In this document: in pieces, positions 1 through 64,000 of the stretch
How positions within the stretch are numbered: position 1 is the first letter of the stretch
Layout of the letters: every line of letters starts with the position of its first letter
Source of the DNA: Minisyncoccia bacterium
GTDB lineage: Bacteria > Patescibacteriota > Minisyncoccia > Phycocordibacterales > CAJBRS01
Reading direction: 5' to 3'
DNA: 64,000 nt
Assembly: GCA_038215155.1 (NCBI GenBank)
Contig: JBBQRF010000002.1
Location: 50,712-114,711, forward strand
Notes under the pieces: model-generated
What the model saw: the letters and a program-made list of their open reading frames with translations, nothing else
Databases searched by the model: none
What the model was told of the DNA's origin: nothing
Program-made: the position numbers and the translations under genes

Positions 1-46
1 AAATAATTTATTTGCTAGCACCAAGACTTCCGAGACTATTCCGGAA

Positions 47-979
47 GTGGTTAATTCCCAAAGGATGACCCTTTTAGAGCCCACCCTCAATTCTGACCCC
101 AGTCCAATAAAAAGAAACAGTCATTTAGCTATTGAAGATGGCGCCTTAGTAGCAGAATCAGGACCAACCGGCGGAGCGACAGAAGTTTTTAACGACAATA
201 GTTCTTCTGATAAAATCAGTCTTTATACAGTACGCGATGGTGATAGTCTTCCAAGTATCGCCAAGCTTTTCGGAGTCTCTGTTAATACCATTCTTTGGGC
301 TAATGATTTGAAGAAAGGTGTTGCCTTGAAAAAAGATCAAGTTCTAACAATTCTTCCAGTTTCTGGGGTTAAATATACCGTTAAAAAAGGCGATACTTTA
401 CTAAGCATCGCCAAGCAGTTTAAAGGCGATCAAGCAGAAATTGTCAGCTTCAACAGTCTTTCTGACGGACAGAGTTTAACTCCAGGCGACGGAATCATTA
501 TTCCTAATGGAGAAATTGGTTCTCCCGTGACCCCTTCTTCTAAGTCTAAGTCTTCTGGCAGTCCTAAAAAGATTTATATTGGGGGGTCAGTCGGTCTCTC
601 ATTGTCCTTCAGTGGTCCTCATACCGATTCTACTAACTTTATGCGCCCCCCACTTAATGGCGGAGTACGTACACAAGGACTGCATGGTCACAATGGAGTG
701 GATTGGGGAGCTCCTGTGGGTACTCCCATTTACTCAGTGGCTTCGGGAAGTGTCCTCATTAGTAAAAATAATGGAAGTTGGAATGGTGGCTACGGTGATT
801 ATGTAGTAATTAGTCATAGCAATGGCACACAATCTCTCTATGCTCATATGCAATCCACAACCGTAGGAGTAGGCTCTCAAGTAGAAAAAGGTCAGGTCAT
901 TGGCTATGTCGGAATGACAGGAGAAACTTCTGGTCCTCATGTTCACTTTGAAATTAGAGGCGGACGCAATCCATTCTAG
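47..979 (+). CDS. LysM-domain (x2) M23 family metallopeptidase (peptidoglycan hydrolase). The frame is open to position 2, so the gene may begin upstream of the window. The called start at 47 is GTG.
   Basis: Two LysM repeats (YTVRDGDSLPSIAKLFGVSVNTILWANDL; YTVKKGDTLLSIAKQF). C-terminal M23 signature HxGVDW...GYGDYVVISH...HVHFEIR. Confidence 0.85.
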   Translation: MVNSQRMTLLEPTLNSDPSPIKRNSHLAIEDGALVAESGPTGGATEVFNDNSSSDKISLYTVRDGDSLPSIAKLFGVSVNTILWANDLKKGVALKKDQVLTILPVSGVKYTVKKGDTLLSIAKQFKGDQAEIVSFNSLSDGQSLTPGDGIIIPNGEIGSPVTPSSKSKSSGSPKKIYIGGSVGLSLSFSGPHTDSTNFMRPPLNGGVRTQGLHGHNGVDWGAPVGTPIYSVASGSVLISKNNGSWNGGYGDYVVISHSNGTQSLYAHMQSTTVGVGSQVEKGQVIGYVGMTGETSGPHVHFEIRGGRNPF

Positions 980-2584
980 TTAGATAACCGACATCTTCTT
1001 AGGTCGATACTGCAAGGCTTCTAAAATATGCTTCGGCTCTATTTTTTTAGCACGATCTAAATCAGCAATTGTTTGAGCTAGTTTAATTAAACGATGATAG
1101 GCCCGGGCAGAAATGTCTAATTGATAGGCGGCCTTGTCTAAAATTTCTTTGACCTCGTGGTCTAGAGAGATTATATTTAATAAGTCACGGGGTTTTATTT
1201 CACTATTTGTGTGAATGAATATTTTATTTTGTTGAAATCGTTTGGCAGCGAGCTCTCTAGCTCGGATTACTCTTTTACGAACCACTTCTGTGGTTTCTCC
1301 AGAAATTTTGGTTCCTAATTTTTTATAATCTACTTCGCTGACTTCTAACCAAATATCCACTCTATCAATTATAGGGCCCGAAATTTTCCTTTCGTAACTT
1401 AGTAGATTGGGCGCGCGACAAATGCATTCTCTTTTTGGATTTCCCCGATTACCACAAGGGCATGGATTCATGGCAGCAATTAAAATAAAATTAGCTGGAA
1501 AAATGGCCGAGCTCTTTGCTCTTGCAACACTCACCACCTTTTCTTCAAGAGGTTCTCTCAATGAATCTATAACTTTCCGGTCAAACTCGGGGAATTCATC
1601 CAGAAACAGTACTCCCTTGTGAGCTAAAGTCACTTCTCCCGGTTTTGGAGTGGTACCGCCGCCAATTAATGAAGGGTAGGAAGAAGTATGGTGCGGTGAG
1701 CGAAAAGGTGCTCTTAAAATAAGAGGCTGATCTTTTAAGAGGCCGCAGACAGAATGAATTGATGTTACTTCCAGCATATCTTTAAAAGAAAGAGGAGGGA
1801 GGAGATATGAAAAAGCTTTAGCCAACATAGTTTTTCCAGTACCCGGAGGACCAAACATAATGACATTATGAGCACCGGCAGCAGCAATCTCTAGGCCGCG
1901 CTTAGCTTTCTCCTGTCCCTTAATATCGGCAATATCAATTTCCGGCGCCCCTGCCTCTTCTTTTATTTTTGTTTGTGGAGCGGAAATAATTTTAATTGAA
2001 GGAATGCAGGGTATTTCAGAGTTGGAGTTAGACGCGCCCGCAGGATCTGGCGGCGGGCGCGTATTCAAATGAGAAATTGCATCGCTTAATTTTTCTAATG
2101 GAAAAACTTTAATTCCGGAAATAATGGCTGCTTCTGAAGCATTCTCTTTAGGAACAAAAATATCCCGAAAACCTTTTCTCTTTGCTTCAATTACTAATGG
2201 CAGAACTCCTTTAATAGGTCGCAATTTTCCATCTAAAGCCAATTCTCCTAGGAAAAGTTTATCAGCGGGATCGAAGCGGATATCATCTGCGGCTAAAAGA
2301 TAGGCTAACGCCATAGCCAAATCAAAAGTCGGCCCCTCCTTTCGAATGTTAGCTGGAGCAAGTGCAATGACCACTTTTTGATTTTTATTTTTAGGAGAAG
2401 TAAAACCACTATTTTTAATAGCGGCCCCTATCCTGTCCTTGGCTTCTCCAATTGCTTTATCGGGTAATCCCACAATAGAAAAATTATAAAGTCCTTTTGA
2501 AAGATCAACCTCCACATCAATAATGCGCGCCTTAAGAAGATAGCTTTGAGCGCTAAATACTTTTGAAAAACTCATGCCGTCCAA
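980..2584 (-). CDS. comM: YifB/ComM family Mg-chelatase-like AAA+ ATPase (competence-associated)
   Basis: Lon-like N-terminal domain. Walker A GPPGTGKT and Walker B LFLDEF. C4 cysteine cluster CPCGNRGNPKRECIC, typical of the YifB family. Confidence 0.85.
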   Translation of the reverse strand: MDGMSFSKVFSAQSYLLKARIIDVEVDLSKGLYNFSIVGLPDKAIGEAKDRIGAAIKNSGFTSPKNKNQKVVIALAPANIRKEGPTFDLAMALAYLLAADDIRFDPADKLFLGELALDGKLRPIKGVLPLVIEAKRKGFRDIFVPKENASEAAIISGIKVFPLEKLSDAISHLNTRPPPDPAGASNSNSEIPCIPSIKIISAPQTKIKEEAGAPEIDIADIKGQEKAKRGLEIAAAGAHNVIMFGPPGTGKTMLAKAFSYLLPPLSFKDMLEVTSIHSVCGLLKDQPLILRAPFRSPHHTSSYPSLIGGGTTPKPGEVTLAHKGVLFLDEFPEFDRKVIDSLREPLEEKVVSVARAKSSAIFPANFILIAAMNPCPCGNRGNPKRECICRAPNLLSYERKISGPIIDRVDIWLEVSEVDYKKLGTKISGETTEVVRKRVIRARELAAKRFQQNKIFIHTNSEIKPRDLLNIISLDHEVKEILDKAAYQLDISARAYHRLIKLAQTIADLDRAKKIEPKHILEALQYRPKKMSVI

Positions 2585-2629
2585 TTATAAATCGGACGGC
2601 ATGAGTTTCTTCTAAAGAAAAGTTAAATT

Positions 2630-2995
2630 TTAAGAAACCTTTTGATTGAGATGAGTCTTACAAGTACGGGCAGCCGCATTGGCTTCTAATCTTTCTATTT
2701 CAATATCTTTACCACAAACTTCACATTTTCCGTACTCTCCTTTCTCCATTTTTTCTAAAGCCAGATTAATATCTTGTAATTGGGGTTCCAACTTGCTCAT
2801 TATGGCTGCATCTCCCTCAATACTCTCGATCTTATCAGCCACCTCATTACGATCAGCAGAAAGAATATCTAAATTCTCGGCGATTGGTTCCCAGTCATTG
2901 GGGTTGTTAGGGTTCTGCCGGCTAACTCCTGACAATTCGCTAATCAAAGTTTCTTTTTCCTTCTCTAATTTTTCTTTAAAGTGATTTGTATCCAT
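2630..2995 (-). CDS. DksA/TraR family C4-type zinc-finger protein
   Basis: N-terminal coiled coil plus C-terminal CxxC-(17)-CxxH finger (CEVCGKDIEIERLEANAAARTCKTH). Confidence 0.75.
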   Translation of the reverse strand: MDTNHFKEKLEKEKETLISELSGVSRQNPNNPNDWEPIAENLDILSADRNEVADKIESIEGDAAIMSKLEPQLQDINLALEKMEKGEYGKCEVCGKDIEIERLEANAAARTCKTHLNQKVS

Positions 2996-3007
2996 GGAGT
3001 GATTTTA

Positions 3008-3925
3008 TTAGTTATTTCCCCTATTAGCAAGGTAACGACTAAGAATTTCATCAAAGGCGTTCTGACTTTTTACGAAAATTATAGTCGCGGGATCAATAAA
3101 AGAATAAATAAAAGTAGGATTACCACCATCTTCTAAAAGAACTCTAGCGTCACGATTATCGATAATTCTATCGACAAATGTTCGAGCAGAAGAAGTGGCG
3201 GAGTCAGTCGGCAAATTAAAAAGAGAACCAAGATCGTTAGAAATATTAGGTTCCCATTGGAGCATTCCCGGAAAAGCATTGGCATACGAATCACTTTTAA
3301 GGATGAGAACAGGTTCATTGCCTGAACTATTTTGATAATAACCTACAATGTAATCATTTTGGATGGATCTAAATAGATTGCCTGGCATGCGGCTCTGTAG
3401 AAGATTAAGGAAATTCGGAGCATTTAGATGTTCGCGAGCCGAGTGGCCATTTTGCGCGTCTAAATTACCTTTAACAGTAATTATCACATTTTCAATCGAA
3501 CCACTTTCTAAGATACTCTTATTGGCAACTAACCCATGAATTAGTCCATCCAATGTAACGTTATCGAGCTTCAACTCTACTGTTTTGTCGGTGACAATGA
3601 TTGTTCGAGCGACAGCCACTGGAAGAACGGTGTTGTTATGAGGACGGAAAATAAAATATCCCACAATGGCTAAACCAGAAGTAACTAAAATTGCACTAAG
3701 AATGATGAGGACAATACGTTTTTTGGATTCGGTAGATACTTCTTCGCTAGCTACACCCTGTCTTTCTTGACGACGTTTTTCCGCCACGGCCATTTTAATA
3801 ACGGAAACGTTGTCTCGTTTAATAGCCTCTGCCACATCAGTTTGGTAGGTTTTAATATTTCTTAACGGCTCTTCCGCCTTTTCTTTTTTAGCTTTTTCTA
3901 AGGCTTCTTCTAAATCAGAACTCAT
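3008..3925 (-). CDS. Hypothetical single-pass membrane protein
   Basis: One TM helix (RIVLIILSAILVTSGLAIVGYFIF) after a charged N-terminus. No recognisable catalytic motif. Confidence 0.5.
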   Translation of the reverse strand: MSSDLEEALEKAKKEKAEEPLRNIKTYQTDVAEAIKRDNVSVIKMAVAEKRRQERQGVASEEVSTESKKRIVLIILSAILVTSGLAIVGYFIFRPHNNTVLPVAVARTIIVTDKTVELKLDNVTLDGLIHGLVANKSILESGSIENVIITVKGNLDAQNGHSAREHLNAPNFLNLLQSRMPGNLFRSIQNDYIVGYYQNSSGNEPVLILKSDSYANAFPGMLQWEPNISNDLGSLFNLPTDSATSSARTFVDRIIDNRDARVLLEDGGNPTFIYSFIDPATIIFVKSQNAFDEILSRYLANRGNN

Positions 3926-3953
3926 TCTTTAATTTTATATTAAAGCGACATTA

Positions 3954-6056
3954 TTACGAACTAGGATTTTTGATGAAGTTAGGATCAGCGCGTTTGATCG
4001 AAAGACTAATGCGTCCCCTATCATCCACCTCTTTCACTACTACGGGCACGCGATCACCCTCTTTTAAGATTTTACTAACATCCTCCACTCTGAAAGAAGC
4101 TATCTCAGATACGTGAACCAGGCCTTCCGTACCACTGCCAATCTTAACAAAAGCTCCAAAATCCATAATTTTAATTACGATTCCATCAAATTTTTCTCCA
4201 GCTTTATATTCATGAGTCATTTCCGCAATAATGATTTTTGCCTTTTCAGCAGTTCCTTCTTTGCCTGTAATGTAGACCGTGCCGTCATCCTCAATATCAA
4301 TTTCTGCTCCAGTCTTCTCTTTAATTTCTTTAATAGTTTTACCACCCGAGCCGATAATTAATCCTATTTGGTCAGGTTTAATTTTAATAGAGAGAATTTT
4401 TGGTGCCTTAGGTGAGATGTCTGTGCGAGGAGCGGCAATAGCTTTTTCAATAACATCGAGAATTTGTAGGCGCGCCCGCTCCGCCGTTTCAAAGGCCTTG
4501 GCTAATATAGAAAGTGGAATACCATCTACCTTAACGTCCATTTGAACGGCCGTAATACCGGCGCGAGTGCCTGCCACTTTAAAATCCATATCGCCATGAT
4601 GATCTTCCGGGCCCTGGATGTCTGTAAGAAGAACATAATTTTTCTCATCCCTCATCATTAATCCCGAGGCAATGCCCGCCACTGGCGCTTTAATCGGCAC
4701 ACCTCCATCCATTAAAGCTAAAGTCGAAGCGCAGACAGAACCCATGGAGGTAGAGCCATTGGAAGCCATTGATTCCGAAACTAAACGAATGGTGTAGGGA
4801 AAACTTTCTTTTTCGGGAATAACAGCTAACAGAGCTTTTTCGGCTAAATTACCATGACCAATCATGCGACGATTCAATCCTCCCATTCGGCCCGTTTCAC
4901 CGGTAGAGAAAGGTGGAAAGTTATAGTGATGAAGGAAACGCTTATCGGTCTGTAACTCCATTCCATCAATAGTTTGAGTATCTCCAGGGCCGCCTAAAGT
5001 AAGAGCAGAGAGAACGTGAGTGCCCCCACGGTAGAATATGCCGGATCCGTGAAGCATAGGCGAAAGGCCGCCGGCTTCGGCAAAGAGGGGTCGGATTTCT
5101 TCGAGGCCCCGGCCATCAGGCCGGCGCTTTTTCTCGATAGCTTCTCGGTGAATAATGTCATTCACTTTTTCCTCAAAATACTCACTTGAAAGAGACATTT
5201 TCTCGTCCGGGAATTTTTCAATATATAATTTTACCCATTCTTCTTTTAATTCTTCAGATTTTTTCTTTCCTGGTCCGGAGAAGACGGCGGCTTCAAGTTC
5301 CGGTTCAATTTTTTCAGTAAATAATTCGGCTCCTTTTTCGGGGAAATTTAAAAATTCTAGTTTTGTTTTCTCTTTGCCAATTTCTTGAATGATCTTTTTT
5401 TGAAAAGTTTGAATTTTTTCAATTTCAGCGGCAGCCAATTCTAGAGCCGCGGTGGCAAGCGTATTAGAAATTTCTTTAGCCCCCACTTCAATCATATTAA
5501 TATTGCCGTCTTTACCACAAGCCACTAAGTCAATATTAGAAAACTCTCTGTCCTTGTATATCGGATTGATTAATAAATCATTTTCACCTTTGCGCTGACC
5601 GACTCGAACGGCACTTACCGGCCCTCTCCAAGGAATATTAGAAGTGCTGAGAGCTAAAGAAGCGGCAATGACAGCCAAGACATCAGGATCATCTTCCTCA
5701 ATGGATAAAATCATAATTACTACCTGTACATCATTTCTAATTCGCTGATCAAATAGGGGGCGAATGGTGCGATCTACCACTCTTCCAGAAAGAATAGCCT
5801 CGTCAGAAGGCCGCCCTTCGCGGCGAGTGAACTGACCGCCGAGAATTCGGCCGGCCGCATAAAATTTTTCCTCGTAATCAACAGTAAGAGGAAAGAAGTC
5901 ACCATCCTTGAGCTTTTTCGACATCACTGCCGAAGCAAAGACTAATGTATTCCCGTAACGTATCAAAACAGATCCATTAGATTGTTCGGCTAAATCATTA
6001 AACTCAGCCGTCAGAGTTTTACCTCCGAGCTCCATAGAAAATTGCTTTTTTTGCAT
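3954..6056 (-). CDS. pnp: Polyribonucleotide nucleotidyltransferase (PNPase)
   Basis: Two RNase PH domains plus C-terminal KH (IGLIIGSGGKTIKEI) and S1 (GIVIKIMDFGAFVKI) domains. Conserved rpsO-pnp neighbourhood. Confidence 0.95.
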   Translation of the reverse strand: MQKKQFSMELGGKTLTAEFNDLAEQSNGSVLIRYGNTLVFASAVMSKKLKDGDFFPLTVDYEEKFYAAGRILGGQFTRREGRPSDEAILSGRVVDRTIRPLFDQRIRNDVQVVIMILSIEEDDPDVLAVIAASLALSTSNIPWRGPVSAVRVGQRKGENDLLINPIYKDREFSNIDLVACGKDGNINMIEVGAKEISNTLATAALELAAAEIEKIQTFQKKIIQEIGKEKTKLEFLNFPEKGAELFTEKIEPELEAAVFSGPGKKKSEELKEEWVKLYIEKFPDEKMSLSSEYFEEKVNDIIHREAIEKKRRPDGRGLEEIRPLFAEAGGLSPMLHGSGIFYRGGTHVLSALTLGGPGDTQTIDGMELQTDKRFLHHYNFPPFSTGETGRMGGLNRRMIGHGNLAEKALLAVIPEKESFPYTIRLVSESMASNGSTSMGSVCASTLALMDGGVPIKAPVAGIASGLMMRDEKNYVLLTDIQGPEDHHGDMDFKVAGTRAGITAVQMDVKVDGIPLSILAKAFETAERARLQILDVIEKAIAAPRTDISPKAPKILSIKIKPDQIGLIIGSGGKTIKEIKEKTGAEIDIEDDGTVYITGKEGTAEKAKIIIAEMTHEYKAGEKFDGIVIKIMDFGAFVKIGSGTEGLVHVSEIASFRVEDVSKILKEGDRVPVVVKEVDDRGRISLSIKRADPNFIKNPSS

Positions 6057-6102
6057 ATTAATTCTATTTAGACTAACACAAAATACAATATAGAAAAAAC
6101 TA

Positions 6103-6627
6103 CTAACCTCGCTTTCTATTTCCCGTGCTCATTAAATATTTTCGCGGAGCAACATCTAGATCTAAAAAATCATCTACTGCCTCTTTTAATTTTCCGGATG
6201 CTGATTTACCAAAGGAAACCCCTTCCACCTGGCAGCCATTCATTTGTAGATATTCCACTAAAGGGATGAAGTCACCATCGCCAGAAACTATTACTACTGC
6301 ATCAATCTTAGGAGCTAGTTTTATAGCATCTACGGCGAGACCGACGTCCCAATCGCCCTTTTTTGAGCCACTGGAAAAGACCTGGAGGTTTTTAGTTTTA
6401 GTCTCAATACCCATTTTTACTAAGGCCTCAAAGAAATTTTTCTCGTCCCCCGCTTCGGTAGTAATTACATAGGCTACCGCCCGGACCAATATTCGTCCTG
6501 CTAAGGCATCTTTTAAGATGGCGGCAAAATTTACCCGCGCTCGATAGAGATTTTTTGCACTATGATAAAGATTTTGAGCATCAATAAAAATCCCAACGCG
6601 TTGTTCTTTATGTTTGATAACAGCCAT
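6103..6627 (-). CDS. NYN/LabA-like (PIN-fold) domain protein
   Basis: VGIFIDAQNLYHSAKNLY N-terminus and the acidic residues of the NYN family. Confidence 0.75.
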   Translation of the reverse strand: MAVIKHKEQRVGIFIDAQNLYHSAKNLYRARVNFAAILKDALAGRILVRAVAYVITTEAGDEKNFFEALVKMGIETKTKNLQVFSSGSKKGDWDVGLAVDAIKLAPKIDAVVIVSGDGDFIPLVEYLQMNGCQVEGVSFGKSASGKLKEAVDDFLDLDVAPRKYLMSTGNRKRG

Positions 6628-6639
6628 ATTGAGGTAACT

Positions 6640-6942
6640 CTACTTTTTTAGATCCAGTTTTTTGAGAACTGACTGATAGCGCTTAGGATCTTTCTTTTGA
6701 AGATAGCGTAAGTGACTTTGCCGATCAGCTACTAGCTGAAGCAAACCACGACGAGAATGATTATCTTTGTGATTTTTCTTTAGGTGTTTAGCCAATTCAT
6801 CAATTCTTTTACTCAAAATAGAAACCTGCACCTCCGGAGAACCAGTATCTGTCTCATGAATACGGCCTTCTTTGATTATTCGCTGTTTTTTGGTTTTAGT
6901 AAGCATTGAACAAATATTAACACGAAAGGTCATTTTATGCAA
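6640..6942 (-). CDS. rpsO: 30S ribosomal protein S15. The called start is TTG. An in-frame ATG three codons downstream (about 6933) is the more likely start.
   Basis: HSRRGLLQLVADRQSHLRYLQKKDPKRYQSV matches the S15 signature. Lies upstream of pnp. Confidence 0.9.
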   Translation of the reverse strand: MHKMTFRVNICSMLTKTKKQRIIKEGRIHETDTGSPEVQVSILSKRIDELAKHLKKNHKDNHSRRGLLQLVADRQSHLRYLQKKDPKRYQSVLKKLDLKK

Positions 6943-6962
6943 TTTTTCAGGGACAGGGTATA

Positions 6963-7898
6963 ATGTTTTACGACATGGACCTATTAGAGCTCAAACGACA
7001 GTTTCTCGAGCATGTAGAAATTGAAAAAGGCCGGAGTCTCAAAACCGTCAGGAATTATGAACACTATTTAGATAGGTTTTTTGAATTTTCTAAAATAAGC
7101 ACTCCCTCGGATATCACGGAAGAGCTCATTCGTCAGTACCGTCTCTGGTTGAATCGTCAGTCTGACGGGAAAAATGGGACATTAAAAAAACGAACGCAGA
7201 ATTATTACTTAATTGCTTTGCGCTCTTTTTTAAAATATTTAATCAAACGTAAAATCCCTTCTCTTTCACCCGACACTATTGAATTGGCAAAAGTGCCTGA
7301 TCGATCATTGGATTTAATTGGTCACGAAGATCTAAAGCGATTACTAGTGGCTCCGGAATCGGAGAAAGATGAACTAAAAGGCCTGCGAGACAAAGCTATT
7401 TTAGAATTGTTTTTCTCTACTGGCCTGCGTGTTTCCGAGTTATGCTCTCTTTCCCGTGATTTGGACCTGAGAAAAGACGAATTTTCCGTTAGGGGTAAGG
7501 GAGAAAAAGTACGAGTTGTTTTTCTATCTAACGAGGCGAAGGCTGCTATAAAAAAATATTTAGATAAGAGAGTGGACGTAGAAGATGCCCTTTTCGTCCA
7601 ATTAAAAAACCCGATTGGTAAGAAAGAGGAGGCCAAAGAACTGAGTCGGCTAACGGCGCGCTCTATAGAGAGAATCGTCAAATATTACGCTGTCAAAGCG
7701 GGAATCTCCAAAAAGGTTACTCCTCATGTCATTCGTCATAGCTTCGCCACTGACCTCTTAGAGAACGGCGCGGACCTACGCGCCGTTCAAATGCTTCTCG
7801 GCCACGCTAATATTACTACTACTCAAATTTACACCCATATTACCGACAAGCATCTAAAAGAGATCCATAAGAACTTCCATAATAGGAGAAAGAACTAG
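6963..7898 (+). CDS. xerC: Tyrosine site-specific recombinase XerC/XerD family
   Basis: C-terminal catalytic box HVIRHSFATDLLENGADLRAVQMLLGHANITTTQIYTHI with conserved R..HxxR..Y. Confidence 0.9.
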   Translation: MFYDMDLLELKRQFLEHVEIEKGRSLKTVRNYEHYLDRFFEFSKISTPSDITEELIRQYRLWLNRQSDGKNGTLKKRTQNYYLIALRSFLKYLIKRKIPSLSPDTIELAKVPDRSLDLIGHEDLKRLLVAPESEKDELKGLRDKAILELFFSTGLRVSELCSLSRDLDLRKDEFSVRGKGEKVRVVFLSNEAKAAIKKYLDKRVDVEDALFVQLKNPIGKKEEAKELSRLTARSIERIVKYYAVKAGISKKVTPHVIRHSFATDLLENGADLRAVQMLLGHANITTTQIYTHITDKHLKEIHKNFHNRRKN

Positions 7899-8009
7899 TT
7901 AGTTGACTTATGTTTGGTGAGTGTTAAGATTTTCCATCGAGACTGCTCTGAGTAGAGTGAACTAGTTCTTAAACAAACAACAAACAATAATCAAAAAGAA
8001 AGACCGAAA

Positions 8010-8384
8010 ATGCTGGACCTAAGAATCAATCATCCGTTCGAAATTATTATGGGCTGCCCGGGTAAAAGTCCGGAAATGGCAGCACTAACCAAGCGGCTCA
8101 ATAGCCCTACGGGCATCAAAAGCTTTGTGGCCAGGATTAAAGATACTTGGCAAATTTGGATGGAGGGGCGAACTCGTGAGGGTGTCGCCGTCGTTGCTCG
8201 TAAGACTTTCGGATCCTGTTGGGCAAAACACCGGCGCGATGAATTCTCTCTCAATACCACAGGGTCCAAAATTGACGTGGCCTTTGTGGAAGCGCTGACT
8301 CATGAGCCGAAGAAAGAACTTTTTTCACCATTCGTCTCCAGGAAGGATTCCTTGAAGAACTGGATTCAGAAGAAAATCGAGTAA
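8010..8384 (+). other. GC-elevated region with overlapping ORFs on both strands. Either an orphan 124-aa ORF or a structured ncRNA gene. It ends at a rho-independent terminator at 8531-8570.
   Basis: Local GC clearly above the flanks. Four ORFs over 60 aa on both strands. No protein family recognised. Confidence 0.3.
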
Positions 8385-8530
8385 CAGTAACTAAGCTCAT
8401 TGAATACGTTTTACAGGAACTAACGGAATTGAGTTTTAACAAAGGTACCATACTCCCCCCGCTCACCGCGAAGAAGAATAGACCTTCTCGCTCCTGCCGC
8501 CCGCGGCAAAAATTGCATCCAGCCTAAGTT

Positions 8531-8570
8531 TCGAACTTACCGTCTCTTTAATCCTCCTCGAGGGTAAAGA
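8531..8570 (+). terminator. Rho-independent terminator upstream of xth
   Basis: gtctcttta...taaagagac 9-bp stem followed by TTTTTATTT. Confidence 0.6.
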
Positions 8571-8609
8571 GACTTTTTATTTATCAATGTTTCACGATAA
8601 GATAGTTTC

Positions 8610-9383
8610 ATGAAAATCATCTCTTGGAACGTCAATGGCATCCGCGCCTGGCATAAAAAGGGCTACCTAGATTGGTTTCTTAAGGAAAAACCGGACTTTT
8701 TCTGCCTCCAGGAAACAAAAGCCCATCCCGATCAACTCACCGAAGAACTGCGTAACCCCCTTGGCTATCATTCATACTTTGACCACTCTAAAGGGCGTAA
8801 AGGCTATAGCGGAGTGGCAATCTACACACAGCACGAACCAGAAAAGATTGATTATGGATTAGGAATTAAGGCATTAGACCAAGAGGGTCGTTTCCTCGCT
8901 CTCTATTATAAAGATTTTGTGCTCATCAACATTTATTTTCCAAATGGTGGAGGGGGGCCTGTGCGGCTAAAATACAAACTTCAGTATTACAAGGCGTATT
9001 TAAAGTATGCCGATAGTCTAAGAAAAAAGGGCCTAAGAGTAATATTTTGTGGAGATGTTAATACCGCTCATACGGAGATAGATCTCGCCCGCCCTCGCGA
9101 AAATGCCAGTCATACGGGGTTCTTACCCATTGAGAGGACTTGGTTAGATAAAGTGGTAGAGCACGGTTATGTAGATGTTTATAGGCACTTTTATCCTCAT
9201 CGCACGGGCGCCTATACTTATTGGGATAATTATAGCTTTGCTCGGGAGAGAAATGTGGGCTGGAGAATAGATTATTTTTTCGTAAGCCCAGAACTTATCA
9301 AAAAAGTTAAACAATGTGAGATTTTAGATCAGGTACATGGTTCCGACCACTGCCCTATCCTTCTTGAGATCGACTTATCATAA
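8610..9383 (+). CDS. xth: Exodeoxyribonuclease III (AP endonuclease, ExoIII/APE1 family)
   Basis: MKIISWNVNGIRA N-terminus, ...LQETK..., and C-terminal GSDHCPI. Confidence 0.92.
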   Translation: MKIISWNVNGIRAWHKKGYLDWFLKEKPDFFCLQETKAHPDQLTEELRNPLGYHSYFDHSKGRKGYSGVAIYTQHEPEKIDYGLGIKALDQEGRFLALYYKDFVLINIYFPNGGGGPVRLKYKLQYYKAYLKYADSLRKKGLRVIFCGDVNTAHTEIDLARPRENASHTGFLPIERTWLDKVVEHGYVDVYRHFYPHRTGAYTYWDNYSFARERNVGWRIDYFFVSPELIKKVKQCEILDQVHGSDHCPILLEIDLS

Positions 9384-9925
9384 ATTCTTTATTCACTCCG
9401 TTAGCATCTCTTTTCCGAGAGGTCGGAAGCCCGAATTCTCGGCAAAAGAGACGCTAATTTCGTTCATAAAGAAAACCAGACTTTAAGAATGAGGGTCACG
9501 AGTGCAGGTCGTAAGTCTCGGAGACCGAATTCGGTCCTCCGACCTCGGCGAAGAGATTTACGACGGAACGAGAGACCCTCTATAAAATAAGTTATCCACA
9601 CCTATGTCCTTTACATGTCCTTTAGAAACCATTACTATACTCAGTAGATCTTCTAGCAGCAATCGCTATTAATCCCTCTTGGCGAAAGCAGCTAAAATGT
9701 CCTTTACAATAAAGGTCATCTTGGAAATTATTTTCCTGGGTTGAATTATCAAATTTTTAAAAGGCTATTTAATAGGAAAGACGCCTCTACGGAGATATCT
9801 CTTCTGTTAAAATTACTTATTGGATTCAAATCCCGCGAAACTTTCACTCGATGACGCTTTACTCAAAAGCCGCACAGCGCTTATCAATAATGTCGCTTGC
9901 GGCTTTTTTCATTTGTATTTTTCCC

Positions 9926-11419
9926 CTACTCCACCCAGTATTTTTTCCTAATCTCTTTTACCTCTTCTTCCTCCATTTTCTCCTTAACCTTTTTGCCTTT
10001 TTCCCCCATTTTTCTTAATTCTCCTTCGGAAAATTTGCTTAATTCAATAGCCTTACCCTCTAGATATTTTTTAGTATTTAAGATCGGATCATCCAAGACT
10101 TCTTCCAATAAGGCGTGCAAAATATAGCCAATTTTAGGTCCCGAAGGGAGCTCGGCGACTTCCATTATTTGACCGCCGTTAATCTTAAGCATAGAAACGG
10201 AAACTGGGTCGTGCATCACTTCTTCAATCATGGATTTATATTTGCGTAACCGGTAAGGATTTTCTTTAGGTCTCCCGGTGCCTACCCGATCACAGATACG
10301 TAAATTCATTAAATTCCAAACATTTTCTTTTCCAACATTTTTTACCAATCTTCTGACGGCGGAAAGGGTAATTTGCTCTGTATCAGAAAAGAACATATGC
10401 CAACGAACTAGTTTCGCAACCTCGTCAATAATTTTTTTAGGGAATCTTAAATCGCCAAGAATTTTTTTAGCCATTCTTTCCCCCACTACGTCGTGTCCAT
10501 AAAACGTCCAATCCCCTTTTTCATTAGACCACCTTCGGGCGTGCGGCTTAGCAATGTCGTGAAGTAACGCAGCCAAACGAATTTCCAATGACCAACCCTT
10601 ATCCGCGGCGGCCTGGAAACTTTTTAGGAGATGCTCAAAGACATCATAAGCATGAGCTTGATTTTGCTTAATCCCTTCCGCTTTGGCTAATTCGGGAATG
10701 ATAAATTTTAAAATACCTATATTATTAGCCATATTTAGGGCATTTGCTGGTTTCTGTGACATAGTAATGCGGACAAACTCTTCTCGAATTCTTTCTTTGG
10801 CGATGTTCTTTAAGAGACTGGCATCGTTTTTGATTGCTACCTCAGTGTTACTTTCAATTTTAAAATTGAGCTCGGCAGCTAAGCGAATAGCGCGAAGAAT
10901 TCTCAAACCATCTTCCTTAAATCGTTCTTCTGGATTTTCCACTGTTCGAATGATTTTTTTCTTTAGATCGCTTTGTCCTTCATATAAATCAACAATTTCA
11001 ACCTCCCACTCCCCTTTTAATTCGTTAAGGAGCTTCAGCGCAATAGCGTTAATGGTGAAATCCCGCCGTTTAATATCATCGGATAGATTGTTGCTAAAAG
11101 TAACATGGTCCGGATGACGATTGTCAGAATAATCAGCTTCTAATCGATAAGGAGTGACTTCTACCACCTTCAGGCTTTCATTAAGCGTTTCCTCACTCAC
11201 CACCCCGACTGTGCCGTAGTCATTTTCATAAAAAGTTTTATCAAAGAGAGAAATAATCTTGTCAGGCGCCGCGTTAGTAGTAATATCCCAGTCTTTAGGA
11301 GCTCTCTCTAATAGAAGATCACGAACACAGCCTCCAATTAAATAAGACTCAAAACCAGCTTTTTCCAGCCGGGCAGTTATTCGTGAAACCTCGAGAGGGA
11401 TGGCAAATTTTTTTAACAT
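9926..11419 (-). CDS. cca: CCA-adding tRNA nucleotidyltransferase with C-terminal HD domain. The track ORF extends to 11551 only by reading through the tRNA-Arg gene. The true start is the MLKKFAIPLE ATG at 11419.
   Basis: GGCVRDLLL nucleotidyltransferase motif, ...DITT..., and HD motif LLHDIAK. Confidence 0.88.
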   Translation of the reverse strand: MLKKFAIPLEVSRITARLEKAGFESYLIGGCVRDLLLERAPKDWDITTNAAPDKIISLFDKTFYENDYGTVGVVSEETLNESLKVVEVTPYRLEADYSDNRHPDHVTFSNNLSDDIKRRDFTINAIALKLLNELKGEWEVEIVDLYEGQSDLKKKIIRTVENPEERFKEDGLRILRAIRLAAELNFKIESNTEVAIKNDASLLKNIAKERIREEFVRITMSQKPANALNMANNIGILKFIIPELAKAEGIKQNQAHAYDVFEHLLKSFQAAADKGWSLEIRLAALLHDIAKPHARRWSNEKGDWTFYGHDVVGERMAKKILGDLRFPKKIIDEVAKLVRWHMFFSDTEQITLSAVRRLVKNVGKENVWNLMNLRICDRVGTGRPKENPYRLRKYKSMIEEVMHDPVSVSMLKINGGQIMEVAELPSGPKIGYILHALLEEVLDDPILNTKKYLEGKAIELSKFSEGELRKMGEKGKKVKEKMEEEEVKEIRKKYWVE

Positions 11420-11433
11420 TGGGCTTTCTACGG

Positions 11434-11505
11434 TGCTCCCGGCAGGACTCGAACCCACAATACGACGTCCGAAGCGTCGCGTGATATCCATTTCACCACG
11501 GGAGC
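11434..11505 (-). tRNA. tRNA-Arg (anticodon TCG)
   Basis: Cloverleaf read on the minus strand. Acceptor GCTCCCG/CGGGAGC, anticodon stem CGACG/CGTCG with loop CTTCGGA, T-arm GGGTTCGAGTCC. Confidence 0.85.
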
Positions 11506-11590
11506 AATTGAGGAATATGAATATCATACGAGAAAAATAGACAAACACCAAGATTTAAATTAAAATTTAAGGACTTTTCTCTAAAGTATT

Positions 11591-11661
11591 GCGGGTATGG
11601 TTTAGTGGTAGAACACGTCCTTGCCAAGGACGAGACCCGAGTCCGATTCTCGGTACCCGCA
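11591..11661 (+). tRNA. tRNA-Gly (anticodon GCC)
   Basis: GCGGGTA acceptor, anticodon loop TTGCCAA, T-arm CGAGTCCGATTCTCG. No encoded CCA. Confidence 0.88.
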
Positions 11662-11903
11662 CATTTAACTAAAGTCCAGTGTCCCTTATTTGTCCTAAAT
11701 ATTAAAAATCTGAAACGGCTCTATCTATAGGTCTTTACATATTTACTGTGGATAAGTCGGGGGATATGTGTATAAAAGACAGGAATTTTGTCCTAAAAAG
11801 GGGTTACCTTAGGATAAATTAAGGCTCGATACCCTTATGTTTCACGTGTAACTAATATAATAAGGTAATCATGAAACTTTAAGGATATTTTAACCTTATT
11901 TTA

Positions 11904-12323
11904 ATGAATTTTCACCTCTCATGCCTTAAGATGTTTCTTGTGAACCATCTTAAAATTGGGAAAATAGGGGAGGATTTAGCTTGCGATTACCTAAAGGAGA
12001 AAGGTTTCTTGGTGGTGAATCGAAATTTTCGTAAAAAATGTGGAGAAATAGACATTGTAGCCAAAAAACAAGGGAAACATCACTTTGTAGAAGTTAAAAC
12101 AGTTTCATGTGAAAATGTCACTAGTTTTGCACGCCGGTCAAACTATTATAGGCCGGAAGATAACATTCATTCTTATAAGATAGCCCGTTTAAGACGGGTA
12201 ATTCAGTTGTATTTGATCGAAAATTATGTAAAAACGGATTGGCAGTTCCACGCTATTACTATTTTATACTCTCCTATCAATAATGAATCGAGAATTGAGA
12301 TGCTGGAAAACCTTGTCCTTTAA
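11904..12323 (+). CDS. yraN: YraN family (UPF0102) endonuclease. The start is possibly at 11931.
   Basis: IGEDLACDYLKEKGF...EIDIV...FVEVKT motif pattern. Confidence 0.8.
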   Translation: MNFHLSCLKMFLVNHLKIGKIGEDLACDYLKEKGFLVVNRNFRKKCGEIDIVAKKQGKHHFVEVKTVSCENVTSFARRSNYYRPEDNIHSYKIARLRRVIQLYLIENYVKTDWQFHAITILYSPINNESRIEMLENLVL

Positions 12324-12468
12324 AATGTCCTTTATAATATAGAGCTATTTTATTTCGGGGCGCCGGGAAAATATGGTAAAACTAGCTCCACCATAATTTT
12401 GAGTTGGTTGTCTCTTTACCATAGATTTATTCTCCCCGGTTGTAATTTCCGGGTTCGAATCCCTCCCT

Positions 12469-12541
12469 TCGGGGCGCCGGGATTCGAACCCGGAGTCGCT
12501 TGATCCCAAATCAAGAATGTTAGCCGTTACACCACGCCCCG
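12469..12541 (-). tRNA. tRNA-Pro (anticodon TGG)
   Basis: Minus-strand cloverleaf. 7-bp acceptor CGGGGCG/CGCCCCG, anticodon loop TTTGGGA, T-arm CCGGGTTCGAATCCCGG. Confidence 0.85.
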
Positions 12542-12624
12542 TTTTTAGATTGAAAAGTGTAGCATGATTTCGAAATTTATTGTATCCTTAAATTAGGTTA
12601 TCAATTATTTTTTATTTAATATTT

Positions 12625-13500
12625 GTGAAAATAGTCACTCATAGCGGCAGCTTTCATCAGGATGAACTTTTTGCTATCGCCGCCTTACAAATGCTTTATC
12701 CGGACGCAGAGATTATCCGCTCTCGCGACCCTAAGATTATCGCCACCGCCGACATGGCCGTGGACATTGGGGGTGTTAATGATGCTGCCCAAAATAAATT
12801 TGACCATCACCAAGAGGGGGGAGCGGGACGGCGTGGCCAGAACGGCATGCCTTATGCCTCTTTTGGTCTCGTCTGGAAGAAATTCGGTCGAGAAATTTGT
12901 GGTGGGCGCGCCGAAGTAGCTGATTTAGTCGATCGTAAAATGATTCAAGCCATTGACGCTTCTGACAACGGCGTAATGGTCTATGCTCCGGTTAATAAGG
13001 AAATTCAACCCTATCTTTTTGATAATTTTCTTAACGCCATTACTCCTACCTGGCGAGAAGGAAAAAGTATTGACGCGGCCTTTAAGCAAATTCTTGGCAT
13101 CGTTAGACTAGTGTTAGAAAAAGAAATTGAGAAGGCAAAATTTTTCTTTGAAGAAACGGAATTAGTACGGCAAGCTTACAGAGCTACTGAAGACAAAAGA
13201 ATTATCGTCTTAGACCATCCATATCCATGGAAAAGCGTCTTAACTAAATTCCCTGAGCCGCTTTTTGTTATTTATCAAGATCAAAATACAGACGAATGGG
13301 TAATTATGGCCATGAAAAAAGATCCCCGAGCTTTTATTTATCGAAAATTATTTCCGGCTAGCTGGGCAGGGAAGATAGGGGAGCCGCTAGTCGAAGTTAC
13401 CGGAATTAAAGATGCGGTTTTTTGCCACAACAAACGCTTCATCTCCAAGGCGTGGTCTAAGGAGAGCGCGGTAAAGATGGCTAAAATGGCTTTAGAATAA
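12625..13500 (+). CDS. MYG1 family (UPF0160) metal-dependent hydrolase
   Basis: MKIVTHSGSFHQDELFA N-terminal signature. Confidence 0.8.
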   Translation: MKIVTHSGSFHQDELFAIAALQMLYPDAEIIRSRDPKIIATADMAVDIGGVNDAAQNKFDHHQEGGAGRRGQNGMPYASFGLVWKKFGREICGGRAEVADLVDRKMIQAIDASDNGVMVYAPVNKEIQPYLFDNFLNAITPTWREGKSIDAAFKQILGIVRLVLEKEIEKAKFFFEETELVRQAYRATEDKRIIVLDHPYPWKSVLTKFPEPLFVIYQDQNTDEWVIMAMKKDPRAFIYRKLFPASWAGKIGEPLVEVTGIKDAVFCHNKRFISKAWSKESAVKMAKMALE

Positions 13501-13501
13501 A

Positions 13502-14839
13502 ATGGATCCCGACCTCCAAAACAATAAGTCTTTTTTAAAGCCCTTGGTTGAAGATGGAAAATTACTTTCTGCTTTTGGAATAGAAATTCCTCAAAAGGAA
13601 AATTTTCCGAACTTTTTTCTAAAATTTTATCCTCAAGATTTTATAGTTGAAGAAATATCAAAAGAAGGAAAAATATATACGATCGGCAGCACTAAACCGG
13701 AAAATTATGGAGGGGAAAAGTTAGGAAATTATCATATGACCTTGGTCAAATGTAATTTAGGGACCCTTCAGGCGGTTGAAAACTTAGCTTCCCGACTCAA
13801 TATTTCTGTTAATAATATTGGATACGCAGGACTAAAAGATGACGATGCCGTTACTAGTCAGAGAATCTCTATCACTGGAGTCAGATTGAATGATTTACTA
13901 AAAATTAAGGTTTCTAACTTTTTTTTAAAGGAGATAGAAGAAAACGACAATTTTATACAAAAAGGTCAACTAAAAGGAAATCGATTCACTATCCTGTTGA
14001 GAAAAACGGAAAATTTTGAAGAAGAAACTTTTATGCAACGACTGGACACAGTGCGCCAAAAAGGATTTTATAATTTTTATTACTTACAACGTTTTGGAAC
14101 ACCTAGGTTAATAAACCATTTGTGTGGATTTTTAATTTTGCAAGAAAATTATGAGAAGGTTGTATATTCTGCTATTTGTGAGGAAGGGATAACTGATAGA
14201 ATTCATCTAAATAAAATTAGGAAGGAAGCCCAAAAAAAATTTGGTGATTGGATGTATTTAAAAAATCTGTTTAAGGAAGTTGAGAGCGAATGTTTTTATG
14301 AAAATAAATTGATTAGTTATTTATTAAATTCCCCTGATGATTTTGAGGGTGCTTTAAAAGAAATTCCTGACCTAGTTACTATTTGGATATATGCAACCTC
14401 AGCGTGGCTCTTTAATCATAAGCTGTCTCAATGTATAAAAACTTCTACAAAAATCCCAAAGACCTTACCATTATTTCTCACTCACGACTCTAGGATTCAA
14501 GATAGTTATAAATATTTAACGTCAAAACTCTATCTATCAACTCCCGTTTTTAAAAATCTCTCTACAGTTGCCCCCAACCTACTTCTGAACAACAGATTCA
14601 TCAATACTATTTCTAAAGTTAATATAACCAAGGTAGAGAATGTGGAGGAAGGAATTATTTTAAGTTTCGATCTACACAAAGGGGAGTATGCCACCACTTT
14701 TTTATCACATTTAGTAAATCTCATTTCTTACTTGCCACCCGCTGATATGAATTTCATGCCTATAAATATAATGAAAAATCTTGAATCAGAAATATCTCTA
14801 AACTTCTTTACAGAAGCGAAAAAAGCTGTATTTAATTGA
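13502..14839 (+). CDS. truD: tRNA pseudouridine(13) synthase TruD-like
   Basis: YPQDFIVEE (compare NPEDFVV), YAGLKDDDAVTSQ (compare FAGQKDKHAVTEQ), and NFYYLQRFG (compare NYFGAQRFG). Confidence 0.7.
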   Translation: MDPDLQNNKSFLKPLVEDGKLLSAFGIEIPQKENFPNFFLKFYPQDFIVEEISKEGKIYTIGSTKPENYGGEKLGNYHMTLVKCNLGTLQAVENLASRLNISVNNIGYAGLKDDDAVTSQRISITGVRLNDLLKIKVSNFFLKEIEENDNFIQKGQLKGNRFTILLRKTENFEEETFMQRLDTVRQKGFYNFYYLQRFGTPRLINHLCGFLILQENYEKVVYSAICEEGITDRIHLNKIRKEAQKKFGDWMYLKNLFKEVESECFYENKLISYLLNSPDDFEGALKEIPDLVTIWIYATSAWLFNHKLSQCIKTSTKIPKTLPLFLTHDSRIQDSYKYLTSKLYLSTPVFKNLSTVAPNLLLNNRFINTISKVNITKVENVEEGIILSFDLHKGEYATTFLSHLVNLISYLPPADMNFMPINIMKNLESEISLNFFTEAKKAVFN

Positions 14840-15042
14840 CTTTTTCCTCGAATATGGTATACTGCTTACCAGAACTGGTTCAGTGACGAAATTCCCTTGA
14901 ATTTAAACGGATAGTTTAAAGCGAGGGTTCCTTTGCAGAGCTTGCTCTGCCCTTTAGGCGCACGTTGCGTTATGAATGAGGATATATAAAACCGGCTAAG
15001 ACCGATTGTTTTAAAGTTTCTGAGGACTAGTAGGTCATAAAC

Positions 15043-16014
15043 ATGAGAAATAATAACAACGACGGACAGAGAACTGTCTTCGGAATGCTGACGGCGCGAT
15101 GCGTCGTGACGGACCGTGGAATAAAGATGGACCGGTATACCGGCATAGGCATCGTTCCGACAGAGATTCTGAAAGACGACGGTTATCTTGGGGACTACCG
15201 AAACGAAGTGGAGGGGCAGACGTTAGTAATGCACCATGAGAAACGGAACGCCTTTATGCGGGCAGAACCGTTGGGAGGAAGAAGGTTTATCCCTGTTTTC
15301 GATAAGAAGCAGGATGGCACTGACGCTTCCCCCCAAGTGGGGGATGAAATCATGATTCTACTTCAAGTGAATCATCCGGATTATGATCCGCGCGATTTAC
15401 AACATCGCTACTGGATTCTGTCATGGGCATCAATGGAGTCTTATCTTCAAGCTACCAAAGAGTGCGAACGGCAGAATGCCAAGATTCCGGAGCTGGAAGG
15501 CGAAATCGCCGCCGAGGAGCGCACCCTGTGGAGAATGCAGTCGGAGATGCTCAATCTCGACCTGGAATGGATGACGCCCGCCAAGATCAAGGATCGTTTG
15601 TACGGCAGGAATGGAAACATGGTTCCTCCCGATGCAAAGTGGTTTCAACGCGATCTGGAAATCACCAAGCAGCTGGTAGGGGCCGATGCGGCTAAGCGAC
15701 TGGAACTGATCGAACAGATTCGTAAAGGCAAAGAGTCTAGTGCTCGCCCGGCCAAGCTGATGATGCTCCGTACTGGCCTCTTCATCCGGCAAGAAACAGC
15801 ACGGCCTTCTCGGCGTCCTGAACGAATGGACGCAGAGCAAAAAGAAGCGCTGCAGGAGCACAAATCAGACGGAGCGCCGCTAAGTGCTCCTATTCCGTTC
15901 CCTACGCCCGTGGCTAGTTCGTCTGGTGAAGCCCAGGCCAAGAAGGTCCGAAAGGCGAAGCCTAGTGCCAAGGGGTCAAAGCCGAAAACGAAAACGGCAG
16001 CCGTCGCCGCCTAA
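15043..16014 (+). CDS. Hypothetical protein of atypical (high) GC composition. Central coiled coil and a Lys/Ala/Pro-rich basic C-terminal tail. No recognised domain.
   Basis: A 323-aa ORF far longer than the overlapping alternative-frame ORFs. GC about 52-58% against about 40% in the flanks. Confidence 0.6.
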   Translation: MRNNNNDGQRTVFGMLTARCVVTDRGIKMDRYTGIGIVPTEILKDDGYLGDYRNEVEGQTLVMHHEKRNAFMRAEPLGGRRFIPVFDKKQDGTDASPQVGDEIMILLQVNHPDYDPRDLQHRYWILSWASMESYLQATKECERQNAKIPELEGEIAAEERTLWRMQSEMLNLDLEWMTPAKIKDRLYGRNGNMVPPDAKWFQRDLEITKQLVGADAAKRLELIEQIRKGKESSARPAKLMMLRTGLFIRQETARPSRRPERMDAEQKEALQEHKSDGAPLSAPIPFPTPVASSSGEAQAKKVRKAKPSAKGSKPKTKTAAVAA

Positions 16015-16043
16015 CGCAGTAGATGGGTTCTAGTCCCATCAAA

Positions 16044-16080
16044 CCCCGTTATCATGGCAACATGGTAGCGGGGATTTTTA
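16044..16080 (+). terminator. Rho-independent terminator after the high-GC gene
   Basis: CCCCG...CGGGG hairpin followed by ATTTTTAT. Confidence 0.55.
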
Positions 16081-16092
16081 TATAATAGTTAT

Positions 16093-16410
16093 ATGGGATT
16101 AAATTTTCAAAGGAATATCGAAAACTTCATTTGTGAAAAATGTGGTTTTGAGGTGGAAGGTAGTGGCTATACTAATCATTGTCCGAAGTGTCTTTGGAGT
16201 AAGCATGTAGATATTCATCCCGGAGATCGCCTGAGTCATTGTGGAGGGCTGATGAAGCCTTCTCGAATTGAGGGTAAAACCGGCGAGTGGGTGATTGTTC
16301 ATCAATGTGAACGTTGTGGCCACAATAAAAGAAATAAGGTAGACGTCAGTGATGACTTTGATCAAGTAATTAAGTTGACCTCGGTTCCGGCTAATGAGGC
16401 AAATAGTTAA
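16093..16410 (+). CDS. RNHCP domain protein (Cys-rich zinc ribbon)
   Basis: CEKCG...TNHCPKCLWSKHVD...HQCERCGHNK. Confidence 0.75.
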   Translation: MGLNFQRNIENFICEKCGFEVEGSGYTNHCPKCLWSKHVDIHPGDRLSHCGGLMKPSRIEGKTGEWVIVHQCERCGHNKRNKVDVSDDFDQVIKLTSVPANEANS

Positions 16411-17662
16411 AGAGGGAAGATTCGATGGATTTGAAATTTTCTACCAAGGTATTTAAATTTTTATTTAAATAGGTTCCGAGTGAAAAACCTGTTTCATTTC
16501 TAATATCTGAATTAATATAATTTAAAGTGATAGCTTGAAGATCTTGTAGGGAAGTATTACCGCTGTCGGTAACAGTGGTGGCGATAAGGGCAATTAAATC
16601 GCCATTCTGATTTAAAATTCCGCCTCCGGATGAGCCGCGCTCAGCAATGACGCTAGAGTTAGTGCGAATTAGATCCTTACCGTTGTTGGAGTTGAAAGTA
16701 TAAGTGGCAGTTATGTTTAGAGCCGAACTTTTAATTAATAAATTTCTTACTACAGCGGCGGAAGAAAGGCTGTTTGCTGGATAGCCAATTCCTAACACTG
16801 AAGTACCTACACTTAATGAGTCCGCAGTAACTTGAGGGGCTACATATGAAAAAGTAGAGGGGAGCGAGGCGCCGCCACTAGTGCCAATGATGGCAAGAAG
16901 AGCATAGTCGCCGGCACCAGTCTCTTGAGGTTGATAGACATCATTTATATTCTGTCCGTAGAGCCTAAGCCAGCTTGAGGAAATATAAATGAGATCGGCG
17001 CGATAAGCCGCGGCGGCGGGAGAGCCGCGGCGAATGAGGCAAGATTTATTCGGATCTTTTAAATAATCATTAAGGAGGAAATGATCGGCGACATGGGCAT
17101 TAGTTAATATTATTCCTCGCGGGTCAATAATGACGCCACTTCCAGTGACGATGGTGATTAGATTGCCAGACTGACTAGTACAATAAATATTCACGACTGC
17201 TCTTTCCGCTTTTTCTTGAAGATTTAGGGAGACTGAATTTGGAGAGGAAGTAACAATGGGAGTAAGAGTAGGCGAAGAAGCAATTTCTGGCGAGGGGGCT
17301 ATAGTAGCGGGCGTACTTATTATCTGGGATTTTTCGGGCAATATATCTGGCAATACTATGTTTGGAATAGTTGAAAATGGAAAGGGTTTAAATACCGGTG
17401 CTTCTAAAGAAAGGATCGGCAACTTTTTAAATTTTGCCTTAGTGGAGGTGGCATTGGAATTAGACTGAGTAGTTGAGGTAGGTATTTGTATTTCAACGGG
17501 CGCGGGTATTAGTGGCGCGAATGTAGAAAAAGAGCTAGGGGCTAATCGTTCTTCGAGGCCTGGTAGGGTAATTGGTTGAGAGATATGGTAAGGAGCATAG
17601 GGAATACCTAGAAGAGAGCCGATGGAGAGCAGCACCGAAATAAGATGAGATAGGGAATTCAT
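16391..17662 (-). CDS. Secreted trypsin-like (S1C/HtrA-type) serine protease with an N-terminal signal/TM segment and a Pro/Thr/Ser-rich linker
   Basis: Catalytic triad context ILTNAHV (His), ...DYALLAI (Asp), and GSSGGGILNQNGDLIALI (Ser). Confidence 0.8.
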   Translation of the reverse strand: MNSLSHLISVLLSIGSLLGIPYAPYHISQPITLPGLEERLAPSSFSTFAPLIPAPVEIQIPTSTTQSNSNATSTKAKFKKLPILSLEAPVFKPFPFSTIPNIVLPDILPEKSQIISTPATIAPSPEIASSPTLTPIVTSSPNSVSLNLQEKAERAVVNIYCTSQSGNLITIVTGSGVIIDPRGIILTNAHVADHFLLNDYLKDPNKSCLIRRGSPAAAAYRADLIYISSSWLRLYGQNINDVYQPQETGAGDYALLAIIGTSGGASLPSTFSYVAPQVTADSLSVGTSVLGIGYPANSLSSAAVVRNLLIKSSALNITATYTFNSNNGKDLIRTNSSVIAERGSSGGGILNQNGDLIALIATTVTDSGNTSLQDLQAITLNYINSDIRNETGFSLGTYLNKNLNTLVENFKSIESSLFNYLPH

Positions 17663-17730
17663 GTATGGTGCGGGATGGGAGAAAAATTCTTATTAATAAT
17701 TTGCCACATATATTGGATTTTAATTTAATG

Positions 17731-17801
17731 TGCGGGATGGGAGAATCGAACTCCCCACCTCAGTTTGGAAAACTGATGTTTTACCAATAAACTAATCCCG
17801 C
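17731..17801 (-). tRNA. tRNA-Trp (anticodon CCA)
   Basis: Minus-strand cloverleaf. Acceptor GCGGGAT, anticodon stem CAGTT/AACTG with loop TTCCAAA, T-arm GGGGAGTTCGATTCTCCC. Confidence 0.85.
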
Positions 17802-17843
17802 CTTACGAAATTATCCTAGCAAATCAGTGTTCTTTTGCAAAAC

Positions 17844-17873
17844 AAAAGGCCGGCGCGAAGCGCCGGCCTTTTG
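17844..17873. terminator. Bidirectional rho-independent terminator between tRNA-Trp and hup
   Basis: AAAAGGCCGGCGCgaagGCGCCGGCCTTTT. Confidence 0.75.
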
Positions 17874-17891
17874 ATCAGTGAGATCGACTTC

Positions 17892-18164
17892 TTATCTTAC
17901 TGCGTCTTTCAAAGCTTTAGCCGCTCTGAATTTAGGCACTCGCATTGCAGCTACATTAATTGATTCGCCAGTGCGAGGGTTTCGTGCAGTGCGAGCGGCT
18001 CTTTGTTTAGCTACAAAAATACCGAGACCTGAGATTGAAACTTCGTCTCCTTTTTTAAGAGTGGTTACAATGGTCTCAATCACCGTATCCATTACTTGCT
18101 CGGCCTGTACTCGAGTTCCTCCGAGTACCTGCTGAATAGCTTCTACAATTCCTGCTTTATTCAT
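17892..18164 (-). CDS. hup: DNA-binding protein HU
   Basis: MNKAGIVEAI...GFGIF...RNPRTGE signature. Confidence 0.93.
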   Translation of the reverse strand: MNKAGIVEAIQQVLGGTRVQAEQVMDTVIETIVTTLKKGDEVSISGLGIFVAKQRAARTARNPRTGESINVAAMRVPKFRAAKALKDAVR

Positions 18165-18243
18165 ATTAGGTTTTTTTAGTTTTTAATATTAGATATGACC
18201 GTTTCCATTATATATTAGGCCATTTTTGGCGCAAGCAGCAATT

Positions 18244-19776
18244 TTATCGAGCAAATTCTACAACTCTATTTTCGCGAATGACGGTAACTTTAATTTCACC
18301 CGGGTACTTTAGTTCTTCTTCAATTCTCTTAGCAATATCTTGGGCCATTTTTTTAGCTTCCAGATCAGTGACCTCGTTTGGAGTGACAAAAATGCGAATT
18401 TCCCGTCCAGCCTGAAGAGCATAAGATTTCTCTACGCCTTTAAAACTATTGGAAATAGCCTCTAAGTCACCCAATCGTTTTAAATAATGCTCCATGGTGT
18501 CTCGGCGAGCTCCAGGGCGCCCGCCAGAGATGGAGTCGGCCGTCTGAACAATGATGGACTCCACTGTCTCATAAGGGTATTCCTCATGATGGGCCTGCAT
18601 GGCTTTAATTATTTCTTCATTGGCGCCGAATTTTTGCAAAATTCGGCGCCCAATCTCCACGTGAGTACCTGCTACCTCGTGATCTACTGCCTTACCAAGA
18701 TCGTGAAGGAGAGCCCCTGCTTTGGCTATCTGGACATTTGCTCCTAATTCTTCCGCCAACATGCCCGCAATATGGGCCATTTCAATAGAATGTTGTAAAA
18801 CGTTTTGACCGTAACTAGTTCTGAAATAAAGTCTGCCTAAAATAGAAACGATTCGGGGATCTAGATTAAAGACACCCGTCTCATAAACAGCTTGTTCACC
18901 CTTTTCTTTAATAATCTTATTTATATCTTGTTTGGCTTTTTCTACTTCTTTCTCAATCTTGGCTGGTTGAATACGCCCGTCTTGGATAAGGGTCTCTAAG
19001 GCAAGGCGTGCCACCTGCCGTCGTACCGGATCAAATGAAGAAATGGTAATGGAGCCGGGAGTATCATCCACAATTATTTCTACCCCAGTTTCTCGCTCAA
19101 AGGCCTTAATGTTTCGGCCCTCCTTGCCAATGATTTTTCCTTTAATTTCATCTGAAGGAATATCTACGCTTGTGGTAAATAAATCAGCAGAGACGGAACT
19201 AGCCAAACGTTGAATTGTAGTGGAAAGAATATCTTTGGCTTTTTGCTCTAACTTCTCTTGACCAAAAGTCTCCAGTTTCTTCATACGAGTCAATATATCT
19301 TCCTCGTATTTCTTCTCTACACTTTGAAGCAAATGTTCTTTTGCTTCATTTTCTCCGAGGTGGGCAATTTTTTCGAGTTCCGTTCTTTTCTGACCCTCCA
19401 GACTATCAACTCTTTCTTTAATTTCTTTAATTTCAGAAATTTTAACTTTAATATTTTCTACTTCCTTATCAATATCCCCCTGGCGTGAGTCCAGAAGCTC
19501 TTCTTTTTTGATTAGGCGATCCTCAGTCTTTTTTAATTTATCTTCCTTTTCTTTAATTTCTTCTCGGAAAGCTTTTAAGGTGCCGGCCGCTTCCGTTTCC
19601 GCTCCCAATGTAATTTTTTTAGCTTCTTCTTTAGCATCAAGCATCATTTGCTTAATCTCTAACTCCATTGAACCTTTTCTACCCAGGGCCACCAATACAC
19701 GCAGAAAATAACCGATAGCAATTCCAACAACGCCGGTTGAGGCAAGCATTAGGAAGACAATTTTTATGGAAATCAT
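18244..19776 (-). CDS. rny: Ribonuclease Y
   Basis: N-terminal TM, coiled coil, KH (IGKEGRNIKAFE), and HD domain (LLHDLGKA). Confidence 0.92.
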   Translation of the reverse strand: MISIKIVFLMLASTGVVGIAIGYFLRVLVALGRKGSMELEIKQMMLDAKEEAKKITLGAETEAAGTLKAFREEIKEKEDKLKKTEDRLIKKEELLDSRQGDIDKEVENIKVKISEIKEIKERVDSLEGQKRTELEKIAHLGENEAKEHLLQSVEKKYEEDILTRMKKLETFGQEKLEQKAKDILSTTIQRLASSVSADLFTTSVDIPSDEIKGKIIGKEGRNIKAFERETGVEIIVDDTPGSITISSFDPVRRQVARLALETLIQDGRIQPAKIEKEVEKAKQDINKIIKEKGEQAVYETGVFNLDPRIVSILGRLYFRTSYGQNVLQHSIEMAHIAGMLAEELGANVQIAKAGALLHDLGKAVDHEVAGTHVEIGRRILQKFGANEEIIKAMQAHHEEYPYETVESIIVQTADSISGGRPGARRDTMEHYLKRLGDLEAISNSFKGVEKSYALQAGREIRIFVTPNEVTDLEAKKMAQDIAKRIEEELKYPGEIKVTVIRENRVVEFAR

Positions 19777-19950
19777 ATGGCGAATGTGATTTCGCCTTAG
19801 ACGCTAAGAGATGATGTATTCGATTCTTATGGTTTGTAACATGTGAACTTACGTTTGAAATGAAGGTGGGAGAGGTCGGAAAGTCAAAATCATCAGCTTC
19901 GGTCTAAAACAAAATCAAAATTTAATTTTAATGAATTTAATATACTAGAG

Positions 19951-20556
19951 TTATAAAACTTTGTCTATAAGACCATATTTTTTGGCTTCCTCGGCATTCA
20001 TCCAGAAGTTGCGATCAACATCCTTTTCTACCTTAGAAATGGATTGTCCGGTATTTTTAGCGAGCATTTTATTAAGAATTTCTCGATTCTTCAGGATTTG
20101 CTTGGCAGTAATTTCAATATCTGAGGCTTGACCTTCAACACCTCCGGAGGGTTGATGAATCATGATTTCTGAATTCGGCAGGCTAAATCTTTTACCTTTT
20201 TTGCCGGCTGATAGAATAAGCGCGCCCATAGAAGCAGCAATACCTACACAAATAGTAGAAACATCATTCTTAACGTGATGCATGGTATCAATGATGGCGA
20301 GACCTGCGGTGACCATGCCGCCGGGGGAATGAACATAAAGATTAATATCTTTTTTTGGATCTTCAGATTGTAAAAATAATAATTGAGCAATGACAATGTT
20401 GGCAACATTATCATCAATAGGGCTACCGAGGAAGATTATGTTTTCGCGAAGGAGGCGAGAATAAATATCATAAGCACGCTCGCCGAATTGAGATTTTTCT
20501 ATTACGGTTGGGATTAACATATGGGGCAAGTATAGTAAAAAGTCTCTAAATTGCAA
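19951..20556 (-). CDS. clpP: ATP-dependent Clp protease proteolytic subunit. The start is possibly at the MLIPTVIE Met, about 20520.
   Basis: IPTVIE...RIIFLG-type N-terminus. Active-site GxASMGA (GIAASMGA), and His in MIHQP. Confidence 0.93.
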
Positions 20557-20584
20557 ATAAGTCGCTTTTTCCCCGCTCCTACGA

Positions 20585-20662
20585 ACTTTTGTCGAGGCGC
20601 GTTAGTTAATTTGGGTCCGCTAGGCCAAGTCTTACCCTCGCCAAAAGTTGCAGGACGGATCC
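20585..20662. repeat. Copy 1 of a ~65-80 nt palindromic repeat element (second copy at 63053-63162)
   Basis: acttttgtcgaggcgcgtYagtYaatttgggtccgctaggccaagtcttaccctcgcYaaaagt is about 90% identical between the two loci, with 13-14-bp terminal inverted repeats. Confidence 0.8.
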
Positions 20663-20720
20663 AAAAGCGACACATTATGTTCCAGTGAAACTTTCAAATG
20701 AAACTTGTTACAATTACAGG

Positions 20721-21437
20721 ATGAGGTTACACAGATTTTTAATTGAGGAAGAAATTGGAGATAGAAAAGAAATTACTATCACCGATTCGGAGTTATTGCA
20801 TCAGTGGCGCAATGTTTTTCGGTTCACCACGGGAACACAACTTTTAACTTTTGACAATTCTGGTTTTGAGTACTTAGCTTTGATTTCTCGGATTTCCCAT
20901 TTAGGCGCTTCGCTGAAAATAATTAATAAAGAAGAGAGAGACTTAAGTGGACCGAAGGTTTCTCTTTTTGCTGCCCTAATTAAAAAAAGTAATTTTGAAT
21001 GGGTGGTGGAAAAGGCGACTGAGCTTGGGGTCTCTCGTGTGGTACCCATTATTTCTGATCGCAGTGAAAAGAAAGGATTGAATATGGTCCGGGCGAAAAA
21101 AATTATTAAGGAAGCTAGTGAGCAGTCGGGAAGAGTAAGATTGACGAAATTAAATTCGCCGATAAACTTGGAAGATTTAATAGTTAGTTTGGAGATTAAA
21201 AAAGGCAAGAAAATAAATAATATTGTCATTGATCCTACTGGTGACATTTTTCCACCATCAGAAAAATTTGCCGAAGAAGTCGGTGTATTTGTTGGACCAG
21301 AAGGTGGCTGGGCTGAACGGGAGCTTCAACTTTTCAAATTAAAAAATATTCCTATTTATAGTCTCGGCCCGCAAATTCTGCGGGCCGAGACAGCCGCCAT
21401 TGCCGTCACCAGCTTTCTTTTGCTGCCCCGACGTTGA
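20721..21437 (+). CDS. rsmE: 16S rRNA (uracil1498-N3)-methyltransferase RsmE. The ORF is open from 20685. MRLHRFLI is the probable start.
   Basis: MRLHRF N-terminus. PUA-like N-domain, and the SPOUT C-terminus GPEGGW...E...LGPRILRAETA. Confidence 0.85.
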   Translation: MRLHRFLIEEEIGDRKEITITDSELLHQWRNVFRFTTGTQLLTFDNSGFEYLALISRISHLGASLKIINKEERDLSGPKVSLFAALIKKSNFEWVVEKATELGVSRVVPIISDRSEKKGLNMVRAKKIIKEASEQSGRVRLTKLNSPINLEDLIVSLEIKKGKKINNIVIDPTGDIFPPSEKFAEEVGVFVGPEGGWAERELQLFKLKNIPIYSLGPQILRAETAAIAVTSFLLLPRR

Positions 21438-21496
21438 TGTGACTATTATAATCACTGTGGCATAATAGTTAATTATTATTCGTAATTAAAAATATT

Positions 21497-21913
21497 ATGC
21501 TTTATCCATTTGTAAGATTCAACGACGGTAAAGGAGAAGAGGCTATGAACTTTTATAAATCTTGCTTTGGCGGTGAACTTCAAAACATGAAAGTGAAAGA
21601 TAGCCCTATGGCAAAAGATATGCCCGCGGACAAACAAGAATATCTTATGCACTCAATGTTAAAATCCGATTCAGCTTCTTTTATAGGTATGGACATGATG
21701 CGAGACAAGGCTACCGTGGGCGACAACGTAGGATTATCGATGGATTGTGATAGTGAGGAACAAATCAAAAACTTTTTTTCAAAGCTGTCTGAAGGCGGGG
21801 AAATTTTCATGCCGTTAGAAGTGCAGTTTTGGGGTGGTCTTTTTGGAGTGTTCACTGACAAATATGGCGTAGAGTGGATGCTAAATTATCAAAAGGAGCC
21901 GGCAAAAAGTTAA
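21497..21913 (+). CDS. VOC/glyoxalase-fold PhnB-like protein
   Basis: MLYPFVRFNDGKGEEAMNFYKSCFGG...FWGGLFGVFTDKYGVEWML is typical of the PhnB/3-demethylubiquinone-methyltransferase-like family. Confidence 0.7.
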   Translation: MLYPFVRFNDGKGEEAMNFYKSCFGGELQNMKVKDSPMAKDMPADKQEYLMHSMLKSDSASFIGMDMMRDKATVGDNVGLSMDCDSEEQIKNFFSKLSEGGEIFMPLEVQFWGGLFGVFTDKYGVEWMLNYQKEPAKS

Positions 21914-22929
21914 ATTTTTTCTTTCTGATTTTCTAAAAATTCCCAGACTCTTTCGTTAGTTAAAATCTGTGCCGCATACATTCGGGCCCGCAGAGGGTCT
22001 GCCTCCTTGTGATGTGACAAAATATGTTCAACTTCCTCGTCTACCATTTTTTTATCTGCCTCGATTTTTTCTTCGACGGCAATTTTATTAAGGATTAATT
22101 CCATTTTAGCTCTTTTAATAGCATCATTGTGCCACTCCTTTTTCATTTCCACCTCAGTCTTAGCAATTTGTTTGAAATAGTCGTCGGGAGAAAGACCCAT
22201 ACCAGAAATATTACCCTTAAATTGAGCCAGCATTTTTTCTTTTTCGCTTTCAATCAATATGTCTGGAATTTCCACTTCAGTTTTATCAATTATTTTGTCT
22301 AAAATAGTCAATCGCTGCTTTTCTCGTAACCGCAGCTCTTTTTCCATTAATAGGTTTTCCCGTAATTTATTTTTGAATTCTTCTACGTCTTTAAAATCAC
22401 CAAACCCTTTAACAAACTCATCTGAAAGTTCGGGCAATGGATCATTTTCATTTTTCAGTCGGCTTTTGCGAGCGCGAGTTAAACTCTCCTCAAACTCTAC
22501 ATCTGAAAGACTGGCCTTTTCTTGATTTTTATTTATTTCCTCGGCCACTTTTTTGTAATCAGGCAGCTTCATTTCTGGTAAAACAGCCAAAGTGATTTTA
22601 AAAAGAAGGGGATTATTAGGCGCTATTTTAGTTATGGAAATCTGAGGACGGCCTAGAGGATTAACCTTACTTTCTTCAAGAATTTTTAAATATAAATTCT
22701 CTATGGCGAGGGAGGCGCACTCTTCAAGAAGGCCCAGCTCGCCGATTCGCTCAACTAAAACCTTCTCGGGAATATGGCCCGGGCGAAAACCATCAATTTT
22801 TATTTGGGTGTTTAAGTTTTTTGTTGCCTCTGTGCGGTAACCCTCAATAATATTGGTTGGAATTTCCGCTTCAATCTCTACCTGAGAATTATGTTGAGGA
22901 GTAATTTTTACTATTCTATAAAGAGACAT
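21910..22929 (-). CDS. tig: Trigger factor (ribosome-binding N domain plus C-terminal chaperone domain, apparently lacking the FKBP PPIase domain)
   Basis: TF signature IDGFRPGHIPEKVLVERIG in the N domain. The C-terminal helical domain follows directly. Confidence 0.75.
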   Translation of the reverse strand: MSLYRIVKITPQHNSQVEIEAEIPTNIIEGYRTEATKNLNTQIKIDGFRPGHIPEKVLVERIGELGLLEECASLAIENLYLKILEESKVNPLGRPQISITKIAPNNPLLFKITLAVLPEMKLPDYKKVAEEINKNQEKASLSDVEFEESLTRARKSRLKNENDPLPELSDEFVKGFGDFKDVEEFKNKLRENLLMEKELRLREKQRLTILDKIIDKTEVEIPDILIESEKEKMLAQFKGNISGMGLSPDDYFKQIAKTEVEMKKEWHNDAIKRAKMELILNKIAVEEKIEADKKMVDEEVEHILSHHKEADPLRARMYAAQILTNERVWEFLENQKEKI

Positions 22930-22931
22930 AC

Positions 22932-23141
22932 TTAAGTAGATGTTGCGCTAGTCTGAATATTTACCGAGGATATAGTTGTAGTGGAAGTTGAATCAATTGT
23001 TGATTCTTTGGAATTTAAACGTCGTTCAATTTTATTTTGCCAAAAATAATAAGCCCCTAACAAAAGCACTAGAATGACAATTATAATACCCAGAATACCG
23101 CCTACAGAACCGGTCTTTTTTTTATTTAGCTCGCTAACCAT
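22932..23141 (-). CDS. Small hypothetical membrane protein
   Basis: Single TM (ILGIIIVILVLLLGAYYFW). Tightly packed between tig and ppa. Confidence 0.45.
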   Translation of the reverse strand: MVSELNKKKTGSVGGILGIIIVILVLLLGAYYFWQNKIERRLNSKESTIDSTSTTTISSVNIQTSATST

Positions 23142-23700
23142 TTTTAGGAAACTTCTTATTGTAAATATCCATGGATTTTTCCACAGCCTTCATCGCCTCT
23201 TTCTTATCTTTAATTTCTCCAATTATCACTTCGTTATCCTCTCCTTTTAGCATTTTGTAAGTTTCAAAGAAATGCTGAATTTCTCGGATAGTATGTTTAT
23301 TAATATCTTTGAGATCCTGGACATCTTCCCATCGGCGATCTTTTACGGGCACAGCAATAATTTTGCAATCAGATTCTCCGCCATCTTGCATCTCCATCAT
23401 AGCGACGGGGCGAACTTTTACTAGCACTCCCACATGAATAGGAAAAGTGGACAGCACTACTACATCCAAGGCGTCCCCATCCTCCCACAAAGTTTGCGGT
23501 GCAAAACCGTAATCTATTGGGTAAGGAGCATTGGAATAGTTAGCTCTATCTAAGGCAATTAGTCCGGTTTTTTTATCAATCTCATATTTATTATTTGAAC
23601 CTTTAGGAATCTCGATAATAGTATTAAATTCTTCCGGAGCTTTATCTCCGAGGGGAATATCGTGCCATAGATTTGTTCCTTGAGTCATAATTAATTTCAA
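23134..23700 (-). CDS. ppa: Inorganic pyrophosphatase (family I)
   Basis: IIEIPKGSNNKYEIDK and DGDALDVVVL motifs. Confidence 0.92.
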   Translation of the reverse strand: MKLIMTQGTNLWHDIPLGDKAPEEFNTIIEIPKGSNNKYEIDKKTGLIALDRANYSNAPYPIDYGFAPQTLWEDGDALDVVVLSTFPIHVGVLVKVRPVAMMEMQDGGESDCKIIAVPVKDRRWEDVQDLKDINKHTIREIQHFFETYKMLKGEDNEVIIGEIKDKKEAMKAVEKSMDIYNKKFPKNG

Positions 23701-23722
23701 CGATTAAAATTTTGCTAAATAA

Positions 23723-24898
23723 TTATTCAGTTGCCGTATTGGTAGGTTCCTCTGCTTCGCCTTCGGCCAGGATTTCTCCTTTTGCTGATTGAATATCAAT
23801 TCTCCAACCGCTTAGCTTTGCAGCTAGTCTGACGTTCTGACCACCTTTCCCAATAGCTAGAGATTGTTGGTCTTCAGTTACTTCTACGGCCGCCATATTT
23901 TCCTCCTGATTTATTTTTACACTAAGCACTTTGGCCGGAGAAAGGGCATCTTCAATAAATTTTTCCGATTCAGATGACCATTCAATAATATCAATTTTCT
24001 CGCCCCCAAGCTCGCTCATTACGGTAGATACTCGTACTCCGCGTTGGCCGACCATTGAACCGACTGGATCAATGTGGGTGTCGTTAGAAAAAACCGCAAT
24101 TTTTGAACGTGAGCCCGCCTCTCGAGCAATGGCTTTAATCTCTACGGTGCCGTTAGCAATTTCCGGCACCTCTGATTCAAAAAGTTTGGCTAAGAATTTA
24201 GGATGAGAACGGGAGAGACGCAAGAATATTCCACGAGGGGTTTCTTCTACTCGAGAAAGATACATTCTCACTCTTTCACCCTGACGATAATGCTCTCCAG
24301 GTATCTGCTCTTCATATGGAAGAATGCCACTTGCTCGCCCCATATCTATAAAAATGTTACCGCGCTCAATTCGTTGCACAGTGCCATTAACAATTTCACC
24401 CTCTCGTTTTCCATATTCGGCCAACACACTGGTTTTTTCTGCTTCGCGAATTTTTTGGATAATTACTTGTTTAGCGGTCTGTGCGGCAATGCGGCCATAA
24501 TCATTCTTTGCTTCTAAAGGAAAAACTAGCTCCTCATCAATTTCTACCCCTTTTTTAATTTTCCGTGCATCTTCAACTAGTATGTGGTGCTCTGGGTTAA
24601 AGCGAACTTTCAATCCATCGGCGGCAATCTCTGGATGATCAGAGACCGGAGCTCCTTCTTCCCCCTCTTCCTCAAAAACTACCTTGGATTCATCAACAAC
24701 AATTTTCACTTGATAGAATTCAGCCGTTCCTGTATTTAGGTCAAACTTAGCCCGGATATATTGTCCTCGTTTGCCATACTCTTTTTTATAAGCAGTAGCC
24801 AAGGCCATTTCTATTGCCTCAATGATTTTTTCTCTAGGAATACCTCGTTCTTCTTCTAGCTGAGTAAGGACGGAATTTATTACTTTTAAGTCAAACAT
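23723..24898 (-). CDS. nusA: Transcription termination/antitermination factor NusA
   Basis: N-terminal domain, S1 (GEIVNGTVQRIERGNIFIDMG), and two KH domains (IGKGGQNVRLAAKLSG). Confidence 0.93.
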   Translation of the reverse strand: MFDLKVINSVLTQLEEERGIPREKIIEAIEMALATAYKKEYGKRGQYIRAKFDLNTGTAEFYQVKIVVDESKVVFEEEGEEGAPVSDHPEIAADGLKVRFNPEHHILVEDARKIKKGVEIDEELVFPLEAKNDYGRIAAQTAKQVIIQKIREAEKTSVLAEYGKREGEIVNGTVQRIERGNIFIDMGRASGILPYEEQIPGEHYRQGERVRMYLSRVEETPRGIFLRLSRSHPKFLAKLFESEVPEIANGTVEIKAIAREAGSRSKIAVFSNDTHIDPVGSMVGQRGVRVSTVMSELGGEKIDIIEWSSESEKFIEDALSPAKVLSVKINQEENMAAVEVTEDQQSLAIGKGGQNVRLAAKLSGWRIDIQSAKGEILAEGEAEEPTNTATE

Positions 24899-25000
24899 AT
24901 TTAGGTGGGGATTATTTTTAAAAAAAGAAGTTCGCCCAAAAGCGAACTGCAGACTAACTGACGTCCTTTAATTTACAGGAAGATATGGATTTGTCAAATC

Positions 25001-25029
25001 TTGTCAAATAGCCGGTACTACTCTATTAT
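25001..25029 (+). promoter_or_regulatory. Putative sigma70-type promoter for the surface-protein/pilus locus. -35 TTGTCA (duplicated), 17-nt spacer, -10 TATTAT.
   Basis: ttgtcaaatcttgtcaaat direct repeat, then TATTAT 14 nt before the ATG at 25044. Confidence 0.4.
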
Positions 25030-25043
25030 ATAGAGGTATTAAA

Positions 25044-26294
25044 ATGACTAAAAAAATCATTTTCTCATTTTTGGTTCTAATAATAACTTTATTTACTTTT
25101 GTTTTTTTCTCAATTAAAAACGAACCGCAAGCCCTTGCCCAAAGTGGCGGTCTGTCTTCTGGGCTGCATGCTTTCAAAGGCTATGCTTGGTCTGGTATGA
25201 GTGATGGCGCCGGCAACACTACTGGAGTCTTCTGGATTCAATTCAATCCTTCTTACGGAGGGGTGTTTGTCGACGGTACCACTGGCAATATTTCCGGCTA
25301 CGCCTGGGCTAATCCAAATGATAATACAGCCCCTTCTCCTAATATCGGCTGGCTAAGTTTTAATAACTCTTCCGGTTGTCCTACCGCTCCCTGCCAGCCG
25401 AATGTCAGTTTAAGTACAGGAGCATTGACCGGATGGGCTCGATTTATTTCTTATAATAATCAACAGACGTACGATTCAGCTGCTGGCCGAGACTGGGATG
25501 GCTGGGTGCGATTAAGCGATACCTGGAGTAATCCTCCTGTTGCTAATTTATCTACTTACGTTATTAATGGCTACGCCTGGGGAGCTAGTACAACAGGATG
25601 GGTGAATTTCTGTACTTTTCCAGGAACTACTGGTTGTGTAACAATTGATACAGCTACTACCACACCTCCAACTACGCCGGGCGTTCCAGGATTACTCAGC
25701 CAATCGAATCTTACCTGTGATAGTTTCGGAGGATTAGTGAGCTTAACCTGGCCTGCTAGCAACCCCGCGCCCAACACATCAGCAGGCGGAGGTTATTATG
25801 TCTATCAAACTAATGCAGCGGGTACTCCTCTTGGCACAGGCTCTCCATATCAAAGATTTACAGCCACAAATAGCATCACTGTTTCGGGCTTAGCTTCTAA
25901 TTCCACCTACTATTTCAAGGCAACAGCCTTTAATATCGGAGCAGGTCAAGTAGCCGAAAGTGCTGCTACTGCCGTTATCACTACCACTAGCTCCAAGATT
26001 TGTAATAGCACCAGCGCTGCCATTATATTTAATGCTGTACCTCCGACAGTTCCTCGAGGCCAGTCTTGTAAATTAGTCTGGACAGTTTCTTTCCCAAGTG
26101 GCTGTACTATTACAAGTAGTGATACTAAATTCCCATACTCATTCGTTTCAGCTACTGGAACTACCGTTTCAAACCCTACCCAAGGGACTACTACTACCTC
26201 AGCAATCTTTAAGACCAAGGACTACCTACTCACTTGCGGTAATTTAACTGCCCGAACGACGTGTGCACTGGCTCCTAAATTTAATGAATTCTAA
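25044..26294 (+). CDS. Secreted/cell-surface protein with an N-terminal signal anchor, tandem ~40-aa GYAW...GW..F repeats, and a fibronectin-III-like Thr-rich region
   Basis: Signal/TM IIFSFLVLIITLFTFVFF. Internal repeats GYAWSGMSDG / GYAWANPNDN / GYAWGASTTGW. FN3-like block LTWPAS...YYFKATAFN. Confidence 0.6.
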   Translation: MTKKIIFSFLVLIITLFTFVFFSIKNEPQALAQSGGLSSGLHAFKGYAWSGMSDGAGNTTGVFWIQFNPSYGGVFVDGTTGNISGYAWANPNDNTAPSPNIGWLSFNNSSGCPTAPCQPNVSLSTGALTGWARFISYNNQQTYDSAAGRDWDGWVRLSDTWSNPPVANLSTYVINGYAWGASTTGWVNFCTFPGTTGCVTIDTATTTPPTTPGVPGLLSQSNLTCDSFGGLVSLTWPASNPAPNTSAGGGYYVYQTNAAGTPLGTGSPYQRFTATNSITVSGLASNSTYYFKATAFNIGAGQVAESAATAVITTTSSKICNSTSAAIIFNAVPPTVPRGQSCKLVWTVSFPSGCTITSSDTKFPYSFVSATGTTVSNPTQGTTTTSAIFKTKDYLLTCGNLTARTTCALAPKFNEF

Positions 26295-26296
26295 AT

Positions 26297-26614
26297 ATGT
26301 ATCAAGAAAACTATTTCATCAGACATCGAATTATCATTCTAACTATTACGGTACTTGTTTTTCTCGCAGCGGGGGCATTAATTTGGTTTAAGATTAATAG
26401 ATCAGAAATCCAACCCGCCACCGCTAATAAAGGAGGATATACCGATGAACAAATCCAACTTCTACTTAAAAGTCAGGAAGCTACCCACGACCCTAGCATC
26501 TTCCCCGATCAACAGAAAAAATTAAGTCAAAGTCAGACTGCCGCTCATAGCGACACTTTAACCGCAGAAGAGCGTCAAAAATTATTAGAATCAATGCAGG
26601 CCCCTCAAAAATAA
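26297..26614 (+). CDS. Small single-pass membrane protein
   Basis: TM IIILTITVLVFLAAGALIWF. Translationally coupled to the flanking genes. Confidence 0.5.
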   Translation: MYQENYFIRHRIIILTITVLVFLAAGALIWFKINRSEIQPATANKGGYTDEQIQLLLKSQEATHDPSIFPDQQKKLSQSQTAAHSDTLTAEERQKLLESMQAPQK

Positions 26615-26638
26615 TAAAAGAAATAATAAAAATATAAT

Positions 26639-27253
26639 ATGAAAAAATTATCAAGTTTATCGATGTCAGTAAGTGTAGTAATAGTAGCGATCTTTATTAG
26701 CGCATTCTGTAGTTATGTATTGGCGGATTCTTACTCTGCACCCAGTACTAATCCTCCTGGAGGTAATATTTCTGCTCCAATTAACACCTCAGGATCTGGT
26801 CAGATTAAGAGTGGAGGATTAACGGTTAATCTAGGGGGAGGAACTAACGGATTAATAGTAGCTTCAGGGAAGGTAGGAATTGGCACTATTAACCCAGCCC
26901 ATTCAATAGATGTCGTTGCCACTGGTGCTGACGGTATTGTTCAAGCGGTTGGATTTTATTACGCATCCGACTGGAACTTAAAACAAAATATTCTGCCCTT
27001 AAAAGATTCTTTGAATAAGATTACTCAACTGCAAGGAGTTTCTTATAATTGGAAATCAAGCGGAGCACCTGACGTAGGATTAATAGCCCAAGATGTTCAG
27101 AAAGTATACCCTCAATTAGTTACTTCAAATGCCACAGGATTAGCAGTAGATTACGGCCACTTAATCGGACCAATGATTGAAGCGATTAAAACGCAGCAAC
27201 TAGAAATTGATCAATTAAAAGCAGAAATTGAAGCTATAAAAGCTCATCGATAA
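26639..27253 (+). CDS. Secreted protein with a C-terminal intramolecular-chaperone auto-processing domain (peptidase S74 / tail-fibre chaperone-like)
   Basis: SDWNLKQNILPL...VSYNWK...GLIAQDVQKVYPQLV...VDYGHLIGPMIEAIKTQQLEIDQLKAEIEAIKA is the classic phage tail-spike/endosialidase C-terminal chaperone-domain pattern. Confidence 0.65.
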   Translation: MKKLSSLSMSVSVVIVAIFISAFCSYVLADSYSAPSTNPPGGNISAPINTSGSGQIKSGGLTVNLGGGTNGLIVASGKVGIGTINPAHSIDVVATGADGIVQAVGFYYASDWNLKQNILPLKDSLNKITQLQGVSYNWKSSGAPDVGLIAQDVQKVYPQLVTSNATGLAVDYGHLIGPMIEAIKTQQLEIDQLKAEIEAIKAHR

Positions 27254-27254
27254 C

Positions 27255-28028
27255 ATGGCTTATCTTTTTCCCAAAATTAAAAAAGAATATTTAATTCCAA
27301 TTTTTGTTGTGGGAATATTATTGGTTTTTGCCTCTGTAGTTTATGCGGCGGCCACTCAATATCTTTGCCCAGTGAAAACTGGTGGGGATTTTTCTGCTTC
27401 TGGCCATCTTCGTGATTGTTATAAAGCACTCTATGGACAGACAACCATGGTAGGCACTACCACTGCTCCAGTGGCGGAATGGGGAACTTGCGCCAATGTC
27501 ACCAATAATGTGTCGGGAGGAAAAGATCTATTTATCCCGGCTAGTACTAGTGTAGAGTGGCAGCGAGTATATACGACGGATACTGCTATCCGACCAAAAT
27601 CTCTACCAACAGGAATGAGTGTGGCTATTTGTGGGGGTGGTGGGAGCGGAGGATCAAGTTGCAGTCAGACTTTTGAATCCAGTTATTCTTATGTTGCATG
27701 CTTAACCATCAGAACTGCTCCTAGCTGCAAAAGTACTCTAGGCACCCAAGGAAACACAGCTTCAAACCCATATGCTGTAGGGCAACAATACAATGATCAG
27801 CAAATCAGGAATCAAATCCAACAACTATCTTCCTCTATTTGGGGTGCTACCACCAAAGGAAATGCTAGCACCACGCTAACTAGTCGTGGAGGTACTGCAG
27901 GAGGACAGACTTTTACCTACACTAACACCACTGAATTAGATCCCGACTCGATTCCGGGCGCTAAAATTTATAATGATTATACAAGCTTTAGCGGGCCAAC
28001 GGGCGCCGGGGCTTGTCCATTGCCATAA
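27255..28028 (+). CDS. Secreted Cys-rich hypothetical protein
   Basis: N-terminal TM/signal. Multiple paired cysteines. Gly-rich GGGGSGGSSC. Confidence 0.5.
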   Translation: MAYLFPKIKKEYLIPIFVVGILLVFASVVYAAATQYLCPVKTGGDFSASGHLRDCYKALYGQTTMVGTTTAPVAEWGTCANVTNNVSGGKDLFIPASTSVEWQRVYTTDTAIRPKSLPTGMSVAICGGGGSGGSSCSQTFESSYSYVACLTIRTAPSCKSTLGTQGNTASNPYAVGQQYNDQQIRNQIQQLSSSIWGATTKGNASTTLTSRGGTAGGQTFTYTNTTELDPDSIPGAKIYNDYTSFSGPTGAGACPLP

Positions 28029-28043
28029 AAATACTGAAGTGAA

Positions 28044-28090
28044 AATACCCCGAGCCGTGAATGCCGCTCGGGGTATTTTCTTTTATTTGC
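28044..28090 (+). terminator. Strong rho-independent terminator
   Basis: Perfect 12-bp stem aataccccgagc/gctcggggtatt followed by a T-rich tract. Confidence 0.8.
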
Positions 28091-28104
28091 TATAATTTCA
28101 GTGA

Positions 28105-29844
28105 TTGTACATCAATGAAAAACAACTAAAGGAATTTATTTTAGACTCGGGACTCGTAACCCGCAAAGATTTTGACGCTTCAGAAAAAGACGCTAAAGAA
28201 AAGGAAATTAGCATTGGAGAGATCCTAGTTAATAAAGGAAAAATTAATGAAGATGATTTACGGCGAATTCAGGCATATGTTTTAGGTATTCCTTTTGTGG
28301 ATCTTAAAAATCAAAAAGTGGAATTCGAAATTCTCTCTATGATTCCGGAGCCAATTGCCCGAAATCATAACATCGTCGCTTTCAAGGTTACCCCGACAGA
28401 TCTGGAAGTAGCCATGCTAGATACTGACGATTTAAGTGCCATTGAGTTCATAAAAAAGAAAGTGGGACTTCGGATATTACCCCGGCTGACAAATACCGAA
28501 TCTATGAAGGCAGTTCTTCTTCAATACCAAAAATCACTTAAAGCAGATTTCGGTGATTTAATTCAAAAAGAAGCCAGTGCTTTGAATGCTGCAGGTGAAG
28601 GTCAAAGCGAAGCTGATTTAAAAAAGATTGCTCAAGATTTACCCGTCGTTCGTATAGTGGACACTCTTTTAAAACACGCCATTCTTCAAAACTCTTCCGA
28701 CATTCATATTGAACCACAAGAAAACGAAGTGTTAGTGCGTTATCGAATTGACGGTTTACTTCATGACGCTATGGTCTTGCCAAAAAACGCCGGCGCCAGT
28801 ATCACAGCAAGAATTAAAGTGTTATCCAATTTAAAATTGGATGAAAAACGCCTACCTCAAGATGGTCGTTTCAAAATTGACATGAATAACGAGAAAGTTT
28901 CTTTCCGTGTCTCTATCCTACCGACTTATTACGGAGAGAAAACTGTTATGCGTCTTTTACGAGAAAGTGTTTCTGGCTTTACCCTAGAGAGTTTAGGATT
29001 TCATGGCGCCGCTCTGGAGTTAATTCATGAAGGCACTCAATTGGCGACAGGCATGATCTTGACTACTGGTCCTACTGGTTCGGGAAAGACCACCACTCTG
29101 TATACAATTCTGGATATTTTAAATACTCCTGATGTTAATATTTCTACTATTGAGGATCCGGTTGAATATCAAATGAAGCGAATTAATCAAAGTCAGGTGA
29201 AGCCTGAGATAGGCTTCACCTTCTCTAGCGGTTTGCGCTCATTGGTGCGACAAGACCCCGATATTATTATGGTGGGAGAAATTCGTGACAATGAAACGGC
29301 CTCTCTTGCCATTAACGCTGCATTAACTGGTCACTTAGTGCTTTCTACCCTGCACACTAATAGCGCCGCTGGCGCCATTCCGAGACTTTTAGATATGGGG
29401 TCGGAGCCATTTCTTCTTGTCTCCACTCTCAATATTGTAATTGCTCAACGATTGATTCGCCGACTGACTCCGACAAAAGTAAAATATTTTTTATCGAAAG
29501 ATGAATTTAACAGCATTGCCAAAAAAATTAATTTAGATCGAGTACTGAAAGCTCTGAAAGAAGAAAAAATAGTAGAGGCAAATGCTACTTGGGAAAAAAT
29601 TCCATTTTATAAAGCCGTACCTTCTTCTGAATCAGATGACGGATATAAAAGTCGAGTGGGCATTCACGAAGCCTTAAAAGTTACTGCCACTATTAAAGAT
29701 TTAATTATTAAAGGTGCCACGTCTGCCGCTATTGAAGAGCAAGCAAAGAAGGAGGGAATGCTAACCATGATTGAAGACGGGGTCTTTCAATGTGTTCAAG
29801 GTATTACTACTGTTGAGGAGGTCCTGCGAGTGATAACAGAATAA
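28105..29844 (+). CDS. pilB: Type IV pilus/T2SS assembly ATPase (GspE/PilB family)
   Basis: N-terminal GSPII domain, Walker A GPTGSGKTTT, Walker B/Asp box, and His box. Confidence 0.92.
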   Translation: MYINEKQLKEFILDSGLVTRKDFDASEKDAKEKEISIGEILVNKGKINEDDLRRIQAYVLGIPFVDLKNQKVEFEILSMIPEPIARNHNIVAFKVTPTDLEVAMLDTDDLSAIEFIKKKVGLRILPRLTNTESMKAVLLQYQKSLKADFGDLIQKEASALNAAGEGQSEADLKKIAQDLPVVRIVDTLLKHAILQNSSDIHIEPQENEVLVRYRIDGLLHDAMVLPKNAGASITARIKVLSNLKLDEKRLPQDGRFKIDMNNEKVSFRVSILPTYYGEKTVMRLLRESVSGFTLESLGFHGAALELIHEGTQLATGMILTTGPTGSGKTTTLYTILDILNTPDVNISTIEDPVEYQMKRINQSQVKPEIGFTFSSGLRSLVRQDPDIIMVGEIRDNETASLAINAALTGHLVLSTLHTNSAAGAIPRLLDMGSEPFLLVSTLNIVIAQRLIRRLTPTKVKYFLSKDEFNSIAKKINLDRVLKALKEEKIVEANATWEKIPFYKAVPSSESDDGYKSRVGIHEALKVTATIKDLIIKGATSAAIEEQAKKEGMLTMIEDGVFQCVQGITTVEEVLRVITE

Positions 29845-29845
29845 A

Positions 29846-31060
29846 ATGAAATTTAAATACTCCGCCATAAATAAAGATGGGAAGGTCTATCAAGGCGTGA
29901 AGGAGTCACCTGATAAGTTTACTTTTTACCGGGATCTGAAAAAAGATGGAGAACAGATGCTCTGGGTTAAAGAGCAGAATAGTAAAATTCATTTTACGGA
30001 ACATTTCAATATTAGTTTATTCGGTCGAATTAAAGATCGAGACAAGATTAACTTTGCCCAAAATTTATCTGGTATGTTGCAGGCCGGCCTGCCCCTCTCT
30101 CGAGCCCTTTCAGTGCTCGAGAGGCAGACTAAAAACAAGAATCTGAAGGGAACTTACAAGGCATTAAATGTCGCTATCAGCGAAGGAAAAACCTTTCACC
30201 AAGCGATGTCTGAATTCCCAAAAGTATTTAACACACTTTTTGTTTCGATGGTGAAAGCGGGAGAAGAGGGAGGAAACTTATCTGGTTCTTTAAAACAAAT
30301 TGGTCTTCAAACTGAGAAGACCTATCAAATTAAGAAGAAAGTAAAAGGGGCCATGATGTATCCCGGCATCATTGTGGGTGTGATGATTTTAATTGGAGTA
30401 TTGATGATGATTTATGTGGTGCCAAGTCTCACCGCTACTTTTCAAAGTCTTAATTCTCCGCTTCCCGCTAGCACTAAATTCATCATCGGCTTGAGCAATT
30501 TTCTGAAGAATAACTATATTTTGGCGGCACTGATTGTTCTTGTACTTGGTTTTTCCTTTTATTTCATTGCTAAGACAAAAAAAGGAAAGCGCTCAATTGA
30601 TTTTGTATCACTTCACATTCCCGTCATTTCCTCCATCATAAAGGAAACTAATGCTGCTCGCACCACCCGCACCCTCTCTTCACTCCTTAGTTCCGGGGTG
30701 GATCTTGTTTTGGCCACTCAAATTACAGGAGAAGTAATGCAGAATTCTTATTATAAAGATGTTCTCGACCGCGCAGTAAAATATGTGGAAAAAGGGCAAC
30801 CCTTATCTAGCTTATTTTTAGAGAAAGCAAATCTATACCCCGTTTTTGTGGGCGAAATGATAAGTGTAGGGGAAGAAACGGGACGATTGTCTGACATGTT
30901 GCTTCAAATTGCCGATTTTTATGAAGAAGATGTGGAGCAAAAGACTAAAGATATGTCCACTATCATTGAACCTTTTCTGATGGTATTTATTGGAGTGGCT
31001 GTCGGTTTTTTTGCCATTTCCATGATCACTCCTCTTTATTCGGTGATGAATAATATATGA
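29846..31060 (+). CDS. pilC: Type IV pilus/T2SS inner-membrane platform protein (GspF/PilC family)
   Basis: Two GspF repeats, three TM segments, about 400 aa. Immediately follows pilB. Confidence 0.9.
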   Translation: MKFKYSAINKDGKVYQGVKESPDKFTFYRDLKKDGEQMLWVKEQNSKIHFTEHFNISLFGRIKDRDKINFAQNLSGMLQAGLPLSRALSVLERQTKNKNLKGTYKALNVAISEGKTFHQAMSEFPKVFNTLFVSMVKAGEEGGNLSGSLKQIGLQTEKTYQIKKKVKGAMMYPGIIVGVMILIGVLMMIYVVPSLTATFQSLNSPLPASTKFIIGLSNFLKNNYILAALIVLVLGFSFYFIAKTKKGKRSIDFVSLHIPVISSIIKETNAARTTRTLSSLLSSGVDLVLATQITGEVMQNSYYKDVLDRAVKYVEKGQPLSSLFLEKANLYPVFVGEMISVGEETGRLSDMLLQIADFYEEDVEQKTKDMSTIIEPFLMVFIGVAVGFFAISMITPLYSVMNNI

Positions 31061-31512
31061 AAAAAGGTTTTACTCTCATCGAGATAATAGTAGCTATTTT
31101 TATTATCTCCGCCTTGGTGGGAATTAGTTTTAGCTCACTCAATAATTTAAATAATTCATCCGCTCTTGATACGGAAACTAACACAATCCTTTCTATGGTT
31201 GAGCGAGCTCGAGCCCGCACCCTTTCTTCGGAGAATGACATCGAATACGGAATTCACTTTGCTTCTACCACGGCCGTTCTATTTGTGGGGAAAACTTATA
31301 CCGTAGGCTCCTCCACTAACGAGACTGAAACGATTAATTCTAAAGTTAAAGTAAACAGTATTAATTTTAGTAGTGGAGTGAAGGATATTTACTTCTATCG
31401 ATTGAGTGGAAAGCCTAGTGCCACAGGTACGGTAGTTTTTAGTTTAGCTTCTAATAGCTTCAGCACTAAAACTCTAACAGTTTACGCCACCGGAATTAGC
31501 GACATAAAATGA
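31057..31512 (+). CDS. Prepilin-type N-terminal cleavage/methylation domain protein (pseudopilin/minor pilin)
   Basis: MKKGFTLIEIIVAIFII class III signal (G|FTLIE). Confidence 0.85.
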   Translation: MKKGFTLIEIIVAIFIISALVGISFSSLNNLNNSSALDTETNTILSMVERARARTLSSENDIEYGIHFASTTAVLFVGKTYTVGSSTNETETINSKVKVNSINFSSGVKDIYFYRLSGKPSATGTVVFSLASNSFSTKTLTVYATGISDIK

Positions 31513-31997
31513 AAAAAGGATTTTATAAAAAAGGTTTTTCGCTTATAGAAGTTATTGTAGCTAGCTCCATTATTGCTGTTTCTGTAATTAGTATTTTAGC
31601 CGTATACACCACCTTTCTTCGAAATACTTTTGACAACACCGCCTCTCTCCAAGCTTCATATTTAGCTGAAGAAGGAATAGAGGCGGCGAAATCTATGAGA
31701 GATTTTGGCTGGAATCAAAATATTAACCCTTTGACCGTCGGCACTAATTACTATCCATATTTTAATACTGGAGCAAATAAATGGCAGGCTACCTCAAGCT
31801 CCAGTACCATAGACGCGACTTTTACCCGTACTTTTAAAGTGGATAATGCCTATCGAGATGCCAGTGATAATTTAGTTACTTCCGGAACGCTTGATTCCAA
31901 TAGCCGCCTACTAACGGTCAATGTTACTTGGGTTCAGGGCACTAGCACAAAAACTAAAACGCTTCAAACTTATCTCACTAATTTATACAATAATTAA
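31509..31997 (+). CDS. Prepilin-type N-terminal cleavage/methylation domain protein
   Basis: KKGFSLIEVIVASSIIAVS. Confidence 0.85.
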   Translation: MKKGFYKKGFSLIEVIVASSIIAVSVISILAVYTTFLRNTFDNTASLQASYLAEEGIEAAKSMRDFGWNQNINPLTVGTNYYPYFNTGANKWQATSSSSTIDATFTRTFKVDNAYRDASDNLVTSGTLDSNSRLLTVNVTWVQGTSTKTKTLQTYLTNLYNN

Positions 31998-32000
31998 TTT

Positions 32001-32516
32001 ATGCAGAGCCGGTCCACAACAAAAGGGTTTTCTTTAATAGAGATGTTAGTTTACGTTGCCCTACTTAGCATTTTGCTTTTAGTAGTTATTAATAGTGTTA
32101 TTCTAATTATAAACTCATATAGAAATATTAAGACAACGGAAGTGTTGGAAAATGCCGGGTTAACCGCTATGGATAGATTAGAAGCAGAGATTCGAAATGC
32201 AAAAAGCATCGACGCGACAAATAGCGTATTTAATTCAAGTGGCACATCTAGTATTTTGACTCTTAATACTTCCACCACTACGCCAGCGAAGGTGAAATTT
32301 TATGCTACCTCCACTACTTTGGCGGTGGACGAAGACGGAGTATATAGTGGGCCGCTCATTTCCTCCAATGCTCGCCTAAAAACCCTGAGTCTCTGGCTCA
32401 TCAGTACCTCTACTTCACAAGCGGTAAAAATAGAGCTGGAAGTTGAAAGTGGAGTAGGTCCTTCTTATAAATCAGCGAAGTTTTATGACACAGCCATTTT
32501 AAGAGGAAGTTATTAA
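32001..32516 (+). CDS. Prepilin-type N-terminal cleavage/methylation domain protein
   Basis: TKGFSLIEMLVYVALLSILLLV. Confidence 0.85.
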   Translation: MQSRSTTKGFSLIEMLVYVALLSILLLVVINSVILIINSYRNIKTTEVLENAGLTAMDRLEAEIRNAKSIDATNSVFNSSGTSSILTLNTSTTTPAKVKFYATSTTLAVDEDGVYSGPLISSNARLKTLSLWLISTSTSQAVKIELEVESGVGPSYKSAKFYDTAILRGSY

Positions 32517-32520
32517 AATT

Positions 32521-34431
32521 ATGAAATTCATAAAGTCTATAAAGTCTATAAAGTCTATAAAGTCTATAAAGTCTATAAAGAATGGGTATTTTCAGTTTGG
32601 GAAAATAATGACATTACGGACGTTAAAACCTTACGGACGATACAATCAAAATGGCGGACAAGCTATGCTTATTGCGGTGATTTTCTTCTTATTTATTAGC
32701 CTTACTATTATTCTCGGCATTACAGTCCCTGTAGTAAATCACATTAAAGAAGTCACTCTATCGAGCAACTCTAAACAAAGTTATGTTCTTGCTGAAGCAC
32801 TTAATGAGGACGCTTACTATCGACTCAATCACAATAAAAATCTCTCTAGCACTTTCAGTCTTTCTTTAAATGGCGCCTCTTCTACCGCCACTGTCACCAC
32901 TAGCGGCCCCAATAAACAAGTTTTCTCTGTAGGATTGGATAATAAAATTAGTCGCTCCGTCAGTACTACTTTTAATCAAGGAGCAGGAGTTTCTTTTAAT
33001 TACGGAGTCCAGGCAGGACAGGGAGGATTCATTTTAAATGGTGGATCCAGAGTAAATGGAAATGTTTATGCAAATGGAGACATCGTAGCCACGAACGGAG
33101 TAGTTATTACCGGCTCTGCTGTCGCCGCTAATAGTGTGGCTCTCTCAGCCGATCAGGTTAATAATTCTCCGAGCACTCCATCAAGCTCCATAAATTTTCG
33201 TGATTCTGCTACCACTCAGGACCTTGCACAGAGTTTTCAAGTTTCCACTTCCACTCCGATCAATAAAGTTCAATTTTATTTGAAGAAAACAGGAAGCCCC
33301 GCTGATGCCACGGTTAAAATTGTCAGTGATAGCAGTGGTTCACCTTCTACCAACGATTTATTTCTCTTGGCGCCTAGTGGCAGCGACGGCACTCTCTTAA
33401 GTTCTCAAGTTGGAACTACTTATACTTGGGTAAATGTAGTTTTTCCCACAAACATTTCTCTTACGGCCGGCACTACGTATTGGTTAGTAATTGATAATGG
33501 TGCTAATAACGCTAGTAATTACTACACTATAGGAGCAAACAGTAATGGCTATGCAAATGGAGTAGGGAGGAATGGAAAATACAGCGGCACTTGGAATGCC
33601 TCAAGCGGACTAGATGCCTACTTTCAGATTTATTTAGGAGGATTGACTTCTACTATTGGTGGAAACACTTATGTGGGAGGAGTGAATGTAGGTACCGGTT
33701 CGGTGGGCGACGCCTGGGCCCATGATGTAGAAGGAGCCAGTGTGGCTGGCACTATTTATTGCCAAATAGGTAATCATAATAATAAAACTTGCGATACCTC
33801 TCGAGGAGACCCCTCTCCAGTAGGCCTTCCTGTTTCAGATGCCAATATTCTCCAATGGAAAACAGATGCGGCCGGCGGCACCATTATTAATGGAAATGTC
33901 ACCATTGGCTTTGCTGGAACGACGACTGGTCCTACAAAAATTAATGGCAATCTTACTATTAACGGCGGAGGCACTCTTACTTTGACAGGAGGGGTGTGGG
34001 TAACAGGAAATATCACTGTCTCCAATGGCGCTAAGGTCACCCTATCTCCATCATATGGAGCAAGCAGTGGAATTTTACTCTCCGATGGATGGATAAATTT
34101 AACCGGAGGGGGAGCGTTGAGCGGTTCGGGCACCACGGGCAGTTATTTAATGGTTCTTACGACTAGCGCCTGTCCCAACAGCGGCAATTGTAGTGGCTCC
34201 CCGAGCAATAACGCCCTCACAGTTACTGGGGGTGCGGGAGCGGTGGTAGTAAATGCTCAGAATGGCACCCTGGAACTTAGTGGAGGTTCAGGTCTCAAAG
34301 AAGCCACAGCCAATCTAATTGTAGATACTGGGGGAGCCACCCTCACTTACGATAGCGGTCTAGCTAATCAGAATTTTGTTAGCGGTCCATCTGGAGCTTG
34401 GAATGTAGCAAGTTGGCAGGAGGTGCCGTAG
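32521..34431 (+). CDS. Large pilus-associated protein (PilX/PilY1-like tip or adhesin candidate). TM anchor, then Gly/Thr/Asn-rich beta-helix-like repeats. The true start is possibly at 32605 (MTLRTLK) or 32662 (MLIAVIFF).
   Basis: Follows three pseudopilin genes. TM helix LIAVIFFLFISLTIILGI. Repeats such as INGNLTINGGGTLTLTGGVWVTGNITVSNGAKVTL. Confidence 0.6.
   Translation: MKFIKSIKSIKSIKSIKSIKNGYFQFGKIMTLRTLKPYGRYNQNGGQAMLIAVIFFLFISLTIILGITVPVVNHIKEVTLSSNSKQSYVLAEALNEDAYYRLNHNKNLSSTFSLSLNGASSTATVTTSGPNKQVFSVGLDNKISRSVSTTFNQGAGVSFNYGVQAGQGGFILNGGSRVNGNVYANGDIVATNGVVITGSAVAANSVALSADQVNNSPSTPSSSINFRDSATTQDLAQSFQVSTSTPINKVQFYLKKTGSPADATVKIVSDSSGSPSTNDLFLLAPSGSDGTLLSSQVGTTYTWVNVVFPTNISLTAGTTYWLVIDNGANNASNYYTIGANSNGYANGVGRNGKYSGTWNASSGLDAYFQIYLGGLTSTIGGNTYVGGVNVGTGSVGDAWAHDVEGASVAGTIYCQIGNHNNKTCDTSRGDPSPVGLPVSDANILQWKTDAAGGTIINGNVTIGFAGTTTGPTKINGNLTINGGGTLTLTGGVWVTGNITVSNGAKVTLSPSYGASSGILLSDGWINLTGGGALSGSGTTGSYLMVLTTSACPNSGNCSGSPSNNALTVTGGAGAVVVNAQNGTLELSGGSGLKEATANLIVDTGGATLTYDSGLANQNFVSGPSGAWNVASWQEVP
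32530..32580 (+). repeat. Perfect tandem repeat (ATAAAGTCT) x5.7
   Basis: ataaagtct repeated five times plus ataaag. It lies at the annotated 5' end (IKS x5) of the large pilus gene, or in its leader if translation starts at M29 or M48. Confidence 0.95.
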
Positions 34432-34472
34432 GGCTGACTTCCTGTGTTATAATTTAGCTCTTAAATATTTCT

Positions 34473-35228
34473 ATGGCGCGCCGCAAAAAAATCATTGTCG
34501 GAAATTGGAAGATGAATCCAGTTTCTTTGCGCGAAGCAGTGAAAATTTTTAGTAACATTAAAAAAACTGCCAACCGTCTTGATACAGAAATTGTTATTTG
34601 TCCTCCGTTTATATATTTAAACGATCTTACTCAGGGGCGATTAAAATTGGGAGCACAAGACGTCTCCGCAGAGAACAAGGGCTCTCATACTGGAGAAGTA
34701 AGTGCCGAAATGCTTTTTAAAAACAATGTTAAGTATGTGATTGTCGGTCATTCGGAGAGAAGAGCCAAAGGAGAAACCGATGAATTAATTAATAAGAAAA
34801 TTGAACAGGCACTTTCTTTTGGATTAAAAATTATTCTCTGTATTGGAGAGTCACAACGAGACGAAGGAGGAGAATATTTAACTTTTTTGAAAGACCAACT
34901 AAAAAATTGTTTACGGCGGATTAACCGCAAATACCTACGTAATATAGTTGTGGCATACGAACCACTTTTTACTATTGGGCGCCGGGATTTTGACGCCATG
35001 TCTCCTCATGATATTCATCAGATAGTAATTCTCATTCGCCGCAGCTTAATTGATCATTTCAATGATCCGGTTGCCGGAAAGGTGCCGATTTTATATGGAG
35101 GGTCTGTCAGTGTGGAAAATGCTGTGGAAATTGTTAGTGGAGGAGAAGTTAACGGTTTGTTAATTGGCCGACAGAGTCTACTGCCCACACAATTTGCCGA
35201 AATTATTAGAAAAGTAGCACGAATATGA
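34473..35228 (+). CDS. tpiA: Triosephosphate isomerase
   Basis: IVGNWKMN, ...VGHSERR..., and ...AYEPLFTIG (AYEPVWAIG). Confidence 0.93.
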   Translation: MARRKKIIVGNWKMNPVSLREAVKIFSNIKKTANRLDTEIVICPPFIYLNDLTQGRLKLGAQDVSAENKGSHTGEVSAEMLFKNNVKYVIVGHSERRAKGETDELINKKIEQALSFGLKIILCIGESQRDEGGEYLTFLKDQLKNCLRRINRKYLRNIVVAYEPLFTIGRRDFDAMSPHDIHQIVILIRRSLIDHFNDPVAGKVPILYGGSVSVENAVEIVSGGEVNGLLIGRQSLLPTQFAEIIRKVARI

Positions 35229-36358
35229 TATCAGGGATTAAGGGACTGAAAGAAGCTGGAGAATTAAAAGGAAAGAAAGTTATTGCCCGACTTGATCTAA
35301 ATGTGCCCATTGAGGATGGGCGGATTACAGATGACTTTCGTATTTTAAAATTGCTGCCTACCTTAGAATATTTGCGTCAAGAAGGCGCTATCTCCCTAGT
35401 TATTAGTCATCTAGATGCCAAGGATGAATCAATGAAGACAGTGGCTGATTATTTAGAGAAGAGATTTCCAGTGATTTTTATTACTGATATCTTGGGCGAC
35501 GAGGCGAAGAGTAGAATTGCTGAGGCAAGAGATGGGGAGGTGATCTTATTTGAAAATATTAGAAAATATCCCGAAGAAGAGAAAAATGACCGGCAATTTG
35601 CAGAGCAAATTGCCTCTCTCGGCGATCTTTATCTTAATGAAGCTTTTCCAGTTTCTCATCGGGAGCATGCTTCAGTTGTGGGTATTCCACAATTCTTACC
35701 TCACTATGCGGGATTCCAACTAGAAAAAGAAATTGAAGAGCTTTCAAAAAGTGATAACCCCGAACATCCTTTTTTATTTATTTTAGGTGGTGCTAAATTC
35801 GACACTAAGTTGCCTTTAATTGAGAAATTCTTAAATAAGGCCGACTATTGTTTTGTGGCCGGAGCTTTATCTAATGATTTTTTTCGCGCCAAGGGCTGGG
35901 ATGTAGGAACTTCTCTTGTTGATAACACTGACTTCGATCGAAGCCTATTAGAAAATTCAAAGCTAATTCTACCGGAGGAAGTTTTAGTGAAAAGTAGTCA
36001 AGGAATTTTAGCTAAATCCCCCGCAGAATTAAATCCTGACGATAAAATCGTGGATGCGGGTCCAGCCACTATTGCGAAGTTACAAAAGTTAATTCAGAAA
36101 TCTAAAATGATCCTTTGGAATGGTCCACTTGGTTATTATGAAGATGGATTTGATCAACCGACTAAAGATTTGGCGGGGATGATTGCTGAGCGAACAAAAG
36201 AAGGCGCCGCCGTCTCTATCATTGGCGGCGGCGACACTGTCGCCGCCATAGAGTCGCTCGGTTTAGAGAATCAATTTACTTTTGTCTCAACCGGAGGCGG
36301 AGCAATGCTAGATTTTCTACTTTGCGACACCTTGCCGGGCATTGAAGCGCTTAAGTAA
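35225..36358 (+). CDS. pgk: Phosphoglycerate kinase
   Basis: RLDLNVP...N-terminal motif, GGGA...hinge, C-terminal GGGDT. Confidence 0.93.
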   Translation: MISGIKGLKEAGELKGKKVIARLDLNVPIEDGRITDDFRILKLLPTLEYLRQEGAISLVISHLDAKDESMKTVADYLEKRFPVIFITDILGDEAKSRIAEARDGEVILFENIRKYPEEEKNDRQFAEQIASLGDLYLNEAFPVSHREHASVVGIPQFLPHYAGFQLEKEIEELSKSDNPEHPFLFILGGAKFDTKLPLIEKFLNKADYCFVAGALSNDFFRAKGWDVGTSLVDNTDFDRSLLENSKLILPEEVLVKSSQGILAKSPAELNPDDKIVDAGPATIAKLQKLIQKSKMILWNGPLGYYEDGFDQPTKDLAGMIAERTKEGAAVSIIGGGDTVAAIESLGLENQFTFVSTGGGAMLDFLLCDTLPGIEALK

Positions 36359-36764
36359 TCTCTTTTCTAATTTTCTCTGCCACTTCTTTCATTTCCCCTT
36401 CTTTGTATTGAACGTGACGCCCAAAATGAAAGTCTTTATCATTAATTAATCGAGGGATAATATGAATGTGAGCATGATAAACCAATTGTCCTGCGCCGGC
36501 TTCATTATTCATAACTAAATTAATACCATCTGCATCTAGCCCATGCTTTAGTGCCGTAGCCACCTTTTTAACCGAGATCATTAATCGACAGAGTTCTTCG
36601 TCGGGGAGAGTGTATAAATTTTCAAAATGATCCTTAGGAATAACTAGAGCATGGCCGGATGAACTAGGCTTAATATCTAAAAAACTAAAGGAATAGTCAT
36701 CCTCGTAGATTTTTTCTGAAGGGATTTCTCCTTTTATGATTTTGCAAAAAATGCAGTCTTCCAT
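36351..36764 (-). CDS. HIT family (histidine triad) hydrolase
   Basis: CIFCKI N-terminus and HAHIHIIPR triad. Confidence 0.9.
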   Translation of the reverse strand: MEDCIFCKIIKGEIPSEKIYEDDYSFSFLDIKPSSSGHALVIPKDHFENLYTLPDEELCRLMISVKKVATALKHGLDADGINLVMNNEAGAGQLVYHAHIHIIPRLINDKDFHFGRHVQYKEGEMKEVAEKIRKEIT

Positions 36765-36794
36765 GCTGAAAGTATATGTTAGAATAGTCCCAAA

Positions 36795-38495
36795 ATGAAG
36801 TCCTATAAAGTTAGAGAACCTCTCACTGAAGCAGAAAAAGAACCTTTAAAATCCTATCCGGAATTTTTGCAGCATCTTTTGCATTATCGCGGCCTCCGGT
36901 CTGAGGAGGCCGCCGAAGCCTTTCTCACTCCTCAATATGAGACCGGTATTCATGACCCCTACTTAATGAAAGATATGGAGAAAGCGGTTAGTCGCACTCT
37001 GCTTGCCATTGAAAAAAAGGAGAAAACTATTATTTACAGTGATTTTGATGCAGATGGCATTCCCGGAGCAGTCATTCTTCATGATTTTTTCAAAAAGATT
37101 GGTTATGAAAATTTTCAAAACTACATTCCTGATCGCCACAATGAAGGATATGGTTTAAATCTAAAAGCCATCGAGAAATTCCAGGAAATGGGAGCGGGCC
37201 TTTTAATTACCATTGATTGTGGTATTTCTAATTTTAAAGAAATTGAGCTAGCTAATCAGTCCGGGATGGATGTCATTATTACTGATCACCATCTTCCACA
37301 TGAAAAATTACCGCCAGCATTCGCTATTCTTAATTCCAAACAAAATGATTGTGGATATCCATTTAAAATGCTTTGTGGGGCAGGTGTAGTTTTTAAATTG
37401 GTTCAAGCCATTCTTTTGAAGAATAGATTCGGCATGAAAGAGGGAATAGAGAAATGGTTTTTAGACATGGCGGGATTGGCTACTCTCTCAGATATGGTTC
37501 CACTTGTCGGCGAGAATCGAATTTTTGCCCATTACGGATTAAAGGTATTGAGGAAATCGCCTCGTCCGGGATTACTCGAACTGTTTCGTCGCACTGATAT
37601 TAATCCACGCCATCTTTCAGAGGAGGATATTTCCTTTAGTCTAACGCCTAAAATAAACGCTGCCTCCAGGATGGGTTCACCCCAAGAAGCCTTTGAATTA
37701 CTTTCTACCAACGACCTCTCCCGGGCCCGCGAACTTTCTGAATCTTTAATGAAATTGAATGATGAGAGAAAAGGTGTGGTTGCTTCAACTGCTAAAGAGA
37801 TTAAAAAGATTTTGAATAATCGAGAGGTTGGAGATGTGATGGTCCTGGGTAATCCCGATTGGCGACCCAGTCTCCTCGGATTAGTGGCTAATAGTCTGGC
37901 AGAGCAATATCAGAAACCAGTTTTTCTGTGGGGACGGGAGGGGAGCGGCCTACTTAAAGGCTCAGGCCGCTCGAATGGATTAATTGATCTTTCGGAATTG
38001 CTTAAAGAAGTAAGTACGGAAATTATTTCAGAATATGGCGGTCACGCCTTTGCTGGAGGGTTCAGCTTGTTTCCAGAGAAGGTTCATTTATTGGAGGAAG
38101 AGTTAAATAAGGCCTATAAAAAAGTGAAATCAGATGCTATTCCCGCCAAAAATTTTGTAGATAAAAAATTTTCTATTGATGAAGTGAATTGGGAAGTTTA
38201 CAAAATAATTGAGAATTTATCACCATACGGTGAAGGAAACCTTAAGCCGGTTTTTCTGTTCGAGAATGTAGAAATTGCGGAGATACGAAATTTTGGTAAG
38301 GCAAAGAATCATCTAGAGCTATCATTTACTAATAGTTTAGGAAAAAAGATTAAAGCTATCGGTTTCTTTATGAGTGATCAATTTGGATCACAAAAATTAG
38401 AAGCAAAAGGAAAAATTAATCTAGTAGCTAATTTTGAAAAATCCAATTATCGGAATTTTCCGGAACTCCGCTTGCGAATTGTAGATATTATTTAA
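36795..38495 (+). CDS. recJ: Single-stranded-DNA-specific exonuclease RecJ
   Basis: DHH domain (SDFDADGI, ITDHH), DHHA1 (GGHAFAGG), and C-terminal OB-like region. Confidence 0.9.
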   Translation: MKSYKVREPLTEAEKEPLKSYPEFLQHLLHYRGLRSEEAAEAFLTPQYETGIHDPYLMKDMEKAVSRTLLAIEKKEKTIIYSDFDADGIPGAVILHDFFKKIGYENFQNYIPDRHNEGYGLNLKAIEKFQEMGAGLLITIDCGISNFKEIELANQSGMDVIITDHHLPHEKLPPAFAILNSKQNDCGYPFKMLCGAGVVFKLVQAILLKNRFGMKEGIEKWFLDMAGLATLSDMVPLVGENRIFAHYGLKVLRKSPRPGLLELFRRTDINPRHLSEEDISFSLTPKINAASRMGSPQEAFELLSTNDLSRARELSESLMKLNDERKGVVASTAKEIKKILNNREVGDVMVLGNPDWRPSLLGLVANSLAEQYQKPVFLWGREGSGLLKGSGRSNGLIDLSELLKEVSTEIISEYGGHAFAGGFSLFPEKVHLLEEELNKAYKKVKSDAIPAKNFVDKKFSIDEVNWEVYKIIENLSPYGEGNLKPVFLFENVEIAEIRNFGKAKNHLELSFTNSLGKKIKAIGFFMSDQFGSQKLEAKGKINLVANFEKSNYRNFPELRLRIVDII

Positions 38496-38520
38496 TCTAG
38501 AAAAAATATAGAATATAAAT

Positions 38521-39249
38521 ATGGAAGTAATAAAAGAAATGTCTGTTGTTTTCACTGACGGAGCATCCAAAGGAAATCCTGGACCCGGAGGTTGGGGGGC
38601 GATTGCAATCATTTCCGATGATTCGGGAACTCATGTCACTGAATTAGGGGGCAGAGAGGAAAATGTAACTAATAATCAGATGGAATTAAGGGGAGCAATT
38701 GAAGCCTTACGGCATCTTTCACTTTCTGAAATTGATCTACTGATATACACTGACTCTTCGTATCTTATAAATGGTATTACTAAATGGTTGAGTGCCTGGA
38801 GAATGAATGAGTGGAAAACTAAAAACAAGAAAGTAGTTTTAAACCGCGAGCTCTGGGAAGAATTAGCCGAACTAACTGAAAATAAAAATATACAGTGGAA
38901 ATACGTAGGAGGACATTCAGGCATTGTCGGCAATGAAAGAGCTGATGTCATCGCCACAGAATTTGCTGAGGGGAAGCGGCCTAAGCTTTTTAGCAGACCT
39001 CTTAAAGAATATGGAATGGATATTCTAAATATTGATCTCGACGAGAGTAAGGCCACAGAAAAAACCGCCGCCCGCCGCCATTCAAAGGCGGCGGCCTACT
39101 CTTACGTCAGTTTAGTAGACGATAAAATTGAGACTCATCAAAATTGGAAAGACTGCGAGGCCCGGGTAAAAGGAAAATCTGGCGCTAGATTTAAGAAGGT
39201 TGTAAGCAAAGAAGAAGAAGGATCGGTAATTCAGCAGTTTTCTAACTAA
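38521..39249 (+). CDS. rnhA: Ribonuclease HI with an ~90-aa basic C-terminal extension
   Basis: TDGASKGNPGPGGWGA...TNNQMELRGAIEAL...YTDSSYLINGITKWLSAWRMNEWKT...GHSGIVGNERADVIA. Confidence 0.88.
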   Translation: MEVIKEMSVVFTDGASKGNPGPGGWGAIAIISDDSGTHVTELGGREENVTNNQMELRGAIEALRHLSLSEIDLLIYTDSSYLINGITKWLSAWRMNEWKTKNKKVVLNRELWEELAELTENKNIQWKYVGGHSGIVGNERADVIATEFAEGKRPKLFSRPLKEYGMDILNIDLDESKATEKTAARRHSKAAAYSYVSLVDDKIETHQNWKDCEARVKGKSGARFKKVVSKEEEGSVIQQFSN

Positions 39250-39290
39250 ATTTTAAATAAATTTTATCTCCTTTTCACTAAACTTAGTAA

Positions 39291-40757
39291 GTGAAATTTT
39301 ATCTTTTTGTCTGGAGTTTTTTTGGTGGTGTCTTTTTAATTTCCGTCTTTAGCCTAGTGAGTTCGGCCATCATCCTCGGAGTAATATTCTCCGGTGTGAT
39401 AGTTGTAGGCGCCCTAAGAAAAGAATACCTACTTATCAGTTTTTTATTTTTTCTGGCTCTTATAATGGGTGCTTGTCGGATGGAAGTAGACAAGCACCGT
39501 ACTCCCAACCAAATATTGGTGGATAGTTTAAATAAATTTGTAACCATTCGAGGGATTTTAGTAGATGAGCCAGACCAAAGAGAAAATAGCACTAATTTAG
39601 TCGTCTTGCCGAACGTAGTATCTGAAAAAATACTCCCGGGTAGCACATCGGAGAAAATTCTGGTTCGAGCAATGGCTGATTCGAATTTTCAATACGGTGA
39701 CGAAGTGGAACTAAAGGGCAGGTTAGAGTTACCACAGAAAATCCTCTCCGGCAACGCTGATTTTAATTATCCAGAATATCTAGCCAAGGATGATATTTAT
39801 TATCTGATACCGCGAGCAGATGTAAGAAAAATTTCTACGGGACACGGAAATATAACTAAACGCACTCTCTTTAAACTAAAAGCTAACTTTCTTAGAAATA
39901 TAAACGCCATATTGCCCCAACCGCACGCTGGTTTTGTTGAGGGTATCGTAATTGCCGGTAAGAAATCTTTACCTAAAAACCTTCTGACAGAATTTCAGAG
40001 GACGGGTACTCTCCAAATTATTGTTCTATCAGGGTACAACATTACTATTGTTGCCGAGGCAATGATGAGGCTCTTTTCCTATCTAATGGGCGCCGGATTT
40101 TCCTACTTCGCCGGCGCCTTCTCCATCATCTTATTTTCCATAATGGCAGGAGGTTCTGCCACGGTCATTCGGGCCACTTTAATGGCTCTCATCTCTATAT
40201 TAGCTAAAGCCACTCATCGAGTTTACCAAGCAAAGCGCGCTCTATTTTTAGCCGGATTTTTAATGGTTTTTCAAAATCCGCGTATTTTAGTATATGACCC
40301 TTCCTTTCAATTAAGTTTTCTGGCCACCCTAGGGTTGATGGTTCTTTCACCTTATTTTGAAAAACACTTACAATTCTTGCCTGAAAAATTTCAGATTAGA
40401 AACACTGCAAGCGCCACTCTCTCTGCTCAAGTTTTCGTTACGCCTTTAATTCTTTATCAGATTGGTCAACTTTCGTTAGTGTCGGTGCCGGCTAATATGC
40501 TAATGATGTTAGCCATCCCTATCCTCATGCTCTCTGGTTTCTTGACCGGACTCTGGGCTTTTGTAAGTAAGATTGTTGCTTTTCCTCTAGCTTTTATTTC
40601 TTACACACTAGTCTCATACGAGCTACTAGTTTTGAAAATATTTTCCCGCACTCCCTTCGCTTCCATCACCCTCCCATTTTCTGTTTGGCTTTTAGCAATC
40701 AGTTACGGCCTCTATATTTTTATGTGGATAAAAAGTTATAAAGGCCGCTCTGCTTAG
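39291..40757 (+). CDS. comEC: ComEC/Rec2 family DNA-internalisation channel (membrane competence domain, DUF4131 plus competence domain). It lacks the fused MBL domain.
   Basis: Polytopic membrane protein. OB-like N-terminal part (FVTIRGILVDEPDQREN...) and a ComEC core with many TM helices. Confidence 0.8.
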   Translation: MKFYLFVWSFFGGVFLISVFSLVSSAIILGVIFSGVIVVGALRKEYLLISFLFFLALIMGACRMEVDKHRTPNQILVDSLNKFVTIRGILVDEPDQRENSTNLVVLPNVVSEKILPGSTSEKILVRAMADSNFQYGDEVELKGRLELPQKILSGNADFNYPEYLAKDDIYYLIPRADVRKISTGHGNITKRTLFKLKANFLRNINAILPQPHAGFVEGIVIAGKKSLPKNLLTEFQRTGTLQIIVLSGYNITIVAEAMMRLFSYLMGAGFSYFAGAFSIILFSIMAGGSATVIRATLMALISILAKATHRVYQAKRALFLAGFLMVFQNPRILVYDPSFQLSFLATLGLMVLSPYFEKHLQFLPEKFQIRNTASATLSAQVFVTPLILYQIGQLSLVSVPANMLMMLAIPILMLSGFLTGLWAFVSKIVAFPLAFISYTLVSYELLVLKIFSRTPFASITLPFSVWLLAISYGLYIFMWIKSYKGRSA

Positions 40758-41353
40758 ATAGCTTTCTCAAATCTCTCCTCCACTTTAGTCCAATTAAGAT
40801 TGGTAAAAAAAGCTTCCACATATTTTTTCTTTTCTGAAGGAGGATAATCGAGCATGTAAGAATGCTCCCACATATCTAATCCAAGTAAAAAACGAAGTGA
40901 ATTAAGATGACCTAAATGCTGCTCGTCTACCCAGGCGTTTAATAACTTGCCAGTTCGAGGATCTAAATAAAGATTGGCCCAACCCACTCCGCGAGTCATG
41001 GCAATCATTTTAAATTGATCAAGCCACCCAGGAAAACTGCCAAACTGATCAACAATACTTTTATAGAATGAGCCTCCTGCACTTGCTTCCAAAGCTCCGC
41101 CTTCAAGTTGTTCAAAGTAATACTCGTGGTTTCTCATCCCGTCAAATTCAAAACCGAGGCGCCGTTGGACCTCTCCCATAACAAATGAATTTTTTCCTAG
41201 ATCGCTCGAGAGCTCTTTTAATTTCTCCTGAATTAAATTGGTGTGCTTAACATAGCCTGCGTAAAGGTTTAGATGTTCCTCGATGGTTTTGGCTGAAATT
41301 CCTTTTAATTCCGGAATGTTGAATTTTTTTTCAGCATATATTTCATTTGGCAT
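40754..41353 (-). CDS. sodA: Fe/Mn superoxide dismutase
   Basis: HH..H.. N-terminal metal ligands and C-terminal DMWEHSYMLDY signature. Confidence 0.92.
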   Translation of the reverse strand: MPNEIYAEKKFNIPELKGISAKTIEEHLNLYAGYVKHTNLIQEKLKELSSDLGKNSFVMGEVQRRLGFEFDGMRNHEYYFEQLEGGALEASAGGSFYKSIVDQFGSFPGWLDQFKMIAMTRGVGWANLYLDPRTGKLLNAWVDEQHLGHLNSLRFLLGLDMWEHSYMLDYPPSEKKKYVEAFFTNLNWTKVEERFEKAI

Positions 41354-41502
41354 ATTAGTGGTGACTCGAAACTGAGTTTAGAATTAGTTAGTAATAATTT
41401 TAAGTTGCTTTAGTTATAATAACATTTCTGAAATGGTTCAAAACTAACACATTAATAGGATTAGCAGCCATTCTGCTTTTAGTAAACGCGGGTGTTTGGT
41501 AC

Positions 41503-42291
41503 GTGGCGATCTGGGAAAATCGGGGTAATTTCATGAAAGTAGCCTTCTTAAGTATCGGTCAAGGCGACTCTACTTTGATTGAGTCGCCTAATGGAAATAA
41601 AATCTTGATTGATGCTGGGCCGAATGGCATCATAACGGAAAGCGAGCTAGCTAAAGAACTACCTTTCTATGATCGTCATATAAATTTAATTATTCTTACT
41701 CATCCAGACTCTGATCACGTGGCGGGATTCTTAAAAATTATAGAGGACTATCAAGTGGACCAAGTGATGGAGCCTGGTTCTCACGCTGAGACTGCCACTT
41801 ATAAAAAAATTGAAGAAGCAATCGCCGCAAAAAATATTCCAAAAGTTTTAGCGAGGCGGGGCATGCGCATCATTCTAGATAAGAAAAGAAAAATCTATCT
41901 CACCATCCTATTTCCTGATCGAGATCCTACGAATTGGGAGACAAACACTAGTTCTATTGTTTCTCGGCTTACTTACGGTCGAGAGTCATTCCTTTTTCAG
42001 GGAGATTCTCCACAAAAAATAGAAAACTATTTGGTTTCGCTTGACGGCCCCAATTTAAAAAGCGAGGTCTTAAAGGTGGGACACCATGGTTCAAAAACTT
42101 CTACAAGCGACTTGTATGCCTCTACCGTCAACCCCACCTATGCCGTTATTTCTGCCGGTCTAAATAATCGCTATAGTTTTCCGCATCCGCAGACCTTGGA
42201 TATATTAAATAAATATCACACCAATATATTGAAAACATATGACTCGGGAACAATAGTGATGAAATCAGACGGACAGACAATTAGTTATTAA
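41503..42291 (+). CDS. MBL-fold metallo-hydrolase. It matches the C-terminal beta-lactamase-like domain of ComEC, encoded here as a separate gene.
   Basis: ILTHPDSDHVAG (HxHxDH), ...LKVGHHGS.... Signal/TM N-terminus. Confidence 0.8.
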   Translation: MAIWENRGNFMKVAFLSIGQGDSTLIESPNGNKILIDAGPNGIITESELAKELPFYDRHINLIILTHPDSDHVAGFLKIIEDYQVDQVMEPGSHAETATYKKIEEAIAAKNIPKVLARRGMRIILDKKRKIYLTILFPDRDPTNWETNTSSIVSRLTYGRESFLFQGDSPQKIENYLVSLDGPNLKSEVLKVGHHGSKTSTSDLYASTVNPTYAVISAGLNNRYSFPHPQTLDILNKYHTNILKTYDSGTIVMKSDGQTISY

Positions 42292-42331
42292 TTGACAATC
42301 ACTTCTCCAATCGTAAAATGAAAAACAGAAT

Positions 42332-42604
42332 ATGATTACGGAAGTTGATGTATACGAGCCAATTTACAAGCTCACTATAAAAGAAGAGTCAGTAAGTTGG
42401 CGAAAATTGGTCACTTTGATTTTTGTTGGGAATTGGCCCGAGAAAGATATTCGAGATGAGATTGAGAAAAAATATAAGACCGGCCTTGACCCTAAAGCTC
42501 TTAAACTCTTCACAGAAGGAGAGCAATGCTTTAAATTAGAAACTAGAACAGTAGAAAACCAGCGAAGGTCCTATCGAATTTATCCGGAGAATCCTCCACG
42601 ATAA
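42332..42604 (+). CDS. Hypothetical protein
   Basis: 90-aa ORF with plausible spacing. No recognised motif. Confidence 0.4.
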   Translation: MITEVDVYEPIYKLTIKEESVSWRKLVTLIFVGNWPEKDIRDEIEKKYKTGLDPKALKLFTEGEQCFKLETRTVENQRRSYRIYPENPPR

Positions 42605-42619
42605 ATAACCAAGAAATTG

Positions 42620-42648
42620 GTGTCTGCAAGGTTGCAGACTTTTTATTT
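42620..42648. terminator. Bidirectional rho-independent terminator
   Basis: gtctgcaaggttgcagac hairpin followed by TTTTTATTT, between convergent genes. Confidence 0.7.
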
Positions 42649-42889
42649 AGATTACCCCAGCTTTCTTTAGTGTGGCGTAGGCGCCGTTCTTCTGGATAGT
42701 TTTTAGTCCTCTGGTGGAGATTGTGATGGTCACCGTCTTTTTAAGTTCAGGAATGTAGACCCGCTTTTTCTGCAGGTTAGGATATTTCCGAACCTGCCCA
42801 GTTGGATTAAACTGAGTGGCACGAGTGCGATTTGAATAACCGCCCCCCATCCGAGAACCTACTTTTGTGATTGCGCAGACTTTAGCCAT
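42647..42889 (-). CDS. rpmB: 50S ribosomal protein L28
   Basis: MAKVCAITKVGSRMGGGYSNRTRAT...L28-family pattern (MSRVCQVTGKR...). Confidence 0.8.
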   Translation of the reverse strand: MAKVCAITKVGSRMGGGYSNRTRATQFNPTGQVRKYPNLQKKRVYIPELKKTVTITISTRGLKTIQKNGAYATLKKAGVI

Positions 42890-42941
42890 AAGTTAAATGA
42901 TGCTATCATAACTTCATTAAATTTGGCAACTCCCATTTTTT

Positions 42942-43565
42942 ATGACAGATCCTACTATTTTTATCTTTTCAATAATTATTCTCCTTTTTTCAGTCATCGT
43001 TCATGAAGTAGCTCATGGATATGCGGCCGAAGCCCTTGGAGATCCAACCGCGCGTTATGCTGGGCGGCTGACCCTCAATCCCATTCCACACCTAGATTTA
43101 TTTGGCTCTATTATTTTGCCAGTTTTATTAGTTCTGACCCACTCACCCTTTTTAATAGGATGGGCGAAACCGGTGCCTTACAACCCTTTTAACTTGCGCA
43201 ATCAAAGATGGGGAGAAGCAATGGTGGCTGGAGCGGGACCTTTGGTAAACATTTTTATATTTTTAATTTTCGGTCTGGTGTTGCGCTTTTATGGGACCAC
43301 TTTCTCTCCGGCCACCCTCACCATCATAAGTACGGTAGTTATTATTAATCTAGTAATCGCCATTTTTAATCTGGTGCCGATACCGCCTCTTGATGGTTCG
43401 AAATTACTTTTTTCCATTTTGCCGGGGGGCGCTCGAGCTCTGTGGGTTTCGCTCGAGCGTTACGGTTTCTTTCTAGTCATAATCTTCGTGGTGTTTCTGT
43501 GGCCATACGTCAGTCCGATTATCGGTTTGATTTTCAGTTTTGTAACTGGAATTCGCCTCTACTAG
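42942..43565 (+). CDS. Site-2 protease (peptidase M50) family membrane metalloprotease
   Basis: HEVAHGYAA (HExxH) in TM1 and NLVPIPPLDGSKL (LDG motif). Confidence 0.85.
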   Translation: MTDPTIFIFSIIILLFSVIVHEVAHGYAAEALGDPTARYAGRLTLNPIPHLDLFGSIILPVLLVLTHSPFLIGWAKPVPYNPFNLRNQRWGEAMVAGAGPLVNIFIFLIFGLVLRFYGTTFSPATLTIISTVVIINLVIAIFNLVPIPPLDGSKLLFSILPGGARALWVSLERYGFFLVIIFVVFLWPYVSPIIGLIFSFVTGIRLY

Positions 43566-43619
43566 CACGGACCGAGGAATTTGCTTTTTTCAAGTCTACA
43601 TATTAAAGTATGAACTCAC

Positions 43620-44027
43620 ATGGCAACAATCAATCAGCTAGTTCGACGAAAAAGAGTCCATCCAATCCGCAAGACAAAGGCGGTTGCTTTAACTCGTACC
43701 TTTAACACCCTAAAAAATCGTCCTGGCTATAATCCTTCTCCATTTAAGCGAGGGGTCTGCACTAAAGTCACCACCAAAACTCCAAAGAAGCCTAACTCTG
43801 CTATTCGAAAAATTGCTCGTGTTCGATTAACTAATGGTCTAGAAGTAACTGCCTACATTCCCGGAGAAGGTCACAATCTACAAGAACACTCCGTTGTATT
43901 ACTTCGATCTGGAAAAGTTAAAGATATTGGCGTGCGATACACTATCGTCCGCGGTGTTCTTGATGCTCAAGGAGTAGAGAAGCGACGAAAGGTCAGAAGT
44001 ATGTACGGAGCTAAAAAGCCTAAATAA
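43620..44027 (+). CDS. rpsL: 30S ribosomal protein S12
   Basis: [11 protein letters not shown]...PKKPNSA... Confidence 0.97.
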
Positions 44028-44040
44028 TTAGAAAGAATCA

Positions 44041-44511
44041 ATGCGACGAAAAGTAAAAAATAGAAATAAAGTTGGACCAGAAGCTACTTACGACTCCGAA
44101 AAAGTAGCTAAGTTTATTAATTACTGCATGGAACGAGGAAAGAAAAATGCTGCCCGCAAGATTGTTTACAGTGCCTTCGAAGTAATTAAAGAAAAGAACA
44201 AAACTGATAACCCAATGGAAGTTTTTGACACTGCTCTCAAGAACACCGCTCCTCAGATGGAAGTGCGTTCTCGCCGAGTCGGAGGAGCAAATTACCAAGT
44301 ACCTCGAGAAGTGCGCCCAGAAAGACGCCAAGAGCTTTCAATGAAATGGATCATTTTGGCTGCCAAGGGTAAAAAAGGTCAGCCCATGCATGTAAAATTA
44401 GCCGATGAGATTATCGCGGCATCAAAAAATGAAGGAGAAGCGGTGAAGAAACGCGAAAATACTCACAAAATGGCCGAATCAAACAAGGCCTTTGCCCACT
44501 TTGCTTGGTAA
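44041..44511 (+). CDS. rpsG: 30S ribosomal protein S7
   Basis: Canonical S7 sequence in the str operon position. Confidence 0.97.
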   Translation: MRRKVKNRNKVGPEATYDSEKVAKFINYCMERGKKNAARKIVYSAFEVIKEKNKTDNPMEVFDTALKNTAPQMEVRSRRVGGANYQVPREVRPERRQELSMKWIILAAKGKKGQPMHVKLADEIIAASKNEGEAVKKRENTHKMAESNKAFAHFAW

Positions 44512-44592
44512 TTATTTTTTGCGCATTTAATTAAATCATGTTATTTTTATTTGGCGACTCGCCGAGTCGTTTTTTAATCGAAATTAAGAAAA

Positions 44593-46734
44593 ATGAACAG
44601 AGACTATCCACTAGAACGCGTCCGTAACTTCGGAATCATTGCCCATATTGATGCCGGAAAAACTACCACTTCCGAGCGTATTCTCTATTACACCGGAGAG
44701 TCACATAAAATTGGAGAAGTACACGAAGGTAACACTACTACTGACTGGATGGAACAAGAGCGAGAGCGAGGCATTACTATTACCGCCGCCGCTATTACCT
44801 GTTTCTGGAACCCAACTTACATGGGAACAGATACATCACTGAAACAACGTTTTAATATTATTGATACCCCAGGTCACATTGACTTCACTGCTGAAGTAAA
44901 GCGCTCACTTCGAGTGTTAGACGGTGCCGTAGTCGTTTTCGACGGAGTAGCGGGTGTGGAACCTCAATCAGAAACTAACTGGCGATATGCTGATGATGGA
45001 AATGTGCCAAGAATTTGTTTCATTAATAAACTAGACCGCTTAGGCGGTAGTTTTGAACGATCATTTCAATCAATTCTAGATCGTCTGACTAAAAATGCCG
45101 TTCGAATGCAAATTCCTATGGGGGCAGAGGATAAATTTGAAGGAGTAATCGATCTTCTGAAAATGAAGGCCTATTATTTTGAAGGAACAATGGGAATTGA
45201 TATTCGTGAGGCAGAAATTCCGGCGGAGTATTTAGAAGAAGCAAAAAAATATCGCCATGACTTAGTAGAAAAAATTGTTGAGCAAGATGATCAAATGATG
45301 CACAACTATTTAGAAGGGAAGGAAGCATCAATTGAAGATTTGAAAAAAACCTTACGAAAAGCCACTCTTGAATTAAAAATTATTCCAGTTTTTAGTGGAT
45401 CTGCTTTAAAAAACAAAGGAGTTCAGTTGGTTTTGGATGCAGTGGTGGATTACCTGCCAAGCCCTTTAGATATTCCTCCTGTTACAGGACTCGATCCAAA
45501 AACAGGTGAAAAAATAAGTCGAAACCCATCGGACGAAGAACCTTTTGCCGCCCTGGCCTTCAAACTTCAGTCTGACCCATTCGTCGGGCAACTGACTTTC
45601 TTTCGAGTTTATTCCGGAACGATTGAAGCGGGCTCATATATTTATAATGCAACCACTGGGGACAAAGAGCGCCTCGGCCGTATTGTCCGTCTGCAAGCAG
45701 ACAAACGAGAAGAAGTGAAAAAAGTTTTTGCTGGAGAAATTGCGGCCGCTGTAGGTTTAAAAACTGCTAGAACTTCTCATACTTTTTGTGATGAGAAAAA
45801 CCCAATTATTCTAGACCCAATTAAATTCGTGGAACCAGTGGTGTCCTTGCGCATCGAACCAAAAACTAAAGCCGATCAAGAAAAAATGGGTATGGCCATG
45901 AAGAAGTTACAAGACGAAGACCCTACCTTTAAAGTTAGCTCAAATACTGAGACGATGGAAACTATCATTTCCGGTATGGGTGAGCTCCACCTTGAAATTA
46001 TGATTGACCGCATGAAAAGGGAATTCGGCGTTGAAGCCAATGTGGGCCAGCCGCAGGTAGCTTACAGAGAAACTATTACCGGAACTGCTGAGGCAGAACA
46101 CAAATACATCAAACAATCTGGAGGAAAAGGACAATACGGACACGTCAAGATCACTCTTAAACCGATGGAGCCAGTAGATCCTGAAAAGAAGGTTCCTAAA
46201 AACGTTAGTCGTTATAGCGATTTTGAATTTATAAACAATATTAAGGGAGGAGTTATTCCAATTGAGTTTATTCCAGCGGTAGAAAAAGGAGTGCGAGAAG
46301 CTATGACTCGCGGTATTGTGGCTGGCTTTCCGATGGTAAATGTCTCTTGTGATCTTACCTATGGTTCTTATCACGACGTCGACTCTTCAGAAATTGCTTA
46401 CAAGATTGCCGCTTCACAAGCTTTTCAAGATGGAGCTAAACGTGCTCGACCAGTTATTCTCGAGCCTATTATGAAATTAGAAATAGTAGTGCCGGAAAAA
46501 TTCATGGGCGATATTACCGGTAATCTTAATTCTAAACGCGCTCAGATTGAAGGCATGGAAGATAGGGGAATGTTGAAAGTCATCCGGGCTCAGGTGCCTC
46601 TATCAGAAATGTTTGGCTATGTGACTTCACTGCGTTCGATGACTGAAGGACGAGGAAGCGCCAACATGGAATTTGATCATTATGATATTGTTCCACCTCA
46701 GGTAGAGAAATCTATTGTAGAAGCAAGGAAATAA
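44593..46734 (+). CDS. fusA: Elongation factor G
   Basis: [15 protein letters not shown]...DTPGHIDF... Confidence 0.98.
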
Positions 46735-46740
46735 AGAGAA

Positions 46741-46768
46741 GATGGGGCCGCGAAGCGGCCCCATCTTA
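46741..46768 (+). terminator. GC-rich hairpin after fusA (terminator/attenuator, weak U-tract)
   Basis: gatggggccgcgaagcggccccatc. Confidence 0.45.
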
Positions 46769-46937
46769 CTAAATTCGTTTGACTTCTTTTTTAACTTTGT
46801 TATCATTCCTCTTACACGTTTTGTTAATTCCCTACGGGGTTTTGACTCTAAACGAGGGATAATTATGTTTGCAGACTCTGAAGAGGTGCAGACAGATTTA
46901 AATATTAATAGAAAATTATAATTAACTAATAAAATAT

Positions 46938-48143
46938 ATGGCAGAGACTTTTGATAGATCAAAACCTCACGTCAACGTTGGAACTATTGGTCACGTTGAC
47001 CACGGAAAGACCACTACTACCGCCGCTATTCTTCACGTCCTTGGAAATCTCGGAAAGGACAAAGGTTATAGCGCTCGAGTAGAAAATGTAGATGGTATTG
47101 ATAATGCTCCTGAAGAGAAGGCCCGAGGAATTACTATTGCCCTTCACCATTCTGAATACGAGACTCCAAACCGTCACTACGCTCACATTGACGCCCCTGG
47201 TCACGCCGATTACATCAAGAACATGATTACTGGAGCGGCTCAAATGGACGGCGCTATTCTTGTAGTAGCTGCTACCGATGGAGCTATGCCCCAAACTCGC
47301 GAGCACGTACTCTTGGCTAAACAAGTTGGAGTGCCTAAGATGATCGTTTATCTAAATAAGTGCGACATGGTAGATGATAAGGATTTGATTGACCTAGTGG
47401 AAGCAGAAATTCGAGAACTTCTTACTAAGAATGATTTCGATGGAGATAATGCTCCTGTTATCCGAGGTTCTTCTATTAAAGCCCTTGAAGCTAAAAGCAT
47501 TGATGATGAAAGTGCTAAGCCAATTGTAGATCTTATCAACGCTTTGGACACCTACATCCCAACTCCTATCAGAGAAATTGAAAAGCCTTTCCTTATGCCC
47601 GTAGAAGACATCTTCTCTATTGAAGGCCGAGGAACTGTAGTTACAGGGAGAATTGAGAGAGGAAAGGTAAAGGTAGGTGAAGAAATAGAAATCATCGGAC
47701 TTCACCCTACTACCAAGACCACTATTACTGGAATTGAAATGTTCAATAAATCTTTGGCTGAAGGTCTTGCTGGAGATAATGCTGGAATCTTACTCCGAGG
47801 TACTAAAAAGGAAGACGTACATCGTGGTCAAGTTTTAGCAAAGAGTGGTTCTGTCACTCCTCACACTGAATTTGAAGCTGAAGTCTACATTTTGAAGAAA
47901 GAAGAAGGTGGCCGACATACTCCATTCTTTACTGGATACAAACCTCAGTTCTACATTCGAACTACTGACGTAACTGGAGAAGTAACTCTAAATGAAGGAG
48001 TAGAAATGGTTATGCCGGGAGACACTGTTACTTTCAAAGTAAAATTGGTTGCACCGGTTGCTCTTGAAGAAAAACAACGCTTCGCTATTCGAGAAGGTGG
48101 AAAGACAGTGGGCGCTGGAGTAGTTACTAAGATTACCGCGTAG
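46938..48143 (+). CDS. tuf: Elongation factor Tu
   Basis: [18 protein letters not shown]...DAPGHADY... Confidence 0.98.
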
Positions 48144-48235
48144 AAGTCCATAAAGTTTTTAAAGTCCTTAAAGTTATTCTTGTCGCAAGACAAAAAACTT
48201 TAAGGACGTTGAAAACACTAAGGACCTTATAGCCT
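48144..48235. repeat. Palindromic intergenic element of the GTCC(W)TAAAG family in the tuf-rpsJ spacer
   Basis: aagtccataaagtttttaaagtccttaaagtt...aactttaaggacgt inverted repeat with a central ttgtcgcaagacaa hairpin. Confidence 0.7.
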
Positions 48236-48676
48236 ATGAGTGAAACAACTAAAAAAACAAAAACTACCACTTCAAAAGCGAAGACACCTCGAGCTACTAA
48301 AACAGGCGGCGCCTCTAAAGGTCGCGCCACAGCTCCCAAAACTGCGGCCGTTAAAGCGGCCGCAGAAGGTATCTCAAAATTGCGCATTCGAGTACGAGCT
48401 TACGAATCCAAAATACTTGATCAATCAGTTAAGCAAATTATGGACACCGCTCTTCGATATGACGCTACAGTTTTGGGTCCCATTCCTCTCCCAACTGAAA
48501 TTAAAAAATACACGGTGAATCGCTCCGCTTTCGTTTACAAAAACGCCAGAGAGCAGTTTGAGATGAGAGTTCATAAGCGTTTGCTTGACATAGTAAATCC
48601 TACCGCTAAAGTGGTGGAGGCCCTCACTAATTTGAGCTTACCAAGTGGAGTCAGTATTGATGTAAAAATGATTTAA
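48236..48676 (+). CDS. rpsJ: 30S ribosomal protein S10 with an ~45-aa Lys/Thr/Ala-rich N-terminal extension
   Basis: RIRVRAYESKILD...conserved S10 core. No alternative ATG between the annotated start and the core. Confidence 0.9.
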   Translation: MSETTKKTKTTTSKAKTPRATKTGGASKGRATAPKTAAVKAAAEGISKLRIRVRAYESKILDQSVKQIMDTALRYDATVLGPIPLPTEIKKYTVNRSAFVYKNAREQFEMRVHKRLLDIVNPTAKVVEALTNLSLPSGVSIDVKMI

Positions 48677-48677
48677 G

Positions 48678-49295
48678 ATGAAATTTATTTTAGGAACAAA
48701 ACAGAAAATGACTCAGGTTTTTGATGAGAGTGGCAAGGTTTATCCTGTTACGGTCATTAAAACTGCAGGCATGGTTGTTTCTCAAATAAAGACTAAAGAA
48801 AAAGATGGGTATGAGGCAGTGCAAGTCGGAATGGGTGAGAGAAGAGAGAAAAGAATAAAAAAAGCCCAGAAAGGCCACCTAAAAGATTTGGGCAACCTTC
48901 GACACATTAAAGAATTTAGAATTTCCTCCGCTGAATCATCAGAAATGAAAAGAGGGGCGAAAATCACCTCGGCGATTTTCGCCCCCGGCGACAAAGTCAC
49001 AGTTTCCGCTACTTCTAAAGGAAAAGGTTTCCAGGGAGTGGTTAAGCGACACGGTTTCCATGGCGGTCCGAGAAGTCATGGTCAAAAGCACTCAGAGCGC
49101 GAGGCTGGTTCTATCGGCACCGCTGGTTACCAGCGAGTTTTTAAAGGACGCCGGATGGCCGGACGTATGGGTGGCGACCGGGTCACTGTTAAGAATCTGG
49201 AAGTTATTAACGTAGATTCTGAAAAAGAAGAAATTTTAATAAAAGGAGCCATTCCCGGCACTCGCGGCACCTTAGTAGAAATCGTGGCAAAATAA
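48678..49295 (+). CDS. rplC: 50S ribosomal protein L3
   Basis: Canonical L3 (GKGFQGVVKRHGF). Confidence 0.96.
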   Translation: MKFILGTKQKMTQVFDESGKVYPVTVIKTAGMVVSQIKTKEKDGYEAVQVGMGERREKRIKKAQKGHLKDLGNLRHIKEFRISSAESSEMKRGAKITSAIFAPGDKVTVSATSKGKGFQGVVKRHGFHGGPRSHGQKHSEREAGSIGTAGYQRVFKGRRMAGRMGGDRVTVKNLEVINVDSEKEEILIKGAIPGTRGTLVEIVAK

Positions 49296-49296
49296 A

Positions 49297-49929
49297 ATGG
49301 AAGCAAAAATTTACAATCAACAAGGTAAAGAAGCGGGCAACATAAATTTGCCAGAAACTGTTTTCGGTTTGCCTTGGAATGCTGATCTTGTTCACCAAGT
49401 CACTACTTCCATCCAAAATAATCAACGGAACGCCTGGGCACATACTAAAGATCGAGGCGATGTATCTGGAGGAGGAAAAAAACCTTGGAAACAGAAAGGC
49501 ACCGGACGCGCCCGTCACGGCTCTACCCGTTCTCCTATTTGGGTTGGTGGAGGAGTAGCTCATGGTCCAAAAAAAGCCAAGAACTACAAGAAGAAAATCA
49601 ACAAAAAAATGCGAGCTAAAGCACTCTACACAGTTATTTCTAAAAAATTTAAGGAAGGCGAGATAATTTTTGTGGAAAATCTTAACTTTACCGTTCCAAA
49701 GACTAAAGACGCTAAAGCAGTTCTTAGCTCACTAAAAGTGAATCGCTCTGCTTACATTGCGCTTTCAAGCAAGGATGCAAACGTCAAAAAGAGTTTCAAT
49801 AATTTCGGCAATCTGATGGTAGACGAAGTTCGCAACCTTAACGTCCTTGATGTTATGAATCACAAGTTTCTAGTCATCACCAATCCCAGCGAGTCGGTGA
49901 AGTTCATAGAAAGTAAGATGCAAAAATAA
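49297..49929 (+). CDS. rplD: 50S ribosomal protein L4
   Basis: KPWKQKGTGRARHGS. Confidence 0.96.
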   Translation: MEAKIYNQQGKEAGNINLPETVFGLPWNADLVHQVTTSIQNNQRNAWAHTKDRGDVSGGGKKPWKQKGTGRARHGSTRSPIWVGGGVAHGPKKAKNYKKKINKKMRAKALYTVISKKFKEGEIIFVENLNFTVPKTKDAKAVLSSLKVNRSAYIALSSKDANVKKSFNNFGNLMVDEVRNLNVLDVMNHKFLVITNPSESVKFIESKMQK

Positions 49930-49930
49930 T

Positions 49931-50215
49931 ATGGCAAATCATTTACACAATAGTATGGCTATTCTTCGACCCCGCGTTACTGAAAAGGCGAGCTTAGTTA
50001 ATAGTGCCAATGTCTATACTTTTGAAATTGCTGAAACGGCTACTAAAAAAGATGTCTCTCGAGAGATTAGGGATGTTTACAAGGTCAATCCTATTGCTGT
50101 TAATATTGCCCGCACTCCAAGAAAAACTGTCACCCAGAAAGGTATTAAGGGCCGTACAAAAGGGGTTAAGAAAGCTTATGTTTATTTAAAAGCAGGAGAT
50201 CGTATTGAAATTTAA
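49931..50215 (+). CDS. rplW: 50S ribosomal protein L23
   Basis: [11 protein letters not shown]... Confidence 0.95.
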
Positions 50216-50217
50216 TC

Positions 50218-51060
50218 ATGAAGTCCTACAAACCCACATCCCCATCACGCCGACAAATGAGCCACGTTAGCTATCGTGGAGTTTTTAACGCTACGGAGCC
50301 AGAGAAGTCTTTAACCAAAGGCTTTAAGCGCGCAGTGGGAAGAAACAATCAAGGCCGCATCACTACTCGACACAAAGGATCTGGTCACAAGCGACTTTAT
50401 CGCGAAGTGGATTTTACTTTTAATAAAAAAGATATTCCAGCTAAAATCACTACCATTGAATACGATCCTAACCGTTCCGGATTTATCTCTCTTTTAGTTT
50501 ATGCTGATGGTGAAAAGCGTTACACTCTCTTACCCAAGTCATTAAAAGTAGGAGACACTATTTTAATCTCTGAAAAAGCCGAAGTAAAAGCAGGGAATCG
50601 CTTGCCACTACGAAATATTCCTGTCGGAACTTTTATTTACAATGTAGAAGTAAAGCCAGGTTCGGGCGCCGTCCTTTCTCGAGCTGCTGGCAACTATGCT
50701 GAAGTAATTGCTCAAGACGAAGGATATTCTCAGGTGAAATTACCATCCACCGAAGTACGAAAAATTAAAGACAGCGCCTGGGCTTCTATCGGAGAAGTTT
50801 CTAATGATGAAAATCGGCTGCAAAATTTCGGCAAGGCAGGGCGTTCTCGTTGGAAAGGTATTCGACCAACCGTTCGAGGAACCGCTATGAACCCCGTTGA
50901 TCACCCACACGGAGGAGGAGAAGGAAAGCAAGGCCGAGGAACTCGCCGAGCTAAAAGTATTTACGGTAAGCCAACTGGAAAAGGCCAGAAATCCCGCCGG
51001 GCTAAAAAATACTCAAATCGCATGATTGTCTCCCGCCGAAAAGTAGGAAAGAAGCGGTAA
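50218..51060 (+). CDS. rplB: 50S ribosomal protein L2
   Basis: RNIPVGT..., [13 protein letters not shown]. Confidence 0.97.
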
Positions 51061-51074
51061 TTCAGCATTTTAAT

Positions 51075-51130
51075 TTGACAGCATCTCCCTTTCTGCTAGT
51101 ATGTTTTAAGCCGCCAGGGGCGGCATTTTC
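51075..51130 (+). promoter_or_regulatory. Putative internal promoter (-35 TTGACA, 16-nt spacer, -10 TAGTAT) followed by a GC hairpin and U-tract (attenuator-like leader) upstream of rpsS
   Basis: tttgacagcatctccctttctgctagtatg, then gccgccaggggcggcatttt. This is an 89-bp gap in an otherwise abutting operon. Confidence 0.4.
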
Positions 51131-51149
51131 AGTCAAAAAATAAGATTAA

Positions 51150-51509
51150 ATGACACGATCACTCAAAAAAGGTCCATTTGTGGACGCCAAATTATTAAAG
51201 AAGATTAGTGGAAAAAAGCCAGGAGAATCGGCGGTTGTTAAAACTTGGGCACGCCGCAGCGATATTAGTCCAGAAATGATCGGCTTTACTTTTGGAGTTC
51301 ACAATGGAAAGCAGCATTTAGAAGTCTTTGTTACAGAAGAAATGGTTGGCCACAAGCTAGGGGAATTTTCTCCTACTAAGAAATTCTTAAGACACGGAGG
51401 AAAGATGCAGAAGGAACAGGAGGCTGCCGCAAAAGAGGCGGAAATTAATGCCGCTAAGTCAGCACGCGCGGCGGCGGACGGCGCCACAAATAAGGCCCCC
51501 GCTAAATAA
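51150..51509 (+). CDS. rpsS: 30S ribosomal protein S19 with an ~27-aa Ala/Lys-rich C-terminal extension
   Basis: [10 protein letters not shown]...[13 protein letters not shown]... Confidence 0.95.
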
Positions 51510-51518
51510 TTTTTATAT

Positions 51519-51842
51519 ATGAAAGCAGCCCTTAAAACTTACAGACAATCACCTCGAAAAGTCCGCCTCGTTGCAGACTTGATTAGAGGCAAGAAAACCA
51601 GCGACGCGCTGGTGACTTTGCAGTTTGCCAATAAGAGAGCGGCGGTAGAACTGACTAAATTACTGAAAAGTGCAATCGCTAACGCTAAAAATCTAGACGC
51701 AGATGAAAGCAAGCTCTACATCAAGGAAATTCAAGTAAATAAAGGCGTTACTTTGAAACGTATAATGCCTCGCGCTCGTGGTTCTGCCTCTGCTATTAAT
51801 AAGCGCACCAGCCACGTTACCATTTCACTAGCAACTAAATAA
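51519..51842 (+). CDS. rplV: 50S ribosomal protein L22
   Basis: Canonical L22. Confidence 0.95.
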   Translation: MKAALKTYRQSPRKVRLVADLIRGKKTSDALVTLQFANKRAAVELTKLLKSAIANAKNLDADESKLYIKEIQVNKGVTLKRIMPRARGSASAINKRTSHVTISLATK

Positions 51843-51843
51843 C

Positions 51844-52518
51844 ATGTCACACACAGTTCATCCATATTCACATCGTTTAGGCATAATTAGAGACTGGAAA
51901 TCTCGATGGTTTGGAGTGAATAAGCAATACAGGGATTTTTTGCGTTGCGATATTTTAATTCGAGAATGGCTTGAAAAGAAAATGCGAGGACTTTATGTTA
52001 GCGCAATTGAAATGGAGCGTAATCAAAAAAATCTTAGAATAATTATTAAAAGCTCTCGTCCAGGTATGATCATTGGCCGAAGTGGGGAGGGTGCCACAAA
52101 ACTCCGCAACGATATTTCCAAGCAGATGCGCAAGCTCGGCATTGCACTGACGAACGAAGAACTAAAAATCGACATTGAAGAAATTCGCTCTCCTGAATCT
52201 AATGCTGCAATTCTTGCTCAGATGATTGCGGAAAGTTTGGAAAAGCGGCTACCTTTCCGACGGGTAATGAAGCAGATGGTAGAAAAAGCCATGGCTAATC
52301 GCGATGTTTTAGGTGTTAAGATTCTCCTTTCGGGTCGTCTCGGCGGCGCCGACATGTCTCGAAAAGAGGAGCTTAAGAGAGGGCGTATTCCCCTTCAAAC
52401 CTTCCGCGCCGACATCGATTTCGTTAGATACGAAGCCCATATGCCTTACGGCAATATCGGTATCAAAGTCTGGATTTATAGGGGCGAGATTTTTGAAAAA
52501 GATAAGAAAACTACCTAA
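51844..52518 (+). CDS. rpsC: 30S ribosomal protein S3
   Basis: KH domain GIIRDWKSRWF. Confidence 0.96.
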   Translation: MSHTVHPYSHRLGIIRDWKSRWFGVNKQYRDFLRCDILIREWLEKKMRGLYVSAIEMERNQKNLRIIIKSSRPGMIIGRSGEGATKLRNDISKQMRKLGIALTNEELKIDIEEIRSPESNAAILAQMIAESLEKRLPFRRVMKQMVEKAMANRDVLGVKILLSGRLGGADMSRKEELKRGRIPLQTFRADIDFVRYEAHMPYGNIGIKVWIYRGEIFEKDKKTT

Positions 52519-52523
52519 TTACC

Positions 52524-52943
52524 ATGCTATATCCTAAAAAAGTAAAACATCGAAAATGGCAAACTGGCCGAGTTAATTCCAAAAAGACGGTAGTGGAAAC
52601 GCGCGGCATCACTCTTTCCTTTGGATCATTTGGCTTAAAAGCTACATCTGCATCCCGAGTGCGCTCTAATCAAATTGAATCAGCCCGCAAGGTCTTGGCT
52701 CGTTCCGTAAGCAAGGTAGGGAAGATTTGGATTCGCATATTTCCCGACCGACCATATACTGCTAAACCAGCAGAGGTGGGAATGGGAAAGGGTAAAGGGG
52801 ATCTCCAGGGCTATGAATTCCAAGTTTGGCCTGGACGCATTTTATTTGAAATTGACGGGGTGGAAGAAAGTGTTGCCCGAGAGGCATTACGAAAGGCTGC
52901 TACAAAATTACCGGTTAAGACAAGAATTGTTAGTCGGGTATAA
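52524..52943 (+). CDS. rplP: 50S ribosomal protein L16
   Basis: MLYPKKVKHRK. Confidence 0.96.
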   Translation: MLYPKKVKHRKWQTGRVNSKKTVVETRGITLSFGSFGLKATSASRVRSNQIESARKVLARSVSKVGKIWIRIFPDRPYTAKPAEVGMGKGKGDLQGYEFQVWPGRILFEIDGVEESVAREALRKAATKLPVKTRIVSRV

Positions 52944-52957
52944 AAACCATAGTTAAA

Positions 52958-53161
52958 ATGAAGAAAAATAATTACAAAGGAAAAGCAGGATCGGAATTAT
53001 CCAAAACTCTCAAAGAAAAAAGAGAGGCCTTAAAGAAATTTCGCTTTAGTCTGGCTGGTACATCAGTGAAGAATGTAAAGGAAGGCCGAGCGGTGCGAAA
53101 GGACATTGCTAGAATCTTAACTGAATTAAATACACAAAAATCTAAAAGTTTGAAAGTTTAA
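52958..53161 (+). CDS. rpmC: 50S ribosomal protein L29
   Basis: Size and position. Helical Lys-rich protein between L16 and S17. Confidence 0.85.
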   Translation: MKKNNYKGKAGSELSKTLKEKREALKKFRFSLAGTSVKNVKEGRAVRKDIARILTELNTQKSKSLKV

Positions 53162-53168
53162 AATCATC

Positions 53169-53429
53169 ATGAACACCCCAACCTCAGAAACAAATAAGTC
53201 TACTAAGCGTAAAATCCTTTCGGGGATAGTTATGTCTGACAAAATGAAGGATACAATCGTGGTAAAGGTAGAGCGATATGTAAAGCATCCAAAATATGGT
53301 AAGTATATTAAGCACGCCAAACGATATAAGGCACATGATGCGGGTAATCTTCATAAGATTGGCGAAAAAGTGGACATTGAGGAATGTAAGCCTATTTCTA
53401 AAGATAAACATTTTAAAGTAATTAATTAA
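53169..53429 (+). CDS. rpsQ: 30S ribosomal protein S17
   Basis: GIVMSDKMKDTIVVKVERYVKHPKYGKYIK. Confidence 0.95.
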   Translation: MNTPTSETNKSTKRKILSGIVMSDKMKDTIVVKVERYVKHPKYGKYIKHAKRYKAHDAGNLHKIGEKVDIEECKPISKDKHFKVIN

Positions 53430-53430
53430 T

Positions 53431-53802
53431 ATGATTCAGCCACGATCCATCGTAAATATTGTTGATAATTCTGGAGCCAAAATCGGCCGTATTTTCAAAG
53501 TACTTGGATCATCAAAAAAGCGTTACGCTGAAATAGGCGAACAGGTAGTTCTTTCTGTTCAAAAAGCTGAGCCGCGCAAGCAAGTAAAGAAAAAAGATGT
53601 ATTACAGGCAGTAGTAGTGCGACAGAAAAAGGCCTTTCGTCGCAAGGACGGTTCATATATTCGCTTCGATGAAAACGCCGTAGTAATTTTAGAGAAAGGA
53701 AAGAAAGAGCCCATTGCCGGTCGTGTATTCGGGCCCATCCCTCGAGAAATTTCCGAATTTGGTTATCAGACCATTGCTTCACGAGCGCCGGAGATAGTAT
53801 AA
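53431..53802 (+). CDS. rplN: 50S ribosomal protein L14
   Basis: MIQPRSIVNIVDNSGAK. Confidence 0.97.
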   Translation: MIQPRSIVNIVDNSGAKIGRIFKVLGSSKKRYAEIGEQVVLSVQKAEPRKQVKKKDVLQAVVVRQKKAFRRKDGSYIRFDENAVVILEKGKKEPIAGRVFGPIPREISEFGYQTIASRAPEIV

Positions 53803-53909
53803 ATAATCCATAATGTCTCTAAAGTCCATAATGTCCATAAAGTCGAAGACTTTCCATCAGGTGACCTTACAGACTTTAAAGACCTTAGGGACGTTAAAGA
53901 CTAAATAAT
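53803..53909. repeat. Intergenic repeat block (GTCC(W)TAAAG family, direct and inverted copies) inserted between rplN and rplX
   Basis: ccataatgtctctaaagtccataatgtccataaagtcgaagactttcc...gactttaaagaccttagggacgttaaagac. Confidence 0.7.
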
Positions 53910-54212
53910 ATGAAATTAAAGAAAGGAGACAACGTAATAGTGATCACAGGTAAAGATAAGGGCAAAACTGGTAAGATTGCCCGGGCTTTTCCGGCTAAGA
54001 ATTCAGTGCTTATTCAGGGAATAAACATTAAGAAGCGAAGCCAGAAAGCTAAACAAGCCAATCAAAAGGGGCAGATTATTGAAATATCTTCTCCTGTTCA
54101 CATCTCAAACGTCATGATTGTAGATGACAGTGGAAAACGCGGCCGAATAGGGAAAAAGTTGGTCGGAGGCGAATACGTACGCATTCATAAGAAGTCAGGG
54201 AAGACCCTATAG
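53910..54212 (+). CDS. rplX: 50S ribosomal protein L24
   Basis: KLKKGDNVIVITGKDKGKTGKI (KOW motif). Confidence 0.95.
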   Translation: MKLKKGDNVIVITGKDKGKTGKIARAFPAKNSVLIQGINIKKRSQKAKQANQKGQIIEISSPVHISNVMIVDDSGKRGRIGKKLVGGEYVRIHKKSGKTL

Positions 54213-54239
54213 TTTTAGAGGGATTCTCAGAAGAAAAAT

Positions 54240-54776
54240 ATGACAACCATTAAAGAAAAACAAAATAAAATCTTTGAAACCCTTAAAGGGGAGTTTAAAT
54301 ATAAGAATCGCATGCAGGCGCCAAAAATAATGAAAGTGGTGCTAAGTTCGGCTACTGGCTCTATTAAAGATCCGAAGAAGAAGGAATTAATTGCTGATAG
54401 AATTACTAAAATTTCTGGCCAGAAGGTTTCTCCTCGAGCGGCCAAGAAATCTGTTGCCACTTTTAAAATTCGCGAAGGTGACGAGATTGGTTTCCAAGTA
54501 ACACTACGAGGTGAGAGGATGTACGATTTTCTAGAGAAGTTAGTAAATGTAGCATTACCTCGTACTCGAGACTTCCGAGGCATTAAACTCTCCGCTCTCG
54601 ACGAGATTGGCAATTATACCGTCGGTATTAAAGAGCACAGCATTTTTCCTGAGACTTCTGACGAGGAATTGAAAGATGTTTTTGGTTTGGCAGTCACACT
54701 AGTCACTAACTCTAAAGACCGAAATCAGACCCAAAAGATGATGGAAAATTTAGGTTTCGTCTTTAAAAAAGCTTAA
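54240..54776 (+). CDS. rplE: 50S ribosomal protein L5
   Basis: Canonical L5. Confidence 0.96.
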   Translation: MTTIKEKQNKIFETLKGEFKYKNRMQAPKIMKVVLSSATGSIKDPKKKELIADRITKISGQKVSPRAAKKSVATFKIREGDEIGFQVTLRGERMYDFLEKLVNVALPRTRDFRGIKLSALDEIGNYTVGIKEHSIFPETSDEELKDVFGLAVTLVTNSKDRNQTQKMMENLGFVFKKA

Positions 54777-54777
54777 T

Positions 54778-54838
54778 TTGACTTCTATTTCTCCTCTGAT
54801 AATATGAATCGAAGCTCGATTTGAGCTATTTTTTATCC
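54778..54838 (+). promoter_or_regulatory. Putative internal promoter (-35 TTGACT, 16 nt, -10 TAATAT) plus a short hairpin and U-tract leader upstream of rpsZ
   Basis: tttgacttctatttctcctctgataatatg, then agctcgatttgagctattttttat. Confidence 0.35.
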
Positions 54839-54849
54839 ATTTTTTAATT

Positions 54850-55035
54850 ATGGCCAAAACTTCTGTAAAAGCTCGGGCGGCTCGACCGCCAAAATTCCAA
54901 AGCCGAGTAGTTCGTCGTTGTTTTCGCTGTGGTCGGAAGAATGGCTATATGAGGGACTTTGCCCTCTGCCGAATTTGTTTCCGTGAAGCGGCTAATGACG
55001 GCAAAATTCCTGGTATTAAGAAATCGTCCTGGTAA
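54850..55035 (+). CDS. rpsZ: 30S ribosomal protein S14 type Z (zinc-binding)
   Basis: CxxC...CxxC (RCFRCGRKNGYMRDFALCRICFRE). 61 aa. Confidence 0.95.
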   Translation: MAKTSVKARAARPPKFQSRVVRRCFRCGRKNGYMRDFALCRICFREAANDGKIPGIKKSSW

Positions 55036-55054
55036 TCATAATATCCTAAGCAAA

Positions 55055-55447
55055 ATGAAAGACCCTATCGCAGACCTAATCATTAAAATAAAGAACGCTA
55101 ACATGGCTGGCCATGAAACTGTTACTGTTCCTTATTCAAAAATGAAAGTGGCTGTTCTGGAAGTACTGGAGAAAGAAGGGTATGTGCAGGGCTTAAGCAA
55201 AAAGGGAAAAAAGATCACTAAATTCATCGAAGTCGGTCTAGTTTACGAAGACGATAAAAAACCACGCATTAGCGGAGTAGAAAGAGTTTCTAAATTTTCC
55301 AAGCGCGTCTACCAAAAAGCTAAAGAAATTCGACCGGTTCGATCAAGCTTCGGCACACTAGTGCTAACAACTCCTAAAGGAATTCTGACCGATAAAGAAG
55401 CTCGGAAAGAAAAGGTCGGAGGCGAAGCATTGTTTAAGATATGGTAA
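55055..55447 (+). CDS. rpsH: 30S ribosomal protein S8. The track ORF begins at 54959 in the rpsZ overlap. The S8 start is the MKDPIADL ATG at 55055.
   Basis: MKDPIADLIIKIKNANMAGHETV. Confidence 0.93.
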   Translation: MKDPIADLIIKIKNANMAGHETVTVPYSKMKVAVLEVLEKEGYVQGLSKKGKKITKFIEVGLVYEDDKKPRISGVERVSKFSKRVYQKAKEIRPVRSSFGTLVLTTPKGILTDKEARKEKVGGEALFKIW

Positions 55448-55536
55448 GAAGTTTATAAAAGTTATAAGGTTCATAAAGTTCGTAAAGCAAACACTTTATA
55501 AACTTTAAAAACTTTAAGAACTTTTACCTAAAATAC
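55448..55536. repeat. Palindromic AT-rich repeat block (TTATAAAG / CTTTATAA family) between rpsH and rplF
   Basis: aagtttataaaagttataaggttcataaagttcgtaaag...cactttataaactttaaaaactttaag. Confidence 0.65.
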
Positions 55537-56070
55537 ATGTCACGAGTCGGCAAACAAACCATTACCATTCCCGCAAACACTGAAGTAAAACTATCTTCAG
55601 GCGTCCTTGATATTAAAGGCCCAAAGGGTGTGCTTTCAAAGAAATTCACTGATGTGGTGAACATTAAGATAGATGGTCAAAATATCACCTTGGTACCCAC
55701 ATCCGAGAATTTGGAAACTCAAGCGCTCTGGGGAACTTATGCCTCTCACATTATTAACATGATTGAGGGAGTAAATAATCCTTACGTAAAGAAATTAATT
55801 ATTGAAGGGATTGGTTACAAAGCGGAAGTTTCTGGAACCAATTTAGTTTTGAATATTGGATTATCTCATCAGGTTAAAGTAGAAATTCCTGCTGAAATAA
55901 AAGTATTGGTAGAAAAAAATGTTGTTACTATTACCGGCGCTGATAAAGAAACGGTAGGACAATTTGCTTCTCAAATTCGAGCGCTTAAGAAACCAGAACC
56001 ATACAAAGGAAAAGGTATTCGATATGAAAAAGAAATAGTTCGTCGCAAGCAAGGAAAGAAATCTGTATAG
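55537..56070 (+). CDS. rplF: 50S ribosomal protein L6
   Basis: [17 protein letters not shown]. Confidence 0.96.
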
Positions 56071-56083
56071 CAATCTGTCTAAA

Positions 56084-56425
56084 ATGAATACCAAAATTGA
56101 ACAAAGGAATAGACGACGCAAAAGAATCCGATCTAAGGTTTCAGGATCAATGAGTATGCCTCGACTTTCGGTTTTCAAATCAAACAAATACATTTACGCC
56201 CAGCTTATTGATGACGAAAATGGTAAAACTCTCGCCTCTTTTTCTTCGGCAAAAATTAAAGTAAAAGGAAAGATTGAGCAAGCTAAAAAAGTTGGCGAAG
56301 AGTTAGCCAAAGTAGCACAGGAAAAAAATATTAAGACTGCAGTATTTGATCGAGGAGGTTTTATCTATACCGGTCGGGTAAAGGCTTTAGCGGAAGGGGC
56401 ACGGGAAGGGGGGCTGAAATTTTAG
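56084..56425 (+). CDS. rplR: 50S ribosomal protein L18
   Basis: [19 protein letters not shown]. Confidence 0.95.
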
Positions 56426-56460
56426 TAAGAAGATAATCATCAGTTTACGAAGATAATAAT

Positions 56461-57075
56461 ATGGATGAAGAAAATAAAAATTTAAATAACGAAGGAACTG
56501 TAGAAGAAGCGGCCGGAGCCGCCGTTCCGGCGGCTCCGGCTCAAGTTCCTTCACAAGGAGATCGTCCACAACGAGGGTCTTTTCGTAATGCTCGCACAAA
56601 AAACGAACGAAAACCTCGCCGTGAGCCCCGTGCTAAACCAGAATTCGATCAACGAATCATTGCTATCCGCCGAGTAACTCGAGTGGCTGCTGGAGGTCGC
56701 CGCTTCAGTTTCAGCGTGGCACTAGTAGCTGGTAATCGAAAGGGCCAAGTGGGGGTTGGAACCGGTAAAGCCGGCGATACATCTTTAGCAATCGAGAAAG
56801 CTTTGAAAAATGCCAAGAAGAATATGATTACAGTAAGAACAACTAGCGACATGTCTATTGCGCATGAAATTAAGGCCAAATTCTCAAGTGCTCGGGTGGA
56901 AATTTTCCCTGCCAAAGGGCGTGGAATTGCCGCGGGAAGTTCCGTTCGGGACGTCATTGATCTAGCTGGTATTAAAGATGTTACCGCCAAGCTTCACTCT
57001 GGAACTAAGAATAAACTCAATAACGCCAGGGCCGCTATCAAAGCTCTGTCGAGTCTTAAAGTGGTCAAGTCCTAA
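56461..57075 (+). CDS. rpsE: 30S ribosomal protein S5 with an ~45-aa acidic/Ala-Pro-rich N-terminal extension
   Basis: RVTRVAAGGRRFSFSVALVAGNRKGQVGVGTGKA. Confidence 0.95.
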   Translation: MDEENKNLNNEGTVEEAAGAAVPAAPAQVPSQGDRPQRGSFRNARTKNERKPRREPRAKPEFDQRIIAIRRVTRVAAGGRRFSFSVALVAGNRKGQVGVGTGKAGDTSLAIEKALKNAKKNMITVRTTSDMSIAHEIKAKFSSARVEIFPAKGRGIAAGSSVRDVIDLAGIKDVTAKLHSGTKNKLNNARAAIKALSSLKVVKS

Positions 57076-57099
57076 AAGCCCTAAAGAAAGACTAAAAAC

Positions 57100-57540
57100 A
57101 TGCAATCAAATCACCTAAAAAGAATTCATAAAAATAAAAAGTCCCTCGCAGTTGGTCGTGGTGGAAAAAGAGGGAAGACCGCCGGACGCGGAACTAAGGG
57201 TCAGAAAGCTCGCTCTGGGCGCAAACTCCGCCCTGAGTTGCGGGATATCATTAAAAAATTACCAAAACTACGCGGCCGTGGCAAAAATTCCTTTCTAAGT
57301 ATTCAAGAAAAACCAATCACTATTAATTTAGCGGTTCTCGAAAAGGTATTTAATAATGGTGACAAAATTTCAGTTACCACTTTGGTCCAAAAGAAAGTAG
57401 TAAATCTCTATAAAGGAAAATCTCCCGTAGTGAAAATTCTGGGAGATGGTGAACTAACCAAAAAACTAAACATTCAAGGATGCTTGGCTTCTTCTGGCGC
57501 TAAAAGTAAAATAGAAAAAGCTGGCGGTACGATAAAGTAA
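57100..57540 (+). CDS. rplO: 50S ribosomal protein L15 (no L30 gene between rpsE and rplO)
   Basis: GRGGKRGKTAGRGTKGQKARSG. Confidence 0.95.
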   Translation: MQSNHLKRIHKNKKSLAVGRGGKRGKTAGRGTKGQKARSGRKLRPELRDIIKKLPKLRGRGKNSFLSIQEKPITINLAVLEKVFNNGDKISVTTLVQKKVVNLYKGKSPVVKILGDGELTKKLNIQGCLASSGAKSKIEKAGGTIK

Positions 57541-57550
57541 AATATTCTCT

Positions 57551-58822
57551 ATGAATACATTTATAGAAAAATTAAAAGCAATCTTCAGTGATCCAGCAAT
57601 CCGCAAGCGGATTATTTTTGTTTTAGTGGCGCTAGTGCTTTTTCGTCTATTAGCCGCTATTCCTGTTCCAAATATTGATCACGCCCAATTAGCTAACTTC
57701 TTTAATAACAACGCATTCTTCGGCCTACTAGGAGTTTTCTCAGGTGGCGGACTCTCTACTCTTTCAATTATTATGTTAGGAGTAGCTCCTTACATCACTG
57801 CCTCCATTATTATGCAGCTATTAACTATGATGTCCCCACGCCTTAAGGCAATGTATCAAGAGGAGGGTGAAGCTGGACGAATGAAATTCACTCAATATTC
57901 TCGCCTTCTGACGCTACCTTTGGCTATTCTTCAAGCTTTTGCTTACATGATTCTCTTCCAGAAACAGGGAGTAGTGGCGCATTTAGATACCTTAGGATTG
58001 GTCACCAATATTTTAGTTATTTCTGCGGGCTCAATTTTATTAATGTGGATTGGCGAATTAATTACGGAATTCGGTGTTGGGAACGGAGTCTCAATTCTAA
58101 TTTTTGCCGGTATTGTGTCACGTCTCCCTCAGGATTTATTGCAGCTATTTTATACTTTTGATCAATCACAAATTCCAACTTACTTACTATTTTTAGCAGG
58201 GGCTATCTTAATTGTCTACGGCGTTGTGGTGGTGACAGAAGCGGAAAGACCAATTCCTGTCACCTATGCTAAACAAGTCAGAGGAAACAAAGTCTATGGC
58301 GGGGTTTCAACTTATCTTCCATTGCGCCTAAATCAATCTGGAGTCATTCCCATTATTTTTGCTCTCTCAATTTTACTTTTTCCTCAAATGATTTTCCGTT
58401 TTTTTCAAACATCTTCACATGTCTGGATTGCCTCCACCTCCGCGACGATATTGTCCCTATTGGCTAATCAATTAGTTTACGGCATTTCTTATTTCGTCCT
58501 AGTTTTTCTTTTCACATATTTTTATACAGCCGTTACTTTTGATCCAGGGACTATATCGACTAATCTTCAGAAGAGTGGCGCTTTTATTCCCGGCGTACGC
58601 CCCGGAAACTCTACTTCGGAATACATGAGTAAGGTTCTAACCAGAATTACTCTAGTGGGGGCACTTTTCCTCGGAGTCATCGCCGTTCTGCCACTTGTCG
58701 CTCGAGCGTTCACAGGTAATCAGTCGCTAGCCATTGGAGGAACCGCACTTCTCATTGCCGTGTCCGTGGTTTTGGATTTAGTTAAGAAAATTGATGCGCA
58801 GCTCGGTATGCGCGAATATTAG
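57551..58822 (+). CDS. secY: Preprotein translocase subunit SecY
   Basis: 10-TM protein. GGLSTLSIIMLGVAPYITASII. Position after rplO. Confidence 0.97.
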   Translation: MNTFIEKLKAIFSDPAIRKRIIFVLVALVLFRLLAAIPVPNIDHAQLANFFNNNAFFGLLGVFSGGGLSTLSIIMLGVAPYITASIIMQLLTMMSPRLKAMYQEEGEAGRMKFTQYSRLLTLPLAILQAFAYMILFQKQGVVAHLDTLGLVTNILVISAGSILLMWIGELITEFGVGNGVSILIFAGIVSRLPQDLLQLFYTFDQSQIPTYLLFLAGAILIVYGVVVVTEAERPIPVTYAKQVRGNKVYGGVSTYLPLRLNQSGVIPIIFALSILLFPQMIFRFFQTSSHVWIASTSATILSLLANQLVYGISYFVLVFLFTYFYTAVTFDPGTISTNLQKSGAFIPGVRPGNSTSEYMSKVLTRITLVGALFLGVIAVLPLVARAFTGNQSLAIGGTALLIAVSVVLDLVKKIDAQLGMREY

Positions 58823-58824
58823 AA

Positions 58825-59433
58825 ATGATTCCTCAAACTATTATTTTTGTAGGGCGCAGTGGTTGTGGCAAAGGTACGCAATCAGATCTGCTTCATAAAT
58901 ATATTAATACGGAAGACAAGGAGAATCATTTGATTTTTTACATGGAAACGGGTGCTCGTTTTAGAGAATTCATTGAACGAGATAATTTCACCAGCAAGAT
59001 TGCTAAAGAGGTGGCTATGAGTGGTGAAAGACAGCCGGACTTTTTGGCAGTGTGGATGTGGTCAAATATTATCATTGAAAATTTTACTGAGAACGAGCAC
59101 TTAATCATTGATGGCACTCCTCGGTCCTTGGCAGAAGCAAGGGTTTTGGATTCAGCTATCAAGTTTTATAAAAAACAAAATTCTAAAGTAATTTATTTAA
59201 ATGTTGGACGGGAATGGTCCGAAACTCATTTAAAACGACGTGGCCGAGCCGATGATATAAATGTGGAGGAAGTAAAGAAGCGTCTAGACTGGTTTGAAAA
59301 GGATGTAGTTCCAGCCGTTGAGTATTTTCAGAATAATCCTGATTACCAGTTTCTGGAAATTAATGGAGAGCAGAATGCTGACAAGGTCCATTTTGACGTC
59401 ATTCAAGCAGCTTTTGGAGAAAAACTAAAGTAA
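58825..59433 (+). CDS. adk: Adenylate kinase (short form without zinc lid)
   Basis: IIFVGRSGCGKGTQS P-loop. Position after secY. Confidence 0.9.
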   Translation: MIPQTIIFVGRSGCGKGTQSDLLHKYINTEDKENHLIFYMETGARFREFIERDNFTSKIAKEVAMSGERQPDFLAVWMWSNIIIENFTENEHLIIDGTPRSLAEARVLDSAIKFYKKQNSKVIYLNVGREWSETHLKRRGRADDINVEEVKKRLDWFEKDVVPAVEYFQNNPDYQFLEINGEQNADKVHFDVIQAAFGEKLK

Positions 59434-59463
59434 AAATTTCGCTTCCGGCAAAATTTTTTATTA

Positions 59464-60234
59464 ATGATTAAACTAAAGACAGCAGAAGAAATTAAAAAAT
59501 TGCGTCAAGGAGGAAAAATCCTTGCCGCCATTCTCAATGAAATTGCCGGACGCCTTGTGCCCGGTACCAATACTAAGGACCTCAATGTTTTCGCTGATGA
59601 GCTTTGTAAGGCACAGCAAGTTATTCCTGTTTTTCTTAACTATCAGCCTGAAGGCGCCGCTCGACCATACCCTGCTTCAATTTGTATTTCAATTAATGAT
59701 GAAATTGTTCACGGCATTCCCAATAAGGGAAGTGGCCGAATTTTAAAAGAAGGAGATATCGTTTCTCTAGACATGGGCATTAGTCATGACGGAATGATTG
59801 TTGATAGTGCTATTACATTTGGCGTAGGAAAGATTGATGATTCCGCTACGAGATTATTAGCGGCGGGGAAGGAGACCCTGGCGGCGGCTATCGCCGCCGC
59901 CAGGGTCGGCAGCCGCACCGGCGACATCGGTGCGGCCATAGAAGCCGTTGCTACTCGCGCTGGCTTCACCCTTCCAGAAGAGCTCGGCGGCCACGGCGTC
60001 GGCCACGCCGTTCATGAAGACCCTTTCATTCCAAATTTTGGCAAAGCCGGGGAAGGAGTGATACTTAAAGCTGGCATGGTTCTCGCCATTGAGCCCATGC
60101 TCAATGAAGGTAGCAAAGAAACCTTTGTAGATAAAGACGGTTACACTTTTCGTACCACAGACGGCAAGAGAAGCTGCCATTTTGAACACACTATTGCCAT
60201 CTCTGATAAAGGACCAGAAATATTAACTAAATAA
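59464..60234 (+). CDS. map: Methionine aminopeptidase type I
   Basis: Pita-bread fold metal ligands D..D..H..E..E (ISLDMG...HGIP...EPM). Confidence 0.93.
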   Translation: MIKLKTAEEIKKLRQGGKILAAILNEIAGRLVPGTNTKDLNVFADELCKAQQVIPVFLNYQPEGAARPYPASICISINDEIVHGIPNKGSGRILKEGDIVSLDMGISHDGMIVDSAITFGVGKIDDSATRLLAAGKETLAAAIAAARVGSRTGDIGAAIEAVATRAGFTLPEELGGHGVGHAVHEDPFIPNFGKAGEGVILKAGMVLAIEPMLNEGSKETFVDKDGYTFRTTDGKRSCHFEHTIAISDKGPEILTK

Positions 60235-60262
60235 AACTCTCTGAGATAGGCGTGATATAATT

Positions 60263-63049
60263 TTGTTGATGGAAGCACCTATTAGCACTAGTCCAGAAAC
60301 TAAATTTTCTTCAGCCGAAGAAGAGCTTCAATATTTGCGGGAGAAGATTGCGGAAAAAGAACGCGAACTCTCTAAAAATAAAGAGCAGTTTAACCGAGAG
60401 GAAGTAATTAGATCTGAACTAAAAGAATATAAAAACCAGCATCCGGCGGATGTTTTAGATAAAGGCCATGCCATGCTCGAATCGCATGTTGATGCGATAG
60501 TTTTAAATCTGTCTCCCGAATCTCATGATGCAAAAATGAGTGAGCTTCTCGGCTTGCTCCAAGAAAAGGGCATTATGAATGCGTTGTCAGTAGTGGAGAA
60601 AATGAATAATCCCCATATTGAAGACGATTTCCACCGCTTCCTAGTGGAATATATTAAGCAGGGATTTCCAGTCGAGGGGCTAAAAGAAAAAACTCTCATC
60701 GCCAAGGCTCTCCGCCACACTCTCTATGAAATTTCCTTGCCTATGGACGTTGAAAAGGACGAAAAAACTCACGGTCTAAAAGAAGTTTTATCCTCTATGG
60801 AGCAATTTTATGCGGGCATGCTTTCCGTATCTCTAAAGCATGCCGATCTGCGGGCTGAAGAAAACTTCTTTACCATCGAGCTCGCCAACTCTATCGGAAG
60901 TCAAGAATTTATTTTTTACGCTTCAGTTCCCGATGCTAAGCGAGACTTATTTGAAAAACAATTACTTTCCATTTTTCCAAAAGCCACCATTACTCTTCAG
61001 ACAAATGATTACAATGTTTTCACTGATCTTGGTGCTACTGCTGGATCCTATGGAGTTCAATCGACTAATCCAATTTTTCCAATTAAAAATTATGATCAAT
61101 TCAATTTCGACCCTCTAAACGTTCTTTTAAATACTTTTTCTAAATTAGAACAGCACGGAGAAGGGGCAGCTATTCAGTTAGTTTTTAATCCAGCGGGAGA
61201 TTATTACACCTCGCGCTACAAAGACGCCCTAAAAGAAATTCAAAAGGGCGTCCCATTGAAGAAAGCCATTGATATCAAACATAGTTTAGTCGGAGAATTA
61301 TTTAAGACTAGTAAAAATGCTGCCTTGGATTTAGCAGTCGGCACTATAAAAGGTGATTCAAAGGAAAAATCTTCGACCGATGAGAAGACTCTTGAAAATA
61401 TCCGAGAGAAGATAGAAAGTCCGGTTATTGAGGCTAATTTGCGGATTATCACCTCAGCTAAGACAGAATATCGGGCGAAGGAAATTCTTTCGGAAATCCA
61501 ATCGGCCTTTAATCAATTTGATAATACTACCGGTAATGCTATTAGATTCCGAGAGGAAAAAGGTTCTACTCTAGCCAATCTAGTGCGTCATTTTTCCTTT
61601 CGATACTTTGATAAAGATGAATCTCTTAAAATAAATCTGAAAGAGGCTACTACTTTAATGCACTTTCCAAGCGCCGGAGTGGTCCACTCCGCCGAGCTTC
61701 GCTCGGCTCATGCAGCCACCGCTCCGGCGCCCGTTGATTTGGGGAATGAGGGCATTCTTATTGGAATTAATCGTCATCGCAATCTTGAGACGAAAATCCA
61801 CATGGCTCCCGAAGATCGTCTGCGTCACTTTTATGCCGTCGGACAAACTGGTACAGGCAAGACCACTTTCCTTAAGAACATGATCATCCAAGATATTAGA
61901 AATGGTGATGGTGTCTGTATGATTGATCCTCACGGTTCTGATATTCAGGACATTCTCGCTAACATTCCCCAATCTCGTTACGAGGACGTTATTTATTTTG
62001 ATCCAAGCTACACGCCCCGCCCAATGGCTCTAAACATGCTTGAATACGACCCACGTTACCCCGAGCAGAAGACTTTCGTTGTAAATGAAATGCTCTCTAT
62101 CTTCAATAAACTTTTTGATATGAAAGTGGCTGGAGGTCCTATGTTTGAACAATACTTTCGAAACGCCACCATGCTCGTCATTGAAGATCCGGAGACTGGT
62201 AACACCCTTTTAGATGTTTCGCGTGTTTTAGCTCAAAAAAGTTTTCGCGAGTTGAAACTCTCACGTTGTAAAAATCCAATCGTTGTTCAGTTTTGGCGAG
62301 ACATTGCAGAGAAAGCCGGAGGAGAATCATCACTTGCGAATATTGTTCCCTACATTACTTCTAAATTTGACGTCTTTTTATCCAATGACATCATGCGGCC
62401 GATTATTGCCCAAGAACATTCTTCATTTAACTTTCGAGAGATCATGGATAATCGTAAGATCTTGCTGGTAAATTTAGCCAAGGGTCGTCTCGGTGATATT
62501 AACGCTAATCTCATCGGTCTAATTTTAGTAGGGAAAATTTTAATGTCCGCGCTTTCTCGAGTAGATTCTCTTGGCCAAGACTTACCACCTTTTTATCTAT
62601 ACATTGATGAGTTTCAGAACATTACCACTGATTCTATTGCCACCATTCTTTCTGAAGCACGAAAGTACAAACTCTCCCTTACAATTGCTCACCAATTTAT
62701 TAAGCAATTAGAAGAGAAAATAAAAGATGCTGTCTTTGGAAACGTGGGAACTATGGCTTCTTTTAGAGTAGGTAGCGATGATGCAGAGTTTCTAGAAAAA
62801 CAATTTGCTCCAGTCTTTTCAGCCCACGATTTAATGAATGTGGACAATCATAATGCTTACATTAAAATGCTTTCTCACGGCAAGCCGATTAAACCTTTCA
62901 GTATTGAGCAGTTAGGATTTCTGCCAAAAGGTAATGCGGACTTAATAGATAAGTTGAAGGAGTTATCATATTTGAAATTTGGCGAAGAGAGGGAGCTAGT
63001 AGAGGGGCGAATTATGGAGAAGTATCGCGCCGCTGCTACTAAGGTTTAA
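60263..63049 (+). CDS. Large P-loop NTPase of the FtsK/HerA/TraD-TraG (type IV secretion coupling protein-like, 'T4SS DNA-binding domain') superfamily. Uncharacterised ~480-aa N-terminal region.
   Basis: Walker A AVGQTGTGKTTF. Hydrophobic beta-strand plus Walker B FYLYIDEFQN. TIAHQ sensor-like motif. No TM helices evident. Confidence 0.7.
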   Translation: MLMEAPISTSPETKFSSAEEELQYLREKIAEKERELSKNKEQFNREEVIRSELKEYKNQHPADVLDKGHAMLESHVDAIVLNLSPESHDAKMSELLGLLQEKGIMNALSVVEKMNNPHIEDDFHRFLVEYIKQGFPVEGLKEKTLIAKALRHTLYEISLPMDVEKDEKTHGLKEVLSSMEQFYAGMLSVSLKHADLRAEENFFTIELANSIGSQEFIFYASVPDAKRDLFEKQLLSIFPKATITLQTNDYNVFTDLGATAGSYGVQSTNPIFPIKNYDQFNFDPLNVLLNTFSKLEQHGEGAAIQLVFNPAGDYYTSRYKDALKEIQKGVPLKKAIDIKHSLVGELFKTSKNAALDLAVGTIKGDSKEKSSTDEKTLENIREKIESPVIEANLRIITSAKTEYRAKEILSEIQSAFNQFDNTTGNAIRFREEKGSTLANLVRHFSFRYFDKDESLKINLKEATTLMHFPSAGVVHSAELRSAHAATAPAPVDLGNEGILIGINRHRNLETKIHMAPEDRLRHFYAVGQTGTGKTTFLKNMIIQDIRNGDGVCMIDPHGSDIQDILANIPQSRYEDVIYFDPSYTPRPMALNMLEYDPRYPEQKTFVVNEMLSIFNKLFDMKVAGGPMFEQYFRNATMLVIEDPETGNTLLDVSRVLAQKSFRELKLSRCKNPIVVQFWRDIAEKAGGESSLANIVPYITSKFDVFLSNDIMRPIIAQEHSSFNFREIMDNRKILLVNLAKGRLGDINANLIGLILVGKILMSALSRVDSLGQDLPPFYLYIDEFQNITTDSIATILSEARKYKLSLTIAHQFIKQLEEKIKDAVFGNVGTMASFRVGSDDAEFLEKQFAPVFSAHDLMNVDNHNAYIKMLSHGKPIKPFSIEQLGFLPKGNADLIDKLKELSYLKFGEERELVEGRIMEKYRAAATKV

Positions 63050-63052
63050 TTA

Positions 63053-63162
63053 GGAAAATCCTCCTATGTCCTAAGACTTTTGTCGAGGCGCGTCAGTCAA
63101 TTTGGGTCCGCTAGGCCAAGTCTTACCCTCGCTAAAAGTCTCAGGACACATCCGGATTTTCC
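63053..63162. repeat. Copy 2 of the palindromic repeat element (see 20585-20662), here with extended outer inverted repeats (ggaaaatcc...ggattttcc)
   Basis: Core of about 64 nt is roughly 90% identical to copy 1. Nested inverted repeats. Confidence 0.8.
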
Positions 63163-63225
63163 AGGCAGATTTCTTCAAATGGTTTTTTAGTTAAGTAGAA
63201 AGGAGAGGTATTTTCAGGCCTTCGG

Positions 63226-63410
63226 CATTTTCTATTTAGAGAGACTGCGCAGCCAATTAGAAAATAACAGCCAAAAAATTTGGTACCGGAGGCGCGCATA
63301 GGCGGAGACGATAGCGGCGCAGGCAAATTTTTGGGCGCCTTATTTTCTTGATTGGCGAGCGAGAACAAATCGCTAGCAAGCGATTATGTGTGCTCTCTAA
63401 ATAGAAAATG
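63226..63410. mobile_element. MITE-like 185-bp element with perfect 18-bp terminal inverted repeats and a GC-rich interior
   Basis: cattttctatttagagag (63226-63243) and ctctctaaatagaaaatg (63393-63410) are exact reverse complements. Confidence 0.55.
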
Positions 63411-63512
63411 CGGAAGGCGTTAAGAAAAAAACAGACTTAATATACAAACTAGAACAATATGCCGGTTTCATGTAAGATATGATTCTTACTTATTAAATTC
63501 TAAATTTCCAAA

Positions 63513-64000
63513 ATGCCCCACCACAAAGAAGAACGCACCCTAGTCATCATTAAGCCCGATGGAGTTCAGCGAACTCTGATTGGCGAAATTATCAAGCGCT
63601 ATGAAAAAGCCGGCTTAAAATTACTTGGCATAAAAATGATCGTACCTGATATAGAACACATAGAAAAACATTACACCTTAGATCCAAACTGGCGACGAGT
63701 GACGGGTGAAAAAACTATTAAAGGATATCAAGATAAAGGATTGACTCCACCTTCGATGGACCCCTTAGAAATTACAGCTAAAATCCTTGCTGGCTTAAAG
63801 AAGTATCTTTCCAGTGGGCCTGTAATACCGATGGTCTGGCAGGGAGCTCATGCAGTGAAAATTGTCCGAAAGATTACTGGTGGAACGGAACCCTTAACTT
63901 CTGATGTCGGTTCTATTCGTGGAGATTTCGTTCTAGATTCATATCAAATGTCTGATACTGATGGCCGAGCGGTTCGCAACCTCGTTCACGCTTCTGGCTC
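63513..64000 (+). CDS. ndk: Nucleoside diphosphate kinase (3' end beyond the window)
   Basis: ERTLVIIKPDGVQR...YLSSGPVIPMVWQG (GPV/V..WEG-like)...NLVHASG (H..GSD active-site His region). Confidence 0.85.
   Translation, partial: MPHHKEERTLVIIKPDGVQRTLIGEIIKRYEKAGLKLLGIKMIVPDIEHIEKHYTLDPNWRRVTGEKTIKGYQDKGLTPPSMDPLEITAKILAGLKKYLSSGPVIPMVWQGAHAVKIVRKITGGTEPLTSDVGSIRGDFVLDSYQMSDTDGRAVRNLVHASG

Follow-up and report, generated by a model that had tools for sequence, protein, structure and literature searches.

A candidate small RNA gene and an inserted palindromic repeat between xth and cca in a Paceibacteria genome

Background

What fills a structured intergenic region of 540 bp in which two convergent genes both end? 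The region, at 9384-9925 of a 64,000-nt stretch of DNA (hereinafter, the window), belongs to a member of the Paceibacteria, within the candidate phyla radiation (CPR). The original prediction saw in it a single nested structure made of long-range inverted repeats and offered three readings, namely, an independently transcribed small RNA (sRNA), for example, of the 6S or SRP type, stacked terminators, or a landing pad for repeat elements. As far as the literature that we searched shows, descriptions of regulatory RNAs are scarce for the CPR (Patescibacteria), with their tiny genomes. The reading that we favor, with a probability of roughly 0.6, is that of a predicted sRNA gene (9592-9910) accompanied by a low-copy 89-nt palindromic repeat that would have been inserted between xth and the sRNA promoter.

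Results

Composite organization of the xth-cca intergenic region

The left neighbor, xth (8610-9383, + strand, TAA stop codon at 9381-9383), matches the TIGR00633 model with 309 bits (cut-off 99), and its homologues carry the name exodeoxyribonuclease III. The right neighbor, cca, was identified by a profile scan as the CCA-adding enzyme (CCA tRNA nucleotidyltransferase; 9926-11419, - strand, stop codon at 9926-9928). The true cca gene is confined to these coordinates; the mechanical open reading frame continues through a tRNA-Arg. The two genes are convergent and both end in the gap, as originally noted, and the xth > < cca order is kept in 17 of 21 relatives, with gaps between 7 nt and over 2000 nt in length.

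The 542-nt region folds better than its shuffled versions (z = -7.5 on the + strand and -5.0 on the - strand). All the sequence elements named in the original prediction are present, and both these folds and the repeat enrichment described below show that they are non-random. The single nested structure over the whole 540 bp did not hold up: the two hairpins in the left half, H1 (9385-9473) and H2 (9492-9580), fold separately, and the right half is distinct. Two unrelated features make up the gap, namely, an sRNA gene, which we predict in the right half, and a palindromic repeat insert.

A predicted sRNA gene with its own promoter and terminator

The predicted sRNA gene would comprise a promoter-like block, followed by an RNA of ~265 nt with a 5' hairpin and a variable domain, and a Rho-independent terminator. 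The promoter-like block (9604-9638, + strand), delineated by a promoter scan, repeat enrichment and conservation, contains the helically phased tandem 11-bp repeats ATGTCCTTTAC / ATGTCCTTTAG (9604-9625, + strand; TGTCCTTTAnA), which include a -35-like TTTACA (9610-9615); a 17-nt spacer separates the latter from a -10-like TACTAT (9633-9638). The spacing of these sigma-70-type hexamers falls within the 16-18-nt range and their position is conserved, the activity being predicted; the corresponding layouts are TTTACA-18-TATAAT in the relative L018, TTTACA-17-TATGAT in L043 and TTTACA-17-TATCAT in L022 (L numbers denote the compared loci). Located 4-5 nt upstream of the -35-like repeat is a DnaA-box-like 9-mer, TTATCCACA (9592-9600, + strand), which is kept as TTATCC(A/C)CA in every homologous locus. 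This 9-mer followed by GTCCT repeats is present in every RNA-carrying locus; elsewhere in the window and the fetched loci, the composite motif has only one loose pattern match, in L013. The promoter block, and the segment 9592-9910 as a whole, are conserved in about 10 genomes.

The three repeats of the ATGTCCTTTACA type that the original prediction pointed out are found at 9604, 9615 (with 1 mismatch) and 9697. Across the window, this sequence has 4 matches with at most 1 mismatch, compared with 0.38 expected, and none of the 100 shuffles reached 4. Three phased copies extending to the -10 are present in L018 and L023, and in L043, the copies form an inverted pair.

The predicted RNA (9645-9910, + strand), with the 5' end placed from the -10 and the 3' end at the terminator U-tract, has homologues of its body in L022, L018 and L023 (nhmmer, E 1e-43 to 1e-53), and the RNA length among homologues is 190-390 nt. 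Its 5' hairpin, HP1 (9654-9694, + strand), carries a 15-nt apical loop, UAUUAAUCCCUCUUG (9667-9681), the unpaired, pyrimidine- and C-rich core of which, AUCCCUCU, is invariant in 4 genomes, and its stems covary, with at least one double change in 7 of the 7 predicted pairs; the C-rich loop is absent from L041 and L042. The third ATGTCCTTTACA copy and its inverted partner TAAAGGTCAT, detected by an inverted-repeat search and comparison with relatives, form a local hairpin, HP2 (9697-9719, + strand), which is well formed in L018 and L023, degraded in L022, and competes with a long-range helix. The latter pairs UAAAGGUCAUC (9710-9720, + strand) with GAUGACGCUUUA (9850-9861, + strand) and encloses the variable domain; it consists of 10 pairs (95% paired, 2 compensatory), with G-U pairs only on the + strand.

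Directly downstream of the long-range helix is an intrinsic, Rho-independent terminator (9865-9909, + strand), in which the stem AAAAGCCGCA...TGCGGCTTTT (GCCGCA...TGCGGC), with an inner helix, precedes a T6 run; 6 of the 14 pairs in its helices show compensatory changes. It was missed by the terminator scan because its loop with the inner helix is above the 8-nt loop limit of the tool. Taken together, the long-range helix and the terminator show 96.9% pairing and include 8 compensatory pairs across the 4 alignable sequences on which the RNA covariation is based; none of the 500 shuffles was as good, and slid controls reached 35-49%. Pairing is thus conserved in relatives for HP1, the long-range helix and the terminator, all of which covary in these 4 sequences. 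A promoter, a terminator and the general architecture are also common to the more distant syntenic loci L001, L004-6 and L041-43, where the sequence is not alignable; a six-sequence alignment with distant loci (L001, L004, L006, L002) contained too much divergence to support a consensus fold.

No conserved ORF is common to the relatives, and the lengths of the indels that separate the window from L022 are not divisible by 3. A candidate peptide starting with MSFTCP was rejected because it is simply the promoter repeat read in translation: synonymous variation is lacking, and the downstream stops differ in each genome.

Could the entire gap be 3'-untranslated sequence, in which H1, H2 and the 9865-9909 stem act as stacked terminators or stabilizers for xth and cca, with no RNA gene? 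H1 does begin 1 nt past the xth stop, a further copy of the repeat in L022 adjoins the cca stop, at 48146 and 63053 of the window, too, a long hairpin directly follows a stop codon, and the 9865-9909 stem has T runs on both strands (TTTT on the - strand); this terminator can also serve cca on the - strand, and it could serve cca alone. However, H1 and H2 are followed by AACCAGAC and TATAAAAT, respectively, that is, by no U-tract, so that a terminator role is unsupported for either, and the terminator scan yielded 0 terminator-like sites. Of the proposed stacked terminators, only 9865-9909 looks like an intrinsic one and, in relatives, its U-tract is consistently on the sRNA strand and, in L018 and L023, only on the + strand. 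Furthermore, relatives without H1 and H2 still have 200-400 nt between xth and cca, opening with the strongly conserved promoter-like block, the internal helices covary with G-U pairs on the + strand and, in L041, the unit is inverted as a whole, promoter, RNA and terminator included. We consider a purely untranslated gap unlikely. The independent sRNA of the original prediction holds, as a prediction, for the right half (9592-9910), for which the conserved promoter block, the covarying helices and terminator, and the L041 inversion argue; it does not hold for the left half. Next to an sRNA gene, H1 and H2 would be transcribed in the 3' tail of xth as very stable hairpins, and would probably be REP-like in function, protecting the 3' end or blocking read-through into the sRNA promoter.

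The 89-nt palindromic repeat

H1 (+ strand) is an 89-nt imperfect palindrome, and H2 (- strand, detected with nhmmer) is a second copy, inverted relative to H1 and more diverged (about 56% identity); an 18-nt spacer (9474-9491), on direct reading, lies between them. The 18-mer core of H1 was found again only in H2 (0.04 expected). H1 folds at -39.4 kcal/mol (z = -8.0), with the apical stem ccgaga/tctcgg (9415-9420 / 9437-9442); H2 (z = -4.3 on the + strand and -2.3 on the - strand) is built from gtcgtaagtctc / gagatttacgac (9508-9519 / 9553-9564) around ggagaccgaa / ttcggtcctcc. The inverted repeats that drew attention to the region are therefore real as two hairpins, whereas the nested long-range helix is cross-complementarity: ggtcggaag (9421-9429) can pair with cctccgacc (9536-9544) across about 120 nt, within 30-nt arms of 80% complementarity, because H1 and H2 are inverted copies, each of which folds on itself. 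Because either strand of each copy folds nearly as well as the other, a role at the DNA level is as compatible with the data as one at the RNA level.

A repeat profile matched H1 (nhmmer, E = 8e-23), H2 (about 5e-19 to 7e-19) and one further copy, in L022 (1e-20), which sits across the sRNA gene from the position of H1 and H2. All three copies are exactly 89 nt long and have an identical dot-bracket layout. When H1 is compared with the L022 copy, the 36 pairs are 98.6% paired by cell, with 10 pairs changed on both sides; 0 of 500 shuffles were as good, and slid controls were 38-54% paired. Covariation of the hairpins is based on 2-3 sequences. No further copies were detected with the hairpin profile in the window and all fetched relative loci. 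A metagenome scan with the degenerate core GAGGTYGGARGVCCRAATTC returned 16 loci, among which only L038, from the same contig as L022, is a true copy; the other 15 were chance matches in unrelated, mostly, high-GC contigs. The hairpin search of viral contigs produced 0 matches, and the 542 bp had no match in phages and plasmids (blastn, 'distant' mode). A sliding-window MFE scan for additional hairpins of the 89-nt type was not discriminating, with many GC-rich coding windows scoring well. The family, as sampled, comprises three copies in two genomes, 2 of them in the 64 kb of the window.

In an alignment of the xth 3' end and the promoter region, a block of ~197 nt is unique to the window and missing in L022, L023, L018 and L001, where the xth stop is separated by only 10-25 nt from AGTTATCC(A/C)CA. 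By this comparison, the palindromic repeat pair is an insertion between the xth stop and the predicted sRNA promoter that occurs only in the lineage of the window. The sequence CAGACTTTAAG in the spacer between H1 and H2 resembles GCAGACTTCTAAG, the xth-to-promoter spacer of L022, and is possibly ancestral. The landing pad of the original prediction is an apt description of this left half (9385-9580), because palindromes of other, strain-variable kinds occupy this spot in L043 and L044. The hairpins may be mobile or may come from local rearrangement, both being compatible with three copies.

Assignment of the hairpins to a known type of recombination or transposition substrate, that is, an integron attC site, a classical MITE or a REP, appears quite unlikely. 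Like attC sites, they lie directly after stop codons, and structure is more conserved than sequence; the L022 copy, GTCTAAC...GTTAGAC, fits the R''/R' consensus RYYYAAC/GTTRRRY, and a tyrosine recombinase gene is located 1.5 kb upstream. That consensus is, however, missing from the window copies, in which the outer stems are TTCTTTAT/ATAAAGAA in H1 and GAGGGTC/GACCCTC in H2. The recombinase (6963-7898), which is also present in hairpin-free relatives, is XerC/D-like (245/244 bits for XerD/XerC), scoring 133 bits with the integron integrase model TIGR02249 against a cut-off of 265, and we observed no cassette array. As for MITEs, the would-be terminal repeats (the outer stem together with the 2-bp stem next to it) are not conserved, with both sides changed in 7 of the 10 pairs when H1 is set against the L022 copy, and H2 has a third, unrelated outer stem; among the 3 copies compared, TA/TA flanks the L022 copy only, with no clear target duplication at H1 or H2. 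REPs are 20-40 nt long and abundant; the 89-nt repeat is longer, lacks an associated RAYT gene in the annotated parts of the window and, beyond the copies described above, is absent from the searched fetched loci, metagenome, viral contigs, phages and plasmids. A low-copy, lineage-specific palindrome next to a predicted sRNA gene thus remains our reading of the left half.

The DnaA-box-like site and the phased repeats

The conserved block at the start of the right half also invites the interpretation that it is a DNA-level replication or partition element, with a DnaA box and iteron-like phased 11-bp repeats, belonging to the chromosomal origin. TTATCCACA, which we take to be a canonical DnaA box, is conserved; a conserved pair of boxes at 11747/11767, 2.1 kb away, is the densest DnaA-box spot of the window; all 7 exact TGTCCTWWA sites of the window are within 9605-12334; and gene orientation switches, the genes at 980-6627 being all on the - strand and those from 25044 onward nearly all on the + strand, while cumulative GC skew reaches its minimum near 12 kb. 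The switch in strand and skew is thus placed, from window data only, somewhere in 6.6-25 kb; because the skew follows the coding strand, it provides no independent evidence of an origin. Against an origin, there is no box cluster: 9384-9925 contains one perfect box (two are present in the L018 gap) and two sites with 2 mismatches, and even the neighboring gap at 11700-12100, which scores higher, has only 2-3 boxes. No dnaA or dnaN was seen among the window proteins scanned, the flanking genes are convergent rather than divergent, and the box is followed by correctly spaced -35 and -10 hexamers and then by a covarying RNA and a terminator. All this makes a replication element very unlikely.

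As part of an sRNA gene, the DnaA-box-like 9-mer with the phased 11-bp repeats is an unusual and unusually well-conserved promoter combination. A factor binding to the DnaA-box-like site, the phased repeats, or both would set the transcription of the sRNA; no OmpR-type regulators and no dnaA were found among the 30 window proteins scanned. Motifs similar to the promoter block are clustered in the next two intergenic regions. The block may mark a regulon.

Search for known RNA families and targets

The search of the gap with the covariance models of Rfam 15 (4227 families), the check originally suggested, gave no family; the models cover 6S (RF00013), bacterial SRP, RNase P, tmRNA and YrlA, among others. 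At the gathering threshold, the only matches in the window were 4 tRNAs, none inside the gap; at E <= 10, the segment 9200-10100 produced only chance-level matches (12-20 bits vs cut-offs of 43-139) and, at E <= 1, nothing was found in the xth-cca gaps of 10 relatives. ARAGORN detected no tRNA or tmRNA in the gap. The GGATTCAAATCC element (9822-9833), originally described as T-loop-like, is not tRNA-like, with nothing detected there by ARAGORN or Rfam; it reads GGATTCAAACCC in L022 and, in single-sequence MFE folds, mostly pairs with 9738-9747, as the 3' side of an internal helix. The folds of all 10 homologues examined share their own 5' hairpin, a 3' terminator hairpin and a large domain closed by an internal long-range helix.

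The 6S-like or SRP-like identity suggested at the outset finds no counterpart in these results, and 6S models do miss divergent lineages; yet, despite the strongly conserved promoter, the dedicated terminator and the overlap of the 190-390-nt range with 6S RNA, a diverged housekeeping RNA (6S, SRP, RNase P or tmRNA) missed by the Rfam models in the CPR is highly improbable, given the lack of matches to any of the 4227 families, the separate 5' hairpin and 3' terminator in place of the 5'/3' closing stem and central bubble of a 6S-type rod, the absence, on direct reading, of SRP domain IV, RNase P P4 and tRNA-like end motifs, and the absence of the gene in several relatives with a gap of only 7-99 nt, an absence that one would not expect of an essential RNA that had not moved. 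The predicted sRNA gene is apparently new and lineage-specific, its transcription start, promoter and RNA all being predicted from sequence.

Across the 10 homologues, UCCC occurs 20 times vs 9.9 expected and CCUC 19 times vs 10; their complements GGAG and GAGG show no enrichment, and GGGA is about twofold over the expectation (8 vs 4.1). A search of the window for complements of the HP1 loop gave nothing above chance, and the sole near-complement adjacent to a start codon (25032) was not significant. If transcribed, the RNA would most likely act in trans by base pairing of its unpaired UCCC/CCUC with G-rich, Shine-Dalgarno-like sites, in the manner of the RsaE/RoxS type.

Discussion

The locus provides a concrete sRNA candidate that is syntenic, has a predicted promoter of its own and a covarying structure, and belongs to no Rfam family. 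The 89-nt element, in turn, shows compensatory upkeep at the 3' ends of genes, and such inserts inflate 'structured' intergenic regions, which is relevant to annotation. Neither the sRNA gene nor the hairpin insert overturns current understanding. A bolder view, which we regard as rather unlikely, is that the RNA represents an undescribed class of Paceibacteria regulatory RNAs with a promoter tied to DnaA (the box is at about -45) and to an activator recognizing the phased repeats, and that the hairpins are structure-defined mobile elements landing at stop codons, following an attC-like logic without an integron. If true, such a promoter would link an sRNA of ultra-small CPR bacteria with either the cell cycle or a two-component signal.

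Comparison with known systems

The predicted RNA resembles 6S RNA in being conserved, non-coding and, apparently, independently transcribed, and in size, its shortest homologues being about 200 nt long; unlike 6S, it has neither the rod-with-central-bubble fold nor an Rfam match, and it ends in an intrinsic terminator.

The 89-nt repeat shares with the REP/BIME and ERIC elements of enterobacteria the imperfect palindrome in the 3' flank of a gene, the occurrence in either orientation and as an inverted pair, and the capacity to form a stable hairpin at the 3' end of an mRNA. It differs in its size, well above that of REPs, in its three copies in two genomes, and in having the conserved sequence at the apex rather than at the base, with no GTAG motif seen. 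Similarly, the position directly after a stop codon, a length inside the 57-141-nt range, the compensatory conservation of structure, the layout of basal stem, unpaired spacer, inner stem and bulged bases, and the R''/R' fit of the L022 copy are all reminiscent of attC sites, whereas the conserved apex and variable base are the reverse of attC, H1 and H2 lack the R''/R' consensus, and neither an integron integrase nor a cassette array is present.

The promoter block recalls OmpR/PhoB-type promoters, such as those with a Pho box or the TT(A/T/C)ACA repeats of B. subtilis PhoP, in that direct repeats with an 11-bp period overlap or replace the -35; the TGTCCTTTAnA sequence is its own, as are the inverted pair in L043 and the DnaA-box-like 9-mer attached upstream.

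The closest parallels for the RNA itself are the Rsa 'UCCC motif' sRNAs of Firmicutes, including RsaE/RoxS, which are base-pairing sRNAs with a C-rich motif (PMC2790875). Common to both are an independent gene that has a promoter and an intrinsic terminator of its own (predicted in the present case), several hairpins, and unpaired UCCC/CCUC in apical loops, the best-conserved part of the window RNA. The latter shows no similarity to RsaE/RoxS in sequence or by covariance models, is about twice as long, and is set apart by the long-range helix around a variable domain and by its CPR host.

Anatomy of the xth-cca gap

The gap at 9384-9925 is bounded by the genes for exodeoxyribonuclease III (xth; 8610-9383, + strand; TIGR00633, 309 bits) and the CCA-adding enzyme (cca; 9926-11419, - strand). 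The mechanical cca ORF (9926-11551) is too long, with 132 nt extra upstream that extend across tRNA-Arg (11432-11505, - strand), and the real start is the ATG at 11419 (MLKKFAIP...). Convergence of xth and cca rules out a 5' UTR, as already argued in the original prediction. The genome is of the Patescibacteria/Paceibacteria type, and the relatives of its Xth protein with 58-84% identity are all from MAGs named Paceibacteria, Paceibacterota or "Saccharibacteria". Genes for PNPase and RNase Y are also present within the window.

Every repeat previously named in this gap was found in its place, and the 542 nt fold with z = -7.5 on the + strand and z = -5.0 on the - strand. With at most one mismatch, ATGTCCTTTACA matches 4 times in the window versus 0.38 expected, and the 18-mer core of the first hairpin (H1) recurs only in the second (H2), versus 0.04 expected. 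The observation is therefore confirmed, but the single nested structure is not: the gap is a composite of two features, namely, a putative new family of Paceibacteria sRNAs whose promoter block is unusually conserved, and an adjoining lineage-specific insertion that carries, in the left half of the gap, two inverted copies of an 89-nt structure-conserved palindrome. The complementarity of ggtcggaag to cctccgacc about 120 nt away arises because the H2 core is the reverse complement of the H1 core. The suggested "T-loop" GGATTCAAATCC is predicted to pair with 9738-9747 in single-sequence folds, the fold is not 6S-like, and no Rfam family matched this gap or those of 10 relatives.

A predicted sRNA gene

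Comparison with related loci indicates that the right half of the gap (9592-9910) is a predicted conserved transcription unit, and we estimate the probability that it is an sRNA gene at about 0.7. A promoter-like block is located directly after xth in L022, L023/L024, L018, L001, L004/L005, L006, L042 and L043-45 (fetched loci of relatives), and is inverted, adjoining cca, in L041. It consists of TTATCC(A/C)CA, a gap of 4-5 nt (more in L004-6), TGTCCTTTACA with one or two further TGTCCTWTA copies in phase behind it, and a -10-like hexamer, with the spacing TTTACA-17-TACTAT in the window, TTTACA-18-TATAAT in L018 and TTTACA-17-TATGAT in L043. The block displays no synonymous-type variation and is therefore constrained as DNA. 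With the exception of one loose pattern match in L013, the composite motif was found nowhere else, either in the window or among the fetched loci that were searched. Over the -35, the repeats are phased at 11 bp in the manner of OmpR/PhoB-type activator sites, and the 9-mer upstream of them has the sequence of a canonical DnaA box; both are putative binding sites. The promoter repeats of L043 are arranged as a perfectly inverted pair, TTGTCCTTTACAA-AC-TTTGTAAAGGACAA.

Downstream of the block are 190-390 nt that end in a G+C-rich stem whose U-tract lies on the strand of the promoter. By sequence (nhmmer E 1e-43 to 1e-53), the RNA body of the window has homologues in L022, L018 and L023. In the alignment of these four sequences, a long-range helix (9710-9720 with 9850-9861, + strand) that shows covariation and the two-part terminator are together 96.9% paired, with 8 compensatory pairs; none of 500 shuffles equalled this value, slid controls reached 35-49%, and G-U pairs occur on the + strand only. 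The 5' hairpin HP1 (9654-9694, + strand) has a stem that is wholly changed between two sub-groups and an invariant loop core, AUCCCUCU. The local hairpin HP2, of which the third ATGTCCTTTACA copy (9697) forms the 5' arm, competes with the long-range helix; it is well formed in L018 and L023, and in L022 it is degraded. In more distant loci, no alignable RNA sequence was found; single-sequence MFE folds nevertheless suggest a broadly similar layout for most of these loci, with a 5' hairpin, a large domain whose closing helix lies just before the terminator, and the terminator. A coding function of the right half was rejected, given that the RNA region contains no shared ORF and that the window/L022 indels are not multiples of three.

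Conservation, strand-specific covariation and the geometry of promoter and terminator are computational observations, as is the fact, evident in L041, that the unit is oriented independently of the genes around it. At L041 2330-2780 (Xth 73% identical), the promoter-RNA-terminator unit is reversed, with the promoter by cca and an RNA of about 390 nt. The sRNA claim is directly testable with existing metatranscriptomes.

Palindromic elements adjoining xth

H1 (9385-9473; -39 to -44 kcal/mol) and H2 (9492-9580, inverted; -37 to -43 kcal/mol) are long imperfect hairpins. A third copy is present in L022 (Xth 84% identical, gene order identical), not after xth but between the RNA terminator and cca, where it begins on the G of the stop codon of cca. 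Each of the three copies measures exactly 89 nt, and they share one layout: an outer stem, a 2+2 internal loop, a 2-bp stem, a 3+3 loop, a long bulged stem and a 4-nt loop. H1 and the L022 copy have 36 pairs, 98.6% paired, with both sides changed in 10 pairs, 7 of these in helix 1 (the outer stem and the adjacent 2-bp stem); this pairing was reached by 0 of 500 shuffles, and slid controls were 38-54% paired. The apical ~45 nt are almost identical between copies. Taken together, the compensatory pairing and the near-identical apex indicate that the element is kept by selection on pairing, with the apex under sequence constraint as well.

The xth stop codon is separated from AGTTATCC(A/C)CA by about 10-25 nt in L022, L023, L018 and L001, and compared with these loci, the window contains ~197 nt extra at this site, which marks the left half of the gap as an insertion. 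On direct reading, the 18-nt H1-H2 spacer (CAGACTTTAAG) resembles the stop-to-promoter spacer of L022 (GCAGACTTCTAAG), a likeness that weakly hints at two separate insertions flanking the old spacer. Three loci with identical Xth proteins (L043, L044 and L045) have another short palindrome, TTTCCAAGGAAGGTCCTTGGA, at this place in differing copy numbers, which points to a site that repeatedly accumulates palindromes; TTTCCAAGGAAGGTCCTTGGA and CCTTGGAA repeats, in numbers that vary from strain to strain, fill the interval from the xth stop to the sRNA promoter (L043 2355-2395, L044 2355-2450 and L045 1656-1696). Searches for further copies of the 89-nt element found none in the 64-kb window, the fetched relative loci, viral contigs, or phage and plasmid records; in JGI metagenomes, the sole true match was the L022 contig again.

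The hairpins lack the U-tract of intrinsic terminators, and a terminator scan found none. Conservation is lowest in what would be their terminal repeats, and a TA/TA flank is present in L022 only, unlike in classical MITEs; for REPs, both the size and the copy number are wrong. The attC consensus RYYYAAC/GTTRRRY is matched by the L022 copy but by neither copy in the window, and the recombinase encoded nearby is of the XerC/D type (about 244 bits) rather than integron-type (integron integrase, 133 bits versus a cut-off of 265), and is found also in relatives without the hairpins. With these four classes rejected, we class the hairpins as a palindromic repeat of low copy number that is restricted to this lineage. 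If they act as REP elements do, such a very stable hairpin on the 3' tail of xth would likely stop 3' exonucleases or keep transcription from running into the neighbouring promoter. Because both strands fold about equally, the hairpins might act instead at the DNA level.

An improbable replication origin and other features of the window

That the conserved block belongs to a replication origin is improbable: a further, conserved pair of DnaA-box-like 9-mers at 11747/11767, the confinement of exact TGTCCTWWA sites (7 in the window) to 9605-12334, and a switch of both gene strand and cumulative GC skew at some point between 6.6 and 25 kb would fit an origin, but there are only one or two DnaA boxes per gap, neither dnaA nor dnaN is in the window, the genes flanking the gap are convergent, and GC skew tracks the coding strand. 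This pair of 9-mers (TTATCCACA and TTATACACA, - strand, 20 nt apart) lies at 11733-11800, in the tRNA-Gly/yraN gap, the densest DnaA-box spot of the 64-kb window, with GGTCTTTACA and TGTCCTAAA motifs on either side. It is kept in five genomes (the window, L018 6864/6884, L022 6342/6362, L001 3364/3385 and L004 7547/7567), and may belong to an origin or serve as another promoter in the same regulon. The TGTCCTWWA sites are all on the + strand, in three intergenic regions of one 2.7-kb stretch, and GTCCTWWA is enriched in intergenic DNA (10 of 16 sites in 14% of the sequence).

Between yraN and tRNA-Pro (- strand), the stretch 12340-12494, preceded by TGTCCTTTA-AAA-TGTCCTTTATAAT (12314-12338), carries the tRNA-Pro 3' end, TTCGGGGCGCCGGGA, twice in direct repeat (12354 and 12467), and the T arm of this tRNA as a perfect inverted copy of 16 nt (12448-12463 versus 12479-12494). 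ARAGORN and Rfam called nothing on its + strand, and it resembles the trace of a tRNA-gene duplication or of an integration, or else a small RNA that has escaped recognition; a similar palindrome is present beside a tRNA at L004 8173-8258. Long imperfect hairpins at 48146-48225 (85 nt, z = -8.2) and 63053-63162 (110 nt, z = -5.7) begin 3-4 nt past the stops of genes ending at 48143 and 63049, respectively; they are not homologous to H1/H2 and contain GTCCTTAAAG / TGTCCTAAGAC-type motifs in a palindromic arrangement. Within a Peptidase_M24 (methionine aminopeptidase-like) gene (59464-60234), there is a very G+C-rich near-perfect palindrome, CGGCGGGGAAGGAGACCCTGGCGGCGGC / GCCGCCGCCAGGGTCGGCAGCCGCACCG (59861-59920), atypical for a genome of about 41% G+C, where 100-nt windows fold down to -71 kcal/mol. 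The 204-aa protein encoded at 26639-27253 contains a Peptidase_S74 domain (endosialidase chaperone, phage tail-fibre-type) and, together with the next protein (257 aa, no Pfam match), may be a phage-derived remnant.

Possible mode of action of the RNA

In Staphylococcus, UCCC-motif sRNAs pair with G-rich ribosome-binding regions. The most likely mode of action of the predicted RNA, though one that we hold at low confidence, would be that of a trans-acting regulator that works through unpaired C-rich motifs. Across 10 homologues, UCCC occurs 20 times versus 9.9 expected and CCUC 19 times versus 10 expected; the C-rich motif is weak in L041 and L042. A complement search of the window identified no target for the HP1 loop. 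Under this proposal, ribosome-binding regions rich in G would be the pairing partners of the invariant HP1 loop, on the model of the UCCC-motif sRNAs of Staphylococcus (PMC2790875).

Follow-up and report, generated by a model that had tools for sequence, protein, structure and literature searches.

The window analysed here, a 64-kb stretch of DNA, carries between truD and an RNHCP gene an open reading frame (15043–16014, + strand) that the ORF list of the window gives as 323 aa plus stop. The original prediction singled out this ORF for a GC content well above that of its flanks, and this was borne out: its GC content, 0.535, exceeds the mean of the window, 0.409 (972-bp windows, SD 0.027; z 4.6). 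No other GC peak in the 64 kb is as high, the next one reaching 0.483, and in 300-bp windows the gene lies at 0.50–0.56, truD at 0.29–0.35 and the RNHCP gene at about 0.43. Relative to the 67 ORFs of at least 100 aa in the window, the gene has a GC z of 3.6 and a GC3 of 0.58 against 0.362 ± 0.052 (z 4.2). None of its three codon positions has a typical composition (GC1 0.60, GC2 0.42), and the amino acid composition of its product would lead one to expect a GC content of 0.464, where the mean is 0.413 (z 1.9).

GC3 and codon usage were compared with those of the ribosomal-protein genes, a check that had been proposed with the original prediction. The results showed a strong deviation. The gene prefers G- and C-ending codons that the ribosomal-protein genes shun (CTG 0.48 vs 0.08; ACG 0.44 vs 0.09), codons of the high-GC type (CTG, CCG, ACG, GCC and AAG) are enriched in it, and its CAI, calculated against EF-Tu and the ribosomal proteins, is 0.571, at the bottom of the 67 window genes (z −3.2). 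The GC excess is not codon optimisation, which the lowest CAI of 67 genes rules against. The ribosomal-protein genes of the window have a GC3 of up to about 0.45 (about 0.36–0.45 for those listed). The idea that a GC3-rich gene is a highly expressed gene was also rejected, as GC3 is 0.30 in HU and below 0.39 in EF-Tu, and the gene itself has the lowest CAI in the window. Stop-free alternative frames, which had been noticed at the outset, are indeed present, two on the minus strand (143 and 108 aa) and two on the plus strand (90 and 63 aa), and are about as open as codon usage predicts.

A search of 1.84 billion representative proteins returned the query and four relatives, and one further (fifth) relative was located by synteny, giving a family of six members among about 15 billion predicted proteins. 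The relatives come from five independent metagenome sources, namely L002/L005 (Chersky_89), L003, L004, L006 and L007/L008, with L008 identical to L007 over their overlap. Three full-length relatives from the protein search sit after truD, and the fourth is a 722-bp fragment without flanking genes. Wherever a locus includes upstream sequence, as five independent loci do, truD lies directly upstream of the gene, and RNHCP was found after it in all four loci that reach far enough downstream. The order truD–gene–RNHCP is seen in the window, in L002/L005 and in L008, the last with one extra small gene in between; L007 stops just short of the RNHCP position seen in L008. In L003, truD and the gene are followed by three inserted genes and then RNHCP, and in L004 the 3′ end of truD precedes the gene. 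TruD relatives at 42% identity have neither the gene nor the synteny. The divergence of the product tracks that of TruD (47% for the product vs 51% for TruD, and 40% vs 43.5%).

The ORF is intact, at 323–373 aa, in five lineages, to which one fragment is added. Identity between the window and L002 was 0.59, 0.64 and 0.39 at codon positions 1, 2 and 3, with similar values for the other pairs. The order 2 > 1 >> 3 held in every orthologue pair and position 3 was near chance (0.30–0.39 vs a chance level of 0.25–0.27 among the orthologues, TruD being alike), indicating a truly protein-coding gene whose synonymous sites are saturated. The same data bear on whether the locus is mainly a protein gene, rather than a large structured non-coding RNA or the cover for a hidden antisense overlapping gene. 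Structured RNAs are often marked by GC-rich islands in AT-rich genomes, the RNA of this gene folds better than shuffled versions, and long antisense open frames exist (144 codons here, 243–252 in L003 and L002). However, the three-periodic conservation and an ORF intact in six lineages, together with the lack of an Rfam match and of positionally conserved structure, make this explanation barely credible. The antisense frame in register with the gene contains eight stops in the window (from two TTA, two CTA and four TCA sense codons), and an antisense overlapping gene was rejected because the open length is about that expected from codon usage (P 0.04–0.54).

Other searches added little to the family. 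Word-indexed protein searches returned the query alone with a single sequence, and the query and P0004 only with an alignment; scanning genome contigs with TruD gave no match, and scanning metagenome contigs with alignment A1 gave no confirmed locus. Viral contig and phage collections held no match to the gene product, and among the 1.84 billion representative proteins no relative was traced to any lineage outside the clade. A literature search found nothing specific to the gene or family. The gene is native, vertically inherited and restricted to one small clade of Paceibacteria. The overall reading, in which this native orphan is probably a nucleic-acid-binding protein and its GC content is upheld by selection on the mRNA, is one that we hold with about even confidence.

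The original prediction had offered a horizontally acquired gene as one reading, and had raised a chimeric contig as an alternative. An independent Logan assembly from SRR19962015 is identical to window positions 12503–20637, with 0 mismatches over 8,135 bp, and spans both junctions of the gene with its surroundings. This excludes a chimeric contig. The same gene order recurs in other metagenomes. No flanking direct repeats bracketing the gene were found. A tRNA fragment or att site after the stop codon (ATGGGTTCTAGTCCCAT) was considered and rejected, since the tRNA-like hairpin at 16022–16045 received no tRNA call and has no second copy. The nearest tRNA genes lie 1.7 kb (tRNA-Gly, 17730–17801) and 2.5 kb (tRNA-Pro, 12469–12541) away; the closest integrase-like gene is 7 kb from the locus, and no mobility gene adjoins it. 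Nothing but the compositional contrast speaks for a chimeric assembly or for a high-GC host having recently donated the gene. Set against this explanation are syntenic orthologues from five other independent metagenome sources with a divergence matching that of TruD, the identical independent assembly, borders that lack repeats, a tRNA fragment or an integrase, and the lack of matches in phage and viral collections or of any outside homologue. We regard it as next to impossible. The locus does resemble horizontally acquired islets in having the highest GC and lowest CAI in the window and G/C-ending codons foreign to the genome; it differs from them in that its position and composition are conserved in all sister lineages carrying it, in the absence of mobility signatures and outside homologues, and in an anomaly bounded by the start and stop codons. 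Homologues of similar GC are present in sister CPR genomes and the gene is native; nevertheless, because the GC excess is kept across the family, the anomaly is not an ordinary one.

The spacer upstream of the gene is 203 bp long, confirming the noncoding region of about 200 bp that had been predicted there. A sigma-70-type promoter is predicted at 14836–14863 (+), overlapping the truD stop codon, with the sequence TTGACT-16 nt-(TG)gTATACT; in the promoter scan 10 of 12 positions matched, with an extended −10 TG, and the two boxes, TTGACT and the TATA-type −10, are aligned in the orthologous loci. Downstream of the gene, a predicted intrinsic terminator (16044–16080, +) consists of a hairpin at 16044–16073, with a 13-bp stem containing 7 G-C pairs, followed by the T-run ATTTTTAT; it agrees with the terminator of the original prediction, and an equivalent hairpin and T-run lie downstream of the L004 orthologue. 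Between promoter and start codon runs a structured 5′ leader of about 176 nt (14867–15042, +; 180–225 nt in the orthologues), conserved across five loci and ending in an AGG Shine–Dalgarno-like element about 9 nt ahead of the ATG. Taken together, these predicted elements show that the gene is its own transcription unit, with a consensus promoter, structured leader, CDS and intrinsic terminator.

Sequence blocks of the leader are kept across the five loci although the proteins are only 28–46% identical. The best-conserved part is a core at 14867–14932 (+) of the form GGAA..AGGTTCnTTGACAAA..CCT-hairpin-AGG..GCAGGTTCC, with a mean column identity of 66% in alignment A6. In the RNAalifold consensus 90% of cells were paired, compared with 77% in shuffles and 39–58% in slid controls. 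Compensatory changes were found at 18 of 33 pairs, against 8.7 ± 1.8 in shuffles, and none of 500 shuffles reached the observed value; this covariation comes from five sequences only, whose alignment also served to derive the structure. The single-sequence fold of the leader has a z of −1.87, and one pairing takes in the stretch just ahead of the ribosome-binding site. The alignment shows no upstream ORF in L003, and the idea that the leader contains a conserved one was rejected. The covariance model R1 scored 54.8 bits on the window core and 66–76 bits on the orthologues. A regulon sharing the leader motif was likewise rejected, R1 finding no other copy in the 167 kb of window plus loci, and Rfam gave no match for the leader, whether at the gathering threshold or with E up to 10. 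Genes for nucleic-acid-binding proteins can be preceded by long, structured, autoregulatory 5′ leaders, as in the cspA 5′-UTR and the ribosomal-protein leaders. The leader described here resembles these in lying, at 180–225 nt, between a strong promoter and the start codon and in being conserved, with covarying helices, over proteins of 28–46% identity; it differs in having no Rfam family and in occurring only before this gene. By analogy, the gene may be regulated by its leader.

The product has a mass of about 36 kDa and begins with an Asn-rich peptide that is conserved in the family, which supports the annotated start codon. An OB-fold-like beta-barrel is predicted for aa 13–130 (15079–15432, +). 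The central coiled coil of the original prediction did not stand as a coiled coil, and what is left of it is a helical hairpin predicted in the AF2 models at aa 131–158 only (15433–15516, +). It is followed by a small alpha/beta domain (aa 160–245; 15520–15777, +) that has no fold match and is the most conserved part of the family, with the motifs LWRMxSE, WxxPxK, VPxDAxW and GxxSxxRPxxLxMLRTG. The remaining residues form a low-confidence, probably disordered tail (aa 246–323; 15778–16011, +; pLDDT < 50 over most of it), which has 59% GC in the window and cannot be aligned between orthologues. The Lys/Ala/Pro/Thr-rich basic tail described earlier is real and corresponds to a C-terminal basic cluster, AKKVRKAKPSAKGSKPKTKT (aa 299–318; 15937–15996, +), as are the K/A/T-rich extensions on S10, S19 and S5 in the window. 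The last 35 residues hold 6–12 K/R in all six members, while the sequence itself is not conserved.

At the level of sequence, the searches of Pfam, NCBIfam, PHROGs, PADLOC and PDB sequences bear out the statement that the protein carries no recognisable domain. No family member matched Pfam at E ≤ 5 or NCBIfam at E ≤ 1, PDB sequences gave no match at E ≤ 10, the PHROGs and PADLOC models gave no meaningful match (a Cas10 hit at E = 0.12 in one member is noise), and Foldseek found no significant match for the predicted structure. An anti-phage defence or phage protein was rejected on the basis of the missing PADLOC and PHROGs matches and the absence of the gene product from phage and viral collections. 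The closest known comparison for the predicted barrel is with OB-fold binders of ssDNA or RNA (bacterial SSB, PriB, RPA domains; CusF/SilB-like and NTR barrels). The product differs from these proteins in resembling no Pfam, NCBIfam or PDB family in sequence, described OB families such as SSB, S1, CSD and tRNA_anti included, in having seven to eight predicted strands rather than the canonical five, and in that its best-conserved part is the second domain without a fold match; SSB, moreover, ends in an acidic DDDIPF-type tip, whereas the C-terminus here is basic. Histone H1-like tails occur in several bacterial DNA-binding proteins, among them HupB/MDP1, Hc1 and AlgP. The Lys/Ala/Pro-rich 'histone H1-like' tail of Mycobacterium smegmatis Ku contains PAKKA repeats (PMC3553676). 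The product shares with such tails a short Lys/Ala/Pro/Thr-rich basic C-terminal cluster, but this is only about 20 residues long, has no tandem repeat and is not conserved in sequence, and taken over its full length the tail is neutral or acidic in L007 and L006. The second reading of the original prediction, a lineage-specific and possibly nucleic-acid-associated protein, fits these observations, the basic C-terminal cluster being present in all members. Tentatively, and with a probability somewhat short of even, the product may be a nucleic-acid-binding protein, possibly feeding back on its own leader.

Every copy of the gene is GC-rich (0.51–0.61) inside flanks of 0.35–0.44. Gene GC and GC3 are 0.535 and 0.58 in the window, where the mean GC3 of genes is 0.36; 0.604 and 0.73 in L005 (z 4.9 and 4.4 vs 19 neighbouring genes; GC3 of the L005/L002 copies 0.73–0.75); 0.579 and 0.65 in L007 (flanking GC3 0.29–0.42); 0.537 and 0.545 in L003; 0.51 and 0.595 in L004; and 0.58 and 0.595 in the L006 fragment. 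Other core genes of the L003 genome have a GC3 of 0.50–0.58, which makes the gene stand out less in that genome. The excess is confined to the CDS and ends at the start and stop codons, the leaders having 0.34–0.47 and the 3′ spacers 0.40–0.44 GC in five loci. The C-terminal tails of five orthologues, completely turned over and non-alignable, still have 0.50–0.65 GC. These results demonstrate that the GC excess belongs to the coding sequence itself as a conserved feature and is not the trace of a recent import. Ordinary mutation pressure should have erased a GC richness kept for so long at one chromosomal spot.

An ancient acquisition, by the ancestor of the clade from a very GC-rich donor and with amelioration still incomplete, would explain the atypical composition at all codon positions, the high-GC-like codons, the lowest CAI in the window and the GC-shifted amino acid composition, and a rough decay estimate from the residual third-position identity would allow a GC3 of about 0.5 if the donor GC3 was about 0.9. 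However, synonymous sites are saturated and yet GC3 is 0.65 in L007 and 0.73–0.75 in L005/L002, the fully turned-over tails remain GC-rich, the excess halts exactly at the start and stop codons, no donor homologue was found among the 1.84 billion representatives, and an excess of mRNA folding beyond composition is not predicted. We consider such an origin unlikely.

GC-biased gene conversion, or another local bias of repair or recombination acting at a hot spot that fixes GC alleles, would match the observed pattern of an ongoing GC-favouring force at all codon positions and in unconstrained tails. Lassalle et al. are said to have linked GC3 elevation to recombination in bacteria in 2015, which would favour this explanation. 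Nevertheless, the effect stops at the CDS borders, with leaders and 3′ spacers at background GC in five of five loci; no sign of recombination, no multiple copies and no paralogue within the window were found; and a folding excess over synonymous shuffles is not predicted. This makes a conversion hot spot distinctly improbable.

Selection at the codon level apart from RNA folding could take the form of rare NNG/NNC codons that throttle or time translation, of tRNA dependence, or of avoidance of A-rich codons cleaved by ribosome-dependent toxins or RNases. In its favour, the codons that are rarest in the genome are those of this gene, whose CAI is the lowest. Conserved residues have a higher GC3 than variable ones in the window (0.70 vs 0.52), in L004 (0.68 vs 0.56) and slightly in L003, and RelB/YafQ and other toxin modules are present in the sister locus L003. 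In L005 and L007, on the other hand, GC3 does not differ between conserved and variable residues, the raised GC1 and GC2 and the composition of the tails are left unexplained, and the 64 kb contain only four tRNAs of the full complement. We consider this kind of selection quite unlikely.

Folding of the coding RNA was assessed against synonymous-codon shuffles with a pair span of ≤ 100 nt. The z values of the five full-length orthologues were −1.96, −4.52, −3.60, −1.64 and −1.05, whereas eight control genes ranged from +1.3 to −1.2 (Mann–Whitney, orthologues vs controls, p = 0.0016). Global folding gave z values of −2.5 to −4.1 in three orthologues. Only a weak folding excess is seen in L003 and L004, and none in the L006 fragment. 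The idea that the coding sequences share an RNA structure at homologous positions was rejected, since the alifold signal is weak (z −1.0 with three sequences, −2.2 with five) and long inverted repeats lie at non-homologous places. Selection for an mRNA that folds compactly and stably is the best-supported candidate for a continuing force that keeps the CDS GC-rich; this explanation is plausible yet provisional, and we give it slightly less than an even chance. Such a fold could prolong the functional half-life of the mRNA, protect it from single-strand RNases or serve to control translation. Counting against selection on the mRNA, the raised GC1 and GC2 and the Ala/Arg/Pro/Gly-rich tails are not obviously explained by it. 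A more speculative extension, unlikely in our estimate, is that the whole transcript is selected, the GC-rich CDS and the conserved leader forming a compact, long-lived RNA that matters as well as the protein. A very slow-growing episymbiont could then store the transcript as an mRNA, or the mRNA could protect itself; alternatively, the transcript could be an RNA on which its own OB-fold, basic-tailed product assembles to give an RNP or a dual-function RNA.

The six genes define an undescribed protein family, and their leader, conserved and likewise undescribed, is a 5′ leader RNA of Paceibacteria, organisms in which most lineage-specific genes have no functional handle. Atypical GC content and codon usage are routinely taken as evidence of transfer; here they are inherited stably, providing a clean counter-example. 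The orphan gene is a natural test case for the forces that oppose mutational equilibrium, be it the folding or stability of the mRNA, biased conversion or control at the level of codons. An abundant nucleic-acid-binding protein, should the product prove to be one, would bear on the organisation or protection of nucleic acids in ultra-small CPR cells. If selection does act on the whole transcript, this would be a rare bacterial case of a single gene held off genomic composition equilibrium over deep time by selection at the RNA level.

The GC-rich ORF downstream of truD (323 codons, 15043-16014, plus strand; hereafter the orphan gene) is flanked on its 5' side by truD (13502-14839; PF01142, E 5e-61) and on its 3' side by an RNHCP-domain gene (16093-16410, plus strand; PF12647). 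With a GC content of 0.535 against 0.409 for the window, it forms the top GC peak of the 64 kb (z = 4.6, SD 0.027 across all 972-bp windows; runner-up 0.483). Compared with the 67 ORFs that are 100 aa or longer, its GC z was 3.6 and its GC at codon position 3 (GC3) was 0.58 versus 0.362 ± 0.052 (z 4.2), confirming the GC-rich 323-aa ORF of the original prediction. About 0.05 of the 0.12 GC excess was due to amino-acid composition (GC expected from amino acids 0.464 versus a mean of 0.413), and the remainder was synonymous (GC3 0.58 observed versus 0.38 expected). The long alternative-frame ORFs pointed out earlier are present, with lengths about as synonymous-codon shuffles predict, so that an antisense gene is unsupported. 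An independently assembled Logan contig (run SRR19962015, 8,135 bp) showed 0 mismatches to window 12503-20637 and covered both junctions.

A word-indexed search of 5.8 billion proteins matched the query alone. Searching 1.84 billion representatives exhaustively with HMMER gave four relatives, P0002 (46% identity), P0003 (42%), P0004 (35%) and the fragment P0005, and a sixth family member (42% identity) was found in one further lineage (L007/L008) via contigs carrying TruD homologues. Five lineages retain an uninterrupted ORF (323-373 aa), and there is one fragment besides. Between orthologues, codon position 2 was the best conserved at the nucleotide level, position 1 came next, and position 3 was near chance (0.59/0.64/0.39 at positions 1/2/3 for the window versus L002, the Chersky_89 locus; chance 0.27), and TruD showed the same pattern. 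This pattern and the intactness of the ORF across lineages show that the orphan ORF codes for a protein and is under purifying selection, its synonymous sites being saturated; the same two observations rule out a non-coding GC island. For the Chersky_89 orthologue, the Logan gene call starts 15 codons too late (L002 10001 versus L005 9956); the NCBI version (P0126) has 338 aa, and the conserved N-terminal peptide MVKPNRNHRQGGVFGMLMAR favours the upstream ATG.

The gene order MYG1-TruD-gene-RNHCP of the window recurs in Ca. Paceibacterota Chersky_89 (L002/L005, JADGRH010000006.1). The order is TruD-gene-hyp109-two AAA_14/DUF4143 ATPase genes-RNHCP-HU in SRR20217191 (L003) and TruD-gene-hyp116-RNHCP in SRR31802160/59 (L007/L008), while the 1.6-kb JGI 3300081902 contig (L004) carries the TruD 3' end (E 1e-9), then the orphan gene. 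Orphan-protein identity paralleled that of TruD (47% versus 51%; 40% versus 43.5%), and the loci with TruD relatives at 42% identity (L009-L012) had neither the orphan gene nor synteny. No repeats bracket the gene, no tRNA or integrase lies at its borders, and the tRNA-like hairpin after its stop codon is single copy. The recent transfer from a host that had been proposed is thus contradicted by syntenic orthologues, TruD-parallel divergence and the lack of insertion signatures; the gene resembles a horizontally acquired one in composition only. Of the four tests that define such a gene it fails three, those for absence of the locus from relatives, for insertion signatures and for homologues in a donor. 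It has been inherited vertically within one small Paceibacteria clade.

The RNHCP-domain gene, whose codon adaptation relative to EF-Tu and ribosomal proteins (CAI, 0.597) is third-lowest in the window, is linked to the orphan gene in every locus reaching that far. Two lineages carry a small gene directly 3' of the orphan gene (L003 11249-11578, 109 aa; L007 7176-7526 and L008 3020-3370, 116 aa), found neither in the window nor in L005; the two proteins are about 30% identical (E 1.5e-5), with no Pfam match. In L003, defence/mobile-type genes (DUF6922/AbiEii, three AAA_14-DUF4143 ATPases, RelB/YafQ and Fic; 2793-3233, 6141-8316, 11808-14192 and 15254-15803) break up the syntenic block, with GC3 of 0.27-0.43, below that of the core genes of that genome (about 0.50-0.58).

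Elsewhere in the window, a 124-aa ORF (8010-8384, plus strand) just 3' of an XerC-like integrase gene (6963-7898) ranks second for high GC3 (0.544) and second for low CAI (0.581), and lacks a Pfam match. Because the sister loci, which do carry the orphan gene, lack any homologue of this ORF, it is a stronger candidate than the orphan gene for genuinely recent import. The adjoining 8385-8590 comprises about 200 non-coding bp, GC-rich at the core (ccccccgctcaccgcg...gccgcccgcggc) and ending in a terminator-like hairpin (GTCTCTTTA...TAAAGAGAC plus T-run); it had no Rfam match at E <= 5 and could be a small RNA or 3' UTR. A three-tRNA cluster (Arg-TCG, Gly-GCC, Pro-TGG) occupies 11432-12541, and the cumulative GC skew, profiled over 10000-21000, has its minimum near 11.3 kb, which could mark a change in gene-strand bias or a nearby replication landmark.

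The GC excess was found throughout the family. Gene GC and GC3 were 0.535 and 0.58 in the window (mean GC3 of window genes 0.36), 0.604 and 0.73 in L005 (z 4.9 and 4.4 versus 19 neighbours), 0.579 and 0.65 in L007 (flanking GC3 0.29-0.42), 0.537 and 0.545 in L003 (GC of flanking genes mostly 0.35-0.43), 0.51 and 0.595 in L004 (upstream partial truD 0.41 and 0.31), and 0.58 and 0.595 in the fragment L006, a 722-bp contig without flanking genes. In all five loci the excess is bounded by the start and stop codons (leaders GC 0.34-0.47, 3' spacers 0.40-0.44). It is seen at conserved residues and also at variable ones; C-terminal tails that can no longer be aligned still have a GC of 0.50-0.65, and GC3 is 0.12-0.32 above background although synonymous sites are saturated. 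That fully turned-over sequence stays GC-rich suggests that a GC-favouring force is probably still acting. An ancient transfer with incomplete amelioration fits this less well and is unlikely, though it could account for the less extreme copies. Biased gene conversion, against which the confinement of the excess within the CDS borders speaks, is the least probable of the four causes ranked here.

None of the other genes among the 67 has a CAI as low as that of the orphan gene (0.571; z -3.2), which rules out adaptation to the preferred codons of the organism. Its codon usage is shifted to G- and C-ending codons disfavoured in ribosomal-protein genes (CTG 0.48 versus 0.08, ACG 0.44 versus 0.09, CCG 0.45 versus 0.17, AAG 0.64 versus 0.30); the HU gene of the window has a GC3 of 0.30. 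Codon-level control or avoidance of toxin/RNase sites is improbable, slightly more so than an ancient transfer. The orphan mRNA had a folding energy of -0.27 to -0.37 kcal/mol per nt, versus -0.14 to -0.24 in neighbouring genes. Against shuffles retaining protein and codon usage, with base-pair spans of up to 100 nt, folding z was -1.96 in the window, -4.52 in L005, -3.60 in L007, -1.64 in L003 and -1.05 in L004, compared with +1.3 to -1.2 in eight control genes (Mann-Whitney p = 0.0016). Global-fold z was -2.5 to -2.9 in the window, -3.2 to -3.6 in L002 and -4.1 in L007, and about 0 in L003 and L004. The structures showed no positional conservation among orthologues, which agrees with selection for overall compactness or stability better than with selection for one particular fold. 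Selection on the mRNA is therefore placed first, tentatively, followed in our inferred ranking by ancient transfer, codon-level control and biased gene conversion.

The stop codon of truD falls within a near-consensus promoter (14836-14863; TTGACT, 16 nt, TGgTATACT), and a strong intrinsic terminator (16044-16073 plus T-run) lies 3' of the gene. The 176-nt leader between promoter and start codon contains sequence blocks conserved in 5/5 loci, the proteins being 28-46% identical, and its RNAalifold consensus has six helices with 33 pairs. In the five sequences, from whose alignment the structure itself was derived, 90% of cells were paired (77% in shuffles, 39-58% in slid controls) and two-sided changes occurred at 18/33 pairs (8.7 ± 1.8 in shuffles). 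A covariance model of the 74-nt leader core matched these sites alone in 167 kb, and Rfam gave no match, so the leader is undescribed and gene-specific. It resembles the autoregulatory leaders of cspA and ribosomal-protein genes in layout only, and may have a regulatory role, possibly autoregulation. For the original prediction, a native and ordinary gene was the refuting outcome: native it is, but not quite ordinary, because its GC anomaly is conserved and CDS-bounded and comes together with excess mRNA structure and a leader that is itself conserved.

An AlphaFold2 model from the five-sequence alignment, of moderate confidence (pLDDT 68 overall, 65-89 over aa 10-245), predicted a possibly OB-like beta-barrel (aa 13-130), a helical hairpin (aa 131-158), a small alpha/beta domain (aa 160-245) and a disordered tail C-terminal of aa 245. 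A likeness to OB-fold binding proteins would lie in the predicted fold only and does not extend to sequence membership. All members have an Asn/Gln/His-rich N-terminal peptide and a basic cluster (6-12 K/R in the last 35 residues) in otherwise unrelated tails. Similar Lys/Ala/Pro-rich tails are found on bacterial DNA-binding proteins, for instance M. smegmatis Ku with its PAKKA repeats (PMC3553676), but the orphan tail is short and non-repetitive. The Lys/Ala/Thr/Pro-rich low-complexity extensions noted earlier on S10, S19 and S5 are present (48236-48676, 51150-51509 and 56461-57075); these genes are not GC3-rich. RNA-metabolism genes abound in the neighbourhood (CCA-adding enzyme, MYG1, TruD, RNase Y), a weak hint to function because the orphan gene is predicted to be transcribed on its own. 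Given the OB-like barrel and basic tail, nucleic-acid binding is the most likely activity, at a little under even odds. Of the two original readings, a lineage-specific, possibly nucleic-acid-associated protein is the better one, and the gene is a lineage-specific orphan whose family has six members.

Follow-up and report, generated by a model that had tools for sequence, protein, structure and literature searches.

A small palindromic repeat at two intergenic sites of a Paceibacteria genome

Two related sequences in the clpP-rsmE and ATPase-ndk spacers

The DNA considered here is a window of 64 kb (the whole stretch that was analysed) from a CPR genome of the Paceibacteria/Parcubacteria, in which two intergenic spacers carry closely related palindromic sequences, both on the + strand. 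Copy 1 lies between clpP (19951-20520, - strand) and rsmE (20721-21437, + strand), 50 nt away from the latter. Copy 2 follows the gene of a 926-aa DUF8128/TraG-like ATPase (60269-63049, + strand), the last of a string that comprises ribosomal-protein genes, secY, adk and map; its hairpin starts 4 nt past the stop codon (63047-63049), and ndk (63513) is found 350 nt downstream of it in the same orientation. An earlier sequence-only reading had placed the two copies in the divergent clpP/rsmE promoter region and downstream of the large ATPase gene, respectively, and both placements agree with the gene calls and, for copy 1, with the predicted promoters. GC skew, consulted for a common replichore of both copies, was uninformative.

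Comparison of the window with itself by blastn aligned positions 20577-20662 with 63069-63153 on the same strand (86 nt, 89.5% identity, E 1.4e-22), and a 31-mer of the core was found exactly twice in the window, with 0 occurrences expected in 100 shuffles. These two results confirm that the two intergenic loci share sequence, as had been noticed before. The identity of about 90% then given holds for the 86-nt block and understates that of the 64-nt core ACTTTTG...YAAAAGT (20585-20648 in copy 1 and, by alignment to it, 63076-63139 in copy 2), of which 61 of 64 positions (95%) are identical. The three core differences, at 20603/63094, 20607/63098 and 20642/63133, are all T/C transitions, copy 1 having T, T and C where copy 2 has C, C and T. 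In both copies, inverted repeats of 13 nt (ACTTTTGTCGAGG and CCTCGCYAAAAGT) mark the two ends of the core, in keeping with the terminal inverted repeats previously ascribed to each copy; in the core of copy 1, ACTTTTGTCGAGG and CCTCGCCAAAAGT enclose a non-palindromic interior of 38 nt. The inverted-repeat arms reach 36 nt in copy 2, where they are 81% complementary. Identity declines from the centre to the outside, from the core through the flanking zone of 9-14 nt per side (TCCTAnGA ... CAGGACnnATCC; about 70-78%) to the outermost part (about 20%), and pairing is kept throughout. The element has a GC content of 50-53%, higher than that of the surrounding spacer (30%) or of the window (41%). 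A covariance model (R1) built from both copies and run without filters on the window found no third copy. A coding function was considered and rejected: one frame is open through both cores, but its start is not conserved, and in copy 2 a stop codon (TAA, 63072-63074) closely precedes it.

On the clpP side of copy 1, a promoter scan predicted a promoter at 20529-20556 on the - strand (-35 TTGCAA at 20556-20551, -10 TATACT) that abuts the left end of the hairpin, and the block GTATAG..TGCAAAT is conserved in two relatives with the same gene order, L001 and L002. On the rsmE side, an extended -10 element (TG-T-TACAAT; TGTTACAAT, 20706-20723, + strand) was predicted, with the ATG (20721) following after exactly 6 nt, and the same spacing between -10 and ATG is found for rsmE in L002 (AACAAT) and L001 (TATACT). 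Judged from these sequences, the rsmE mRNA is probably leaderless, and the 6-nt spacing in three Paceibacteria genomes suggests that leaderlessness is conserved. A leaderless rsmE mRNA would put copy 1 upstream of the two divergent promoters, where neither mRNA would include it and where it is probably neutral. A role of copy 1 as a terminator or a 5′ leader was rejected for the same reason, since nothing upstream of two divergent promoters needs termination.

Prediction of Rho-independent terminators (a hairpin plus a T-run) returned none at either copy. The cis-regulatory or terminator module that the sequence-only reading had entertained thus loses most of its ground, copy 1 being upstream of both promoters and neither copy having a T-run terminator; what may be retained is that copy 2 lengthens the stem-loop after the ATPase gene and has an incidental role as a 3′-end hairpin. 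A strong hairpin (z < -3), of unrelated sequence, directly follows the ATPase stop in 16 of 80 relatives (20%), and the median relative has none (median z -0.57). In two of the relatives, orthologous long AT-rich hairpins directly follow this stop (L012:4366-4475 and L013:12793-12875). Their inner arms are common, their outer stems differ with compensation, and the apical loop of the L012 hairpin holds an extra mini-hairpin of about 26 nt, a case of hairpin-in-hairpin growth. Homology of these hairpins with the repeat was considered and rejected: the best uncorrected p was about 0.04, and the similarity is not significant.

Between copy 2 and ndk, positions 63213-63423 form an unrelated imperfect hairpin of about 205 nt, with 31-nt arms of 90% complementarity and an MFE of -94.7 kcal/mol (z -6.9). 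Rfam has no match for it and the relatives nothing similar, and a Logan contig of the same strain (L088) begins inside it, at 63301.

Folding of the two copies and their outer stems

Each copy folds into a single long hairpin, of about 111 nt for copy 1 (20561-20671) and about 110 nt for copy 2 (63053-63162), on both strands and with RNA as well as DNA parameters. The RNA fold of copy 1 has an energy of -43.2 kcal/mol (z -4.4) on the + strand and -48.6 kcal/mol (z -4.8) on the - strand; the values for copy 2 are -46.2 (z -4.9) and -52.0 (z -5.5). With DNA parameters, z is -3.1 for copy 1 and -5.6 for copy 2. Neither folding energies nor G-U counts allow a choice of strand, as no asymmetry was found, the fold of the - strand being as good as that of the + strand or better. 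Taken by itself, the 65-nt core shows only weak structure (z -2.1 and -1.9 on the + strand, -1.4 and -0.5 on the - strand), and its conserved 39-nt interior has no more structure than shuffled sequences (z +0.6 and +0.4). Since the interior behaves like shuffled sequence, the structural signal comes from the inverted repeats and the outer stems and not from the most conserved part; the conservation of an interior without excess structure has the look of recent copying, not of a constraint on structure.

The outermost stems are perfect over 9 bp in both copies and stand in the same register, and their sequences are unrelated between the copies. In copy 1 the stem is formed by GTCGCTTTT (20561-20569) and AAAAGCGAC (20663-20671), in copy 2 by GGAAAATCC (63053-63061) and GGATTTTCC (63154-63162); outer inverted repeats had previously been credited to copy 2 alone, a difference that does not hold now that both copies are seen to fold into hairpins of equal extent. 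A stem as good was obtained in 21 of 20000 shuffles of the flanks for copy 1 and in 31 of 20000 for copy 2, and a window-wide control at positions spaced likewise found such stems in 1 of 1722 cases. RNAalifold identified seven pairs that are altered on both sides between the copies, all of them in the basal stems, and the middle stem has one more exchange between C-G and U-A. Of the three core substitutions, two are unpaired and one turns G-C into G-U on the + strand. The earlier observation that substitutions between the copies spare the paired arms or preserve pairing is accurate as a pattern, but with n = 3 it is statistically meaningless. The selected RNA structure deduced from it is not supported: in addition to the small number of substitutions, the strands are equal, the interior is unstructured, Rfam gives no match and the element is absent from syntenic relatives.

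A search of the whole window against Rfam 15 at the gathering threshold returned four tRNAs only, and ARAGORN likewise found four ordinary tRNAs and nothing else in the window. When each locus was searched at E<=10, only chance hairpins of the miRNA/snoRNA type appeared, none above 15 bits.

Relatives, further copies and a possible third variant

Sampling of the lineage is sparse: among 5.8 billion proteins, the best match to RsmE other than itself is 70% identical. The order of clpP and rsmE is kept in the relatives L001 (RsmE 70% identical) and L002 (66%), whose spacers measure 111 and 72 nt, respectively, as against 200 nt in the window, and lack the element. These two spacers align on either side of the extra ~110-130 nt of the window, which conserved promoter blocks flank, and neither has a palindrome at the position of copy 1. 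At the other site, the ATPase-ndk spacer measures 7-117 nt in the 14 relatives inspected and 463 nt in the window, and the element is absent from all relatives examined. The closest relatives by Ndk, L089 and L090 (90% and 89% identity), have spacers of 341 nt (L089:9660-10000) and 731 nt (L090:9270-10000) that contain unrelated small ORFs, namely one of 115 aa without a Pfam match in L089 and one of 127 aa on the reverse strand in L090. From the sequences compared, the ATPase-ndk spacer appears to be an insertion hotspot. The combination of kept synteny and absence of the element in relatives points to lineage-specific gain of both copies, although loss elsewhere or fast turnover of spacers could also produce it, given how distant the relatives are (mostly at or below 70% protein identity, with Ndk up to 90%).

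Further copies were sought with blastn and with model R1 in 85-90 related Paceibacteria loci (1.30-1.36 Mb), where only Logan contigs of the same strain matched. The 20-mer GGGTCCGCTAGGCCAAGTCT had 0 matches in 185,579 GTDB species genomes, a purine/pyrimidine-relaxed pattern of the apex had 0 matches in viral contigs and JGI metagenomes, and the stem pattern ACTTTTGNCGAGG-N30-45-CCTCGNNAAAAGT had 0 matches in metagenomes and viral contigs; such exact and degenerate pattern scans detect near-identical copies only. Phage and plasmid collections gave no match by blastn. The sequence-only reading had proposed further copies and covariation as its own check, and the two halves came out differently: no further copy was read directly, and seven pairs are changed on both sides.

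Assembly breakpoints add a hint of another kind. Logan contigs are built with k=31, all 31-mers being distinct within one accession (PMC12424806). In run SRR19962015, which carries the same strain, such contigs are interrupted within the core. To the left of copy 1, contig L085 ends at 20637, which is 30 nt after the last copy-1-specific base (20607), exactly as two copies predict. To the left of copy 2, contig L004 ends at 63124, exactly 30 nt past the variable site 63094; with two copies the end would be expected 4 nt further on, at 63128. To the right of copy 1, contig L086 starts at 20621, 9 nt short of the expected 20612. The latter two breaks imply at least one more sequence in the sample that shares the 30-mers 63095-63124 and 20621-20650, and an allelic variant or a third copy could account for it. 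This is a weak hint, because the strain's contigs have breaks away from the repeat as well. These contigs, 3-10 kb long, did not reach another copy. The behaviour is of practical importance in itself, as the repeat breaks short-read assemblies exactly at its core.

Origin of the repeat and known systems

The explanation that we put first, at roughly even chances, is that the two copies belong to a lineage-restricted, non-autonomous palindromic repeat of a MITE- or REPIN-like kind, lodged at the centre of site-specific palindromes. In its favour are the inverted repeats, at least two near-identical copies, absence from the orthologous sites, a GC content foreign to the spacer (which exceeds that of the surroundings, as expected for an inserted segment), non-coding positions that can be regarded as “safe” and the lack of RNA-family or expression signals. 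Of the three candidates proposed from the sequence alone, the MITE is the one that fits best, with the reservation that neither a target-site duplication nor, in the window, a transposase was found. A systematic scan of the homologous boundaries for a target-site duplication found only the 3-nt TCC or imperfect AT-rich matches of 6-7 nt, and the candidate direct repeats (TCC and TTNCAAAT) are no better than shuffled sequence; in alignments of the flanks, 3190/5000 and 1871/5000 shuffles score as well; a shared 3′ tail (TTCCAG...TTCAAATG) is not significant against shuffles either. No transposase, HUH or RAYT was found by Pfam among the window ORFs examined. Also against a MITE is the distribution of identity, since the centre is conserved best and the ends worst, the reverse of classical MITEs and a pattern that looks like structural constraint; moreover, two copies were read directly in the 64-kb window. 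The sole recombinase seen in the window is a protein of 311 aa (6963-7898, + strand) with Phage_integrase and SAM-like N-terminal domains, which adjoins rpsO and an NYN-domain gene and is probably XerC/D-like.

Under this explanation, a unit of about 64-86 bp with 13-nt inverted repeats would have been copied to at least two intergenic sites. It would have entered as DNA, probably as a folded single strand, through the agency of an enzyme encoded elsewhere or of replication template-switching. The insertions would have been made into the centre of short palindromes, the predicted empty sites being GTCGCTTTT-TCC-AAAAGCGAC for copy 1 and GGAAAATCC|GGATTTTCC for copy 2 or, written joined, TAAGTCGCTTTTTCCAAAAGCGACAC and TTAGGAAAATCCGGATTTTCCAGG. 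Alternatively, the flanks may have been turned palindromic afterwards by hairpin template-switching.

It is unlikely, in our estimate, that the copies are instead two paralogous small structured RNAs, trans-acting or protein-binding, in which the apical 64-nt core is constrained and the basal stem has merely to pair. The seven basal pairs changed on both sides with pairing kept, the C-G/U-A exchange in the middle stem and the change of G-C to G-U on the + strand as the sole core-stem substitution would suit such RNAs, as would a GC of 50-53% within a spacer of 30% and perfect 9-bp outer stems that share a register and are individually improbable; an apical domain with a function would also produce an identity that is high at the apex and low towards the base. 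The paired changes between unrelated flanks are, however, explained equally well by insertion into palindromes, and the conserved interior lacks excess folding, and folding of the - strand is no poorer than that of the + strand. Furthermore, no promoter or terminator signals are common to both copies, copy 1 is outside both neighbouring transcription units, Rfam has no match even at E<=10, and nothing of the kind occurs at the syntenic sites or in 1.36 Mb of relatives. RNAs that act in cis, as a 5′ leader (riboswitch or attenuator) of rsmE and ndk on the + strand, are very improbable. Both copies are indeed oriented like the next gene, at 50 nt from rsmE and 350 nt from ndk, but the distance of exactly 6 nt from the -10 element of rsmE to its ATG, the same in three genomes, probably leaves copy 1 upstream of the promoter, the unrelated 205-nt hairpin intervenes between copy 2 and ndk, relatives have no leader, and Rfam again gives no match.

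A different kind of account dispenses with mobility altogether and holds that both hairpins (DNA cruciforms or RNA stem-loops) were selected locally, copy 2 being the native stem-loop of an operon end and copy 1 a separate palindrome of the clpP/rsmE region, for example an operator or insulator, and that their centres were homogenised by gene conversion. That 16/80 relatives have a strong unrelated hairpin after the ATPase stop agrees with this account, and so does the covarying L012/L013 hairpin with its loop insertion, which implies that such hairpins are recurrent and evolve by compensatory change; at copy 1, the flanks that remain when the shared block is removed form a perfect, operator-like 9-3-9 palindrome by the clpP -35. 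We nevertheless hold it to be quite unlikely, since two unrelated spacers separated by 42 kb would need some homology beforehand for gene conversion to act, no palindrome occupies the copy 1 position in L001 or L002, the median relative is hairpin-free after the ATPase gene (z -0.57) and neither copy has the T-run signature of a terminator. It is likewise doubtful that the copies represent a previously undescribed hairpin module of the CPR, either a mobile element that targets hairpin loops or a small RNA with a constant apex and a covarying base. The loop-targeting version may account for the nested hairpins, the site-specific outer stems, the lack of a transposase of its own and the lack of a target duplication, and the unrelated perfect outer stems are, together with the loop insertion in L012/L013, compatible with the view that hairpins growing within hairpins are a general way in which the spacers of these reduced genomes evolve. 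Two further possibilities were rejected. The copies are not the attL and attR of an integrated 42-kb element, as the interval consists of housekeeping genes that stand in the same order in relatives without the repeat. DGRs are common in CPR, but a template/variable repeat pair does not fit differences that are mixed in direction on either strand and copies that are both intergenic, and no reverse transcriptase was found among the window ORFs checked.

Several families of small palindromic repeats offer themselves for comparison with the repeat, among them Correia/CREE of Neisseria, ERIC/IRU of enterobacteria, RUP/BOX of Streptococcus and RPE of Rickettsia. These families have tens to hundreds of copies, their termini are best conserved and they usually have a defined target-site duplication (TA for Correia). 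Like Correia, ERIC, RUP and RPE, the repeat is about 100-150 bp long with inverted-repeat ends, forms one long hairpin and is intergenic and non-coding; it also varies in presence between related genomes, and a location near promoters or just past stops is frequent among them. Unlike them, it was read in two copies, has no significant duplication and combines a conserved centre with site-specific outermost stems. REPINs are recognised by a conserved 5′ motif of the GTAG type, a variable loop and a cognate RAYT (TnpA-REP, HUH Y1) gene. The repeat shares with REPs and REPINs the long imperfect intergenic hairpin of ~70-110 nt, and REPs are thought to move as folded single-stranded DNA, with no classical duplication. 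It differs from them in that a GTAG-like tetranucleotide occurs in copy 1 only (TCGTAGG on the - strand, where copy 2 has CTTAGG), that the loop is the conserved part and that the window ORFs examined include no RAYT.

Some mobile elements target palindromes, such as IS1397 and ISKpn1, which insert into the loops of REP/BIME, IS621 (IS110 family), which inserts into REPs, and class C group II introns, which insert beside terminator hairpins. With these, the arms of the target palindrome flank the insert, matching the copy-specific 9-bp outer stems found here; they are, in contrast, autonomous kilobase elements with known enzymes, whereas the insert considered here is a non-coding one of 64-90 nt whose empty sites are predicted only. 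Copy 2, 4 nt past a stop at which about 20% of relatives have a hairpin, finally resembles operon-end stem-loops and Rho-independent terminators, from which the repeat is set apart by the lack of a T-run after either hairpin and by the position of copy 1 between divergent promoters.

The genomes of CPR/Patescibacteria are streamlined and of small size, with little mobile DNA that can be recognised, and the full-text literature that names Patescibacteria together with miniature inverted-repeat elements yielded incidental mentions only and no description of such a repeat. If the repeat was gained in one Paceibacteria lineage, small non-autonomous repeats would still arise and spread in CPR. The copies lie within a few bases of an operon's stop codon and of the clpP promoter. 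Their one unusual feature is the site-specific outer stems; should these stems reflect insertion into hairpin loops or growth by template switching, they would provide a handle on the evolution of structured spacers in reduced genomes, and failing that the element is an ordinary small repeat.

Other structured segments occur in the same window. The spacer at 9394-9565, between ORFs 8610-9383 (+ strand) and 9926-11551 (- strand), forms two long hairpins (MFE -77 kcal/mol, z -7.4, 48% GC) for which Rfam gives only a chance match to ROSE_3 (E 0.98). An RNA gene missed by the annotation and a further palindromic insertion are both conceivable here. An AT-rich hairpin at 48146-48225, with 33-nt arms that are 82% complementary, separates ORF 46938-48143 from ORF 48236-48676 and is probably an operon-internal stem-loop. 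The typical terminator-like hairpins of this genome (17843-17873 and 46739-46767) have perfect GC-rich stems of 13-14 bp and a GAA loop (GCGAAGC) and do not at all resemble the repeat's outer stems, which are AT-rich. Perfect GC-rich hairpins with stems of 13-15 bp are also found inside coding regions, at 59874-59907 in map, 56512-56540 in ORF 56461-57075, 21361-21391 at the 3′ end of rsmE and 18622-18650 in rny; that in map overlaps an Ala-rich stretch, so that codon composition may explain part of it.
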